A DNA stretch of 39,785 nt, from positions 1 through 39,785 of the forward strand of contig CANFVX010000002.1 in assembly GCA_947450495.1 (NCBI GenBank), in the 5' to 3' direction. The DNA comes from Gammaproteobacteria bacterium. GTDB lineage: Bacteria; Pseudomonadota; Gammaproteobacteria; Ga0077536. The translations under genes and the position numbers were made by a program. Shown piece after piece: positions 1-39,785 of this stretch. Below the pieces are notes generated by a model that saw nothing but the letters and a program-made list of their open reading frames with translations, ran no database searches and had not been told where the DNA came from. How positions within the stretch are numbered: the stretch's first letter is position 1; the number at the start of each line of letters is the position of its first letter.

Positions 1-556
1 GCGACTCCGCCAGCAGTTGGATATGCGCCTCGGCGCGCATTCGTTCGCGGGCCTCCGCCACCGCCGCCGCGCAGGATTGGGCCTGCTGGTGGTCGGCGGT
101 GCCAAGCGTAAACGCCGTCCCCGCGGCCACCGCAACGCTCACTTCTGGCAGCGGCGCGAGCGCCACCGTATCGGCATCGAGCTGAATCACGAAGGCCTCG
201 CTCACGTATTCCGCAATCGCCGCCAGTCGCTCCCAGGTGCCACCCTGCGGTAAATCAGGGTGCTGGAACTCGCGCGCCTCACAGATTTCCACGCCCGGAA
301 AATGCCGCCGCAAGAGCCCACGATCCGCCGGCGTGATACTGGGATCTGCAATGACTACCAGTCGCCGCGCCGGCACGAAGCGCAGCAGCGATTTACACGC
401 CAGCAGCGCGGCGTGCACGTCACGATGCTGAATCATCGACAGCAGGATCGGCCCGCCGCCGCCCAGCGCCACGGGTGCCGTCTCCAGCATGCCGCGCACC
501 GTGCGGGCAAATCGGTAGCGATTGAGTTCCACCACCAAACGTTCCCCGTAGTTCAT
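1..556 (-). CDS. hypothetical protein, N-terminal part only (gene runs off the left edge); possible nucleotide-sugar transferase-like fold
   Basis: Hand translation of the minus strand from ATG 556-554 stays open to the window edge (MNYGERLVVELNRYRFARTVRGMLETAP...FVIQLDADTVALAP...). It is absent from the ORF track because there is no stop inside the window. Its start overlaps the stop of the upstream GT gene (ATGA junction at 553-556). No family recognised; a DAD motif is the only hint. Confidence 0.55.
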   Translation of the reverse strand, partial: MNYGERLVVELNRYRFARTVRGMLETAPVALGGGGPILLSMIQHRDVHAALLACKSLLRFVPARRLVVIADPSITPADRGLLRRHFPGVEICEAREFQHPDLPQGGTWERLAAIAEYVSEAFVIQLDADTVALAPLPEVSVAVAAGTAFTLGTADHQQAQSCAAAVAEARERMRAEAHIQLLAES

Positions 557-1731
557 AAGGGCTGCTCCTGTGCACGGTGCAAGGGGGCCGTCGCGGCGGC
601 CAGGGCGCCGGTGAGGGCCGCCACCCGCGACCAGTCAAAACTGGCGCGGGCCCGCGCGAGCCCCCGCGCGCCCAAGTCGGCGGCGTACTCCGGCTCGCTT
701 AACAGACGGCGCAGCCCTGCGGTGACGGCGGCCAGGCTGTCGCCGTCTACCCGCAAGCCCGTTTGGCCGTCGATCACGGCCGAACCCGTGCCGCCAGCGG
801 TACCGGCCAGCGACGGTTTGCCGCAGGCGGCGGCTTCGAGATAGACCATCCCGAAACCTTCCATATCGCCGTTCAGGTCAACGTTGGGCATGGCAAATAC
901 CTCACAGCTCCGATAGCAGTCGGGCAGTTCCGCGGTGCGCACGTGCTGTAACAGATGAAAGCGCGACTTGAGCCCGAGCGCCGCCGCGCTGGCCAGCAAC
1001 TCCGCGCCCACCTCGCCGCTGCCCACCACCACGTAGTGAACGTCGAGCCCGGCTGCGAGCAGCGCGGGCAACGCCGCGAGCACGGTGCCGAAACCCTTGC
1101 GCCGCTGCAGGCGCCCGACCGACAGCACGATGCGCGCGGTGGGCGGGAGCTTCAGCGCTTGATGTAAATCGATGCCCGCCGGGCCGGGGCTGAAGTGATC
1201 GCAGTCCACGCCCGGATAAATCAGCGCGATCCGCGCCGGCGCCACGCCCATCGCCAGCAGCAAGTCGCGGGTGCGATCGCTGTTGGCAATCACCCGATCG
1301 GCGTGCCGCAAGGTCCAGCGCATCGCGCGAAACTTGTAGCCCTGTCCCCACCCGGTGAGTTCCTCGCCGTGGGCGTAGATAAACACCGGATGCTGCGTCA
1401 GCCGCCCCACGATGAGCGCGACCAAACCTTCCGGCAGCGCGCGCCCCGCATGAATCGCCGTGTAGCGACGCCGGCCCGCGGCCCACAGCGCATGCCAGAG
1501 CAAGCGGCCGTACATCAGCAGGGACTCCGGGCGCAGCCACGGCACCCGCGCGAGCGCGAGGCGTCGCACCTGCGCGGGATGTCCGGCATCGAAGGCCAAG
1601 TCACCGGGCACTTCGGCCGTGAGAATCACATTATTGGGCGCATCAAGTCGTGCGTAGACTTCCGCGAACCACACGGCCGTACCGCCCCGCGAAGGGCCGA
1701 AGAGTTCGGTCAACACCAGATAGCCAGACAT
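553..1731 (-). CDS. glycosyltransferase, GT-B fold / family 4 type
   Basis: 392-aa ORF. C-terminal E-x7-E motif (EGFGMVYLE) followed by ACGKPSLAGTAGG, typical of group 1 glycosyltransferases. Strong SD (AGGGAGGA) upstream of the ATG at 1731. Confidence 0.85.
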   Translation of the reverse strand: MSGYLVLTELFGPSRGGTAVWFAEVYARLDAPNNVILTAEVPGDLAFDAGHPAQVRRLALARVPWLRPESLLMYGRLLWHALWAAGRRRYTAIHAGRALPEGLVALIVGRLTQHPVFIYAHGEELTGWGQGYKFRAMRWTLRHADRVIANSDRTRDLLLAMGVAPARIALIYPGVDCDHFSPGPAGIDLHQALKLPPTARIVLSVGRLQRRKGFGTVLAALPALLAAGLDVHYVVVGSGEVGAELLASAAALGLKSRFHLLQHVRTAELPDCYRSCEVFAMPNVDLNGDMEGFGMVYLEAAACGKPSLAGTAGGTGSAVIDGQTGLRVDGDSLAAVTAGLRRLLSEPEYAADLGARGLARARASFDWSRVAALTGALAAATAPLHRAQEQPL

Positions 1732-1743
1732 CGCAATTCCTCC

Positions 1744-3012
1744 CTAAACGCGTTTCGCCGCCAACGGCATCCAGCCGCCCAAAGCCACCGGAGTCGCGCG
1801 CTGGCTGGGTTGCCGGGCCCTCAACATCTCCGCATCCAGACACACCAGCAGCGCGAGCAACAGGTAGAAGAAATCGAAATAGGCCAGCCCCAGAAAGGCC
1901 CCGGCGGTCATATAGCCGGCGAGCGACACCTGCACCATCGCCGCCAGATCGCCCGCCCACTGCTGGTCGGGATGGCGCGCGGCGCGGGCGCGGATAATGC
2001 GTGCCCGCCGCCAGGCCAGCACCAGCAAGCCGAGGAACAACAGGAGTCCCACGTAACCGTGCTCGGCCAGCACCTCGAAATAAATGCTGTGCGCGTCGCG
2101 CTGGTAGCTGTGGATCAGCACCTCAAAGCCGCCGCCGGTCAGCCGCTCACCGGCGATTTCCACCGCCTTTTGCCAGGCGCCGATGCGTCCCATTGCGGAG
2201 TTGTCCTGCTGATAGGCACCGATGGTGTGCATGCGGTCGAACCAGGACTGCGGCGCAATCACCGGCAGCAGCACCGCAAAGCTCATCGCGAGCAAGGCCG
2301 GCAACCATTTGTGGCGGGCCTTGACGAACAACATCAGCCCCATCACCACCATGCCAAGAAACGCGCCGCGCGAATGCGTGCCGACCACGGCGATGAGGGT
2401 GAGACCCACCGCCACATAAAGCCCTTGCCGGACTCTGGGATGTGCCGTGTGCAGGGCCAGAAACCAGATCAGCGGCGCGGTCATCAGCAGCGCCAGACCA
2501 ATCTCGTTATTGCCGCCGATAAAGCCGCCGGCCGGGCCATATACCCGATTGACCCCACCGTGTAACACCGTCCACAGGCCGCCCTTCACGCCGTAAAACC
2601 CGAGCGAGACGGCAATCGTCCACACCAGCCAGTGAATTTGCTGGCGCTCGCGGGTGAGCATCAGCGTGATGAAAATCCCGCACTGGATGCGCCAGATTTT
2701 GCTCCACTCAAACCAGGCGGCGTCCGGGAACAAGGCCAGCGAAGTGCTGACCAGCATCCAGCCCAAAAACAGCACCAGCACGACGAGTTCGATGCGCAGC
2801 GGCCACTGCCGGGGCGTGCGCGAGAACAGCATCCCCAGCAAGGTCACGGCGAACACCATGAACGCAAACGGCAAGTGCATGGCGAAACCCCAGGCCAGCC
2901 GATGCGGGTTCATCAGACCGAGCCAGGTCCACATCAGCACGCCCAGAAACGGGCGCATGAGAATGAACGGCAAGGCGCCGATCACAATCATCGTGATGAT
3001 GACGTCACGCAT
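1744..3012 (-). CDS. O-antigen ligase/Wzy-like polytopic membrane protein (putative O-glycosylation ligase of exosortase A loci)
   Basis: 422-aa ORF with about 10 or more hydrophobic segments. The N-terminus MRDVIITMIVIGALPFILMRPFLGVLMWTWLGLMNPHRL resembles the exosortase-A-associated O-antigen-ligase-like family. Sits in the EPS operon with an 8-nt overlap with the upstream GT (3005-3012). Confidence 0.8.
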   Translation of the reverse strand: MRDVIITMIVIGALPFILMRPFLGVLMWTWLGLMNPHRLAWGFAMHLPFAFMVFAVTLLGMLFSRTPRQWPLRIELVVLVLFLGWMLVSTSLALFPDAAWFEWSKIWRIQCGIFITLMLTRERQQIHWLVWTIAVSLGFYGVKGGLWTVLHGGVNRVYGPAGGFIGGNNEIGLALLMTAPLIWFLALHTAHPRVRQGLYVAVGLTLIAVVGTHSRGAFLGMVVMGLMLFVKARHKWLPALLAMSFAVLLPVIAPQSWFDRMHTIGAYQQDNSAMGRIGAWQKAVEIAGERLTGGGFEVLIHSYQRDAHSIYFEVLAEHGYVGLLLFLGLLVLAWRRARIIRARAARHPDQQWAGDLAAMVQVSLAGYMTAGAFLGLAYFDFFYLLLALLVCLDAEMLRARQPSQRATPVALGGWMPLAAKRV

Positions 3013-4249
3013 GGCGCATTCCGCTCCGCACTTTCAGCGAGGAATCGAAGTGTTCGCCCAGCAGCGCCGCGTAGGCCGGCACATAGGCCGCCACGCTGGC
3101 CGACCAGCGCCGGTGATGCTCCACATAGCGCCGACCGGCGACGCCGAGCGCCGCCCAGTCTTCGGGGTGGTCGAACAGGTCCACAATCGCCGCCGCCAGT
3201 GCGTCCGGATCGCCGGCCGGAAACAGCCGCCCGGTGACGCGATCGCGGATGAGTTCGCGATGCCCGCCCACATCCGAAGCCAGCACCGGACGGCCCATCG
3301 CCATCGCCTCCAGCGGCTTCAGCGGCGTGACGAGTTCGGTCAAACGCAGTCGGCGGCGCGGAAAACAAAACACATCGATGAGGCTCGCATAGCGATCGAC
3401 TTCGGCGTGCGGCACGCGCCCCGGCAGGAGCACGTTGGCGGCCAAGCCAAGTTGCGCCACCAGCGCCTGCACTTCGGGCATCGTGGGGCCACCGCCCACC
3501 AGCAGCACGCGCAAGCGTGGCAGGTGCCGCAACACTGCGGGCAAGGCGTGAATCAGATCGACCAGGCCTTCGTAGGCATAGAAGGACCCGATAAAGCCCA
3601 GCACCGGTTCCCCGCTCAAGCCCAGCGAGGCGGCCAACGCGGTGTCACGCGGCGGCTGAAACACAAACTGTTTGCTGTCGACGGCGTTCGGAATGACGGT
3701 GAATTTTTGCGCCGGGTGACCACGGGCAATGAGGTCATCGCGCAGGCCGTCGCAGATGGGAAACACCGCATCCACTTTGCTCACCACATGGTTCTCCAGC
3801 GCGCGGCCGAGTCGATAGCGCCAGCCGTCTTCGCGCGCGGTGCCGTGATCCACCGCCGCGTCTTCCCAGAAAGCGCGAATTTCGTAGACCACCGGCACCC
3901 CGCAGGCGCGGGCCGCGCGCAGCGCCGCGAGGCCGTTCAAGGCCGGCGAATGGGCGTGAACGAGATCCGGCCGATGCTGATCGATAAGCGCCCGCACTCT
4001 GGTTTCAAGCGCGCGCACCTGCGCCCATTGCCCGAGCACCGGCACCGCGCGGAGCGCCGGCGGCGAGGTGCGGTGAAACACCAATGAATCGATGAAATCC
4101 GCATCGCTTTCGGTGGGCCCCTGCTTGCCCGAGGTCACATGCACCGTGTGCCAGCCGCGACGACGTTGCTCGCGCAATAGCGCCAGCGAGCGAAAGGTGT
4201 AGCCGCTTTGCAGCGGCAGCGAGTGATCGAAAACGTGCAGTACTTTCAT
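3005..4249 (-). CDS. glycosyltransferase, PEP-CTERM/exosortase A-associated type (GT-B)
   Basis: The track ORF 3005-4486 has an Arg/Pro-rich, non-protein-like N-terminal extension. The internal start MKVLHVFDHSLPLQSGYTFRS (ATG at 4249) is the typical N-terminus of this family. It forms an ATGA overlap with the xrtA stop at 4246-4249. C-terminal PLKPLEAMAMGRPVLASDVGGHRELI. Confidence 0.85.
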   Translation of the reverse strand: MKVLHVFDHSLPLQSGYTFRSLALLREQRRRGWHTVHVTSGKQGPTESDADFIDSLVFHRTSPPALRAVPVLGQWAQVRALETRVRALIDQHRPDLVHAHSPALNGLAALRAARACGVPVVYEIRAFWEDAAVDHGTAREDGWRYRLGRALENHVVSKVDAVFPICDGLRDDLIARGHPAQKFTVIPNAVDSKQFVFQPPRDTALAASLGLSGEPVLGFIGSFYAYEGLVDLIHALPAVLRHLPRLRVLLVGGGPTMPEVQALVAQLGLAANVLLPGRVPHAEVDRYASLIDVFCFPRRRLRLTELVTPLKPLEAMAMGRPVLASDVGGHRELIRDRVTGRLFPAGDPDALAAAIVDLFDHPEDWAALGVAGRRYVEHHRRWSASVAAYVPAYAALLGEHFDSSLKVRSGMRHA

Positions 4250-5816
4250 GGGGGCGTCCTTGCAGAAGTCAGGCTGTGCGCAAAGCGGGCCTGCAGCGTG
4301 GGCGCGAGTTGCGCCACACAGGCATTCGCGGTGGGGATGGCGGCCGGCACCTGGGCGGCGTCGTCCAGCAGTTGGTAAACGAGCACCGAAGCGCCCGCGT
4401 TGCCGTGGCCGCGCAAGCGTCCGCGCAAGCCCAGCCACTGGGTGATAAGCGGATTCGGGGTCACGCTGCCGTCCACCCAGTACCACTGCCAGACCAGCGT
4501 CACGCGCTCACCGGCCCGTTCCTGCAGGACGGTCTGTTGGACTGCAGGCACCGCCGCCACCGTGGTTTTAGCAACATCGAGCGACAGCACGCGCCAGGGG
4601 TCGAGTTTCTCCTGCACCAGCCGATTGCCGGCGGCGATGATTTCGTTGCCCTGCCCCTGTTGCGGGTACCAGGCCAGTTGCCAGCCACAGCGGGTGCTGC
4701 CGACGGCGACCACGCCGCTGTCCTGCTCCGGATTCCCCACGTAGTGCGGGGTCCAACCCCCGACCTCAAACCCGACCTCAAACCCGGCGTCGGCACCGGG
4801 CGGATGCGCTGCCGCCGGCAGGCCAGGCGTCAGCGGGTGAGCGGGAATGTGGGCGAACTGCTGTGCGAGCAAGGGCCAGATCAGCAGCGTTGAAAGGAGC
4901 ACGGCGAGCTTGCCGACGGAGCATTGCCAAGGGCTGGCGACTCCCGGCACCACTGCGATCGGCGACAGCGCGGCGTCTTCATCGCGCCACAGCCCGCCCA
5001 GACTCATCAGCAGAAAAATGATGATGCCGAAGAACGCCCAGCCGTACAGGTAATGGTCAACGCCGAGCGCGAGCTTCATATCGCTCAGATGCGCAATCAT
5101 CACGATGCCAAAGGCGCGGAACCAGTTCGCCACGATCGCCACTCCGATCGCAATCAGCACAAACAGGCCCTGCTTCCACACTGCGCGATAGTTGAGATGC
5201 GCGAACAGACTCGCCACCGTGATGGTGGCCATGAGATAGCGCATGCCGCTGCAGCCGGTGACCACCGACCAGTTACCGCTGGGGATCACGAAAAAGCTGC
5301 CTTCGCGATACACCGGCACGCCCACCACGCGCAGCGCGGCGACCACAAAATTAGCGGTGTGGTCGATCAGAAAAGGCGTCAGGCCGTCGCCCAGAGGCAC
5401 GGCCAGTAGCAAAAACGCGCAGGGGAACCACGCGGCACGCAGCCACGGCGTGCCCAACAAAAACCACAGCGCGCCGACCACCAAACCGACCAGCGCCAGC
5501 TGCTGCAGCACATCCACCGCACTCAGGGCAGACGCCAGCCACAGGAGTCCGGCCAGCATCAGCGCGGGCAAGGCCAGCGGCGCCGGCTGCCAGGGCGTTG
5601 CCAGGAGTTCGGCGCGCTGTCGGTACAGCAGCCACAGCGCGATCGGCGCAATCAGAAAGCCGTGTGCGTAGGTTTCCGAGGTGTGCCAGACGTGGGCCAT
5701 CTCGCCCAGGGTCGCCGCATAGCCCATGCCGAGCGCGAGCAGCGTGAGGCCCAGAAAGCCCCATTTACGCCACTCATCGCGCACGGGCAGTTCCATCACG
5801 CGGGATAAGGGTGCCG

Positions 5817-5820
<4 letters not shown>
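4246..5820 (-). CDS. xrtA: exosortase A fused to a C-terminal EpsI-family domain
   Basis: Start chosen at MTAPLSRVMELPV (ATG 5820, ATGA overlap with the upstream gene); the longer track ORF to 6264 is Arg-rich junk. Polytopic N-terminal half carries the exosortase catalytic signatures VTGCSGMRYL (Cys) and ANWFRAFGIVMIAH (Arg, His). About 200 soluble C-terminal residues follow one more TM segment, as in EpsI proteins. Confidence 0.9.
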
Positions 5821-7004
<1,184 letters not shown>

Positions 7005-7007
7005 CGT

Positions 7008-8069
7008 TCAGGCGAGATACGGTGAGACCAGCGGTCCCAGCCAGTTGGCCAGCGGCAAGGGCAGATGGCGCCATACGCTTGAAGCCATTTGAAAGGCCCG
7101 GCTGTCGGGATTGTGTTCGGGCAGGGCCCGCCCCGCCGGCAGGTGGTATTCGTAATGCACCGGGGCTGGCTCAAAGCCCCAGTTTTTCTTGAACGAAAAC
7201 GCGCCGGTGCCGTAGCGACTCCGACCAAAATCGAAGCTGCGCAGGCCGGCTTCACAGGCCCGCCGCATCAAGTCCCAGTACATAAAATCGAAGGCCTTGA
7301 GCTCGCGCGCGGCCGGCAAGGCCCCCGCGTAGTAGGGCATTACGGTGTTCTTGTAGACGAAAGACCACACGCTGCTGACCGGCTGGCCGTCGGCGTAGAC
7401 CGTGGTGATCCAGGAGTCTTTCGCGAAGGCCTCGTACAAGGCTTTGAAGTAACGCGTGGGAAACACCGGCGTGCCGAGGTTGCGCACGCTGGTCGCGTAG
7501 AGCACCAGAAAATTGTCGAGCGTCGTCTCCTCGCGGCACTCGAGTGAGCCGCCCAGCGTCTTCCGGATCACCGCCCGCTGTTTGCGGGGAATGGCCAGCA
7601 GGTTGCGCTCGGCGTCGGGCTCGAGTTCACGCTTGAACAAGGCCCACGCCGGCTCGCGTCGCGGCCAGTCGGCGGTTTGCGGCGCGCTGTGTCGCAGTTC
7701 CAGATAGTCGGCGCGCAGGTCTTCGCAGCGCTGGGCGGCGGCCTGCATCAGTTGCGCGGCCACCCCGTCATCATCGGCCAGAACGCCGCCCTGCACGCAG
7801 AACGGCAGTGAGACGAGCGCATGGCCAAACAACAGACTTTTGACCTGCGCCAGCGGCAGCACGCCGACCACCAGCCCGCAGCGCCGGGCGATCAGAAAAT
7901 GCGTGTTGAAGCCGGCGCCCTTGGCCAGCACGCGCTGCCATGCGGCGCGATGGAAAAAGCTGCCCTCTGGATGCGCGCCCACATAGCGGTCCCACGCCCC
8001 CTCAGAAAACGGCGTCAGGGGTTCGATCAGCGTGGGCCAGACGTCGAGGTTCGGAAGCGCGGCGTTCAT
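7008..8069 (-). CDS. FemAB-family protein, PEP-CTERM system-associated type
   Basis: Start taken at MNAALPNLDVWPTLIEPLTPFSEGAWDRYV (ATG 8069, ATGA overlap with the deacetylase stop). GNAT-like FemAB signatures: FFHRAAWQRV, YYAGALPAARELKAFDFMYW. Sits in the conserved position next to the deacetylase in XrtA loci. Confidence 0.85.
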   Translation of the reverse strand: MNAALPNLDVWPTLIEPLTPFSEGAWDRYVGAHPEGSFFHRAAWQRVLAKGAGFNTHFLIARRCGLVVGVLPLAQVKSLLFGHALVSLPFCVQGGVLADDDGVAAQLMQAAAQRCEDLRADYLELRHSAPQTADWPRREPAWALFKRELEPDAERNLLAIPRKQRAVIRKTLGGSLECREETTLDNFLVLYATSVRNLGTPVFPTRYFKALYEAFAKDSWITTVYADGQPVSSVWSFVYKNTVMPYYAGALPAARELKAFDFMYWDLMRRACEAGLRSFDFGRSRYGTGAFSFKKNWGFEPAPVHYEYHLPAGRALPEHNPDSRAFQMASSVWRHLPLPLANWLGPLVSPYLA

Positions 8070-8917
8070 AGCGGATACACCGCATCGATCCGGCCCCAAC
8101 GAAAGTCCCCGAGCAGGCGCTGCAACCGCGCTTCCACCCGGCCAAGATTCAGCCGATGCCGCCAGCGCGCCAGCGTGGGCGCGTCGGGCACTTCGGGCTG
8201 CCCCGGATCGAGTTCCCAAGGGTGGATATAGAACATGCCCGGCAGGCGGTCGTGCTGGTTAATCCGCCGCAGGCCCCAGCGAAACAGCGCATAGGGGTAG
8301 AGCCGAAAGAAGCCGCCGCCGGCACACGGAAAATTGCGCCCTGCGAGGCGCACCGTGGAGACCGGGATCTCCAGCATCCCGGCCGCGGCGCGATAGGCGG
8401 CACGCGGCGCATCGGGCTGGCCGTAGGCATCGTGACGCAGCGGCGCCACGCTCGAGCTATAGCAGTGCCCGGTCTCGGCGAGCGCGTCGTAGGCCCAGGG
8501 CGTTTGGTCGTTAAACGAGAACGTCGGCGCGCGATAGCCCCTCACCCGCTGCCCGCTCACGTCTTCCAGCAAACCGCGTGCACGGTCGAGATCGGCGCGA
8601 AACTGCGCGGCGTCGAGGGTGCTGACGCGCCGATGGTCGTAGCCGTGGCTCGCGAGCTCATGGCCGGCATGCACGATCGCGCGCACCACCGCCGGATAGC
8701 GTTGAGCCACCCAGCCCAACGTGAAAAACGTGGCGCAAACGGCGTGCTGCTGCAGGAGCTGGAGCAGCTTCTCGACATTGGCCTCCAGCCGCACCGGCAG
8801 TTGCGCCCAGGTGCTGCGCGGTAACTGCTGCTCAAACGCCGAAACCTGAAACCAATCTTCGACGTCGACCGTGAAGGCGTTCATCACTTCGCCGGCATGG
8901 TTCGCCAACGAATTCAT
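8066..8917 (-). CDS. polysaccharide deacetylase, PEP-CTERM locus subfamily
   Basis: NAFTVDVEDWFQVSAFE and ELASHGYDHRR motifs of the NodB/CE4 fold. Start is ambiguous: ATG 8917 (ATGA-coupled to the upstream stop, used here) or ATG 8884 (MNAFTVDVEDWF, matching the usual family N-terminus). Confidence 0.85.
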   Translation of the reverse strand: MNSLANHAGEVMNAFTVDVEDWFQVSAFEQQLPRSTWAQLPVRLEANVEKLLQLLQQHAVCATFFTLGWVAQRYPAVVRAIVHAGHELASHGYDHRRVSTLDAAQFRADLDRARGLLEDVSGQRVRGYRAPTFSFNDQTPWAYDALAETGHCYSSSVAPLRHDAYGQPDAPRAAYRAAAGMLEIPVSTVRLAGRNFPCAGGGFFRLYPYALFRWGLRRINQHDRLPGMFYIHPWELDPGQPEVPDAPTLARWRHRLNLGRVEARLQRLLGDFRWGRIDAVYPL

Positions 8918-10014
8918 AGCACGTTGAGCAGCACGAGGCCGCCCACCAGTACGGCGCCGAGCGCACCGGTTGCGAACATCAATCGCGGCCACGACCATCG
9001 GCTGTCCTGCAAGTCCGCGCTGAGCGAGGGCGGCGGCGGCTTCACCATTTCCCCCGCCAGATTGTCGTAAGCCCGTTGCATGGCGGCCAGGCGCGCTTCG
9101 AGGCGATGAATCTCGTCTGCCGCCGGCTCCAGAACGGACGCTGGATAGGGCTGCTCGGCGCGAGGCGGCAGTGGAAACACCGGTGGCGGGGCATCGCCGC
9201 CAGCTTGTTCCACGCTGATTTCCTGGGTGACGCTGCGCAAGCCGCTGAGGGTCAACTCGTGCGCGCCGTCGAGGCTCGTATTGAGCAACAGACGGTCCAT
9301 CAGCGAGTTGATACGGCGCGGCACACCCTCGGTGAACTGATAAACACCGGCATAGACGTCGGGCTCGATCTGCGGATCGCCGTGCCAGCCCACCTTGCCC
9401 AGACGATGGCGGATATAGATTTCAGTCTCGGCCCCGGTCAGCGGCTTGAGGTGATACGACGCCGTCACCCGTTGCCGCAGTTGTTCGAGACCCGGCGATC
9501 GCATGAGCGTGCGAAACTCGCGCTGACCCAGCAGAAAACTCTGCACCAGCGGCTGCCCGTCCTGTTCGAAGTTCGACAGCATGCGGAGTTCTTCCAGCGC
9601 GCTGCGCGGCATGTTCTGCGCTTCGTCCACCACGAGCAGCACGCGTTTGCCGTCGACAGCACACTGCCGGAAAAACGCTTCGAGGCGGGTCAGCAGCGCC
9701 GCCTTCGACACGCCCTCCCACTCAATCTGGAACTGCGCGGCGACCAGGCGCAACAGATCGTGGTCGTCGACATTGCTGCTGACGATGCGGGCGGCGACGA
9801 TTTTCTGCAGGTCGAGTTCGCGGAACAGCGTGCTGACCAACATGGTTTTACCCGTGCCGATATCACCGGTGACGACGATAAAACCCTGCCGCTGCTGCAG
9901 GCCGTAACGCAGATAGGACATCGCCCGTCGATGGCCGGCGCTGTCGAAGAAAAAGCCCGGGTCCGGATTCAGCTGAAACGGTTTGCCGGTAAATCCATAT
10001 TGCTGCTCGTACAT
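8914..10014 (-). CDS. XrtA/PEP-CTERM system-associated AAA ATPase (ExeA-like)
   Basis: Walker A VVTGDIGTGKTMLV and Walker B LLVVDEAQNM. C-terminal TM anchor (WPRLMFATGALGAVLVGGLVLLNVL). The ATG at 10014 gives MYEQQYGFTGKPF, the usual N-terminus, with an AAGGGA SD 6 nt upstream; the track start at 10020 is GTG. Confidence 0.88.
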   Translation of the reverse strand: MYEQQYGFTGKPFQLNPDPGFFFDSAGHRRAMSYLRYGLQQRQGFIVVTGDIGTGKTMLVSTLFRELDLQKIVAARIVSSNVDDHDLLRLVAAQFQIEWEGVSKAALLTRLEAFFRQCAVDGKRVLLVVDEAQNMPRSALEELRMLSNFEQDGQPLVQSFLLGQREFRTLMRSPGLEQLRQRVTASYHLKPLTGAETEIYIRHRLGKVGWHGDPQIEPDVYAGVYQFTEGVPRRINSLMDRLLLNTSLDGAHELTLSGLRSVTQEISVEQAGGDAPPPVFPLPPRAEQPYPASVLEPAADEIHRLEARLAAMQRAYDNLAGEMVKPPPPSLSADLQDSRWSWPRLMFATGALGAVLVGGLVLLNVL

Positions 10015-10026
10015 CACCACTCCCTT

Positions 10027-11517
10027 TCAGAATGCCCAGGTCACGGACACCTGCACGGCGTTCTCGGTAAAACTGTTGCCCTTGAAGCTCGAACTGCTAT
10101 CCATCCACGAATAGCTCACCCGCGCGTTGGTATGCGTGCCAAAACTCAGGCTGAGATAGGGCGAAACCGAATAGAAATCGGTGGTGCCCCGGGGCTGTTC
10201 AAGGTCGCGAGTCTGGTACTCACCGGTGATGCCGGTGGCCGCGCGCACCGATAGCGGATGCCGCCAGTTCACGGTGCCGCCAACGGCGGTCTCGTGACGC
10301 CCGCTGCGGGTGGATTCCTGATCGAGTCGATACACGCCGACCGCAAGCTGATCGCGGCGGCCGGCATAGCCCGCGCTCGCGTTGAAGCGGCGGTCTATGA
10401 AGACCTCGTCGGTCAGACTGAGCGAATCGATGCCGACGCCAACATCCGGATTGGTCCCCGAATTGATCGGCAAGGGATTGCCGAAAGGATCCGTCAGCGG
10501 CACCGTGCGCCGTCCGCGCAACAGCTCGGAACTGGTGCGGAGGTCCTCCGTGTAGCTCGCCGAGAGCACGGTGTGGCGCAAGCGGTGCGTGAGCACGAAA
10601 GACTCGGTGGTCCCGAATACCCGCTCGCCCACCGATCCGGCGAGCGAGGTCCGGATACTCGGCGTCCACACGAAGCCCACCGATCCGGTAGGCCCGTGAC
10701 GCGGTCGCTGGCTGCTGCCGTAGTCGTTATCTTCAAAGCCCACCGTGCCGGTGAATTTGAACGCGTGGTTGAGCTGCCAGCCAAAATCCGCGATGAGACT
10801 TTGCAGCAGGGAATCACGTCCGCGCGTCGGACTTATCAGTTCGCGCCGTCGAAACGCCAGCCCCCAGTCGGTGCGTTCAAAACGCTCGCCACTTTCCAGA
10901 CGCGTGAACCACTCGTTGCCGCGCCCGGCACCCGCCACGCGATCGCTGCCGGTGGTGGTGTCGCTGAAACTGGTGCTGGCGGTGAACTTGGCCAGCGTGC
11001 CGAAGCGCTGTTCATAACGCGGCGTGAGCGACCAGATGGTGACGTCGGCTCGGTTGTTTTCACCGTCGGTAAGCCCTTCGCGATCCCGAAACGCATTCCG
11101 ACTGCGATCGGTCAGCGCGCCGCTGCCCGATCGCAGGGCCGGGAACATTGCGCCATGGGCATCCAGAAACAGATGCTCGGGCACGGCGGTAAATTCGAGG
11201 TCACCCTGCAGTTGATGCGTTAAGCGATCGAGCGAAGACTGGTCGTAGAACACCAGCTGCTCGGCGGAATAATCGGCATTGAGCTGCAGCCGTCGGGATT
11301 CGCCACGGATCGCGACCCCCGGCACCACCGTGTTGTAAAACGCCCCGCGCGTCTGGCTGGACGTGAGAAACACGTTGTCGGTGTAGTTCTCGGTGAGTCC
11401 CAGACTGGGCGCCACGCGCCAATCGCCCGCAGCGACTGCATTCGCCGCACCGCCAAGCGCAAGCCCCAGCAGAAGCCGCGAGCGGGTGACGCGCCGGGAA
11501 CGACGCACAGGCTTCAA
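10027..11517 (-). CDS. PEP-CTERM system-associated outer-membrane beta-barrel protein
   Basis: Signal peptide (RLLLGLALGGAANAVAAG), alternating beta-strand-like sequence, and a terminal aromatic (VSVTWAF) typical of OMPs. Conserved position between the ATPase and tyrosine kinase genes. The track start is TTG (TTGA overlap with the upstream stop); an in-frame GTG at 11508 is an alternative. Confidence 0.8.
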   Translation of the reverse strand: MKPVRRSRRVTRSRLLLGLALGGAANAVAAGDWRVAPSLGLTENYTDNVFLTSSQTRGAFYNTVVPGVAIRGESRRLQLNADYSAEQLVFYDQSSLDRLTHQLQGDLEFTAVPEHLFLDAHGAMFPALRSGSGALTDRSRNAFRDREGLTDGENNRADVTIWSLTPRYEQRFGTLAKFTASTSFSDTTTGSDRVAGAGRGNEWFTRLESGERFERTDWGLAFRRRELISPTRGRDSLLQSLIADFGWQLNHAFKFTGTVGFEDNDYGSSQRPRHGPTGSVGFVWTPSIRTSLAGSVGERVFGTTESFVLTHRLRHTVLSASYTEDLRTSSELLRGRRTVPLTDPFGNPLPINSGTNPDVGVGIDSLSLTDEVFIDRRFNASAGYAGRRDQLAVGVYRLDQESTRSGRHETAVGGTVNWRHPLSVRAATGITGEYQTRDLEQPRGTTDFYSVSPYLSLSFGTHTNARVSYSWMDSSSSFKGNSFTENAVQVSVTWAF

Positions 11518-12404
11518 GCAGCAACGCCGGGTTGCGCACCGGCATAAGCGTGGCCATAGGCATACCCGTAGGCACTCCCCTCACGACGATGGCGAATCTT
11601 GTTGAGCACCAGGCCGGTCACCTCCGCGTGCTCCAGCGCCGCCAGCGCGCGCGTCAGCATCTCGCGCGAAGTGCGCGCAGCTTCCACCACCATCACCACT
11701 TGCCCCATCAGCGGCGCGAGCGCGGCCGCACCCGACATCGCCAGCACCGGCGCGGCATCAAAGACGATCAGGCGATCGGCATAGCGCTCGGCCAATTCCC
11801 CCACCAGCCGCACCATCGCCTGACTGGCCAGCCGCTCGGTAATGCCTTCGCGCACCGTGCCCGCCGCCATAAACGACAAGCCCGGCACATTCGTCCGCGC
11901 AATGGTCTCGCCGGCATCCAGCGCCGGGTGCACCAGCAGGTCATACAGACCGGGCCGGTTCCAGACGCCAAACAGGCGGCTGAGATCGGATTTCATGATG
12001 TCGCTGTCGACCGCCAGCACCCGACGGTCGATCTCCATCGCGATGCTGAGCGCGAGGTTCATCGTGGTGTAGGTCTTGCCCTCGCCCTGAATCGCACTGG
12101 TGATCATGATGAGATTGGGCGCGCGGGCGTGCCGCAACATGCCGGGCACGGTGTTGCCAATGACCCGGCGTTTGATTTGCTGGAATTCTTCCGACAGCCG
12201 CTCGGCCGGATCGCCCGGCACCAGATAGCCCTGCTGCCGCAGTTGTTCAAAATCGAGATGCAGGCGCGGCGCGGTTGCCGCGGGTTCCAGCGTCGGGCGG
12301 ACTTCAGGCGTGAGCGTCGGCGCGCTGGCTGGCGCCGGACCCGCAGTTTCCGGGGCGGGCGGCAGGCCATCTTGTTGGCGCATGGCGCGTTCGATAGTAC
12401 TCAT
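11514..12404 (-). CDS. exopolysaccharide tyrosine autokinase (BY-kinase catalytic subunit), PEP-CTERM locus type
   Basis: Walker A ITSAIQGEGKTYTTMNLA, Walker A' VLAVDSDIMKSD, Walker B LIVFDAAPVL. C-terminal Tyr cluster GSAYGYAYGHAYAG. ATGA overlap with the upstream chain-length gene. Confidence 0.9.
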   Translation of the reverse strand: MSTIERAMRQQDGLPPAPETAGPAPASAPTLTPEVRPTLEPAATAPRLHLDFEQLRQQGYLVPGDPAERLSEEFQQIKRRVIGNTVPGMLRHARAPNLIMITSAIQGEGKTYTTMNLALSIAMEIDRRVLAVDSDIMKSDLSRLFGVWNRPGLYDLLVHPALDAGETIARTNVPGLSFMAAGTVREGITERLASQAMVRLVGELAERYADRLIVFDAAPVLAMSGAAALAPLMGQVVMVVEAARTSREMLTRALAALEHAEVTGLVLNKIRHRREGSAYGYAYGHAYAGAQPGVAA

Positions 12405-13984
12405 GTCAGCGCTCCCAGCACGTGCTGGAGTCGCCCGTGCACGTTGATATCCAGCAGGAACAAGGTGACCTGCGCGAAGTAAACCAGCAGCAGCCCGACC
12501 AGACCGGCGGAGAACGCCAGTAGCTCGTAACGCCGTTGCCGACGATGGCTCGATGACACGCTAAGACTCACCGCGCCCAGCACCGGCAAGCCGGTGGTCT
12601 CGCGCAAATCCGGCACATCAATCAGACGCGGACTCAACTGCGAGAGCAGCACGGTGAGGCCGCCACCGAGCCCAAGTCCCAACACCAGCACGACACTGGC
12701 CAACAACAAGCGGTTGGGGCCGATGGGCAGCAAGGGCAAGCGTGGCGGGTCGATAATTTTCACCTTCACGTCTTCCTGACTCTGCTCCGCGTCCTGCGAC
12801 AGCGCGGCCTGCTCGCGCCGTTGCAGCAGTTCGTCGTACTGTTTTTTGTTGACCTCGTAATCGCGGTTAAGCCGCGCGAATTCGGCTTCGACTTCGGGCA
12901 CCGTACCCACCTTTTTTTCGAGCTCGGCCACCCGCGCGGCGTGGGTCGCCACCCGCGCCTGAAGGGCTGCCGCCTGGGCGTCAGCCGTAATCGCCTGCCC
13001 CTGCAGCTGTGCGAGATAGCTGTCGGCCGGCGCCGTGGCCGGCGTGGCCGATGCTGGCGTTTTCTTCAGCACCTTCAGCCGCGCGCTGCGCTTGTCCTCA
13101 AATTCGGCGATGAGTTTGCGCATGCCGAGCACGTCGGGATGCTTGTCGGTGAAGTTGAGCAGCAGCTCGTCGATGCGGGTCTGCAGTTCGTGGATGTGCG
13201 TATCGAGTTGGGCGAGTTCCGCATCACCGCTGGCGGTCGCCGGATTGGCGGCAATATGCGCACGCTCCTGGGCGCGCAGCTGGTCGCGGCTGCGGGTCGC
13301 TTCCTGCAACTGCAACTGCGATTCGCGCCACTGACTGCGCGCAGCGTCCAGACGCTCGAAGTAACCGCCCTGCGCGCCCGGCATCACGCCCAGGTTGCGC
13401 TCCTTGAAGGCTTTGAGACGGTCCTCTGCCTCACTCAAGCGCTTCTCATAGCCGGCGATCTGCGCATCGATGAACTTGCGCGTCGAAGCGGTTTCATGAC
13501 GGGTATCGCCCAGCGCCGACTCCATGAACCGATTGAGCAGTTCATCCACCACCGCCTTGGCGGTACGCGGCGTCGGGTGGTGAAAGCTGATTTCGTAAAT
13601 GTTGTCGCGCGTCGTGCCGGTCACGCGGATGTCGTGCGCAAGCCCGGTGATGAGGCGATCAAAATCTTCCGGCGTGTGCGCCTTCAGATCGAGATCGGTG
13701 CGCCGCGCCACTTCCTCCAGATTGGGTCTGGTCAGCAAGGTGCGGCCGAGCAAGGCCGCGGTGTCTTCCAGCGTCGTGCTGTCGAAGGCAATCCCCCGCA
13801 GGAGGGGGCGCAGCATCGAGCGCGAATCCAGATACATCTTCGCGCTGACCTCGTACTGGTCGGGCAGCAACAACACCCCTGACCAGCCTACAAGGCAAAA
13901 CAACAGCGCCGCCGAGAGCCCGGCCCAGCGATAGAGCCAGGCCATTCGCATAAACGTGCGCATGATTTGCAATTGGTCTTGCAT
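12401..13984 (-). CDS. polysaccharide chain length determinant protein (Wzz/PCP), PEP-CTERM locus subfamily
   Basis: 527 aa. N-terminal TM (AGLSAALLFCLVGWSGVLLL), a long coiled-coil periplasmic region, and a C-terminal TM pair. GGGAG SD 7 nt before the ATG at 13984. Confidence 0.88.
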   Translation of the reverse strand: MQDQLQIMRTFMRMAWLYRWAGLSAALLFCLVGWSGVLLLPDQYEVSAKMYLDSRSMLRPLLRGIAFDSTTLEDTAALLGRTLLTRPNLEEVARRTDLDLKAHTPEDFDRLITGLAHDIRVTGTTRDNIYEISFHHPTPRTAKAVVDELLNRFMESALGDTRHETASTRKFIDAQIAGYEKRLSEAEDRLKAFKERNLGVMPGAQGGYFERLDAARSQWRESQLQLQEATRSRDQLRAQERAHIAANPATASGDAELAQLDTHIHELQTRIDELLLNFTDKHPDVLGMRKLIAEFEDKRSARLKVLKKTPASATPATAPADSYLAQLQGQAITADAQAAALQARVATHAARVAELEKKVGTVPEVEAEFARLNRDYEVNKKQYDELLQRREQAALSQDAEQSQEDVKVKIIDPPRLPLLPIGPNRLLLASVVLVLGLGLGGGLTVLLSQLSPRLIDVPDLRETTGLPVLGAVSLSVSSSHRRQRRYELLAFSAGLVGLLLVYFAQVTLFLLDINVHGRLQHVLGALT

Positions 13985-14047
13985 GAGAAAACTCCCGATA
14001 AAGCCGCCGTACCGTGTCAGTCCTTTGCAACGCCCGCAGGCGTCGGC

Positions 14048-14695
14048 TTAAAACCAGGCTTCAGGGATAATCAGCACATCACCGGGTTGCACCGGCACGT
14101 TGGCGGAGATGTCGCCGTGGCGAATGAGGTCGTCCAGCCGCACGCCGAACTCCTGCTCCTTGCCGCCGTTGTAGCGCACGAGCACGGCGCGATTGCCGCT
14201 CGCGTATTCGGTCAGGCCGCCTACCTGAATCAACAAATCGAGCACCGTCATGTTCGCGCGCCAGGGTGTCGCTGCCGGCTTGGCGGCTTCGCCCACCACC
14301 CGCACCTGGTCGGCATATTCCCCGGCAAAATTACCCACGGTCACGGTGACCAGCGGGTCCCGCACATAAGCGCCGAGCGCCCTTTCCAGTTCGCGCGCGA
14401 GATCTGAAGGTGTCTTGCCGGTCGCCACCATTTCCTTCACCAGCGGCGTCGAAAATTTGCCGTCCGGGCGCACGGTCACCGTCTGCGACAACTCCGGGTT
14501 GCGCCAGACAAAAATATTCAGGCTGTCCATCGGCCCCACCCGATAAGTCCAATCGCTCGCGACTGCCGGTTCACGCGGGGCGTCGGGCCGTGACGCGTGG
14601 AGCATCGGGCTGCTACAGGCCGTTAAGGCCAGCGTGAACGTCGCCACGACAATCAGGTGGCGATAGTGGTGGCATTCGTTATGGCGTTCCCGCAT
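14048..14695 (-). CDS. polysaccharide export lipoprotein (Wza/Poly_export family), PEP-CTERM system-associated
   Basis: Lipobox LALTAC. Poly_export motif YRVGPMDSLNIFVWRNPELS and SLBB-like C-terminus (VPVQPGDVLIIPEAWF). Strong AAGGAGAA SD. Confidence 0.9.
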   Translation of the reverse strand: MRERHNECHHYRHLIVVATFTLALTACSSPMLHASRPDAPREPAVASDWTYRVGPMDSLNIFVWRNPELSQTVTVRPDGKFSTPLVKEMVATGKTPSDLARELERALGAYVRDPLVTVTVGNFAGEYADQVRVVGEAAKPAATPWRANMTVLDLLIQVGGLTEYASGNRAVLVRYNGGKEQEFGVRLDDLIRHGDISANVPVQPGDVLIIPEAWF

Positions 14696-14765
14696 CGAGC
14701 TTCTCCTTGTTGATTTTTTGCCGACCTTCAGGGGCTACGCGCTGGTGCGGTAACAACCCGGTGGT

Positions 14766-14783
14766 CTGGCCTTCACAGTGCCC
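14766..14783 (-). promoter_or_regulatory. candidate sigma54 -24/-12 promoter for the export/chain-length operon
   Basis: The minus strand reads GGGCAC-TGTGA-AGGCC (GG-N10-GC spacing), about 70 nt upstream of the export gene ATG (14695). The -24 element is good; the -12 element is GGC instead of TGC. Confidence 0.35.
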
Positions 14784-14850
14784 GTCGGCAGACCGGCGGG
14801 CCTTGATCTGCCTCAGCTGAAACGGTGTCGGTGCGGGGCTCAACGCAGAC

Positions 14851-17622
14851 TCAACGCAGACTGGCCAGCAGTGCCTCGGCGGCCGGGCGCGAGGGAAAGG
14901 ATTGGTCGGCTTTCAGCACCTGCGAGAGCTCCGCCTGTGCCGCCGGCGCTTTACCGCTGGCCGCGAGCGCAGCAGCGTAGTGATAGCGAATATCCGGCTG
15001 CGTCGGCGCCAACTGGCGCGCCTGGCTGAGGGCTGCCAGCGCCTGCGGCAACTGCTGCTCGCGAAGCAAAATCCAGCCGAGGGTGTCGAGCGCCCGCGGC
15101 GAGTTGGGCGCGGCGCGCCAGGCGGCTTCCGCAAATTGCCGGGCGCGCGGGTCTTTGGCTTCGAAGCACGACCACGCGAGGTTGTTGAGCAGGTCGGGCG
15201 TGACCGCCTTGAGCCGCAGGGCCGCTTCGTAGCGTTGAATCGCGCCCGCGTAGTTCGCCTGGTCCTGCAACACATCGCCGAGACGGGACTGCGCAAACGC
15301 GTCATCGGGATGGGCGTCGGTCCAGGTGGTGAACTCGGCCAGCGCGGTGGCCTTCTGCGGTGTCCGGAGTTGCGCGAGGAAACGCTGCCAGGCGATTTGC
15401 CCCACCGGCTGCCGCTGCAGGGCTAGTGACAAGGCTTCCAGCGCAGCAACTGGATGGCCGGCCCCCAACTCCAGCTCCGCCGCCAGTAGCCAGCCCACAG
15501 GCGCTCTGGGCGCGCGTTCCTGCACGGTCTGGATAAACCGCCTCGCCTCCTCTGCTCGCCCTCGTCCCAGCAGGCTCGAACCCCATGCCACCTGCAGCGA
15601 GGGGTCGGTGGCGAAGAGCGCGAGCCCTTGCTCGAGCGTGCTGTCGGCCGCGGCCTCCTGACCGTACTGACGGTACATGCTGGCGACCAGCAGCCGGTCG
15701 TTGGCGGTTGACGGCGACAGGGCCAGATAGCGACGCAGCAGTTCATCCGCGCGCGCGGACTTGCCTCCCAACAGGAAGGCTTCGGCAGACGTCAGCAGTA
15801 GCGCCCGATCGTCGGGCCACTGCGCCAGCGCCGCATCCGCCGTCTGAACCGCCAGCGCGCCAGCCTTGCTGGCCACGGCCAAGCGGATGAGTGCGAGGCG
15901 CGGCGCGAGGTCCTCAGGGGCTTGCGTAATCGCCGCTTCCAGCGCGTGACGCGCGGCCTTGGGCTGACCTTGGCGGGCTTCGAACTCGGCCAGCGCGAGC
16001 TGTGGCGGCACAGACTTTGGCAGCACCTCGACACCCGCCTCATACAGATGCCGCGCGGCATCGATTTCACCGCTCGCCACTTCCAAGTTGGCCAAGTTGA
16101 TTCTGGCCGGTAAAAACTCGGGCGCGACCGACAAGGCCTGCTCAAACGCCGCCTTGGCCGCCACGCGCTCGCCGCCGGCGAGCTTCAGCAGGCCTTCAAG
16201 ATTGTGTGTGATGGGACTGTCCGGCGCGCGCGCTACCAGCGCATTCAGCGCCTCGCTGGCCTGTTGAAAATCCCCTTGTGTGAGGCGGGCCAGAATCAGA
16301 ATTTCATCTGCCGCCGTGGCGCGCTTCGCCTGTTTGAGCGCGAGCCCAAGCTCACTCAAGCCCGCCTGGTCGTGTTCATTGGCCAAGCTGGCCAGCCCGC
16401 GGCGCAGCTGGAGTCCGTTATCTTCCGGCCGCAGTTGTGCGGCACGGGCGAGCAGAGTCTGGGCAGCGGCGCGATCGTTAAGCGCCATCTGGGCTTCGGC
16501 CGCGAGCGTCAGAGCGCTCGCATCGTCGCTGTCGGCGACGAGTGCCGGGGCCAGCGCGCTCAAAGCCGCCGCCGGCTGGTTCACGCGCAGGAGCGCTTCC
16601 CCATACGCGCGACGGGCCAGCGCGTTGTCGGGCTGCGCGATCGCGCTGATTTTCAGCATTTCGGCGGCCTGCGCGTAAGCTCCAAGCGCCAAATGACTTA
16701 AGCCCGCGAGCAGCGTTGCCGAGCGCAGGTCGGGCGCAGACTTCAGCGCGAGTTGCGCATCGTCCAGCGCCACGCGCGGCTTGCCTTGCGCCAGCAGGAT
16801 CATCCCGTGCTGAACCAGCGCGTAGGGATGGGCCGGAAACTCCATCCGCAAGTGGGTGGCATCGCGCGCGGCGGCGTCCAGATTGTCCGCCGCCAGCCAC
16901 AGCGCGGAGCGATTGAGCAAGGCGGTAAAATCGTGGGGGTTCAGCTCGAGCACTGCGGCCCAGGCCTTGATCGCATCCGCCGGACGATTGTTCGCGCGCA
17001 GCAAGATCGCGCGATACACCGTGGCGTCGTAGTCCTGAGGCAAACGCGCCAAAACACCCTCGACGAGTTGCAGGGCACCGGCCACATCGCGCTGACTCGC
17101 CCGCAGCTGGGCCTCTAGCAGAATGACCTCGGCATTATCGGGCGCGTCGTGTTTCGCGGCGGTCAGGCTCGCTGCCGCCGCCACGCTATCGCCCAGCGCA
17201 TGCTCGGCGACACCCCGCAGCGCGCGGAGTTCGGCCCGTGCGGCGGCGGGCCAGTCCGGCCTGAGCGGCAGCTCTTTCAGCAGCGCTGCGAACTGCCCCT
17301 GATGCCGCAAGCTCTGGCCCAGCGCGAGAGCGAGCGTGGAGTCATCGCCCAAGCCCAAGCTGCGCGCACGCCGCAACTCTTTAGCCGCATTCACCCATTC
17401 AAACTCATGCCCGTACACCATGCCAAGCCGAGCGCGTAGCGCGGGATCGTCCGGCGCGCGCTGAATGGCGCTTTTCAGTTCCAGTACCGCCCCCGCGCGG
17501 TTGCCTTCGGCCAGCAGCCGGTCGACCCGCACCAGCGCCGATTGCGGCGTCTGATTGCAGCCCGTGAGCAAACCCAGCGCAAAGATGATTGCCGGCAAGT
17601 GAGTGCGTGAACGTCGTGACAT
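14851..17622 (-). CDS. prsT: PEP-CTERM system TPR-repeat lipoprotein
   Basis: Start at MSRRSRTHLPAIIFALGLLTGCNQ (lipobox LTGC; ATG 17622); the 27-aa extension of the track ORF is not needed. About 920 aa of consecutive TPR-like repeats (A/L-rich, 34-aa periodicity), the hallmark of PrsT. Confidence 0.88.
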   Translation of the reverse strand: MSRRSRTHLPAIIFALGLLTGCNQTPQSALVRVDRLLAEGNRAGAVLELKSAIQRAPDDPALRARLGMVYGHEFEWVNAAKELRRARSLGLGDDSTLALALGQSLRHQGQFAALLKELPLRPDWPAAARAELRALRGVAEHALGDSVAAAASLTAAKHDAPDNAEVILLEAQLRASQRDVAGALQLVEGVLARLPQDYDATVYRAILLRANNRPADAIKAWAAVLELNPHDFTALLNRSALWLAADNLDAAARDATHLRMEFPAHPYALVQHGMILLAQGKPRVALDDAQLALKSAPDLRSATLLAGLSHLALGAYAQAAEMLKISAIAQPDNALARRAYGEALLRVNQPAAALSALAPALVADSDDASALTLAAEAQMALNDRAAAQTLLARAAQLRPEDNGLQLRRGLASLANEHDQAGLSELGLALKQAKRATAADEILILARLTQGDFQQASEALNALVARAPDSPITHNLEGLLKLAGGERVAAKAAFEQALSVAPEFLPARINLANLEVASGEIDAARHLYEAGVEVLPKSVPPQLALAEFEARQGQPKAARHALEAAITQAPEDLAPRLALIRLAVASKAGALAVQTADAALAQWPDDRALLLTSAEAFLLGGKSARADELLRRYLALSPSTANDRLLVASMYRQYGQEAAADSTLEQGLALFATDPSLQVAWGSSLLGRGRAEEARRFIQTVQERAPRAPVGWLLAAELELGAGHPVAALEALSLALQRQPVGQIAWQRFLAQLRTPQKATALAEFTTWTDAHPDDAFAQSRLGDVLQDQANYAGAIQRYEAALRLKAVTPDLLNNLAWSCFEAKDPRARQFAEAAWRAAPNSPRALDTLGWILLREQQLPQALAALSQARQLAPTQPDIRYHYAAALAASGKAPAAQAELSQVLKADQSFPSRPAAEALLASLR

Positions 17623-17873
17623 CCTGTTCTCCTGAATGCAAAGCGCCGTAGCGCAGGATTTACCGCATGGGGCATGGAATCGGGCAGATCTGGATGGTGG
17701 CATGCAGGCCAGACGCTGCTACGCCAGCGCGCGTCCGGAGCCTGATGTCGATCAGGAAGACCGGTCAGGCCGCTCAGCCTGCGGTGTCCAGTTTCTTTAC
17801 AGCATGGCAAACGGCGCAGGACCAAGGATTTGGGGCAAAGCACCCATGGCGGAGGCGGTGTGGGGCTGCAAGC

Positions 17874-17892
17874 CTGTCAATCAATTTGACAG
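17874..17892. promoter_or_regulatory. perfect 7-5-7 palindrome, candidate enhancer (UAS) for a sigma54 activator
   Basis: CTGTCAA-TCAAT-TTGACAG, centred about 90 bp upstream of the -24/-12 element at 17968-17983. A T-rich tract (GCGCTTTTTTGCTGTTTTTCC, about 17920-17940) lies between them. Confidence 0.45.
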
Positions 17893-17967
17893 TGCAGCCG
17901 CCATCGAGGATTCGTGATTGGCGCTTTTTTGCTGTTTTTCCGCGATTCAACGCAGCAGGGTCGGCTG

Positions 17968-17983
17968 TGGCATGGAAGGTGCT
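17968..17983 (+). promoter_or_regulatory. sigma54 (RpoN) -24/-12 promoter of the PEP-CTERM protein gene
   Basis: TGGCAT-GGAAG-GTGCT versus consensus TGGCAC-N5-TTGCW, with exact GG-N10-GC spacing. Located 65 nt upstream of the ATG at 18048, which has a GGAG SD. A sigma54-dependent activator (prsR) is encoded in the same locus. Confidence 0.65.
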
Positions 17984-18047
17984 CAATGCTCAACAAGTTT
18001 CAGCGCCCTGCAGAAACCTCCACCACACTCATTGAGGAGTAAGCACG

Positions 18048-19079
18048 ATGAACAAAACACGGACGATAGGGGCATCTCTCACGGCGATCATCGCAATGAC
18101 CTATGGCGGCCTTGCCCACGCCATTCCCAAGCCAGGTGCCGTCGGCGACGCCTACCTTGAGCTGAGCAAGTTCTACATTCTCGCCGGTGACCACAAAGCG
18201 GGCGTGAGTGGCACTGTGCTTGATATCAAATCCCCCCTTAATCCGGCCGGCGCCATCACCTTGGGCCCGGTGAACACCACCGCCGAGGTGGCGGGTTCGC
18301 TGAACGGCGTCTCTACGCCGCTGAACAAGGTGCTGGTTGGTCTGGGCGCGCCATTCAGCATTAGTTCCTCGCTGGGTTCTGGTTACGTGCCCTACGTCCG
18401 GCTGACCGGCAATCCCGGACCGGCGGACTGGATCGGTGCCTCTACCTCGTCTTCGGGTGATGGCTTGGCGCTTGCCTCGCCGGTGAATGTGCCGGTGGAA
18501 TCGCAGGTGGCTCTCGCACACTACGGCTCCGACGCCGGCAGCTCTGCCTACCAGAACCTGCAAAGCAACTTCTCCTTCACCTTGGCGGCTGGTCAGTTGT
18601 TTGAATTGAGCTTTGATGCCGACGGCTACCTCCGCACGGCGCTGGGTCAAGACGGCATTGTTGCCAATGCGAAATACAACTGGACCGCCTCCGTTGATCG
18701 CATCAACAAAACAGGTCCGGTAACCCACATGATGACCTGGAATCCCGATGGTGAGGTCGGTAGTGGCTACTCCTCCTCGCTGTGCCACACCACCAAGACC
18801 GACCCCTTGGGCGGCGGCAAATTCGACTGTAACGAGTATGCCGATGCGTTCCTGATGAACGATGGACTGGGCACCAACGGCGGGCCCGGTGAAAGCATTA
18901 CCGACCCGACAAAAGGGTCGTTCGAAATGGAGCTCTATCTGGCGGCCGGCACGTATAACTTCACCATTCAGCACAATACGCATGCGGATGCCGCGATTGG
19001 CGTACCCGAACCCACCACGCTGGCCCTGCTCGGGATTGGCATGTTGGGCATGGGCGCCAAACGCCGTCGGAAAATCTGA
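18048..19079 (+). CDS. PEP-CTERM sorting-domain protein (predicted exosortase A substrate)
   Basis: Sec signal peptide (SLTAIIAMTYGGLAHA). C-terminus GVPEPTTLALLGIGMLGMGAKRRRKI has the canonical VPEP motif, TM helix and Arg cluster. The mature region is Gly/Ser/Thr/Asn-rich with no domain I recognise. Confidence 0.92.
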   Translation: MNKTRTIGASLTAIIAMTYGGLAHAIPKPGAVGDAYLELSKFYILAGDHKAGVSGTVLDIKSPLNPAGAITLGPVNTTAEVAGSLNGVSTPLNKVLVGLGAPFSISSSLGSGYVPYVRLTGNPGPADWIGASTSSSGDGLALASPVNVPVESQVALAHYGSDAGSSAYQNLQSNFSFTLAAGQLFELSFDADGYLRTALGQDGIVANAKYNWTASVDRINKTGPVTHMMTWNPDGEVGSGYSSSLCHTTKTDPLGGGKFDCNEYADAFLMNDGLGTNGGPGESITDPTKGSFEMELYLAAGTYNFTIQHNTHADAAIGVPEPTTLALLGIGMLGMGAKRRRKI

Positions 19080-19104
19080 TTGCGCACAGCGATGTGCTCT
19101 TGGG

Positions 19105-19131
19105 AAACCCGCTTCGGCGGGTTTTTCTTTT
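19105..19131 (+). terminator. rho-independent terminator
   Basis: AAACCCGC-TTCG-GCGGGTTT: a perfect 8-bp stem with a UUCG tetraloop, followed by TTCTTTT, 26 nt after the PEP-CTERM gene stop. Confidence 0.85.
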
Positions 19132-19162
19132 GCCGGTTGATGGGAGGGGAAGCGGCGTGGTG

Positions 19163-20035
19163 ATGTCAATCGCAGCGATGGCCCGCCTGATTGCGCGGGA
19201 AATGCTCGGTGCGCGGCAGCAGGCGCGCGGCCCTACGCCGCTTGCACTGCTCAGCGAGGAAACCGTGCTGGACGCAATGCGCGGTGAGGGGCGCGCCGAA
19301 GGCCGGACCGCAGCGGGCTATCTCTATCACACGGCGCGCATCTCGCAGGTCTTGCAGGGTCGCCGGCGCTGCCTCGATCTGGGCTGCGGCACCGGCGTCC
19401 AACTCCTGCAGGTGGCGGGCTTCAATCCTGAAGTCCGGTTTGTAGGGGTTGATCAGAGCGCGACGCTGCTCGCCGCCGCCGAGGAGGACGCCAGGCGCCT
19501 TGGGCTTACCAACGTGAGCTTTCTGCGGGCAGACATGACCGGTCTTGCCGAGTTTGAAACCCGCGGCTTCGACGCGGTGGTCTCGACGATGAGCCTGCAC
19601 TTTTTGGCGGATCGCCCGGCACTGAGGGCGGCACTACTGGAAATGGCGCGCATCGGCGGCGTGGATGCCGCGTTTTATCTTGAGGATTTTGCGCGGCTCA
19701 AATCGCCGTTATCGGTGGCGTTTTTTCTTGACCGCAATGCGCAAGCGGCGCCCGATCCGTTTGACGCGCTCTATCGCGCGTCGCTCGAAGCCGCGTTCAC
19801 GCTGGATGAACTTAAAACCGAGATCGCCCACGCCCTGCCGCGCGCGGCGATGCATGTGACCAGTCCGGTGCCGTTCCTGCTGGTCGCCCATACGCCGGCC
19901 GCGCCGCTGCCGACCGCCTTGCGCGCACAATTCCGCTCGGCACGCGCCAGCCTAAGCCCCACTCAAAGTGCAGATCTGGACGCCTTGCGGCGCGCCTTCG
20001 CGCTGGGCGAATGGCGGGCCGACCCGTTCCACTGA
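19163..20035 (+). CDS. class I SAM-dependent methyltransferase
   Basis: Motif I LDLGCGTGVQLL, plus acidic post-I and motif II-like segments (FDAVVSTMSLHFL). The track start 19094 lies inside the terminator hairpin. Start moved to ATG 19163; GTG 19157 is also possible, 9 nt after the GGAGGGGA SD. Confidence 0.8.
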   Translation: MSIAAMARLIAREMLGARQQARGPTPLALLSEETVLDAMRGEGRAEGRTAAGYLYHTARISQVLQGRRRCLDLGCGTGVQLLQVAGFNPEVRFVGVDQSATLLAAAEEDARRLGLTNVSFLRADMTGLAEFETRGFDAVVSTMSLHFLADRPALRAALLEMARIGGVDAAFYLEDFARLKSPLSVAFFLDRNAQAAPDPFDALYRASLEAAFTLDELKTEIAHALPRAAMHVTSPVPFLLVAHTPAAPLPTALRAQFRSARASLSPTQSADLDALRRAFALGEWRADPFH

Positions 20036-20055
20036 GGGCCTCGCTTTCAGGCCCT
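20035..20055. terminator. hairpin between convergent genes (possible bidirectional terminator)
   Basis: AGGGCCT-CGCTTTC-AGGCCCT, a perfect 7-bp stem spanning both convergent stop codons (20033-20035 and 20047-20049). No clear U-tract. Confidence 0.4.
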
Positions 20056-21180
20056 GTGGCGGGTATTCGCCAGATAGTAGTCGAGCACCCTGGACAGCAC
20101 GACGCGGGTATCCGGGCGCTCGATGCCCAGCGCCTGCAGGCGCTCGCGGGTGCGGGTGTTGTCGAACACCTGCGCGCTGCCGAGGTAATCGAGATACACC
20201 GGCAAGGTGGCGAGGGTGCGCTGCTGGGCCGCCGGCAGCGCGCGCGCCAGCAGACTCATCAACCACAGAAAATACGCGGGCGGGAGCGGAATCGAGGGCC
20301 ACCAGGGCAGGCGACCCTCACGGCGCAAACGCGAACGGACCGTGTCGCGTAATTCAGTCAGCGGCAGCGCGCCGATCGGCCCGGCGCATAAATGCCAGAT
20401 TTCGCCCGCGCTATCCGGGCTGCGCGAGGCCGCCACGATGGCGTGCGCCACAAAGTCATTGGCGACGATATCCAGCACCGTATGCCCGAGTGCCGGATAG
20501 CAGCCAAGCGTGCGACGCCCGCTCAGAAATTCGCAGATGAACTGGAAAATCTGGAAGTGCGGCGTGACGCCGGTGCGCGAATCGCCCACCACCATGCTCG
20601 GGCGATGCACCGTCAGCGGTAATCCGGCGGCGGCGGCTTCGCGCAGCAGCACTTCTGATTCGGCTTTGGCTTCCTCATAGGTGTTGTGAAACGCGCGCGG
20701 CTCATCCAGCCAGCGCTCCGGCAGCGGACCCTGCCAGCGTCCCCCTACCCCCACCGTCGAGACCGCCTCCAGTTTGCGGAATCCCACGCAACGCCGGGCG
20801 AGTGCAATCAGGGTGGCGGTGGGGACGACCGTGGTTTCGCGCGCGATGGCGAGCGACTGGTTCAAGCGCACGCTGGCGGCGCAATGCACGATATGCGTAC
20901 AGCCTTGCTCCAACTCATGCTGATCGGCGGCGCTCAAACCGAGCGCCGGGGCGCTGATGTCGCCCGCCATCGCGCGCAAACGATGTTCCAAAGCCCCCGC
21001 CGGCAGCTGCAGATAATGGGCGCGCCAGAACTGCTTGAGGGCGTTGAAGCGGTCGGCGATCGAATGCCCGTTGCGTGCTCTCAACAGCACCACCACTTCA
21101 ACCTCCGGCAGGCCGAGCAAGGCGGGGATCAGCGCGCCGCCCACCACGCCGCTAGCCCCCGTGACGAAGTAGCAATCCAT
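20047..21180 (-). CDS. SDR-family thioester/fatty acyl reductase (NAD_binding_4, 'male sterility' type)
   Basis: N-terminal Rossmann motif FVTGASGVVGGAL, catalytic Y-x3-K (NTYEEAK), and the HCAASV segment typical of terminal reductase domains and fatty acyl-CoA reductases. Confidence 0.8.
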   Translation of the reverse strand: MDCYFVTGASGVVGGALIPALLGLPEVEVVVLLRARNGHSIADRFNALKQFWRAHYLQLPAGALEHRLRAMAGDISAPALGLSAADQHELEQGCTHIVHCAASVRLNQSLAIARETTVVPTATLIALARRCVGFRKLEAVSTVGVGGRWQGPLPERWLDEPRAFHNTYEEAKAESEVLLREAAAAGLPLTVHRPSMVVGDSRTGVTPHFQIFQFICEFLSGRRTLGCYPALGHTVLDIVANDFVAHAIVAASRSPDSAGEIWHLCAGPIGALPLTELRDTVRSRLRREGRLPWWPSIPLPPAYFLWLMSLLARALPAAQQRTLATLPVYLDYLGSAQVFDNTRTRERLQALGIERPDTRVVLSRVLDYYLANTRHRA

Positions 21181-21189
21181 ACGCTGTCC

Positions 21190-23001
21190 TTAAAGTCCCA
21201 ACATCAGCAAATCCGGGGCGAGGGCTTCGCAAAACCGCTCGCCTGCTCTGGCGTCGAGCGCGGCGTAAAGCCGATCGAGCAGGGGTTGATAGCGCGCCTC
21301 CAGCGCCCAACGGCGCAGCTTGAGGGAAGGCGTGAGGCTTTGGTTGGCGACCGTCAGCGGGGTGAGCGAGACCAGCAATCCCGCCGGGTGCGAATAGCCG
21401 GGCAGCGCCGCGAGACTGGCCGGCACGGCCGCCGCCAGTCGTTCGGCAAGCTGCCGGAAGGCCGCGGCATTCGTGAGGTTTTCAGGCTGCGGATCGGCGA
21501 GTGTGAGCAGGGCCACCGGCGCCTTGCGGCCCGCCCCGAACACCACCACATGGTCAACGCCGGGCAACTGCTGCAACACGCTTTCCAACAGCACCGGCGC
21601 GATCTTGCGCCCGGTCGAGGTTTTAAAAATCTCGCTTTTTCGGCCTGCGATGCGCAGATAGCCCTGGGCGTCGAGCTGCCCCAAATCGCCGGTATGCAAG
21701 TAGCCCTCGGCATCCACGGCGGGCGTCGTGCTCGCAGCGTTGAGATAGCCGTGAAAAACGCCGGGGCCGCGCACCAGTATTTCGCCGTCGTCGGCGATGG
21801 TGATTGCGTTAGGCGCGAGCACACGGCCTACTGTCCCCGCCTGATAGTCATCCAGCCGGTTCAGCGCCACGGGCACGATGTTTTCGCTCAGGCCGTAGGC
21901 TTCCAGCACCGGCAATCCCAGCGCCTGCAATTGTTCGAGCACCGCCAGGCCACAGGGCGCAGAGCCGCTGAGCATGGCGCGCACCTCACCGCCCACCGCG
22001 GCCCGCAGGCGCCGCAGCACCAGCCAATCTGCCGCCCAGTGCTGACACCGCAGGCAGGCGCCTGGCGGCTCGCCCGCGCGGTTTGACGCCGCCACGCGCG
22101 CCCCGACATCAACGGCCCAGGCCACAAGCCGTTGCTGCTGCGGCGAGCCCTCACGGCCCGCAAGGGCAAGACCCTGGGCCAGTTTTTCGTAGAAGCGCGG
22201 CACGCCAATCAACCAGTGCGGCCGGGCGATGGGCAGTATCTGGAGCAAGCGACGGGGCTCGGACAGCAACCAGCTCTGGGCCCCTGCCGCCACCGCGCAA
22301 AAGTTGATCACGCGCTGAAAGAGTCCGGACAACGGCAGCCAGCACACCAGTCGGTCGTCGGGATGAATCTGCGGAAAGGCGTGAAGGATCGCGTCCACCG
22401 CCACCGCACACTGCGCATGGGTGTAGACAATGCCACGCGGGTGGCCGGTGCTGCCGGAGGTGAACACGATGAGCGCCGGCGCGTTGGCGTTAAGGCCTTC
22501 GGCCGGCGCGACGCCCGGACTTGCCAGCAACGCCGACCATCGCCACCAGGCTTGCGTGACGCCCGCCGGTGCCGCCTCATCCGAGAAACAGATCACCCCC
22601 CGTAAGTTCGCGCGGGATGCGGCGGGCAGCCGCAGAAAGTTCGCGCTGTCGACCACCGCAAGCATGCCAATGCCGGCCGCGAGTAGCGTCTCGTCGAGCC
22701 TCTCGGCCGAATCCTGCGGGTCCAGCCCCACCACGACCGCCCCTGCCATGAGTGCCGCCACCTGCGTGAGTTCCCAGGGCAAATCGTTCGGCGCCAGAAT
22801 CCCGAGCCGCGTGCCGGGCGTCAGGCCGGCCGCCACCAGCGCGGCGGCAAGCGCTTCTGCTCGATGCAGGACCTCCAGCCAGGTGAGGCCCAGCCATTCG
22901 TCTTGCAGCCAATAGCGGAAAGCGATGAGGTCCGGCGTACGGCGCGCGCGCTCACGGTAGTAGTCGGGCAAGGTCCAGTGGCTGCCCGTGGCGGTAATCA
23001 C
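21190..23001 (-). CDS. AMP-dependent synthetase/ligase (acyl-CoA or acyl-AMP ligase family)
   Basis: AMP-binding core motif IVFTSGSTGHPRGIVYTH. Later motifs EAYGLSE, LHTGDLG and GRKSEIFKTSTGRKIAP. GTG start overlaps the upstream stop (GTGA at 22998-23001). Confidence 0.88.
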   Translation of the reverse strand: MITATGSHWTLPDYYRERARRTPDLIAFRYWLQDEWLGLTWLEVLHRAEALAAALVAAGLTPGTRLGILAPNDLPWELTQVAALMAGAVVVGLDPQDSAERLDETLLAAGIGMLAVVDSANFLRLPAASRANLRGVICFSDEAAPAGVTQAWWRWSALLASPGVAPAEGLNANAPALIVFTSGSTGHPRGIVYTHAQCAVAVDAILHAFPQIHPDDRLVCWLPLSGLFQRVINFCAVAAGAQSWLLSEPRRLLQILPIARPHWLIGVPRFYEKLAQGLALAGREGSPQQQRLVAWAVDVGARVAASNRAGEPPGACLRCQHWAADWLVLRRLRAAVGGEVRAMLSGSAPCGLAVLEQLQALGLPVLEAYGLSENIVPVALNRLDDYQAGTVGRVLAPNAITIADDGEILVRGPGVFHGYLNAASTTPAVDAEGYLHTGDLGQLDAQGYLRIAGRKSEIFKTSTGRKIAPVLLESVLQQLPGVDHVVVFGAGRKAPVALLTLADPQPENLTNAAAFRQLAERLAAAVPASLAALPGYSHPAGLLVSLTPLTVANQSLTPSLKLRRWALEARYQPLLDRLYAALDARAGERFCEALAPDLLMLGL

Positions 23002-24071
23002 GGCGTGAGTACCGGATCGTAGGCGCCGCGCGCTTCGGTGATCCGCAAGGATTCAGCGCTCAGCCCCAGCCAGTTCATTTGCTGAATCACGTTGTAGCCC
23101 AGCCCCACGCGCCACCGCACCATGGCGTCGACCACCGGTCCCATCACGCGCCACAGCGCGAGACTCGCCTTGCCTTCCCGAATCAGCGCGGAGAACTCCG
23201 GCGCATAAGGGTTGTAGCCAAAGTGTTTGAGATCGGAATACATCAGCAGCCAGTTGATGGGGTAATTGCTGAAGACCGGGCTCGCGTGCCGCGCACTCTT
23301 CACCAGCCCCAGCGCCACCACCTCGCGCATCACGGCCGCCTGGTCGTAAGGCCAGGCGTGAAACGGCGCGAGGTAGCGAGGAAAGCGGACGTTCGGCGGC
23401 CACTGGAGCGGATTGAAAAACCGCGCGAGGTCGGCCGCATCAAACAAGCCACTGCGCAGCAGCTGCGGGGGCGTCCAGTCGGTCTGCTCAATCAGCTGGC
23501 GTGAGAACTCATAGCGCATGCGCTCGGGCTCCGGCTGACCAGGCGAGTACCCCGCCATCACCAGCGGAATGTCTTTTTCCAGCGCGAGCCTGATGGCGTC
23601 GCCCTCAAACAACGGAGCGTAGACATAAGACACGGTGTAGACCGCGCCGCGCGCTTCCTGATGGCGCAAGAGATAGGCAAACAGACGACGGTAGAACTCG
23701 TCCGGCGGGGAATAGCTGATGTGATCGATCGACAGTCGCGCCAGGGTGTGCCGAATGTTGTCCCAGGCAATCGCGGGCAGATTCACATCCACGGTAAAGG
23801 CGAGCACCCGCAGGCGATGCTCCACCTTGAGCTTGTAGAGCAGCAGCGCGCTGTCTTTGCCACCGCTGAACGGCACCAGCACGTCGTATTGTCCGGTGCC
23901 GCGCGTGCTGGCCAGGGTGACCGCCAGATCGTCGGCAAACCCCCGCCGCTGAATTTCGGCCGTCTCCAGCAGTGCGGGCGCGAACTCGCGGCAATAAGCG
24001 CACACGCCGCGACGGTCAATCACCGCGCCCGGCGCGGCCCCGGGGAGCAAACAGCGTCGGCAGCGTTTCAT
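22998..24071 (-). CDS. Zn-ribbon + PP-loop ATP pyrophosphatase (N-acetyl sugar amidotransferase-like)
   Basis: N-terminal CRRC...GVCAYC four-Cys ribbon followed by the PP-loop LVPFSGGKDSALLL. This architecture matches the WbuX-type N-acetyl sugar amidotransferase family as I recall it. Confidence 0.7.
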   Translation of the reverse strand: MKRCRRCLLPGAAPGAVIDRRGVCAYCREFAPALLETAEIQRRGFADDLAVTLASTRGTGQYDVLVPFSGGKDSALLLYKLKVEHRLRVLAFTVDVNLPAIAWDNIRHTLARLSIDHISYSPPDEFYRRLFAYLLRHQEARGAVYTVSYVYAPLFEGDAIRLALEKDIPLVMAGYSPGQPEPERMRYEFSRQLIEQTDWTPPQLLRSGLFDAADLARFFNPLQWPPNVRFPRYLAPFHAWPYDQAAVMREVVALGLVKSARHASPVFSNYPINWLLMYSDLKHFGYNPYAPEFSALIREGKASLALWRVMGPVVDAMVRWRVGLGYNVIQQMNWLGLSAESLRITEARGAYDPVLTP

Positions 24072-24093
24072 GCCAATACCTCAGGTAAGTCAA

Positions 24094-25026
24094 TCAACAT
24101 GTCGGGCTGCCGCCGGTCAGCGCGTTGAGCAGCGCCTCCGCCTGTTGCAGATTGCAATAGCGCAGGCGCCACGCGTCGACGGCGTCAGTCAGCGCGCCAG
24201 CGCGTTCGAAGGCCTCCTGGCCCAGCAAGGTGTAATTGAAGGCGTTCTGCGTGAGCTGGGAAAAACATTCCGCCGGATGCAGCGCGCTGAATTCGGGGCT
24301 CGCGTCCGCGTCGTACTGCGGAAACACCACCCAGCGCGGGCGCGCGGTCTGATCCATGCGGCGCAGATGATCGAGCGGCGGCGAGAGATGCGAGACGGTG
24401 CCTTTGCGGGTGCCCGGAATGCAGGGGCCAAAAGTGGCGGCGGGCACGCGCTCCCGAATCAGCGCAATGGATTCGTTTTTGAGCGGAATCAGGCGCGGCA
24501 GCGGGTCGATGGTCAATTCGCGATCGCGAATAAGCGTGAATTCATCCGACAACAGGCGCCAGCCCCGATGGATGAGCCAGGCGCAGAGCGTGCTTTTACC
24601 CGCGCCCGGTTGGCCGGGCAGCAAGAGCGCGTGACCGTTGCGCTCGATCACTGCGGCGTGGAGCATCAGGTAGTGATGGGCGCGACTCGCCACACACCAG
24701 TTGATGGCCCACTCAAGATGCGCCAGCAGCGCACCCGGCGCGCACTCGGTAAAGGGCACGCCGTCTTCCAGCCCGAGGCAGAGCGGTCGTCGCAACGCGC
24801 GCGCGACCAGACTCTGCCCGAGCAAGCGGATCTCGCCGTCGGCGAAGCTGTCATCCGGCGCGAGGGGGTAGTCGGGATAGTAATCGTAGAGGCATTGCGC
24901 GAGTCGTCTATCGCGGCCCACAAGGCGCATCACAAAGGGCCCTAGCCTGAGATTGAGCCCGTCCGCGCAACGGGCGTGCAGTTCGCTGAAGGAGAGCCGC
25001 TTGAGCGTGGGCATGGGCGCACTCAT
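24094..25026 (-). CDS. HprK-related kinase (type A), HPr kinase/phosphorylase C-terminal-like P-loop protein
   Basis: P-loop LLLPGQPGAGKSTLCAWL followed by LLSDEF, as in the HPr kinase catalytic domain. 310 aa. ATGA overlap with the PqqD-like gene (25023-25026). Confidence 0.8.
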   Translation of the reverse strand: MSAPMPTLKRLSFSELHARCADGLNLRLGPFVMRLVGRDRRLAQCLYDYYPDYPLAPDDSFADGEIRLLGQSLVARALRRPLCLGLEDGVPFTECAPGALLAHLEWAINWCVASRAHHYLMLHAAVIERNGHALLLPGQPGAGKSTLCAWLIHRGWRLLSDEFTLIRDRELTIDPLPRLIPLKNESIALIRERVPAATFGPCIPGTRKGTVSHLSPPLDHLRRMDQTARPRWVVFPQYDADASPEFSALHPAECFSQLTQNAFNYTLLGQEAFERAGALTDAVDAWRLRYCNLQQAEALLNALTGGSPTC

Positions 25027-25328
25027 CGTGACGGGATCGGCTCGACGAGACCCAGACTGCTCATCACGCGCAGCGTGTCCGCGATCGCCTCACGGGTCGC
25101 ACTATCCGGCTCCGCGCCATGCTGTCGCAGCAGCGCGTCCTCGATCGCATCCAGCGACTGCGGCCCCGCCGCGAGCGCCGCTAACACGCTCACGGCGGCC
25201 TGATTCAAAAAATGCGTCTGCCCGGAGCGCATATCAAAAGCGAAATACGCTTCTTCCCACCGCTGCCAGAGCAGGTCTGCCGCCGGATCCGCCCGCCAGC
25301 GGGGTTCATGTGCGGGAGACTCTCGCAT
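25023..25328 (-). CDS. PqqD-family protein (RiPP recognition element-like peptide chaperone)
   Basis: 101 aa. YFAFDMRSGQTHFLNQAAVSVLAALAAGPQSLDAIEDALLRQHG...IADTLRVMSSLGLVEP follows the PqqD/RRE winged-helix pattern: a beta-strand that binds substrate, then a three-helix bundle ending in GLV/GLI. Confidence 0.78.
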   Translation of the reverse strand: MRESPAHEPRWRADPAADLLWQRWEEAYFAFDMRSGQTHFLNQAAVSVLAALAAGPQSLDAIEDALLRQHGAEPDSATREAIADTLRVMSSLGLVEPIPSR

Positions 25329-25904
25329 TTAGCCGGCCCTGCCCCAGAGCGATTTGAGGCACGCACCACTGAGGCTGGTGACCAGCGCATCCGGCGGCGT
25401 GCGCGGCTCGCCCACGGCCAGCACCGAGCCGTCCCGCGCGCTGAAATGCACGATCGCCAGCCCTTCGCGACAAGGCTTGGCGGACAAGCTGCGCTTGAGA
25501 TCCAGCGAGCGGCTGTTGCCCGGCGCGTTGATGAACGGAATTTCGGCATCGCCGACGGGTTCACCGGTCGCAACGTAGCGCCAGCACGCTTGCTGGTCGC
25601 GGCTCCCGATCCCTTCGAAATATTGCGCGACGCCTGAGGCGCTATAGCCGGCAATCTGGCCGCGCCGGTCTTTCTGCGCAATGAGTTGGTCGTAGCACGC
25701 CACACGCTCGCGGAAGAACTCGTCCTTTGCAAACGCGAGAGGCCGACACGGTCGCTCACTCGGCGGCTGGCCGCAGGCGAGACTGGTGCGCGCCGCCGCC
25801 TGTGCGGCAGTGCTGCCCAAAGTCATCACCGCCGGCAAGGCCAGCGTCGTGCCTTTGAGAAAACGTCGACGACGTTCATTGGGCTGAGTCGTTGGCTTAT
25901 CCAT
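25329..25904 (-). CDS. Tat-signal secreted protein of unknown function (6 Cys)
   Basis: Start at MDKPTTQPNERRRRFLKGTTLALPAVMTLGSTAAQAAA (ATG 25904, GGAG SD 8 nt upstream); the track ORF to 26204 is an Arg-rich extension. Twin-arginine motif RRRFLK plus h-region plus AQA. The mature part of about 150 aa has 6 Cys and matches no family I recognise. Its stop TAA abuts the PqqD ATG with zero spacer. Confidence 0.7.
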   Translation of the reverse strand: MDKPTTQPNERRRRFLKGTTLALPAVMTLGSTAAQAAARTSLACGQPPSERPCRPLAFAKDEFFRERVACYDQLIAQKDRRGQIAGYSASGVAQYFEGIGSRDQQACWRYVATGEPVGDAEIPFINAPGNSRSLDLKRSLSAKPCREGLAIVHFSARDGSVLAVGEPRTPPDALVTSLSGACLKSLWGRAG

Positions 25905-26023
25905 CAGCACCACTCCAAAGGGTAAGAAGAGGATTCGGGGTTTTCTTGCGCCATGCCAAGTGGCGTGACTCGCAACAATGATTTCCTTGCGCGACGCCAG
26001 CGGGCCGCTGTAGCGGCGCTTGA

Positions 26024-27163
26024 ATGCCGACCACGCCACGCCGTCGCCAACTGAACTGGAGGGATCCCTTGCGCAAACAATTTCTGCTGGCGCTGCGCCA
26101 GCCCGCACTGCTCGCCAACCACGACCAACGCGCCTGGCAACACTTGCTGGCACTGGGCCGCCTGCACGCCGTTTCCGGACGGTGGCACGCCCAACTGGAA
26201 GCACTGGATTGGTTGCCGCAGGTGCCTACTCCGGTGCGCCGTCATCTGTGGTCTGACCATTGCGTGGCCAGCGCGCACGAGCGCCGCGCACGCTGGGAAA
26301 TCGACCGTCTGAGCAGAGTGCTCAATCCCACCGGCATCCCGTGGGCATTGCTCAAAGGCGCGGCGTACCTCGCGGCCGATCTGCCAAGCGCGCGCGGTCG
26401 CCTGTTGGCGGATGTGGATGTGCTGGTGCCTCACGCGGAGCTCGCCCGGGTGGAGCGTCTTCTGCACCAGCAAGGCTGGCACGACACCCCTCACGATGCT
26501 TATGACGATCGGTACTACCGCGAATGGATGCACGAACTCCCTCCTTTGCAACACGGCACCCGTGGCACCACGCTTGATGTTCATCACACCCTCCTGCCCC
26601 TGACCGATCCGCTGCATCCCGATGGCGGCGAATTGCTGAGCCGCCGGGTGGCCGCCAGCGGCGAGACCTGCGTGCTCGCCCCGGCCGATCTCGTGCTGCA
26701 CAGCGTGCTTCACGGGTTTCATGCGGGCGACCTGCAGCACTGCTTGCGCGATGTGCTGGACGTCTACGAACTCATGACCCACTTCGTTTTGCAGTCAGGC
26801 GATGCGTTCTGGATCTCGCTGGTTGACCGCGCTTTGAGACTACGCGCCGTGCGCGCCCTGCGAATTGCGTTGAGTCAGGCTGAAGGACATTTCGAGTTGG
26901 CCGTGCCGGCGTTCGTCAAACGCGAACTCCGACAGGCCGATCGCGGGCTCACGCCGGTGGCCTTGCTTGCGCAGTTGATGAACCAGCTGGTGGTGCCGGC
27001 CTTGCCGCCGGCGCGGATGTCGCGCATCGCGCATCGCGTGCTGAGCGTGCGCACCCATCTGCTGAAAATGCCGCTGCGGCGTCTGGTCCCGCACGCCCTC
27101 CACAAGACCTGGCAGAAGTGGCGTCCGGATACCGGCGCCGCGCCCACCGTGGTGGTGAAATAG
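26024..27163 (+). CDS. nucleotidyltransferase family protein (NTP_transf_5 / 'uncharacterised nucleotidyltransferase' type)
   Basis: LLKGAAYLAADLPSARGRLLADVDVLVPHAELARVERLLHQQGW ... HELPPLQHGTRGTTLDVHHTLLP matches the pattern of this family (Pol-beta-like DxD, later HH motif). Divergent from the Tat-protein operon. The start codon is not certain. Confidence 0.75.
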   Translation: MPTTPRRRQLNWRDPLRKQFLLALRQPALLANHDQRAWQHLLALGRLHAVSGRWHAQLEALDWLPQVPTPVRRHLWSDHCVASAHERRARWEIDRLSRVLNPTGIPWALLKGAAYLAADLPSARGRLLADVDVLVPHAELARVERLLHQQGWHDTPHDAYDDRYYREWMHELPPLQHGTRGTTLDVHHTLLPLTDPLHPDGGELLSRRVAASGETCVLAPADLVLHSVLHGFHAGDLQHCLRDVLDVYELMTHFVLQSGDAFWISLVDRALRLRAVRALRIALSQAEGHFELAVPAFVKRELRQADRGLTPVALLAQLMNQLVVPALPPARMSRIAHRVLSVRTHLLKMPLRRLVPHALHKTWQKWRPDTGAAPTVVVK

Positions 27164-27169
27164 CGTCGC

Positions 27170-27904
27170 TCAGGTCGGGCTTCCCGCGAGGTTGCGCTTG
27201 ATGATGTAGAGCAGGCCGATGAGGTCGTCCGATAATCCCTGCTCGAACTCCGAGCCCTCCAGGCGATAAGGGATGCGCTGGCCGTGATGCTCAACGGGCG
27301 CACCGATTTGTTCAAACAGGATCCCGTAGGCGCGGAGGCGACGCGCCAAACGGGGCTCCATCAAAGCGAATACCCGTTCCACCTGGCGCCCTAGCGCGAG
27401 CGCGGCAGCACCGACATACAAGCCTGCGGCAATATGGGGGAAGCCGCGTCGTTCAACGCTCAGATTCGGATGGTCACCGTTCGACTCGCTGACCGGCGAC
27501 AGCTTTTCTTTCCCGCGTCGGCGAAATTCGCCAATGACCGCAACGCGGGAGATTTCCGCCGAGGTCTTGCGCCACAGGGCACCGTGGTGCTGACGCATGG
27601 CCTCGGCTGCGGCCGGCGCAAGAGGCTCAAACGGAAACGCTTGTAAGGGATCGAGAGGGTCGGCCAGCACCAGACGCAGGCAGCCGATGAAGCGCGCGCT
27701 TGCCCGGTGCCGCAAGAGGACAAATATCGCGCGGCGATCGAAGCTGTCCGACTCTTCGGCGAAATTGCCCACCGCCGTCGGCTCCCAGCCCAATTCCTGC
27801 GCGTAGACCTGATAGCGCAAGCGAAAGACTTCATTGCGCAATTCAGGCGTCGTGGCTTCTACCACTTCGAAATAGCGTGGGAAATCGCAGACCCCTTCAA
27901 CCAT
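27170..27904 (-). CDS. PEP-CTERM/exosortase system-associated acyltransferase (GNAT fold, FeeM / N-acyl amino acid synthase / LuxI-like)
   Basis: N-terminus FEVVEATTPELRNEVFRLRYQVYAQELGWEP is the signature of this family. GAGGA SD. Lies 24 nt downstream of the prsR stop on the same strand. Confidence 0.82.
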   Translation of the reverse strand: MVEGVCDFPRYFEVVEATTPELRNEVFRLRYQVYAQELGWEPTAVGNFAEESDSFDRRAIFVLLRHRASARFIGCLRLVLADPLDPLQAFPFEPLAPAAAEAMRQHHGALWRKTSAEISRVAVIGEFRRRGKEKLSPVSESNGDHPNLSVERRGFPHIAAGLYVGAAALALGRQVERVFALMEPRLARRLRAYGILFEQIGAPVEHHGQRIPYRLEGSEFEQGLSDDLIGLLYIIKRNLAGSPT

Positions 27905-27928
27905 CCCTGGTTCCTCACGGCCATCGCG

Positions 27929-29269
27929 TCAATGCAGGCCGTATTTCTTGATGAGGTGATAAACCGTGGGGCGACTCACCCCAAGCACATCGGCTGCCTT
28001 GCCGATCTGTCCATGGCTCGCGGCCAGTGCTAACTGAATCGCGCCCGCCTCGGCTTCGTCTCGCACTTCGCGCAAGGTCCTGAAGCCATTCGCCACGGGC
28101 AACTCGAGTTCGAGATCCGCCGCCTCGATCACGAGATGGTCGGCCATGATCACGGCGCGTTTCACCCGGTTCTCGAGTTCCCGCACGTTACCCGGCCAGT
28201 CATGGGCTTCGATGGCAGCGAGGGCTGAAGGACTGAAGTCCCGCACCTGCGCGCCATAAAGTTCACGGAAGCGGCTGAGCAAGGCGCGCGCGATGAGGAT
28301 TGCGTCGCCGGGACGCGCCCGCAGCGGCGGAATCGCGATGGATAATTCGCTCACGCGGTAGTAGAGATCTTCGCGAAACAGGCGCTCGGCCATGAGCGTG
28401 CGGAGGTCTTTGTGGGTGGCGCAGATAACCCGCGTATCCACCGCAATTTCCTCACGTCCCCCCACGCGTTCGATCACGCGCTCCTGCATGAAGCGCAACA
28501 GCTTGGCCTGCAGACTCAAGGGCAAATCGCCCATTTCGTCGAGAAAGAGCGTGCCGCCGTCGGCGTACTCGAGCTTGCCGCGGGTTTGTCGCACGGCGCC
28601 GGTAAACGCGCCGCGCTCGTAGCCAAACAGTTCGCTTTCCAGCAGTTGTTCGGGGATCGCGGCGCAGTTAATCGCCACGAAGGCCTGCGCGTGGCGCGGG
28701 CTTTGTTCGTGGATGGCGCGCGCCAGCACTTCCTTGCCGGTGCCGCTCTCTCCTTGCAGCAGGACGGTGGCGCTGGTGGGCGCCAGCCGCTCGATGCGGC
28801 GGCAGACTTCAAGCATCGAAGCGCTGGCGGCGATAAGCCCGGTGCAGGCATTCCGCTGCGCGGCGATGAGCTGCTGGTTTTCGCTTTCGAGCGCGGCAAG
28901 ACGCTGCGCGCGGGCGATGATCAGCCGCAGTACGTCCGGATCTACCGGCTTCTCATAAAAGTCGTAAGCGCCCAGCGCCACCGCCCGGATGGCGACTTCG
29001 CGATCATCGTTGCCGGTCACCACAATGACCTTGGTGCTGGGCGCCGCGCGGAGAATTTCGGACAGGGCGAGCAGACCTTCCGAGGCATTGGCCGGGTCCG
29101 GCGGCAAGCCCAAATCCAGCGTCACCACCGGCGGCTGCCAACGGCGCACAGCGTCCAGCGCCGAGGCGCGGTCGGTCGCGAGCGACAGTTCGTATTCCGA
29201 CAAGGCCCACTTGAGTTGGGTGAGCACGCCCGGATCGTCGTCAACCAGCAGGAGTCGTGGCGGCGTCAT
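27929..29269 (-). CDS. prsR: PEP-CTERM-box response regulator, sigma54-dependent transcriptional activator
   Basis: Start at MTPPRLLLVDDDPGVL (index 75 of the track ORF; ATGA overlap with the prsK stop). REC domain, AAA+ sigma54-interaction domain (GESGTGKEVLARAIH, ELFGYERGAFTGA) and C-terminal Fis-type HTH (AADVLGVSRPTVYHLIKKYGL). Confidence 0.92.
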   Translation of the reverse strand: MTPPRLLLVDDDPGVLTQLKWALSEYELSLATDRASALDAVRRWQPPVVTLDLGLPPDPANASEGLLALSEILRAAPSTKVIVVTGNDDREVAIRAVALGAYDFYEKPVDPDVLRLIIARAQRLAALESENQQLIAAQRNACTGLIAASASMLEVCRRIERLAPTSATVLLQGESGTGKEVLARAIHEQSPRHAQAFVAINCAAIPEQLLESELFGYERGAFTGAVRQTRGKLEYADGGTLFLDEMGDLPLSLQAKLLRFMQERVIERVGGREEIAVDTRVICATHKDLRTLMAERLFREDLYYRVSELSIAIPPLRARPGDAILIARALLSRFRELYGAQVRDFSPSALAAIEAHDWPGNVRELENRVKRAVIMADHLVIEAADLELELPVANGFRTLREVRDEAEAGAIQLALAASHGQIGKAADVLGVSRPTVYHLIKKYGLH

Positions 29270-31368
29270 GCGTGCGCCACCGCCGGCGGCAAAGCGTGCG
29301 CTCGATCGAGCGGCAGGCTGATCCGGAAAGTGGTACCGGCCCCCGGCGCGCTCACCACCGACAACTTCCCGCCCGCCGCGCGCACCACGTGCAGACTTTC
29401 GTAAACCCCCATCCCCATGCCTGCTTTTCCTTTGGTGGTCGCAAACGGTTTGAACAACTGCTCCTGCACGAACGCTTCGCTCATCCCGCAACCGGTGTCC
29501 TCAATGCGAATCACGGCGCGGTCGTCGCTGCGAGAAAGTTCCACCCGAATCGACCCGGTAGCGGGCGTCGCGTCCTGCGCGTTTTGCAGCAGGTGCTCCA
29601 GCACGGCGGTGAGCCGTTCCGCCGCGCCGTGGACGGGCAGCGCCTGCGCATGGGTGATGAATTGGGGCTGCGGTAGTCGCGCTTTGACTTGCTCCACGGC
29701 CGAGCGCGTGACCGACACCAAATCGCAGACTTCCGTTTGAAAGCTCTCCGGCACCTGACGAAACGCGCTCAGCACGCGGGAGAGCTTGGTGGTGGCGTCT
29801 TGTACGGTGCGCAGGGCGTCGTCCACGAAGTCCTGATTGTGGCGATGGCGCTCGGCGTTGCGATTGACCAGCATCAGTTGGGCCAGAACGTTCTTGAGGT
29901 CATGCACGAGAAAGGCCGAAAGCCGGTTAAAAGCGTCGAACTGCCGGGCCTCCGCCAGCGCATCGGAGGCGCGGAGCAAGGCGAGATAGCCGGCCGCCTG
30001 ACGACTCATCGTGCGCAGCAGTCCGCGATCCTCAGGGGTCATGCCCGATTCCGATCGGCGATCACCCAGCAGCATCAGCGCGAGTAACTCGTTCTGGTGA
30101 ATGAGGGGCACCAGTGCCCAGGCCCGCGGCATCTCCAGTAACCAGCCGGGCAACAGATTCTCCGCGTCCAGCGTGCTTCTGGCCGCTTCTGCCCGCAGTT
30201 CCAAGGCGCCGTCATCGTTGGCAAAGCGCTTCAGCAAGGGATGGTCTTCCGCCAATTCGGCGTCGCGCGGGGCGGCGATCACCCACTGGGCCACGCTTAA
30301 AAAATTGCCCGCAGGCCCCTTCTGCCACAGCACGGCGCCCGTGCTGTCCATCACATCGGCAAAGGCCCTCAGCAAATTCTGGCGAAAATCGAGCGGATTC
30401 TGATCAAGCTGCGCGAGCCTTGCGGTGAACGACATCCACGCAGATTGATAGTCGTGTCGATGCGGATAGAAGTGCCGCGCGAGAAAATCCTTCACACCTG
30501 AGCGCAGGCTGGCGGAGGCCAGCAGCGAGACCATCACCAACAGTGCGAGGGAGCTCAATACAATTCGCAGCGCCCCGCCCCAACTACCGCCGAATACTTT
30601 GACGTAATAGCCGGCGATCGCCATGAACAGCAGATAAAGGCCGGCGGCCGACATCACCGTGACGTGCAGCGCGGCCTGTCGGGAAAGCCGAGGCGCCTGC
30701 GTCAGATGACGACACCGCATGGCGCTGATCGCAATCAGCGGCACCGCAAAAGCGTTCACGATGCTTCTGGCGGTCCACCAGTCGGGGTCGATCTGGCCAA
30801 ACAGCAGGCCGTCGGCATACAGCGCAAAGTCATACAGCAGCACGGAGCCGAGACCGAAGCCCAGATGCTTTACCGACCAGCGGGACTCATCGCGAGTGTT
30901 GCGATAGAGCTGCTCGATGAGCACCAGCCCCAACACCGACTGCAACAGAAACCCCACACGCACAATGCCCGCAACGCCCGGCCCCAAGGGTGACCATGAG
31001 CTCAGCGCCAGCGCGAGCAAGCCGCACAGCAGGCCTACGATCAGGCTGAAGCTGCGACTCAGGCCTTGCAGAAAGGATTCGAAACCCGCGCTGGCGCCCG
31101 TCTGTTCCAAGGCCGCAACGAGCACCCGGAACCACAGCAGGTCGCGCAACAGTTCAAGCCATTGCAGCACCACCGCCAGCTTGAGTGCGCCGTCGTCATA
31201 AGGCGCGCAGGTCTGCACGAGCAGCCAGCAGGCCGTCGCGGCGGCGGCAGGGATGAGCGCGCCGTTGAGCCTCGAACCCCGGAGCACGGTCAGCAGCAAG
31301 AGACAGAGCGCGCCAAACGCGAGGACCCCGACCGCGCCAAACAGGGACACCAGATCGGGCAGCGTCAT
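29266..31368 (-). CDS. prsK: PEP-CTERM system sensor histidine kinase
   Basis: About 300 aa of multiple TM segments, a GAF-like middle region, a DHp H-box (FLVHDLKNVL) and HATPase_c motifs (IEDTGCGMS, GMGMGV). ATGA overlap with the upstream sugar transferase. Confidence 0.9.
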   Translation of the reverse strand: MTLPDLVSLFGAVGVLAFGALCLLLLTVLRGSRLNGALIPAAAATACWLLVQTCAPYDDGALKLAVVLQWLELLRDLLWFRVLVAALEQTGASAGFESFLQGLSRSFSLIVGLLCGLLALALSSWSPLGPGVAGIVRVGFLLQSVLGLVLIEQLYRNTRDESRWSVKHLGFGLGSVLLYDFALYADGLLFGQIDPDWWTARSIVNAFAVPLIAISAMRCRHLTQAPRLSRQAALHVTVMSAAGLYLLFMAIAGYYVKVFGGSWGGALRIVLSSLALLVMVSLLASASLRSGVKDFLARHFYPHRHDYQSAWMSFTARLAQLDQNPLDFRQNLLRAFADVMDSTGAVLWQKGPAGNFLSVAQWVIAAPRDAELAEDHPLLKRFANDDGALELRAEAARSTLDAENLLPGWLLEMPRAWALVPLIHQNELLALMLLGDRRSESGMTPEDRGLLRTMSRQAAGYLALLRASDALAEARQFDAFNRLSAFLVHDLKNVLAQLMLVNRNAERHRHNQDFVDDALRTVQDATTKLSRVLSAFRQVPESFQTEVCDLVSVTRSAVEQVKARLPQPQFITHAQALPVHGAAERLTAVLEHLLQNAQDATPATGSIRVELSRSDDRAVIRIEDTGCGMSEAFVQEQLFKPFATTKGKAGMGMGVYESLHVVRAAGGKLSVVSAPGAGTTFRISLPLDRAHALPPAVAHA

Positions 31369-32762
31369 CGGGCGCCTTTACCCCACAGCACCACCTGTAG
31401 GGTCAGACAGAGAATATTCAGGTCGAGAAACAGGCTGTAGTTCTTGAGGTAGTAGAGGTCGTATTGCAGCTTTTGACGTGCGTCTTCGCTGGAGGCGCCG
31501 TAGGGAAAGCAAATCTGCGCCCAGCCCGTGATGCCGGGCTTCACCTGATGCCGCAGGGCGTAGAACGGAATCTCCTGCTCCAATGCGCTGACAAACGCCG
31601 GGCGCTCTGGACGCGGCCCAACGAGACTCATATCCCCCAGGAGCACGTTGAACAATTGCGGCAGCTCATCGAGGCGGGTTTGGCGCAGGAAGCGTCCGAG
31701 ACGGGTTACGCGTTGGTCAGCCTGAGTGGCCCATACCGCCTTGCCGTCGACTTCGGCGTTTTGCCGCATGCTGCGAAATTTATAGAGCTGAAATGGCTTG
31801 CCGTGGAGCCCCACCCGCTCCTGGACGTAAATCACCGGGAAGCCGCTTTCCAGAAAGATCGCCAGCGCCACAATGACCATGATGGGTAAACCGACACAGA
31901 GCATGAGCAAGGCGATGCTCACATCAAGCAGGCGCTTTGACCCCTGCAGCAACACAGCACCGGTATAGCCATCGGCAAAAATAAAATCGCCGGCCTTGAT
32001 GCCATCAAGACTGATCCGAACCTGCTGTTGTTCAAGAAACTGCGAATCGTCGAGCACCCGTATGCCGCTCATCTTGCACTGGAGCAGTTCCGCCTCCGGC
32101 AGCTGGCTACGTCGGTCATCCAGCGCGACGACGAGCTCGTCAACGTCGAAGCGTTTGACCAACTCCGGTAAGGCGCCGGTGGAGACAATGGTGCGCGCGG
32201 GGTCGATGACCGCAGGGCCTGCGCCGACATCCACGAAGCCGACGATGACAATGCCGATGCGGTCGCTGGCGCGCCGCAGGCCTTCAAGGCGCTTCGCCCG
32301 TTCCCCAACTCCCAGCACCAGCACCCGGCGACGCAGGTGAGACTCCGTGCTCCGGCTAAAGACCAGCCTGGCGCTGAGCAAGCCGATGAAGGCCAACAGG
32401 GCCGCAGGCAGCAGAAGCCGCCGCTCAGGCAGAAAACTCGGGACGCCAGGACGAATGCAAGCAATCAGCGCCAGACCGATGAGAAAGCCAATGATCAGGC
32501 GAGCTGTGGTCTGGGCCGGCAGATCGCGCGGGTCTCGTTGATAACAGCCGGTGGCCAACAGGCCCGTTAACATCGCCAGCGTGAAACCCATCGCCGAAGG
32601 GATCAGGCTGGACAACGCGCCCGCCTCGCCTCGCGGCAGGCCATTGCTGGCCAACAGCGCAAACAATCCGGTGACCAGCAAGGACACCAACAAGATCAGC
32701 GCTTCCGCAGTGACGGTGACCAGTAGCAGCCGGGGCACATAGTGTCGAAAAATTCTGAGCAT
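31365..32762 (-). CDS. priming sugar-phosphate transferase (bacterial sugar transferase, EpsB-like, PEP-CTERM system type)
   Basis: [14 protein letters not shown] is the N-terminus typical of the family (ATG 32762; the track start 32780 is GTG). 4-5 N-terminal TMs. C-terminal catalytic domain [22 protein letters not shown]...[14 protein letters not shown]. Confidence 0.88.
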
Positions 32763-32970
32763 CCGTTCCCACCCTTTCACGCGCCCTGAGGGCGTGGATT
32801 AATTTTTCGTGAGAGGGATGATGCACAGGGCCAGACTGGCGCCCTATGCGCGAAGTCATGTTTAGGGTGCGGGTTTCAGGGGAACAAACGATGGCGCGCG
32901 ATGGGGCGACTACGTCTGAGAAAGTACGGCGCGCACCTGGTGGCAGGCGCGCGTCGCTCGGGCTGAATGA

Positions 32971-34803
32971 CTATTCGACGGTAACGGACTTGGCGAGGTT
33001 ACGCGGCTGGTCGACGTCGGCGCCTTTTAGCACCGCCACGTGATAGGCCAGCAATTGCAGCGGCACGGTGTAGACCACCGGCGCGATGGCCTCGTGCACG
33101 GCCGGCAGGCTCGTGACATGGATCGCGGGGTGCGTGGACACGGTGGCCTGACTGTCGGCAAAGATATACAGCTGACCGCCACGCGCGCGCACTTCTTCGA
33201 GGTTGGATTTCAGCTTCTCGAGCAGATCGTTGCGCGGGGCCACCGCGATCACCGGCATTTCATCGTCGACCAGGGCCAAAGGCCCGTGCTTCAACTCACC
33301 GGCCGGATACGCTTCGGCGTGGATATAGGAAATCTCCTTGAGCTTGAGCGCACCTTCCATCGCGATGGGGAACATGGTGCCGCGCCCCAGATACAGGGCG
33401 TGTTGCTTGTTGACGAAGTGCTCGGCGAGCGCGGCAATCCCGTCGTTTAGTTCGAGCACCGCGTTGATTTTTCCGGGCAGACTTTCGAGCGCGGCCACCA
33501 ACTCGAGTTCGGTAGCCTCGCTCATGCCGTGACGTCTGCCCAGCGCGATCGTGAGCAGCATCAAGGCCACCAGCTGGGTGGTGAAGGCCTTGGTGGAGGC
33601 CACACCAATTTCTGGCCCCGCGCGCGTCATCAAGACCAGTTCGGATTCCCGCGTAAGCGAGCTTTCGGGCACATTGCAAATGGCGAGTGCGTGCGCGAAA
33701 CCGCGACTTCTGGCTTCGCGGAGCGCAGCGAGCGTGTCGGCGGTTTCACCAGACTGGGAGATCGTCACAAACAGGGTGTTGGGACGCACCACGGGATTGC
33801 GGTAACGGAATTCGCTGGCTACTTCGACAGTGCAGGGAATGCCTGCAAGGTCTTCCAGCCAGTATTTGGCCACGGTGCCGGCATGAAAACTCGTGCCGCA
33901 GGCCACGATATTGACCTCACGCACCGCTGCCAGCATGGACGCCGCCTGCGGCCCCAGAAGGTCGTGGGCCAGTCGGCCGTTGACGATTCGACCTTCCAGG
34001 GTTTCGGCCACGGCTCTGGCCTGAGTAAAGATTTCCTTCAGCATGAAATGTCGATAGCCGGCCTTCTCGACCGCGTCCGCGCTGAGGTTGGAGATGCTTT
34101 CGGGACGGGTCACGACCTGACCGTCGGCATCGTAGATAGTGACCTTGTGCCGGGTAATTTCGGCGGTGTCGCCATCCTCCAGAAAGATGAAGCGCTGCGT
34201 GACGGGTAATAGCGCAAAGACATCGGAAGCAATGAAGTTCTCACCAATACCAAGCCCAATCACCAGCGGGCCGCCGCAACGGCTCGCGATGAGGCGCTCG
34301 GGCTCATCTTTAGAAATCACCCCAAACGCAAAAGCCCCTTCCAGCATTTTCGCGGTGGCCTGCACCGCGCTCAGCAGATCCTTGCCGGCATCAAGAAAAA
34401 CGTGAATCTGGTTGACCGCGACTTCGGTGTCGGTGTCGGAGTGGAATTCGTAGCCGGCGGCAGTTAAATCCGCCCGGAGCTTGGCGTGATTCTCGATAAT
34501 GCCGTTGTGCACCAGCGCCACCCGATCTCGCGCCACATGCGGATGCGCGTTGCGGGTACTGGGTTCGCCATGAGTCGCCCAACGCGTATGGGCAATGCCG
34601 AGCGTGCCGTCCAGAGGCGTGGTGAGCATCTCACGCTCCAGCCCCGCAACTTTGCCTTGCACCCGCACGCGCTCGATTGTGGTGTGGGCCCCCACCACCG
34701 CGATGCCGGCGGAATCGTAGCCGCGGTACTCAAGGCGCTTGAGTCCCTCGAGAAGAATAGGACTTACAAATCTTTGCGCTACCGCGCCAACGATTCCACA
34801 CAT
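32971..34803 (-). CDS. glmS: glutamine--fructose-6-phosphate aminotransferase (isomerizing)
   Basis: MCGIVGAV Ntn-Cys start, two SIS domains, C-terminal ...NLAKSVTVE. 610 aa, the full-length canonical size. Confidence 0.97.
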
Positions 34804-34910
34804 AAGTTGCTCAGCCGCCGTTGCCTGTCAGTGCCGGGAGTATAACGGACGCGGCATTGCGGGAATGTTGAAGGAATGCGCGAGAAGATGAGCCAGTGCA
34901 GGTCGGAGGC

Positions 34911-35381
34911 TTAACGAGCCAGAAGCTTCTGCAGGCTAAGCCGGCCTTTTGCGATCTGATTGGGCGTCAAGGTGTCGCCCATGGTGGCCATGTAGGACTG
35001 CGCCCTGGTGTTCCCGGAAGCCACCGCGCGTTCGAACCAGGCATAAGCCCACATGAAATCCTGTGCGCCGCCGAGGCCCCGCAAATACAGCATCGCCAGA
35101 TTGCACTGGGCGTCAGCATTGTTGTTTCGCGCGGCGGACTCAAACCAACGGCGGGCGGCGGCGAAGTCGCGACTCACGCCAACGCCGAGATAGTAGTGCA
35201 CGCCGAGCAGGTTCATGGCCTTCGGATCGCCGGCTATCGCAGCGTCTTTCGCCAGTCGATAGGACTTTGGGAAGTCACCGCCGTCGAAAGCGCGGCGCGG
35301 GTCGCCGGCCTCACTGCAGGCCGCAAGCGCGCCCATGGTCAGGAGCAAGACAAGGAGATTTCTGATTGGGGCGCGAGTCAT
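34911..35381 (-). CDS. Sel1-repeat (TPR-like) lipoprotein
   Basis: Lipobox LAAC after the signal peptide. Three Sel1-like repeats: GDPKAMNLLGVHYYLGVGVSRDFAAARRWFESAA, NNADAQCNLAMLYLRGLG..., WFERAVASGNTRAQ. Confidence 0.75.
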   Translation of the reverse strand: MTRAPIRNLLVLLLTMGALAACSEAGDPRRAFDGGDFPKSYRLAKDAAIAGDPKAMNLLGVHYYLGVGVSRDFAAARRWFESAARNNNADAQCNLAMLYLRGLGGAQDFMWAYAWFERAVASGNTRAQSYMATMGDTLTPNQIAKGRLSLQKLLAR

Positions 35382-35415
35382 GGGGGACTACGCGCCGGCG
35401 AGAGGAGTGTCTGAT

Positions 35416-35492
35416 TGGTCGGGGCGGCGAGATTCGAACTCGCGACCCCCGCAACCCCATTGCGGTGCGCTACCAGGCTGCGCTACGCCCCG
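35416..35492 (-). tRNA. tRNA-Pro (anticodon GGG)
   Basis: The minus strand reads CGGGGCGTAGCGCAGCCTGGTAGCGCACCGCAATGGGGTTGCGGGGGTCGCGAGTTCGAATCTCGCCGCCCCGACCA. It folds as a cloverleaf by hand: 7-bp acceptor, GCGC D-stem, CCGCA/TGCGG anticodon stem, loop AUGGGGU with GGG at 34-36 and G37, GTTCGAAT T-loop and an encoded CCA. Confidence 0.93.
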
Positions 35493-35600
35493 ACGACAGA
35501 CAATTCTTAAGACGCTCTCTGGAGCAGAGCGCCAGCAATTCAGTAAGTAGTTTGTGATTGAAGCGCCCGCCACGGTTTCGCTTTTGGGCGCTTGATGGAC

Positions 35601-35957
35601 TTAACGGCGAAGGATGTCCAATACCTCTTCAAGCTCGATTCTTAACTGACGCACGATTTGCTGGCTCATGCTCGAATCGGCTTTCACCTCATCGCCAGAC
35701 AGTCGCTGGCGGGCACCGCCAATGGTAAACCCATGGTCGTACAACAGGCTACGGATTTGACGGATAAGAATCACATCCTGACGCTGGTAGTACCGCCGAT
35801 TACCCCGACGCTTGATCGGTTTGAGCTGCGGGAACTCCTGCTCCCAATAGCGCAAGACGTGCGGTTTTACAGCACAAAGCTCGCTGACTTCACCAATGGT
35901 GAAGTAGCGCTTGCCGGGAATAACGGGCAGTTCGTTATTGTTCGATATTTCCAGCAT
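35601..35957 (-). CDS. MerR-family transcriptional regulator (the small conserved gene downstream of ihfA)
   Basis: [40 protein letters not shown] is a MerR-type HTH. The ATG at 35957 overlaps the ihfA 3' end by 23 nt. Confidence 0.85.
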
Positions 35958-36237
35958 ACGCTTCGACTCGAGCTTTTAGTTTTTGGCCTGGTCTGAAAGT
36001 GACAACCCGCCGGGCGGAAATGGGGATTTCCTCACCGGTCTTCGGATTTCGGCCTGGCCGTTGGTTTTTGTTCCGGAGGTCAAAGTTGCCGAAGCCCGAC
36101 AGCTTTACCTGTTGCCCCTGCTCCAGGGAAAAACGGATTTCTTCAAAAAAGGCTTCAACCAGTTCTTTGGCTTCGCGCTTGTTCAAACCAAGGTCATCAA
36201 AAAGACGTTCCGCCATATCCGCTTTCGTCAGTGCCAT
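35935..36237 (-). CDS. ihfA: integration host factor subunit alpha
   Basis: [34 protein letters not shown]...[26 protein letters not shown], the canonical IHF-alpha sequence. Conserved pheST-ihfA synteny. Confidence 0.96.
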
Positions 36238-36239
36238 GG

Positions 36240-38609
36240 CTATCTCCTCAAGACTCCCCCGACTTCACGGGCCAATGCCGTCACGATAACGGCCATCTGA
36301 TGCTCAACCTCTTCTTCTTTTAGAGTGCTGGATGAGGCTTGGAAAAGCAAGCCTAGCGCGAGACTTTTTTTGCCCGAATCAATGCCTTGCCCCTGATAAA
36401 CATCAAACAACTGCAAGTCGCGGAGATGGGGGCCAGCGACGGCGCCAGCGACTTCCAGCACCTGCCGGGCAGACACCGCGGCGTCCACGATGACGGCAAT
36501 ATCACGCCGCACCGAGGGGAACCGCGACAGGGGGGTAAAGGCCGGTGTCACCGGGTCCTGCGTGGCTTCAAGGTTAATTTCGAAGACCACAGGCGCGACA
36601 TCGATCTCCATCTGCTTACAGATGGCGGGGTGAACCGTACCGATAAAGCCGAGCGTGACGCCGTTTTGAACAATGCGGGCGGTCTGACCGGGATGAAGCG
36701 CCGGATGAGTCCCGGGCACGAACTCAACGCTGGGCTGACGCAGCGCGCGGAATACTGCTATCAAATCTTGCTTGAGGTCGTAAAAATCATAGTGACGACC
36801 ATCGCTGCCCCACTGCTCGGGCAACGCGCGGCCGGTCGCCACTGCGGCGAGCGCGGTTTCCTGCACCAGCTCATCGCCATCGCGCAGGAAACGCATGCCG
36901 GATTCAAACAGGCGGATGTCGGTCTGCTGGCGATTGCGGTTGGCGCGTAGCGAGCTTAGGAGGCCCGGCAAGAGGCTGGGACGCATCACCGCGAGATCTT
37001 TGGCAATCGGGTTCGCGAGTTGAATCGGCAACTGCGTGGGCGCAAAGGCGGCGACCAGGGATTCAGCGATAAAGCTGTAGGTGATAGCTTCGAAGAAACC
37101 GCGGTCTACCAGCGCGTGACGGGCGTCATCAACGCGATCCGCCTTTGAGGGGAGCGCGAGCTCCAGTCCCAGCCTGGGCAAAGCCACGGGCAACTGGTCG
37201 TATCCCACAATGCGCGCGACTTCTTCAATGAGATCGACTTCGCGCGTGATGTCAAAGCGCCACGAGGGTGCCGCCACCCGCCAAGGCAAGGCTTGGTCAG
37301 TCACGTTCATGCCAAGTCGCTCAAAAATTTGCCGGATTGCCGGTTCTGGAACCGTCATACCAAGCAGGCCTTGAATTCTGGCCGGTCTAAAGGTCATGGT
37401 TTCGCCTACGGCCTTATGGCTAGGCGCCACAACGTCAATCACCGGGCCCGGCTGGCCGCCTGCCAGCGCGACCAGCAGCTCGGTGGCGCGTTCAATCGCT
37501 CGCACCTGCCCCGCCGGATCCACGCCCCGCTCGAAACGATGCGCAGCATCAGTGTGCAGATTGAAGCGGCGGGCAGTGCGGGCAAGGCAGATCGGGTCAA
37601 AAAACGCACTTTCGAAGAAGATGTCGCGCGTGTCATCGGTCACGCTACTGTCCAGACCGCCCATCACACCGGCGAGCGCGACCGGTCCGTTTTCGTCCGC
37701 GATGACTAAAGATGACGTATCTAATTCGAGCGCTGTGTCATCCAGCAGATGCACCTGCTCGCCTTGGTTCGCCAAACGAACGGTTACACCACCGGTAAGT
37801 TTTTCAAGATCGAAAGCGTGCATCGGCTGGCCGAGTTCGAGCATGACGTAGTTGGTAACGTCAACCACAATATTGATCGAACGCACACCACAACGACGCA
37901 GCCGCTCCATCATCCAGAGTGGCGTTGGCGTTGAAACCGACACGCCTTGAACGACCCGACCACTGTATCGCGAGCAGTGCGTGGGCGCGCTAAGCGAAAC
38001 GGTGCGGCGGGAGTCGGTCAGCGCAGGCACGATTGCGACTGGCCGGTCGTTTAATGAACGCTCACAGAGCACCGAGAGTTCGCGTGCAATGCCCAACAAC
38101 GACAAGCAGTCGCCGCGATTGGGCGTAAGGCCGACTTCAAAAATCAGATCATCGAGTTTAAGGAACTCATCGAGGCGCGCCCCTAAGGGCGCGTCCGTTG
38201 GCAATTCAAGCAAGCCGGCAGCATCGTCACTGATGCCTAGTTCAGCCGCCGAACACAGCATGCCCTCCGAGACAATGCCCCGGATTTCGGCGGTTTCGAT
38301 GCGCTTTCCGCTTGGCAAGGTAGTGCCTGGCGGCAGGTACGGATAGGTCTTACCGGCCGTGACATTCGGTGCGCCGCACACCACGGTAACCGTGGGATTA
38401 TCGCCCAGAGAGACCTGGCAGAGTTTGAGATTATTAGCTTGGGGATGAGGCTCAACCGCCTCGACGCGCGCGACCAGCGCCTGAACATTAGCCGCGACCG
38501 GCGACACGTCGTCTATTTCGAGCCCGGCCATGGTCAAACGCGCGGCCAACTGCTCGGCATTCAAATCCAGCGCGATCCAGTCGTTCAACCATTCTCGGGT
38601 AAATTTCAT
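36240..38609 (-). CDS. pheT: phenylalanine--tRNA ligase beta subunit
   Basis: 789 aa, starts [11 protein letters not shown], with tRNA-binding, B3/4, B5 and FDX-ACB regions in the usual order. Follows pheS. Confidence 0.96.
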
Positions 38610-38627
38610 GGGAGTTTCGCAATAAGC

Positions 38628-39686
<1,059 letters not shown>

Positions 39687-39712
39687 TCATCAAAATTGAG
39701 TAAGTCGCTACT

Positions 39713-39785
39713 TCAGGCAGCAAGCGCCGCTTTCGCCTGCTCCGCAAGAACCGCGAAGGCTTCCGGCTCGTGCACGGCCAAGTCA
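39713..39785 (-). CDS. rplT: 50S ribosomal protein L20, C-terminal end only (gene runs off the right edge)
   Basis: Hand translation of the minus strand gives ...DLAVHEPEAFAVLAEQAKAALAA*, which matches the conserved L20 C-terminus (E. coli ...FTALVEKAKAALA). rplT-pheS synteny. Confidence 0.8.
   Translation of the reverse strand, partial: DLAVHEPEAFAVLAEQAKAALAA

Follow-up and report, generated by a model that had tools for sequence, protein, structure and literature searches.

A conserved trio of PP-loop, acyl-ligase and reductase genes that may tailor a lipoamino acid at an exosortase locus

Introduction

The N-acetyl-sugar amidotransferases (NASATs), among them WbuX, WbpG and the Legionella enzyme LpNASAT (PDB 8wex), form the family TIGR03573 and combine a PP-loop with the zinc motif CXXCXn[GN]XCXXC as defined in PMC10607449. 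N-Acyl amino acids are tailored by the products of clusters such as OxzA/OxzB of Pseudoalteromonas rubra, TyzABC and TrzAS of Mycobacterium tuberculosis, and fee (PMC10404671, PMC12856293). A published link of N-acyl amino acid synthases to PEP-CTERM systems is cited in PMC11072679 and PMC4897644; Methylomonas LW13 no longer forms a polysaccharide band once this synthase is deleted. Accessory genes of the exosortase XrtA include acyltransferases (TIGR03694) and a ligase–decarboxylase–ACP set (TIGR03098/03099). Here, we describe a trio of genes in a gammaproteobacterial exopolysaccharide locus containing glmS, a deacetylase, a FemAB-like gene and glycosyltransferases; the whole stretch of DNA analysed (39,785 nt) is referred to as the window. 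The literature searched contained no description of the trio.

Results and discussion

Gene layout

The features discussed below are as follows.

22998–24071, minus strand: zinc-ribbon PP-loop ATP pyrophosphatase (357 aa, ATG start), a distant structural relative of the NASATs
21190–23001, minus strand: adenylate-forming ligase (603 aa, GTG start) of the long-chain acyl-CoA synthetase (FadD11/ACSL-like) type
20047–21180, minus strand: stand-alone NAD(P)H thioester/acyl reductase (377 aa, ATG start; NAD_binding_4, R-domain type)
24072–24093, minus strand: junction of the HprK-like and PP-loop genes (22 nt), in which a GAGG ribosome-binding site precedes the ATG by 8 nt
27170–27904, minus strand: PEP-CTERM/exosortase-associated acyltransferase (FeeM/N-acyl amino acid synthase type; TIGR03694, 221.9 bits, cut-off 112)
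19094–20035, plus strand: class I SAM methyltransferase (Methyltransf_31/25/11), convergent with the reductase gene with 11 nt between the stops

The stop of the PP-loop gene overlaps the ligase start by 4 nt (22998–23001) and 9 nt (21181–21189) separate the ligase from the reductase, while upstream the HprK-like reading frame ends at 24094, 22 nt from the PP-loop gene. The six junctions from 25904 to 20047 each measure at most 22 nt; no terminator-like sites were seen in these gaps, and nothing resembling a terminator or promoter was matched in 24072–24093. Metatranscriptome fragments partially cover the PP-loop and HprK genes, with none spanning 24071–24094, and the kinase cassette and the trio may share one transcript. 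In three Nitrosomonas europaea studies, single RNA contigs span a flavoenzyme gene together with the trio and share their 5' boundary. The sequence-only reading of these genes had described three minus-strand genes with the 4 nt overlap and the 9 and 22 nt gaps, which the reading-frame positions confirm; the motifs that it named were found in all three proteins and its three enzyme assignments hold.

The three enzymes

The PP-loop protein carries both NASAT signatures, with the zinc motif as CRRC...CAYC (C4/C7/G22/C24/C27) and SGGKDS at residues 69–74. Its AF2 model (pLDDT 91.4) has 8wex as the top fold match over the whole length, with TM scores of 0.65/0.60 and 18–19% identity. The match to WbuX/TIGR03573 is weak (78.9 bits; cut-off 203.2), no Pfam match was obtained and neither NCBIfam nor Pfam has a model for the protein. 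With 60–77% identity across Pseudomonadota, Desulfobacterota and Verrucomicrobiota, it is a member of an uncatalogued, very conserved subfamily. Some relatives at 34–40% identity lie beside MMPL, LolA-like and ThiF genes, and others beside Acetyltransf_5 (Pfam PF13444) and radical SAM genes or FAD_binding_4 and NAD_binding_4 genes.

The ligase consists of AMP-binding (198.9 bits) and AMP-binding_C_3 (37.4 bits) domains and contains the motifs TSGSTGHPRG (A3), GRKSEIFKTSTGRKIAP and TPSLKLRR (A10 Lys). Its top NCBIfam match is FadD11, full length at 226 bits and under the cut-off. Assignment to TIGR03098, the usual XrtA-associated type, was rejected (103 bits versus a cut-off of 592), and no copy above this cut-off was found in the 87.6%-complete MAG. 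The reductase (NAD_binding_4, 154.3 bits; motifs TGASGVVG and YEEAK) scores 135 bits against PRK07201 and 121.7 bits against TIGR01746, both under cut-off, and among solved structures it comes closest to the MxaA terminal reductase (1.2e-23). The trio contig has no PP-binding (ACP) match, the only two in the genome being on other contigs. These results agree with the earlier remarks that the genes lack a carrier protein and differ from the classic XrtA ligase/decarboxylase/ACP set.

Conservation and genomic context

The order PP-loop, ligase, reductase is complete in all 66 species-level loci whose downstream flank reaches 3.3 kb or more, with median gaps of 9.5 nt and then −4 nt (ligase–reductase). 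Distant relatives show fusions of the PP-loop protein to the ligase (P0214) and of the reductase to the PP-loop protein (P0206 and P0267), and in one locus (L086) a FeeM gene, a PP-loop::ligase fusion and the reductase follow in that order. The trio is thus a self-contained and uncharacterised unit, shared by many slime-forming bacteria.

Within the XrtA locus, the trio is placed between the prsK–prsR–acyltransferase genes and a PEP-CTERM gene with prsT, and PEP-CTERM and XrtA genes are recurring neighbours in other genomes. XrtA is found above cut-off in 38 of 50 trio genomes versus 67 of 400 genomes in a class-wide sample; conversely, only about 1 in 67 XrtA genomes of that sample carries the trio, which only a few percent of XrtA genomes have. 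Since a trio-bearing Thiothrix genome gave no XrtA or HprK_rel_A match, the role of the trio is not strictly bound to the exosortase.

The FeeM-type acyltransferase gene, overlooked as a partner in the sequence-only reading, lies 3.1 kb upstream of the trio with the kinase cassette in between. Among 42 well-flanked loci (8 kb or more on each side), a FeeM-family gene occurs within 10 kb of the trio in 17 (∼40%), alongside LolCE-like genes (20), FAD oxidases (16), PEP-CTERM proteins (16), GT1 (12), LolA_like (10) and DUF1302 (9); a GMC oxidoreductase and Lol/DevA-like ABC exporters are also recurrent. At least one lipid or export marker is present in 35 of the 42, and no single neighbour is universal. 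The recurring FAD enzyme is of the vanillyl-alcohol oxidase/p-cresol methylhydroxylase (VAO/PCMH) type (1e-85 to 1e-75); identification as an alkyl-DHAP synthase was rejected (1e-8 versus 1e-85). The VAO/PCMH family takes 4-alkylphenols as substrates, in keeping with a tyrosine head group. The window's own MAG has none of these flavoenzyme, GT1 and LolA-like genes.

Homologues of the methyltransferase, possibly an additional tailoring enzyme, were found in 15 of ∼81 clustered loci, with tblastn matches in 14 loci. In the clade of the window, the gene directly follows the reductase in L006, L007, L008, L010 and L068, and lies a short way behind it, with intervening reading-frame calls, in L013, L015 and L017.

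Proposed role and alternatives

On balance, we lean towards the trio being a module that tailors a lipoamino acid associated with the exosortase. Judged from context, the lipid is most likely an N-acyl amino acid, and the FeeM-type acyltransferase upstream is the probable supplier of the substrate. This enzyme would acylate an amino acid with a fatty acyl chain; the ACSL-type ligase would adenylate the remaining free carboxylate and probably thioesterify it to CoA; and the stand-alone R-domain reductase would convert it to an aldehyde or alcohol without a carrier protein. The NASAT-like PP-loop enzyme would use ATP to activate the N-acyl amide carbonyl, leading to an amidine or to ring closure; its sugar-specific relatives activate N-acetyl groups in the same manner. 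The neighbouring methyltransferase might add a methyl group. The product is probably an envelope or surface lipid alongside the XrtA/PEP-CTERM exopolysaccharide system, because in other lineages the core is accompanied by the phenol-specific flavoenzyme, a GT1 glycosyltransferase and exporters of the Lol-like or MMPL type. The earlier, general suggestion of a lipid that is reduced and/or amidated fits the neighbours in other genomes, which are of lipid type and not sugar genes.

Against the lipoamino acid model stand the presence of FeeM near only ∼40% of well-flanked loci, the lack of a universal partner, the neighbour genes missing from the window's own MAG, the Thiothrix genome without an XrtA match and the rarity of the trio among XrtA genomes. 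The ligase–reductase pair by itself could also simply make fatty alcohols from free fatty acids. In such a route, the free long-chain acid would pass via acyl-CoA to an aldehyde or alcohol and on to a glycolipid or wax-type envelope lipid, with the PP-loop enzyme acting on another group and FeeM not the supplier. The FadD11-like character of the ligase, the sub-cut-off reductase matches, the lack of a carrier protein, the recurrent GT1, GMC oxidoreductase and ABC exporter genes and the 25 of 42 loci without FeeM within 10 kb all favour this route, but it leaves the most conserved member, the PP-loop enzyme, without a role, although every locus contains that enzyme and distant relatives show it fused to one or the other of its two partners. 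The flavoenzyme is moreover phenol-specific and not an alkyl-DHAP synthase, and FeeM immediately precedes the fused version in L086. We therefore regard this route as unlikely.

The upstream cassette comprises a Tat protein, PqqD, an HprK-related kinase and a nucleotidyltransferase (HprK_rel_A, 311 bits; PqqD_rel_X, 54.7 bits). That it forms a single six-gene pathway with the trio, whose product would be attached to or act on the protein substrate of the cassette, is quite unlikely. The shared strand, the 22 nt gap without a terminator-like site and the retention of the arrangement in eight related species loci speak for it, but the positional tie drawn in the sequence-only reading is not co-conserved: the cassette adjoins the trio in nine of 81 loci, all in the 16-member clade of the window, and in none of 65 loci outside it. 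In the sister loci L010 and L017, rhamnose genes take the place of the cassette behind the FeeM-type gene and ahead of the trio, the HprK-to-PP-loop gap in relatives with the cassette next to the trio is 25–171 nt versus medians of 9.5 and −4 nt within the trio, and fusions and recurrent partners indicate FeeM and not the kinase. The cassette is a separate module, which in this lineage fills a variable slot flanked by the acyltransferase gene and the trio; its position in front of the trio is a local accident of gene order. HprK_rel_A is nevertheless present in 37 of 50 trio genomes, often 20–85 kb away on the same contig, so that a looser link inside the XrtA system may exist. It occurs in 33 of 38 XrtA-bearing trio genomes versus 24 of 67 XrtA genomes of the class sample, in a test that ignores phylogeny, but only two of 31 HprK_rel_A genomes in that sample carry the trio. 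The lipid-tailoring model explains this genome association only via shared lineage.

That the PP-loop protein is an ordinary NASAT making an acetamidino sugar for the XrtA exopolysaccharide, with the ligase and reductase serving another decoration, is very improbable: NASATs are its closest sequence and fold family and the window is an exopolysaccharide locus, but the score is far below the family cut-off at 18–19% identity, a HisF/HisA-like gene is found in none of 85 loci, the protein is obligatorily coupled to a long-chain ligase and a reductase, the trio lies away from polysaccharide genes in Thiothrix (L003) and verrucomicrobial (L002) loci, and distant relatives too have lipid contexts.

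Comparison with known systems

The PP-loop protein resembles the NASATs in its whole-length fold (TM 0.65), its SGGxDS PP-loop and zinc motif, its length of ∼360 aa and, presumably, ATP-dependent activation of an amide carbonyl. It differs in its low identity, in neighbours that are lipid genes rather than HisF-like or O-antigen genes, and in its constant coupling, sometimes by fusion, to a long-chain ligase and a reductase. With the OxzA/OxzB, TyzABC, TrzAS and fee clusters the trio may share an aromatic (tyrosine) head group, at which its flavoenzyme context hints; unlike them, it uses a PP-loop enzyme in place of ThiF or a nitroreductase, adds a ligase–reductase pair and is associated with XrtA loci. 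It shares with the XrtA accessory genes (TIGR03694 and the TIGR03098/03099 set) a position inside the XrtA locus and strong genome co-occurrence with XrtA, but has none of the TIGR03098-type ligase, decarboxylase and ACP of that set. With carboxylic acid reductases (CAR), fatty acyl-CoA reductase pairs and MxaA-type R domains the trio has two chemistries in common, adenylation and then NAD(P)H reduction of the activated carboxylate to an aldehyde or alcohol; in contrast to these systems, it divides the two activities between separate proteins that no carrier domain connects and ties both obligatorily to a PP-loop enzyme.

Organization of the locus

The window comes from a lake-water metagenome-assembled genome (MAG; 3.47 Mb, 87.6% complete), of which it forms one entire 39.8 kb contig, and its minus strand holds a complete exopolysaccharide locus of the exosortase A (XrtA) type. 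The three genes considered here (the trio) encode a PP-loop protein, an adenylate-forming ligase and a reductase, and they follow an acyltransferase gene and a kinase cassette.

Genes of the exosortase A locus in the window, in locus order
Start of the locus: glmS, TIGR03013 sugar transferase, prsK, prsR
27170–27904 (−): TIGR03694 acyltransferase (FeeM-type synthase)
26024–27163 (+): kinase cassette, NTP_transf_5 gene (161 bits)
25329–25904 (−): kinase cassette, 191-residue protein, with the PqqD_rel_X and HprK_rel_A genes on the same strand
22998–24071 (−): trio, PP-loop protein (357 residues)
21190–23001 (−): trio, ligase (603 residues)
20047–21180 (−): trio, reductase (377 residues)
After the trio (+): methyltransferase and one PEP-CTERM protein
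Then: prsT; export, chain-length and tyrosine-kinase genes; outer-membrane protein; ATPase
Then: deacetylase, FemAB-like gene, glycosyltransferases, XrtA-EpsI, O-antigen-ligase-like gene

The same genome encodes a second exosortase-like protein on another contig (G000:C63:9082–9861), which scores 193 bits, just under the XrtA cut-off.

The sequence-only reading had taken the trio and the kinase cassette as probably one six-gene transcript, running from 25904 to 20047; its coordinates, overlaps, gaps and motifs were all correct on re-checking. An open reading frame at 25904–26782 (−) was rejected as a gene: it matches no family and, lying antisense to NTP_transf_5, is an artefact; the minus-strand operon therefore begins at 25904, divergent from NTP_transf_5. 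A GAGG ribosome-binding site lies in the 22 nt gap 3′ of the kinase gene, which is free of terminator-like sites. Scans for σ54 and σ70 promoters gave matches no commoner than chance, with none in the gaps 25905–26023 and 24072–24093. Judged by this spacing, co-transcription of the six genes is plausible. None of the lake and river metatranscriptome fragments of related strains (150–260 nt) spans the junction 24071–24094.

The trio as a conserved unit

The trio is a conserved, sometimes fused unit, found in the company of lipoamino-acid, lipid-export and XrtA genes. Scanning one genome for each species yielded 191 relatives of the PP-loop protein, the best 80 of which were analyzed with 10 kb flanks. 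In every one of the 66 loci whose downstream flank is 3.3 kb or longer, the ligase and the reductase gene both lie next to the PP-loop gene, and in nearly all of these the order downstream is PP-loop, ligase, reductase. The median gap is 9.5 nt between PP-loop and ligase and −4 nt between ligase and reductase. Among more distant relatives, a library-wide HMMER search recovered a PP-loop–ligase fusion (protein P0214, 956 residues) and two reductase–PP-loop fusions (P0206 and P0267); on the contig encoding P0214 (locus L086) a FeeM gene directly precedes the fusion and a reductase gene follows it. Fusion to both partners, together with the invariant synteny, provides strong evidence that the three enzymes act in one pathway.

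In RNA-seq assemblies of Nitrosomonas europaea from three independent studies, a single contig spans a flavoenzyme gene together with the trio, and the 5′ boundary is shared; such contigs show expression and are compatible with, although no proof of, a single transcript. In this locus (L062:7000–15000) the RNA contigs of the three studies begin at ∼7.52–7.54 kb and extend through the flavoenzyme gene and the trio, and a gap at 7.40–7.52 kb suggests a transcription start there. A verrucomicrobial trio (L002; PNOA01000072.1) is surrounded by genes for two B12-binding radical SAM enzymes, an EryCIII-like glycosyltransferase and a FeeM protein, with one of the radical SAM genes inserted between ligase and reductase.

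The PP-loop protein

The PP-loop sequence SGGKDS (SGGxDS) occupies residues 69–74 and is invariant across 40 homologues, as are all four cysteines of a tetracysteine motif (C4-x2-C7 … G22-V-C24-x2-C27). This motif matches exactly the pattern CXXCXn[GN]XCXXC, described as the signature of the NASAT family in the paper on PDB entry 8wex (PMC10607449). The AlphaFold model (pLDDT 91.4) aligns over its whole length with 8wex, a Legionella N-acetyl-sugar amidotransferase (TM 0.65/0.60, ∼360–375 columns, 18–19% identity), and the next fold matches are the tRNA thiolases NcsA and TtuA, with a TM of about 0.35. The TIGR03573 score is 78.9 bits versus a curated cut-off of 203.2, with the alignment confined to residues 1–257; no Pfam family matches the protein, and a PDB profile search matched only residues 15–128. 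The fold match, the PP-loop and the exact tetracysteine pattern point to a NASAT-like enzyme, which would activate an amide carbonyl in an ATP-dependent manner.

NASATs are usually encoded among sugar or O-antigen genes, with HisH/HisF-like ammonia-supplying partners of the WbuY/WbuZ type. The recurrent neighbors of the trio are instead lipid and export genes. No HisF/HisA-like gene is present in any of 85 loci, for which reason a glutaminase/cyclase partner was rejected, and the genes called on the contigs examined include no GATase family.

Close homologues of the PP-loop protein number in the hundreds and are found in Pseudomonadota, Desulfobacterota and Verrucomicrobiota; nearly all are annotated as hypothetical. 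Across phyla they are 60–77% identical, compared with 31–52% for the ligase and 35–63% for the reductase, and this far better conservation suggests that the PP-loop protein recognizes the substrate's invariant part.

The ligase and reductase

The ligase comprises an AMP-binding domain (PF00501; 198.9 bits) and an AMP-binding_C_3 domain (PF23562; 37.4 bits), both above the Pfam cut-offs, with the A3 motif TSGSTGHPRG and the A10 motif TPSLKLRR. Its best full-length match is FadD11 (226.5 bits versus an equivalog cut-off of 950), and an extra segment between A3 and A5 resembles, by eye, an ACSL-type helix; these sequence features are those of the long-chain acyl-CoA synthetase type. The protein does differ, as had been proposed, from the ligase commonly associated with XrtA (TIGR03098; 103.2 bits versus a cut-off of 592.35). 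The classic XrtA ligase set was rejected, as TIGR03098 does not exceed its cut-off anywhere in the MAG (87.6% complete). The contig has no PF00550 match, which agrees with the earlier statement that an acyl carrier protein gene is absent.

The reductase is a stand-alone NAD_binding_4 protein (PF07993; 154.3 bits) with the motifs TGASGVVG (TGxxGxxG) and YEEAK (YxxxK). The nearest solved structure is the terminal reductase of MxaA (1.2e-23). Its stand-alone architecture and its TIGR01746 score (121.7 bits versus a cut-off of 213) do not conform to reductases of carrier-bound thioesters. Among NCBIfam models it matches PRK07201 best (named only 'SDR family oxidoreductase'; 135 bits versus a cut-off of 549), a model that we take to describe carrier-independent fatty acyl-CoA reductases; if it does, the missing carrier protein is not a problem for the trio.

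Genomic neighbors and the link to exosortase A

Open reading frames in the flanks were clustered and recurrent clusters were annotated.

Genes recurring near the trio, counted in the 42 loci that have 8 kb or more on each side
LolC/E-like permeases (usually two): 20/42
FeeM-type N-acyl amino acid synthases, within 10 kb: 17/42
560-residue FAD_binding_4 enzyme: 16/42
PEP-CTERM proteins: 16/42
EryCIII-like GT1 glycosyltransferase: 12/42
LolA_like protein: 10/42
DUF1302-like outer-membrane protein: 9/42
LolD-like ATPase: 8/42
Methyltransferase: 7/42
GMC oxidoreductase: 6/42

At least one lipid or export marker is present in 35 of the 42 loci, and an XrtA-system marker lies within 10 kb in 34. In the window the N-acyl amino acid synthase is the TIGR03694 gene at 27170–27904, which is encoded together with the putative tailoring genes; the flavoenzyme, GT1, LolA-like and GMC partners were not found in the MAG (87.6% complete). 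The export set near the trio in L021 (5877–8799), L062, L081, L083 and other loci consists of a LolA_like protein, a LolD-like ATPase, a DUF1302-like protein and two LolC/E-like permeases, and resembles a dedicated pathway for delivering lipids or lipoproteins to the outer membrane. More distant PP-loop relatives (34–40% identity) have comparable surroundings: one is encoded with an MMPL transporter, a LolA-like protein and a ThiF homologue, another with an Acetyltransf_5 gene (PF13444) and a radical SAM enzyme, and a third with FAD_binding_4 and NAD_binding_4 genes.

The 560-residue FAD enzyme belongs to the vanillyl-alcohol oxidase/p-cresol methylhydroxylase (VAO/PCMH) group (1e-85 to 1e-75). 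An ether-lipid pathway with this enzyme as alkyl-DHAP synthase was rejected on the same searches (1e-85 for VAO/PCMH versus 1e-8 for AGPS). Enzymes of the VAO/PCMH group oxidize 4-alkylphenols via quinone methides; a tyrosine-derived head group would fit, for example that of N-acyl-tyrosine, the classic FeeM product. The flavoenzyme gene recurs directly beside the trio (L003:3710–5392 and homologues in 23 loci), a hint at a 4-hydroxyphenyl (tyrosine) group on the lipid.

XrtA scores above its cut-off in 38 of 50 trio genomes versus 67 of 400 genomes in a class-wide sample (uncorrected for shared ancestry). For the N-acyl amino acid synthase, PF21926 is present in 38 of the 50 trio genomes. Among the 68 XrtA genomes of the class sample a close PP-loop homologue occurs only in one other genome (G179) and in that of the window itself; the trio is not a general component of XrtA systems. 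In Methylomonas genomes it directly follows the TIGR03013 sugar transferase. On the chromosome of Methylomonas sp. TEB (L036, genome G017) it lies 37 kb from an HprK-related kinase and ∼494 kb from XrtA, and thus XrtA accessory modules can cluster together away from the exosortase. A published link between N-acyl amino acid synthases and PEP-CTERM systems (Craig et al. 2011) is cited in PMC11072679 and PMC4897644, and in Methylomonas LW13 deletion of the synthase is reported to abolish the polysaccharide band. Several MAG contigs with an XrtA-type locus of this kind (L014, L017, L018, L068 and L078) bear the names Klebsiella pneumoniae, Hydrogenophaga intermedia or Enterobacteriaceae in their titles; these labels look wrong, as gene content and the PP-loop phylogeny group the contigs with uncultured freshwater Gammaproteobacteria.

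Relationship to the kinase cassette

The cassette adjoins the trio in nine of 81 loci, the window included. When the PP-loop proteins are arranged in a maximum-likelihood tree, the nine belong to a single clade of 16 rows, with none among the 65 rows elsewhere (Fisher p = 4e-8), and the kinase-to-PP-loop gap in relatives is 25–171 nt. In two sister loci of the window's clade (L010 and L017) the slot between acyltransferase and trio is filled by the rhamnose genes rmlB and rmlA, and in L005, of the same clade, the trio has a FeeM-cNMP gene immediately next to it in divergent orientation. Owing to this clade-limited adjacency and slot variation, the cassette is, by position, a lineage-specific occupant of a variable slot. 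The functional link between trio and cassette suggested in the sequence-only reading thus finds no support in gene order elsewhere.

At the genome level, 37 of the 50 trio genomes have HprK_rel_A above its cut-off, versus 30 of 400 in the class-wide sample (uncorrected for shared ancestry). Among XrtA genomes, the kinase family is present in 33 of 38 with the trio versus 24 of 67 in the sample (odds ratio ∼12, uncorrected for ancestry), and in several genomes cassette and trio are 20–85 kb apart on one contig. The converse is not seen, as only two of the 31 HprK_rel_A genomes of the class sample carry the trio. The trio genomes are mostly from Rhodocyclaceae, Thiobacillaceae, Nitrosomonadaceae, Methylomonas or the window's own clade. 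We interpret the co-occurrence as accessory content nested within rich XrtA regions; a looser functional link between the trio and the kinase family is possible at this level. For annotation, cassette and trio should be treated as separate modules. In the genome containing locus L011, the HprK_rel_A gene (G004:C45:3411–4249) has an in-frame TAG stop next to an intact trio, possibly marking a pseudogene or a sequencing error.

Proposed function and comparison with known systems

In the pathway that we propose, the ligase would activate the free carboxylate of the N-acyl amino acid that the FeeM-type synthase probably supplies, the reductase would reduce the activated carboxylate to an aldehyde or alcohol, and the PP-loop enzyme would adenylate an amide oxygen, leading to an amidine (with ammonia) or to ring closure; the adjacent methyltransferase may finish the molecule, and the product would go to the envelope. 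This exact reaction sequence is hypothetical. Where an aldehyde, an alcohol or an amidated small molecule or lipid had been envisaged earlier, the neighbor context favors the lipid-type product. A more speculative proposal, which we consider improbable as it stands, is that trio and synthase together make a nitrogen-modified lipid not described before; an example would be an N-acyl amino aldehyde with its amide converted to an amidine, which could cyclize to a 2-alkyl-imidazoline or imidazole. After Lol-like export, such a lipid would act at the surface of the cell, in these lineages, as acceptor or modulator on the membrane side of the XrtA-dependent sorting of PEP-CTERM proteins.

The trio bears on two questions, namely the attachment target of PEP-CTERM proteins in exosortase A systems and why N-acyl amino acid synthases sit in such loci, and more broadly on what these systems do with lipids. 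It is widespread in environmentally important bacteria, including the major wastewater organisms Accumulibacter, Propionivibrio and Thiobacillus. As a fixed enzyme set downstream of the synthase, it also occurs in the cultured, genetically tractable N. europaea and Methylomonas, so that the question is directly testable by co-expression and lipidomics.

The literature searches turned up no description of the trio. In function, the Oxz and Tyz/Trz pathways come nearest to it; in these, a synthase acts with a flavin oxidase and an ATP-dependent cyclase on N-acyl aromatic amino acids (PMC10404671). The trio enzymes, however, come from different families, and the ligase–reductase pair has no counterpart there; the nitroreductase-superfamily and ThiF-type domains of Oxz/Tyz tailoring are absent from the three proteins, and a ThiF gene was seen only beside the PP-loop relative of 40% identity. 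From NASATs the PP-loop protein differs in scoring below the family threshold and in lacking their gene context. The trio suggests lipid amides as a second class of substrate for a fold that has so far been known only from acetamidino-sugar synthesis.

Follow-up and report, generated by a model that had tools for sequence, protein, structure and literature searches.

A four-gene cassette of an HprK-related kinase, a PqqD-family protein, an NTP_transf_5 enzyme and a probable twin-arginine-leader substrate in a gammaproteobacterial exosortase A locus

The closest characterised system to the cassette described here is the linear polyphosphorylated peptide (LPP) pathway of Bacillota (Popov et al., Nat Commun 2026, PMC13381572). 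LPP precursors are 35–200 aa long with a conserved N-terminus and a variable C-terminus, the kinase LppK polyphosphorylates Ser3 of the core, the clusters are located in capsule loci, and LPPs are restricted to Bacillota according to the authors (PMC13381572). Because the NTP transferase LppN had no activity in a heterologous host (PMC13381572), the role of this enzyme is uncertain even in the LPP model system. In the phosphorylated lasso peptide pathways, the kinases require an H-K-D-D motif (PMC9266682), and PsmK and PsmN act in order, the phosphate being added first and the hexose second (PMC6993621). Bufferins are the only well-studied signal-peptide RiPPs, and their Sec signal is dispensable for modification (PMC11626156). 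The first-pass annotation of our locus knew of no demonstrated substrate or function for such cassettes, a statement that is true for the proteobacterial family only, since the LPP analogue was published in 2026 (PMC13381572).

The cassette and its exosortase A locus

HMM scans of the ORFs in the whole stretch of DNA analysed (39,785 nt, hereafter the window) showed that the cassette at 24094–27163 is embedded in a complete XrtA/PEP-CTERM (exosortase A) locus. This locus includes XrtA-EpsI at 4246–6264 (302 bits), stp1/stp3 glycosyltransferases, FemAB, a deacetylase, an ATPase, an outer-membrane protein, a Tyr kinase, a chain-length determinant, an exporter, PrsT, PrsK, PrsR, EpsB_2 and exosort_acyl, together with an EDSAP-1 PEP-CTERM protein encoded at 18048–19079. 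The features of the cassette and its flanks were as follows.

20047..24071, minus strand: subtype-specific accessory genes of the same operon (family matches and gene order)
20047–21180, minus strand: thioester reductase (family match)
21190–23001, minus strand: acyl-CoA ligase (family match)
22998–24071, minus strand: WbuX-like PP-loop protein (family match)
24094..25026, minus strand: HprK-related kinase A, predicted Ser kinase, 310 aa (TIGR04352)
25023..25328, minus strand: PqqD-family RiPP-recognition-element (RRE) protein, 101 aa (TIGR04353)
25329..25904, minus strand: precursor-like protein "TatP", 191 aa, with a twin-arginine leader, a beta-rich variable core and a conserved C-terminal tail
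25347..25361, minus strand: C-terminal C182-L-K-S185-L motif (CxxS[LF]) of TatP, candidate modification site (C182 invariant, S185 nearly so)
25773..25784, minus strand: S41-x-x-C44 motif of TatP at the predicted signal-peptidase site, candidate modification site (S41 and C44 invariant in alignment A2)
25791..25874, minus strand: TatP leader, residues 11–38, RRRRFLKGTTLALPAVMTLGSTAAQAAA (Tat consensus, h-region, AxA; alignment A2)
25905..26023, no strand: divergent intergenic region of 119 nt, presumed to hold the promoters of both transcription units
26024..27163, plus strand: NTP_transf_5 nucleotidyltransferase-fold enzyme, 379 aa, divergent (PF14907)

The genes of the minus-strand operon are tightly packed: the TatP and PqqD genes are 0 nt apart, the PqqD and kinase genes overlap by 4 nt, and the next junctions are a 22-nt spacer, a 4-nt overlap and a 9-nt spacer. 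A GGAG ribosome-binding site precedes the TatP ATG at 25904 by 5 nt. Simple scans of 25905–26023 found no sigma-70-like or sigma-54-like sites, and the only ORFs in this gap are two tiny ones, 29 and 33 aa long, neither of which was kept in any related locus. The order WbuX-like protein, acyl-CoA ligase and thioester reductase after the kinase is shared with loci L001, L002, L081 and L082 only, and this accessory trio is missing in most cassettes. No signal peptidase or ABC exporter was found among the large window ORFs scanned, and no lasso cyclase or B2 protease was found among the window ORFs scanned or in the cassette of any related locus.

The kinase matched TIGR04352 (HprK_rel_A) with 311.3 bits over profile positions 1–280 of 280 (curated cut-off 200), with weaker matches of the P-loop region to HPr(Ser) kinase and ScmC and a match to Pfam Hpr_kinase_C at E=2.8e-5. 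Across 25 homologues, H123, K144 (in the P-loop PGAGKST) and D161 were invariant and E162 was at least 90% conserved. The SDE segment aligned to the ADD of the HprK LVADD region, so that the His-Lys-Asp-Asp set is present with the second Asp conservatively replaced by Glu. The AF2 model of the kinase had a pLDDT of 95, and its Foldseek matches included ATP-PEPCK (E~1e-7) and HprK/P (E~3e-3).

The NTP_transf_5 protein matched PF14907 with 161.3 bits (cut-off 31.2) and no NCBIfam model. Its D130 and D132 (nt 26411–26419) were invariant in 75 of 75 homologues and are taken to be the putative counterparts of the essential D134/D136 of PsmN (PMC6993621). Judged from their sequences, the catalytic residues of both this enzyme and the kinase are intact.

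The PqqD-family protein scored 54.7 bits against TIGR04353 (PqqD_rel_X; cut-off 35) and 20.6 bits against Pfam PqqD (PF05402), just below the gathering score of 23.4; 12 of 30 members of the family matched Pfam PqqD at E<0.01. Among meaningful PDB hits, the family profile A3 matched the lasso RREs TbiB1 (5v1u, E=0.006) and TfuB1 (6jx3, E=0.1) best.

All three family assignments and their coordinates therefore agree with those of the first-pass annotation, as do its exosortase A setting, its operon spacing (spacers of 0–22 nt, with some 4-nt overlaps), its lack of a lasso cyclase or transglutaminase-like protease among the ORFs scanned and its lack of a precursor ORF under 60 aa. It had also described the three genes as adjacent, which is correct for the kinase and PqqD genes but not for NTP_transf_5, as the TatP gene lies between the latter and the PqqD gene.

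A precursor-like gene family linked to the cassette

We compared 80 related genome loci, which were the best-scoring relatives and were taxonomically clumped with many Oxalobacteraceae. NTP_transf_5 adjoined the kinase in 78–79 of the 80 loci and a PqqD-like ORF lay immediately upstream in at least 69. As to which further genes travel with this trio, a point raised by the first-pass annotation, the fourth was an ORF with a twin-arginine leader, found inside the cassette in 76 of the 80 loci and at no other place within these 20-kb regions, and no fifth gene family was conserved around the kinase. Of the four loci without the leader ORF, three are cut by a contig end and one carries a transposase gene at this place (IS insertion). 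The leader gene is the only universally linked non-enzyme gene of the cassette, and the cassettes come from Pseudomonadota, apart from a few in Acidobacteriota and Planctomycetota.

When a leader HMM trained on 58 other loci, excluding the window and L002, was run against the whole window, TatP was its single best match (E=5e-4; next 0.23). A profile search over 1.84 billion proteins yielded 156 representatives of 74–295 aa, most of which matched through the leader alone. When the contigs of seven relatives were looked up, five of them obtained from the profile search blind to gene context, a PqqD-sized gene directly followed the leader gene on all seven, a ScmC-family kinase came next on five (on the other two the next gene was cut by the contig end), and NTP_transf_5 was found on four. 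A leader-bearing precursor gene that has no Pfam or NCBIfam model, and whose RefSeq label is "hypothetical protein", can thus be recognised as a near-universal fourth member of the cassette.

Within this family (71–295 aa) a conserved leader precedes a hypervariable core, the median pairwise identities being 0.45 for the kinase, 0.38 for NTP_transf_5, 0.34 for the leader and 0.22 for the core. Leader residues R12, R13, F15, L16, K17, G18, T19, A22, L23, P24, A25, V26, T28, L29, A34 and A38 were invariant in A2, and the leader consensus over 77 precursors was d.sRRRL.KaGLaaagVllTLaS. Compared with the Tat criteria S/T-R-R-x-F-L-K, an uncharged h-region and AxA, TatP has the family-invariant RRRRFLKG, a 20-residue uncharged stretch and AAA; its only Pfam/NCBIfam matches were to the TAT_signal HMMs, at 13 bits and below the cut-offs of 16.7 and 22.7. 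A search of five Tat-leader proteins against NCBIfam at E<=1 likewise gave TAT-signal matches below threshold and, at chance level (E=0.011), a single match to an unrelated enzyme family, and nothing else. Leader similarity followed PqqD similarity with the kinase controlled for (partial Mantel r=0.24, p=0.002), a correlation confounded by adjacent-gene linkage and phylogeny, and did not track NTP_transf_5 similarity (r=0.03).

Ser and Cys are enriched directly after the signal. Of 141 leader-bearing representatives, 89 had SxxC at RR+20..+44, versus 7 of 565 control windows, and 136 had their first Cys at RR+29..33. Read from the sequence, cleavage after A38 would make S41 the third residue of the core. 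At the other end, CxxS[LF] was present in the last 18 residues of 121 of 150 representatives versus 6 of 725 internal windows. The flanking of the core by SxxC and CxxS[LF] is a feature of the window's precursor subtype; the type A precursors dominant in other loci have a conserved folded-looking core with motifs unlike the window type, type B precursors have a Ser-rich, Cys-free C-terminal tail, and L025 and L028 carry tandem precursor paralogues. The AF2 model of TatP showed a beta core at 61–165 (block-mean pLDDT >80 for 71–130 and 61–73 elsewhere in the span) with residues 1–60 and 171–191 disordered, and no PDB fold match was found for it. TatP has no PEP-CTERM sorting signal: its end, ...ACLKSLWGRAG, shows neither a PEP motif nor a transmembrane segment nor a basic tail.

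Probable substrate and proposed chemistry of the cassette

On the basis of these gene and sequence relations, the 191-aa twin-arginine-signal protein is almost certainly the "missing" substrate of the cassette, and the region probably represents a four-gene RiPP-like protein-modification module with TatP as substrate, LPP-like kinase chemistry and Tat export. The first-pass annotation had listed the Tat protein at 25329–25904 as merely one of two co-folding candidates; given its occurrence in 76 of 80 loci and 7 of 7 contigs, it appears instead to be a dedicated co-operonic precursor. The leader family also has short members, of 74–113 aa, and therefore a RiPP-like (LPP-like) logic with long precursors is suggested.

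Taking family membership, catalytic residues, four-gene synteny, leader/core architecture, Ser/Cys motifs and XrtA enrichment as directly observed, we infer the following chemistry. The N-terminal Tat export signal of TatP would double as the conserved "leader". The PqqD-family protein would serve as an RRE and bind the cytoplasmic precursor, with the leader segment ..LALPAVMTL.. as the most likely contact, although the RRE may bind the core instead, since the Sec signal of bufferins is dispensable for modification. Lasso and LPP RREs use a [Y/W]xxP motif, whose Tyr/Trp the leader here does not have. The precursor would then be presented to the HprK-related kinase for Ser phosphorylation, possibly several times, where S41 (SxxC, at the leader/core junction) and S185 (CxxS[LF]) are candidate sites by analogy with LppK, PadeK and PsmK. 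The NTP_transf_5 enzyme might subsequently add a sugar or nucleotide to the phosphoserine, as PsmN does with hexoses. The modified, folded protein would be exported via the general Tat system with signal peptidase I cutting the leader, which would account for the absence of genes for a dedicated peptidase and exporter. Judging from gene context, the product may be a periplasmic or surface phospho(glyco)protein whose function would often, but not obligatorily, be coupled to XrtA/PEP-CTERM exopolysaccharide production.

Two other readings dispute the substrate. That the cassette targets another exosortase-system protein such as the EDSAP-1 PEP-CTERM protein (18048–19079), with TatP as a co-regulated periplasmic accessory, fits the position of the window cassette between a PEP-CTERM gene and prsK/prsR, the finding that 30 of 53 full-length loci have XrtA-system genes no more than 10 kb away and the PEP-CTERM protein gene directly after the cassette in about 24 loci, an enrichment near exosortase genes that the first-pass annotation had anticipated. 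On the other hand, approximately 40% of full loci lack both XrtA and PEP-CTERM genes within 10 kb, the bare four-gene unit lies among uppS, pyrH, tsf, rpsB and glnD in Accumulibacter and, on Vibrio and Sphingomonas plasmids, stands without nearby XrtA genes, and the PEP-CTERM neighbours are not one conserved family, a phmmer search with EDSAP-1 having matched in L002 only, while the sole universally linked non-enzyme gene is that of the Tat leader. The cassette is thus enriched near XrtA loci yet autonomous, with an XrtA location not obligatory, and we consider a PEP-CTERM target quite unlikely; the earlier proposal of a protein-sized substrate was retained but its direction toward PEP-CTERM proteins was not. 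It is very unlikely that the enzymes serve a small-molecule pathway for exopolysaccharide (sugar-1-phosphate to NDP-sugar, or a lipid-linked intermediate) to which the PqqD-like and Tat proteins are unrelated. A kinase and a nucleotidyltransferase are a classical sugar-activation pair, the cassette is frequent within polysaccharide loci, and the kinase fold is common to PEPCK, a small-molecule enzyme; however, the sequence relatives of the kinase are protein/peptide Ser kinases (HprK, ScmC and the lasso kinases), almost all loci keep the RRE-type protein and leader ORF with it, the two NTP transferases of this type characterised so far (PsmN and LppN) belong to peptide pathways, and the module is also found outside polysaccharide loci.

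A further reading keeps TatP as substrate with non-LPP chemistry, in which Ser would be phosphorylated or nucleotidylated, eliminated and attacked by Cys to form lanthionine-like staples or otherwise tied termini, NTP_transf_5 acting in activation or elimination instead of donating a glycosyl group. An invariant Cys paired with Ser at a fixed i/i+3 spacing at both ends of the hypervariable core is compatible with this, phosphorylation by a kinase followed by elimination is an established logic of class III/IV lanthipeptide synthetases, and the lack of detectable LppN activity leaves room for another NTP-transferase role. Nevertheless, the cassette contains no lyase/cyclase homologue, the characterised relatives PadeK, PsmK and LppK all leave a stable phosphate or polyphosphate, the Cys residues could merely form periplasmic disulfides, and the Ser-rich tail of type B precursors occurs without Cys, so that we regard this reading as rather unlikely.

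Comparison with described systems

The window proteins are bona fide members of the NCBIfam "HPr-rel-A system" (TIGR04352 and TIGR04353, PqqD family peptide chaperone), and RefSeq uses these exact names for homologous cassettes, but NCBIfam has no model for the fourth gene; no mention of this system was found in the literature searched. The cassette shares with bufferins and signal-peptide RiPPs (PMC11626156) unusually long precursors, the use (here predicted) of a general export signal where a transporter and peptidase of their own would otherwise be needed, products with Cys that reach (here presumably) the periplasm, and a partner protein of RRE-like type, whereas bufferins use Sec rather than Tat and MNIO/DUF2063 enzymes rather than a kinase and a nucleotidyltransferase. 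With the phosphorylated lasso pathways of the paeninodin/pseudomycoidin type (PadeK, ThcoK, SyanK, PsmK and PsmN) it has in common an HprK-family kinase with H-K-D-D(E), an NTP_transf-type tailoring enzyme with an essential DxD pair, a PqqD/B1 RRE and a Ser acceptor (here a candidate) at a conserved terminal precursor position. It differs from them in that the Asn-synthetase-like lasso cyclase (C) and the transglutaminase-like B2 protease are absent from the window and from the cassettes of all loci and that the precursors are protein-sized and bear a predicted export signal.

Like the present cassette, the LPP pathways pair a stand-alone PqqD-type RRE and an HprK-like kinase with an NTP transferase of uncharacterised type, and they lack a macrolactam cyclase. 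Their long precursors (35–200 aa, against 71–295 aa here) also consist of a conserved leader followed by a variable C-terminal portion, some clusters of both systems have two or more precursor genes, and both are set in polysaccharide loci. Unlike them, our cassette is without the SipW-like SpI leader peptidase (LppS) and the MsbA-like exporter (LppD). The LPP leader is YxxPxVLxHQ.., while the leader here is twin-arginine, with PAVMTL resembling PxVL and the Tyr absent, so that Tat and signal peptidase I would presumably take over export and cleavage. The SxxC and CxxS[LF] motifs are undescribed for LppA, and the polyphosphorylated Ser near the leader/core junction of LPPs has its candidate counterpart, as read from sequence, in S41. 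LPPs occur in Bacillota and the present family in Pseudomonadota, with a few loci in Acidobacteriota and Planctomycetota. In sum, the module resembles LPP pathways, but in Proteobacteria and often inside exopolysaccharide loci.

Cassette genes and their active sites

The minus-strand operon at 20047–25904 comprises six protein genes and is separated by a 119-nt gap from a divergent nucleotidyltransferase gene.

Genes of the operon and the divergent gene
25329–25904, minus strand: 191-aa protein with a twin-arginine leader (TatP), first gene of the operon
25023–25328, minus strand: 101-aa protein matching TIGR04353, 'HPr-rel-A system PqqD family peptide chaperone' (54.7 bits, cut-off 35)
24094–25026, minus strand: 310-aa protein matching TIGR04352, HprK-related kinase A (311 bits, cut-off 200)
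22998–24071, minus strand: 357-aa WbuX-like PP-loop protein
21190–23001, minus strand: AMP-forming acyl-CoA ligase
20047–21180, minus strand: thioester reductase
26024–27163, divergent from the operon: 379-aa protein matching PF14907, NTP_transf_5 (161 bits)

Successive operon genes, in order from TatP, are spaced by 0, −4, 22, −4 and 9 nt, negative values being overlaps. The Pfam PqqD model scored the 101-aa protein at 20.6 bits, slightly below its gathering score. The HMM placements of the three enzymes, together with the surrounding exosortase A (XrtA)/PEP-CTERM locus, confirmed the cassette of PqqD-like, HprK-related and NTP_transf_5 proteins that the first-pass annotation had recognized from sequence alone. 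Its statements that no short precursor ORF lies near the cassette and that no lasso cyclase or protease accompanies it also held: the two ORFs of the 119-nt gap (29 and 33 aa) had no conserved counterpart across 80 related loci and were rejected as precursors, and lasso or other classical RiPP machinery was not found elsewhere in the window. Scans of the gap for sigma-70 and sigma-54 promoters found none.

The PP-loop protein, ligase and reductase genes (20047–24071, minus strand) are translationally coupled to the kinase gene. The PP-loop protein is Cys-rich with an SGGKDS motif, had no match in a Pfam scan and distantly resembles the N-acetyl-sugar amidotransferase WbuX (78.9 bits against a cut-off of 203). 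This trio was found 3′ of the kinase only in the window's subtype (loci L001, L002, L081 and L082), and may encode additional enzymes that tailor the precursor or the polysaccharide.

An AlphaFold2 model of the kinase (pLDDT 95) structurally matched ATP-dependent PEP carboxykinases (E∼1e-7), with HprK/P next (E∼3e-3); HprK is itself a member of the PEPCK-like fold group. In an alignment of 25 homologues, H123, the P-loop lysine K144 and D161 were invariant and E162 nearly so, with the SDE segment aligned to the ADD of HPr kinase. A His-Lys-Asp-Asp set is essential in lasso-peptide kinases (PMC9266682), and these four residues correspond to it. The NTP_transf_5 protein, whose sequence had no match in the PDB, carries a D130-x-D132 pair invariant in 75 of 75 homologues, which we take to be the putative equivalent of D134/D136 in PsmN, an enzyme inactivated by mutation of that pair (PMC6993621). 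For the PqqD-like protein, a word-indexed homologue search returned only two proteins, and the only PDB match of the single sequence was a TAL effector, a spurious repeat match, so that a profile search was needed. A profile of 30 cassette PqqD-like proteins, 12 of which match Pfam PqqD, had as its best meaningful PDB matches the lasso RiPP recognition elements (RREs) TbiB1 (E = 0.006, full length) and TfuB1 (E = 0.1). With their active-site residues intact, the cassette enzymes look active.

A conserved fourth gene with a twin-arginine leader

The HprK-related kinase A family is large, with 2527 proteins at E ≤ 1e-5 among 8000 candidates scored. We analyzed 80 genome loci carrying kinase relatives, each with 10-kb flanks, using six-frame ORFs, phmmer with the window proteins and all-versus-all clustering; the 80 are the best-scoring relatives and are taxonomically clumped. 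NTP_transf_5 adjoins the kinase in 78–79 of them, usually immediately downstream and in a few divergently as in the window, and a PqqD-like ORF lies immediately 5′ of the kinase in at least 69. Directly 5′ of PqqD, 60 loci have a further ORF of about 200 aa (194–305 aa from stop to stop) with an SRRRF.K.G twin-arginine N-terminus, and in the remaining loci an apparently unrelated ORF at the same position starts with the same kind of N-terminus.

Regular-expression detectors of the twin-arginine motif missed or mis-picked many loci, and a 35-residue leader HMM was used in their place. It found the ORF in 76 of the 80 loci, always inside the cassette and with no match outside it across the 20-kb loci: 70 loci have it upstream of PqqD and 6 have it downstream of NTP_transf_5 (L024, L025 at 2275–3774, L028 at 2165–3580, L033, L062 and L076). 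Of the earlier view of the precursor, the absence of a short ORF stands, and the leader-bearing ORF is the probable precursor. L025 and L028 each have two tandem precursor-type ORFs by BLAST clustering, both copies being detected by the leader HMM only in L028; such tandem duplication is a common trait of RiPP precursor genes. Three of the four loci without a leader match are cut by contig ends. The fourth, L037 from a Phycisphaeraceae genome, is the only complete locus without the ORF and has a transposase-like gene directly 5′ of PqqD (∼8780–9660), which suggests that an IS insertion led to the loss or displacement of its precursor.

The loci scored with the first leader HMM had also served to train it, an overlap offset by a leave-out test and by independent profile and context checks. 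When the HMM was rebuilt without the window and its closest relative, TatP was the sole significant ORF in the 39.8-kb window (E = 5e-4; next 0.23); TatP is the window's representative of the conserved fourth cassette gene. A word-indexed search yielded 23 TatP family proteins, and an exhaustive profile search of 1.84 billion representatives yielded 156 matches of 74 to 295 aa, of which ∼35 align across most of the profile and the rest only over the leader (positions ∼8–90). We inspected the contigs of seven relatives (two close TatP homologues and five leader-region profile matches); a PqqD-sized gene lies directly next in all seven, an ScmC-family kinase follows in five, the next gene of the other two being cut by the contig end, and NTP_transf_5 is present in four. 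The leader is thus a specific marker of the cassette. Searches of five Tat-leader proteins against Pfam and NCBIfam gave only sub-threshold TAT-signal scores and one chance-level match to an unrelated enzyme family (E = 0.011), and RefSeq labels the gene 'hypothetical protein' beside correctly named partner genes.

Between loci, the kinases had a median pairwise identity of 0.45, the NTP_transf_5 proteins 0.38 and the leaders 0.34; the rest of the precursor reached 0.22, a value at which the cores are essentially unalignable. The first Cys lies 29–33 residues past the RR in 136 of 141 proteins, and 89 of the 141 have a Ser three residues before it (SxxC), compared with 7 of 565 control windows. 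A CxxS[LFMIVA] motif occurs within the final 18 residues in 121 of 150 proteins, against 6 of 725 controls. In TatP these motifs are S41/C44 and C182/S185, invariant or nearly so in the family alignment, and in the window's precursor subtype they flank the variable core. If A38, which is invariant (A-A-A), is the last residue removed by signal peptidase, S41 would be mature residue 3. The AlphaFold2 model of TatP, moderate overall (pLDDT 60), has a beta-rich core at 61–165 (block-mean pLDDT >80 at 71–130) with both motif-bearing ends disordered, and a Foldseek search against the PDB gave nothing below E = 0.3.

Two other leader types were distinguished, type A with the junction motif C[KQ]SPSGf.SGN.S.H and type B with the junction AAASCTG and a Ser-rich C-terminal VAILSS.SA.S. 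Taken over all types, the 25-residue stretch that follows the signal is rich in Ser (15.9% versus 8.1%) and Cys (6.5% versus 2.4%). In partial Mantel tests, leader similarity tracked PqqD similarity with the kinase controlled for (r = 0.24, p = 0.002, confounded by linkage and phylogeny), but not that of NTP_transf_5 (r = 0.03); the co-variation may weakly support pairing of the RRE with the precursor. A distinct precursor type occurs in Accumulibacter and Methylococcaceae (L007, L008, L009, L019, L021, L050 and L061), with a leader ending in LRSGALAAASCTG, which fits a loose lipobox pattern, a Ser-rich C-terminus (VAILSS.SA.S) without Cys and a distinct PqqD subtype (..SSTETHVFNETT..). In L088, a relative of the window's subtype, an AhpC/redoxin gene follows the kinase (3255–3839), and the ORF after the kinase in L003 looks thioredoxin-like by eye from its sequence; such neighbors could matter for the conserved precursor cysteines.

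Association with exosortase loci

The rest of the window is an XrtA/PEP-CTERM exopolysaccharide locus followed by glmS, tRNA-Pro, ihfA and pheTS. The expected enrichment near exosortase loci was borne out: of the 53 loci whose flanks are complete, 30 have XrtA-system genes (E < 1e-20 to window proteins) no more than 10 kb away, against a chance expectation of ∼1%, roughly estimated from a 30–40-kb locus in a genome of several megabases. Typical PEP-CTERM protein genes immediately follow the cassette in ∼24 loci. Exactly the gene order of the window is also seen in a second genome (L081), where two MacB/FtsX-type permease genes (16981–19872) lie between the methyltransferase and PEP-CTERM genes.

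The association is real but not obligatory. The Accumulibacter cassette lies between glnD and a caspase/FGE-sulfatase-domain gene, beside uppS, pyrH, tsf and rpsB; cassettes on Vibrio and Sphingomonas plasmids have no XrtA genes nearby; and in the Accumulibacter/Methylococcaceae group, the five loci with full 10-kb flanks (L007, L008, L009, L050 and L061) all lack XrtA-system genes over that distance, L019 and L021 being on shorter contigs. TatP, moreover, bears no PEP-CTERM signal. The first-pass interpretation of a protein-sized substrate tied to the XrtA pathway was supported in part, as to a protein-sized substrate and the enrichment.

Several further features of the locus were observed. 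A sigma-54-like element, TGGCATGGAAGGTGCT (17968–17983, plus strand, two mismatches), lies 65 nt 5′ of the gene at 18048 for the PEP-CTERM protein EDSAP-1 and would fit control by the sigma-54 activator PrsR (27929–29491), though such matches show no excess over chance window-wide (23 versus 26 expected). The longest ORFs of PrsR (minus strand) and XrtA-EpsI (4246–6264, minus strand) have N-terminal extensions of ∼80 and ∼170 aa, respectively, outside the family HMMs and overlap neighboring genes; their true starts are probably further downstream. From 34 kb onward GC falls from ∼0.65 to ∼0.59, marking the right-hand end of the exopolysaccharide island.

Features between glmS and pheT (34803–36240)
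34911–35381: Sel1-repeat-like lipoprotein ORF
35416–35492: tRNA-Pro(GGG)
35601–35957: MerR-like ORF
35935–36237: ihfA

Proposed pathway and comparison with known systems

Synteny, precursor architecture, motifs and intact active sites are best explained, we believe with some confidence, by a pathway resembling that of the linear polyphosphorylated peptides (LPPs) of Bacillota, with TatP as its precursor. The PqqD-like RRE would bind the precursor, the kinase would phosphorylate a Ser of the junction or C-terminal motif, NTP_transf_5 would elaborate the phosphate, and the protein would be exported by Tat and its leader removed by signal peptidase. A different chemistry on the same substrate is unlikely. 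That the PEP-CTERM proteins are the substrate is suggested by their genes beside many cassettes; we hold this less likely again, the cassette standing alone in Accumulibacter and on the Vibrio and Sphingomonas plasmids. A small-molecule pathway of the kinase and NTP_transf_5 seems the most improbable reading, set beside a leader ORF that stays inside the cassette.

An extension of the LPP-like pathway is offered only tentatively, being on balance doubtful as a whole. The Tat signal would double as the RiPP leader and the RRE would act like a Tat proofreading chaperone, holding the 70–300-aa precursor in the cytoplasm while the kinase and NTP_transf_5 equip SxxC and CxxS with phospho-linked (glyco- or nucleotidyl-) groups or with crosslinks from Ser to Cys; export would follow only after modification at these motifs flanking the hypervariable core. 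The products, modified proteins of the periplasm or the surface, would make up a large unrecognized class in Proteobacteria and would have a functional link to assembly of the exopolysaccharide and PEP-CTERM matrix.

The HprK-related kinase A family has a system name in NCBI annotation but no known substrate. The main value of the present result is a candidate substrate for this large, named and uncharacterized system: with an adjacent Tat-leader gene as conserved fourth member, the question becomes directly testable, both the protein and its candidate serines being specified. An annotation model for genes that at present carry the label 'hypothetical protein' could be built from the leader and motif signatures, and the findings suggest that a secreted protein that undergoes modification recurs in exosortase/exopolysaccharide loci important in biofilm and floc formation. 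If the proposal is correct, phosphorylated-peptide chemistry of the LPP or paeninodin type extends from Bacillota to Proteobacteria. We know of no case of a twin-arginine signal serving as, or overlapping, a RiPP leader, and this would be the first; no report of a Tat-leader RiPP precursor was found, and in the paper library searched no paper dealt with 'HprK-related kinase A', nor with exosortase in combination with PqqD or HPr kinase.

Among known systems, the pseudomycoidin pathway uses PsmK to phosphorylate the C-terminal Ser, and one or two hexoses are placed on the phosphate by the NTP-transferase PsmN (PMC6993621). LPP clusters, described in a 2026 study whose authors call LPPs restricted to Bacillota, encode a discrete RRE (LppB), an HprK-like kinase (LppK), an uncharacterized NTP transferase (LppN), a SipW-like signal peptidase (LppS) and an MsbA-like exporter (LppD), with one to three precursors of 35–200 aa that have a conserved N-terminus and variable C-termini, and sit in capsular polysaccharide loci (PMC13381572). 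LppK polyphosphorylates core Ser3, and cleavage of the leader by LppS takes place on its presentation by the RRE. LppN showed no activity in a heterologous host, and no biological role has been assigned to LPPs (PMC13381572). The window cassette shares the RRE/kinase/NTP-transferase core, a long precursor made up of a leader and a variable core, and the polysaccharide context, but fails two defining LPP features because it has neither a dedicated peptidase nor an exporter. The twin-arginine leader plausibly supplies the functions of LppS and LppD through Tat and signal peptidase I. A general export signal on a RiPP precursor has a precedent in the bufferins, in which the signal is dispensable for modification (PMC11626156); theirs is a Sec signal, whereas TatP has a putative Tat signal.

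Follow-up and report, generated by a model that had tools for sequence, protein, structure and literature searches.

The nearest characterised relatives of the enzymes encoded at the locus analysed here act on lasso peptides, in whose precursors an HPr-kinase homologue phosphorylates Ser, after which the phosphate receives a hexose from a nucleotidyltransferase (PMC8498205). Lasso tailoring systems such as those of paeninodin and pseudomycoidin use the same trio that is encoded in the window (the whole 39.8-kb stretch of DNA that was analysed), namely a PqqD-like RRE, an HprK-like kinase and a nucleotidyltransferase, and the precursor is encoded adjacent to them. However, lasso clusters also have a lasso cyclase (asparagine-synthetase-like), a B2 transglutaminase-like protease and an ABC exporter, none of which accompanies the trio in the operon or cassette of the window. 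The lasso kinases use a C-terminal Ser, whereas the product of the candidate precursor gene, hereafter gene X, terminates in ...WGRAG, with Gly as its last residue. Unlike lasso precursors, X has a leader that resembles a Tat signal, and the cargos of its family reach 340 aa.

A secretion signal that takes the place of a classical leader has been described for the bufferin precursors, in which this role falls to a general (Sec) signal peptide, and the bufferin authors suggested that the signal peptide forms part of the recognition sequence (PMC11626156, PMC12452194). Bufferins and oxazolins resemble X in that the precursor is encoded first in the operon with a secretion-type signal instead of a classical leader, that the core is small-protein-sized, folded and Cys-containing, and that no dedicated exporter or protease is encoded. 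They differ in their Sec signal, in their MNIO (DUF692) and DUF2063 enzymes, both of which were absent among the Pfam and NCBIfam matches of the operon, and in their chemistry, which converts Cys to thiooxazole.

Two further systems share single features with the locus. In the SynChlorMet cassette, an HprK-related P-loop protein (ScmC) is likewise paired with a PqqD-like chaperone for a putative peptide modification, and the window kinase matched the ScmC model weakly (TIGR04249, E=4e-9, 36 bits versus a cut-off of 125; the PF27840 matches were also weak); however, SynChlorMet has radical SAM/SPASM proteins, whereas the window cassette contains no radical SAM genes. TorD, DmsD and NapD are Tat proofreading chaperones that bind the Tat signal peptides of cofactor enzymes. 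The likeness is that a cytoplasmic protein encoded beside a Tat substrate would hold the signal until maturation is complete, but PqqD/RRE proteins belong to another fold family, and maturation at this locus would consist in modifying the protein covalently instead of inserting a cofactor.

The enzymes themselves are catalogued in NCBIfam as the HPr-rel-A system (TIGR04352 and TIGR04353). In the window, HprK_rel_A and PqqD_rel_X adjoin, both pass their NCBIfam cut-offs, and the usual PF14907 neighbour is present. The catalogue names the enzymes only, and the upstream gene X has no NCBIfam or Pfam model. Our literature searches found no paper on the HPr-rel-A system, the HprK-related kinase, TIGR04352 or TIGR04353, and none that connects an RRE or a RiPP with a naturally occurring twin-arginine signal. 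The candidate client family to which X belongs appears undescribed, and its enzyme families are catalogued but uncharacterised.

Gene X and its conserved module

A sequence-only reading of this DNA had singled out a 191-aa ORF with an RR motif, an uncharged h-region, an AQA site and six Cys, and all of these are present in the minus-strand translation, which opens MDKPTTQPNERRRRFLKGTTLALPAVMTLGSTAAQAAARTSLAC (191 codons; Table 1). Its placement of gene X at the head of the operon, with a GGAG Shine-Dalgarno of its own, also holds, since an intergenic gap parts gene X from the divergent nucleotidyltransferase gene. An in-frame GTG start at 26204, which would lengthen the gene, was rejected because it overlaps the divergent gene and has no homologue support; the homologue P0001, which is 96% identical to X, is likewise 191 aa long. 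The gap upstream of gene X contains mechanical ORFs only, and a scan of 19900-27300, including this gap, detected no sigma-70-like site; the 52 sigma-54-like matches in the window lie below the shuffled mean of 62 and are therefore not above chance. Homologues and conserved synteny indicate that gene X is a genuine gene.

Table 1. Features of gene X, its cassette and the neighbouring genes in the window
Feature	Coordinates	Strand	Evidence or remark
Gene X, twin-arginine-leader protein, 191 aa	25329..25904	-	ORF translation, syntenic homologues
Leader of X, predicted Tat-type signal peptide, residues 1-36 up to AQA	25797..25904	-	Alignment A1, leader HMM
RRRRFLK twin-arginine motif, residues 11-17	25854..25874	-	Read directly from the sequence
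Conserved C-terminal tail of X, TSLSGACLKSLWG, residues 176-188	25341..25379	-	T176, S177, C182, L183 and G188 invariant in A1
Stop codon TAA of gene X	25329-25331	-	Abuts ATG 25326-25328 of the PqqD-like gene, spacer 0
GGAG Shine-Dalgarno of gene X	25913-25916	-	8 nt upstream of ATG, read from the sequence
Intergenic region between gene X and the divergent NTP_transf_5 gene	25905..26023	.	119 nt
NTP_transf_5 nucleotidyltransferase, divergent from X	26024..27163	+	PF14907 E=4e-47
PqqD_rel_X, HPr-rel-A system PqqD-family peptide chaperone (RRE-type)	25023..25328	-	TIGR04353 54.7 bits versus cut-off 35
HprK-related kinase A	24094..25026	-	TIGR04352 311 bits versus cut-off 200; 4-nt overlap with PqqD stop
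PP-loop, WbuX-like protein, 357 aa, clade-specific	22998..24071	-	Weak TIGR03573, 78.9 bits versus cut-off 203
AMP-binding acyl or aryl ligase, clade-specific	21190..23001	-	PF00501 E=1.5e-58
Thioester-reductase-like NAD-binding protein, clade-specific	20047..21180	-	PF07993 E=4e-45; TIGR01746 121.7 bits
Class I SAM methyltransferase, convergent neighbour, clade-specific	19094..20035	+	Methyltransf_31, Methyltransf_25
True PEP-CTERM protein	18048-19079		

The same reading had called X an orphan, which proved wrong. A word-indexed search recovered 23 relatives of X, and a profile built from their alignment recovered 151 representative clusters (50% identity, E<=1e-3), although the weaker matches mostly cover only positions ~10-90, that is, the signal region. 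Public records describe the relatives only as 'hypothetical protein' from Gammaproteobacteria metagenome-assembled genomes. In nine look-ups of X relatives, ranging from 54% identity down to leader-only similarity (P0005, P0020, P0022, P0012, P0079, P0140, P0163, P0110 and P0126), the PqqD_rel_X gene lay directly downstream of X in all nine, followed by HprK_rel_A and accompanied by a PF14907 gene wherever the contig continued.

A second test of the linkage was independent of similarity to X, as it was anchored on HprK_rel_A relatives (33-56% identity) from 8 reference-genome and 80 metagenome loci. Of these, 61 non-redundant loci extend for 1 kb or more beyond HprK on its upstream side. A leader-bearing gene was found directly upstream of PqqD/HprK in 54 of the 61 and just 3' of NTP_transf_5 in two (L070 and L091); two others (L071 and L093) have a sub-threshold RR-bearing ORF in the same upstream position, and X was not found in the remaining three (L012, L041 and L069), of which L069 stops short of the site that the leader-bearing gene occupies in L070 and L091. 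Since ORFs in the metagenome loci were called from the longest start, it is uncertain in these loci how far RR lies from the true start. The expectation that homologues of X would neighbour PqqD-like and HprK-like genes was thus borne out, also for leader-only relatives, in nine of nine look-ups and in 54 to 58 of the 61 HprK-anchored loci. Homologues that are widespread without the cassette would have spoken against a dedicated role, and none was found outside it. An HMM of the leader matched 70 of 5057 ORFs (>=40 aa), all 70 inside cassettes, and X was its sole match in the window. Among the organisms that carry the cassette are Gammaproteobacteria, Sedimenticola and a Phycisphaeraceae (Planctomycetota) genome.

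The zero spacer between X and the PqqD-like gene, which had also been pointed out, is real in the window but is not a conserved trait, the distance elsewhere ranging from -25 to +186 nt. A small precursor hidden between X and PqqD was considered and rejected for the window, where the spacer is zero. A conserved 66-71-aa ORF occurs in three loci (L001, L004 and L099), but the window lacks an equivalent.

On the minus strand, X is succeeded by five genes, in part overlapping (spacings of 0, -4, +22, -4 and +9 nt). The PqqD_rel_X product also gave weak matches to PF05402 and to the lasso PqqD model. The P-loop PGAGKSTL (Walker A) and the GWRLLSDE motif of the kinase are invariant in alignment A2, and the motif hGG...DVDVLV is present in the PF14907 protein of the window; with these catalytic motifs kept, both the kinase and the nucleotidyltransferase look active. 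Among solved structures, the kinase had only P-loop-level matches and the PF14907 protein had none. Of 70 non-redundant loci long enough to show it, 66 have a PF14907 gene, which immediately follows HprK on its strand in 58 and lies upstream in divergent orientation in 8; the other four lack it. In contrast, the PP-loop, ligase, reductase and methyltransferase genes were found only in window-like loci (L001, L004 and L099). Therefore, the third universal enzyme is the nucleotidyltransferase, not the downstream ligase or reductase. Because PF14907 recurs in HprK loci and the other operon genes are clade-restricted, the unit is a conserved four-gene module of X, PqqD_rel_X (TIGR04353), HprK_rel_A (TIGR04352) and NTP_transf_5 (PF14907). 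No protease or transporter/exporter genes were found in the cassette.

In the window, the module sits within a complete XrtA/PEP-CTERM exopolysaccharide locus that encodes exosortase A, PrsT, PrsK, PrsR, a TIGR03013 sugar transferase, a TIGR03694 acyltransferase and an EDSAP-1 PEP-CTERM protein.

Leader and exported part of X

The twin-arginine signal had been described as textbook, a description that fits the motif but not the scores of the curated models. X matches (S/T)-R-R-x-F-L-K as R12-R13-R14-F15-L16-K17, with R rather than S/T before the RR pair; residues G18-A38 are uncharged, forming the h-region, and A34-Q35-A36 provides an AxA site of the signal-peptidase type. However, X scored below threshold with both PF10518 (14.7 bits versus a cut-off of 22.7) and TIGR01409 (12.6 versus 16.7). 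Both models are short, and many genuine Tat signals escape them. Judged by its motif, then, the leader would be a Tat signal, albeit one that falls below the thresholds of the curated Tat models.

A leader HMM of 39 positions gave 56.3 bits on X. As a rough control, 11 canonical Tat signals were scored with the same HMM; all 11 were positive, at 3.6-12.1 bits, whereas family members scored 14-65 bits. Given these scores, the leader looks like a Tat signal with an additional, family-specific signature, P-x3-T-L. Across 222 unique family sequences, the two arginines are conserved at 98% and 100%, the following position is F or L in 90% and then K or R in 86%, and the subsequent leader columns hold G in 72%, P in 92%, T in 95%, L in 91% and S in 76%, with A in 70%, A in 86% and C in 82% at the leader end, percentages that are inflated because many members came from a profile containing the leader; the HprK-anchored set is free of this bias. 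About 39 N-terminal residues are thus common to the family, comprising RR, P-x3-T-L, S, A and then Cys, and the relatives of X (74-295 aa) share the pattern RRRF[LV]KG..LA.PA[VI][ML]TL.S...A.A followed by Cys.

Alignment A1 of 21 close relatives has 18 invariant positions among the 33 of residues 12-44, but only 23 among the 147 of residues 45-191. The leader is better conserved than the exported part, which is the opposite of ordinary secreted proteins. Over 53 cassettes, mean pairwise identity was 38% for the leader and 27% for PqqD. In partial Mantel correlations the leader co-varied with PqqD (r=0.23) no more strongly than with HprK (r=0.38), and these values are therefore read as co-inheritance only, not contact. 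An AF2 model of a PqqD-leader fusion, folded from the single sequence without an alignment, had a pLDDT of 52.7, with the leader below 50.

The exported parts share no such conservation. They are unrelated in sequence, vary in size between peptides of 16 aa and proteins of 340 aa, and make up three or more unrelated types besides numerous singletons; the earlier description of X as a protein-sized substrate is accordingly correct for the window member and not for the family, in which some relatives have cores of 16-60 aa. In the HprK-anchored set, 12 cargos (window included) are of the type C..S[LIF], 21 of the type W...IV.YL..T and 5 of the type ..CP[LG], and among the 26 others are peptides of 16-54 aa that lack Cys and are rich in His, as well as cargos of up to 340 aa. 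Many cargos contain paired Cys. The subfamily to which X belongs also has a C-terminal ..SC[YLWM].S[LFI] motif, and short relatives of X terminate in ..SC[YLW].S[FL].

After the signal, X has about 155 residues, which contain all six Cys (C44, C53, C70, C107, C144 and C182). The sequence-only reading recognised no motif in this part, and we found no known family for X: no Pfam or NCBIfam family matched X at E<=0.01, only sub-threshold Tat-signal matches appeared at E<=10, and no model of these collections matched two other cargo types. Among PDB sequences the family profile met nothing but noise (E about 0.6), and a Foldseek search of the PDB with the AF2 model of X gave no match (best E-value, 1.7). 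X does not belong to a known cofactor-binding family of Tat substrates as far as Pfam, NCBIfam and PDB sequences and folds are concerned, and no redox or cofactor family was found for its mature domain in the same collections. The C-terminus of X lacks a PEP motif, a transmembrane helix and a basic cluster; thus, X is not a PEP-CTERM protein.

The AF2 model of X is beta-strand-rich, with a pLDDT of 70.9 overall and above 90 at residues ~70-160; the core is confident at residues ~55-170, and confidence is low at residues 177-184. Such a predicted core agrees with a folded domain, which would depend on Tat for export if modification or folding takes place in the cytoplasm. No Ser or Thr beyond the leader and its junction is conserved through all cargo types. 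In X, the candidate modification sites are T28, S31 and S41 at the junction and T176-S177...C182...S185 in the invariant, poorly ordered tail, and this tail, TSLSGACLKSLWG, may alternatively provide a disulfide partner of C44.

A leader-guided client and competing readings

A conserved signal region joined to an interchangeable exported part is the pattern of a leader-guided substrate. The RRE-type peptide binder, the shared N-terminal segment, the strict adjacency and the lack of a protease or exporter all fit a leader-guided client that relies on general export machinery. We therefore propose, with moderate confidence, that X is a dedicated client of PqqD_rel_X, HprK_rel_A and NTP_transf_5 that would be bound through its leader, modified in the cytoplasm and exported by Tat. 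The N-terminal segment RRRFLKG..LALPAVMTL.S..A.A...C would serve at once as twin-arginine export signal and as the leader bound by PqqD. While X is held in the cytoplasm, the P-loop HprK-like kinase would modify it, probably by O-phosphorylation of Ser or Thr, and the nucleotidyltransferase-fold enzyme would then probably elaborate the phosphate, by analogy with the homologous lasso-peptide pair. The finished X, folded in the window member, would leave through Tat, and signal peptidase would cut off the leader at AQA. That the module has no protease or exporter of its own would be explained if Tat and signal peptidase serve in their place. In the window clade, four extra enzymes (the PP-loop protein, AMP-ligase, reductase and methyltransferase) would have joined the module inside the XrtA/PEP-CTERM exopolysaccharide locus. 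The gene, its signal-like features, its family, its nearly obligate linkage to the cassette and the pattern of conserved leader and variable cargo are shown; PqqD binding, the kind and position of any modification, export by Tat and removal of the signal are inferred. This analysis partly supports the earlier interpretation, in which X was a client bound by the PqqD-like protein and modified before Tat export; the argument from a conserved leader and a variable cargo is new here.

X could instead be a Tat-exported periplasmic partner (a receptor, carrier or structural protein) in the PEP-CTERM/exopolysaccharide pathway, the enzymes acting on something else, for instance a PEP-CTERM protein, a small unannotated peptide or a glycan. 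The complete XrtA locus around the window cassette is in line with such a role, as are the PEP-CTERM proteins encoded close to the cassette in at least 11 loci, window included, and the lack of a modification site conserved among cargo types. However, most cassettes have no PEP-CTERM gene in the fetched flanks, and the working domain of a partner should be conserved, whereas the exported parts are unrelated, some being peptides of only 16-50 aa, and the conserved portion is the very one that would be removed. Nor does X-PqqD-HprK contain another conserved small ORF: the window has a spacer of zero there and lacks the 66-71-aa ORF of L001, L004 and L099. We consider a partner role of this kind unlikely.

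The cassette might also act on the signal peptide itself: the kinase would reversibly phosphorylate T28 or S31 of the leader and thereby gate or time the Tat export of varied cargos, PqqD would proofread in the manner of TorD and DmsD, and the product would remain unmodified. The cargos are otherwise unrelated, and the sole residues conserved over all cargo types, including the T (95%) and the S (76%), sit in the leader, as a switch of this kind would have it; moreover, the genuine HPr kinase/phosphorylase has a regulatory role and works reversibly. However, we know of no precedent for the phosphorylation of a Tat signal, which weighs against such gating, as does the nucleotidyltransferase, for which it offers no obvious need and which is nevertheless so regular a member of the loci (66 of 70 with room). 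The closest characterised homologues, moreover, put stable modifications on peptide products (PMC8498205), and we regard control of the signal by phosphorylation as distinctly unlikely.

That the N-terminus of X is a RiPP-type leader only, carrying no export signal, with a product that stays intracellular or takes another route and with an unlinked protease, is quite improbable. In its favour, the Tat HMMs are below threshold on X, P-x3-T-L in more than 90% of members exceeds known Tat-targeting needs, and the family scores far above canonical Tat signals on the leader HMM. Against it, the nearly invariant RR (98-100%) is followed by [FL][LVI][KR] as in the Tat consensus, next come an uncharged stretch of 12-20 aa, often a basic residue behind T-L, and A-x-A, every canonical Tat signal was positive on the leader HMM, the paired Cys of many cargos suit an oxidising compartment, and the cassette encodes no protease or transporter.

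Implications for the HPr-rel-A family

If X is indeed a leader-guided client of the cassette, the uncharacterised HPr-rel-A enzymes (TIGR04352, TIGR04353 and PF14907) would gain a defined substrate family. The use of a signal peptide as a leader has so far been shown only for the Sec-dependent bufferins, and its extension to Tat would suit the export of modified or folded material. The recurrent PEP-CTERM/exosortase neighbours tie the module to the exopolysaccharide and flocculation loci of environmental and wastewater bacteria, which contain many accessory genes of unknown role. A short conserved leader that drives the modification of cargos of 16-340 residues could, in addition, serve for tagging or modifying proteins.

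More tentatively, these loci may represent a widespread class of ribosomal products, comprising peptides as well as proteins of full size. Their leader, read by a PqqD-type recognition element, would itself be a specialised twin-arginine signal, the HprK-like kinase and the PF14907 transferase would phosphorylate and further decorate the client in the cytoplasm, and the general Tat pathway and signal peptidase would take over from the dedicated exporter and protease usual for RiPPs. If this is true, PqqD_rel_X would represent a novel sort of Tat proofreading chaperone, and the cassette a transferable 'modify, then export' unit open to nearly any cargo joined to the leader.

Short and possibly multiple clients

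Among the HprK_rel_A-anchored loci from reference genomes and metagenomes (L numbers), the shortest clients, that is, genes with the twin-arginine leader type of the window's 191-aa protein, carry a core of 16-36 residues with a high content of His, Ser, Thr and Pro, as in ..SPAHQSHHP and ..HHAPGHNPPGQG.., and several of them are Cys-free. These shortest clients look like metal-binding peptides. Two leader-bearing genes are present at L077 and at L080, and L091 has a tandem pair of HprK_rel_A genes whose two units are separated by a leader-bearing gene; from these arrangements, there may therefore be several clients per cassette.

Coordinates of the features described
Feature	Locus	Position	Strand
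Shortest client	L024	1097-1351
Shortest client	L033	4339-4680
Shortest client	L034	1481-1912
Shortest client	L038	6-266
Shortest client	L062	170-424
Paired leader-bearing genes	L077	3849-7721
Paired leader-bearing genes	L080	429-2412
Tandem HprK_rel_A genes	L091	4696-9056
Lone HprK_rel_A	L012	5965-6858
Lone HprK_rel_A	L041	3720-4703
66-71-aa ORF	L001	8231-8446	-
66-71-aa ORF	L004	8280-8480	-
66-71-aa ORF	L099	790-990	-
XrtA/PEP-CTERM locus	window	553-19079 and 27170-32780
EDSAP-1 family PEP-CTERM protein	window	18048-19079	+
PP-loop to methyltransferase genes	window	19094-24071
GlmS-like ORF, then pheT, pheS	window	32971-34803 and 36240-39644	-

Variation in cassette composition

In the window, genes for PP-loop (WbuX-like), AMP-ligase, thioester-reductase-like and methyltransferase proteins are translationally coupled to the cassette; most cassettes lack them. 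Their products may tailor the leader protein further, or may instead make the transferred group. HprK_rel_A also occurs alone, without an upstream PqqD or leader-bearing gene; its neighbours are type II secretion pseudopilin genes at L012 and pyrR/ruvX-like housekeeping genes at L041. A cassette with a homologue of the window's leader protein (30% identity) was found at L009 (contig CAMATU010000038.1), in a metagenome-assembled genome labelled Klebsiella pneumoniae, a label that looks doubtful given the locus type.

The window's close clade (L001, L004 and L099) shares a conserved 66-71-aa ORF between the genes for a PrsR-like regulator and the nucleotidyltransferase, with the consensus MREAHPL.KRV.ETLD.G.D.DLF ... 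SFG.AL.GLLGS. A homologue of this ORF was looked for in the window and none was found; the TIGR03694 acyltransferase occupies its position there.

The exosortase setting

The window's cassette is enclosed by a complete XrtA/PEP-CTERM exopolysaccharide locus. Among its members are exosortase A with an EpsI domain, an O-antigen-ligase-like protein, three stp glycosyltransferases, the TIGR03013 transferase, a deacetylase, an outer-membrane protein, a chain-length determinant, a tyrosine kinase, an export protein, a FemAB-like protein, an ATPase, PrsT, PrsK, PrsR and the TIGR03694 acyltransferase. Housekeeping genes border this locus, the GlmS-like ORF being assigned by sequence.

The EDSAP-1 family protein gene adjoins that of the methyltransferase, and PEP-CTERM proteins are also found at most a few kb away from the cassette in L001, L004, L010, L026, L028, L042, L046, L048, L049 and L061. 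Cassette and exosortase substrates are recurrently linked.
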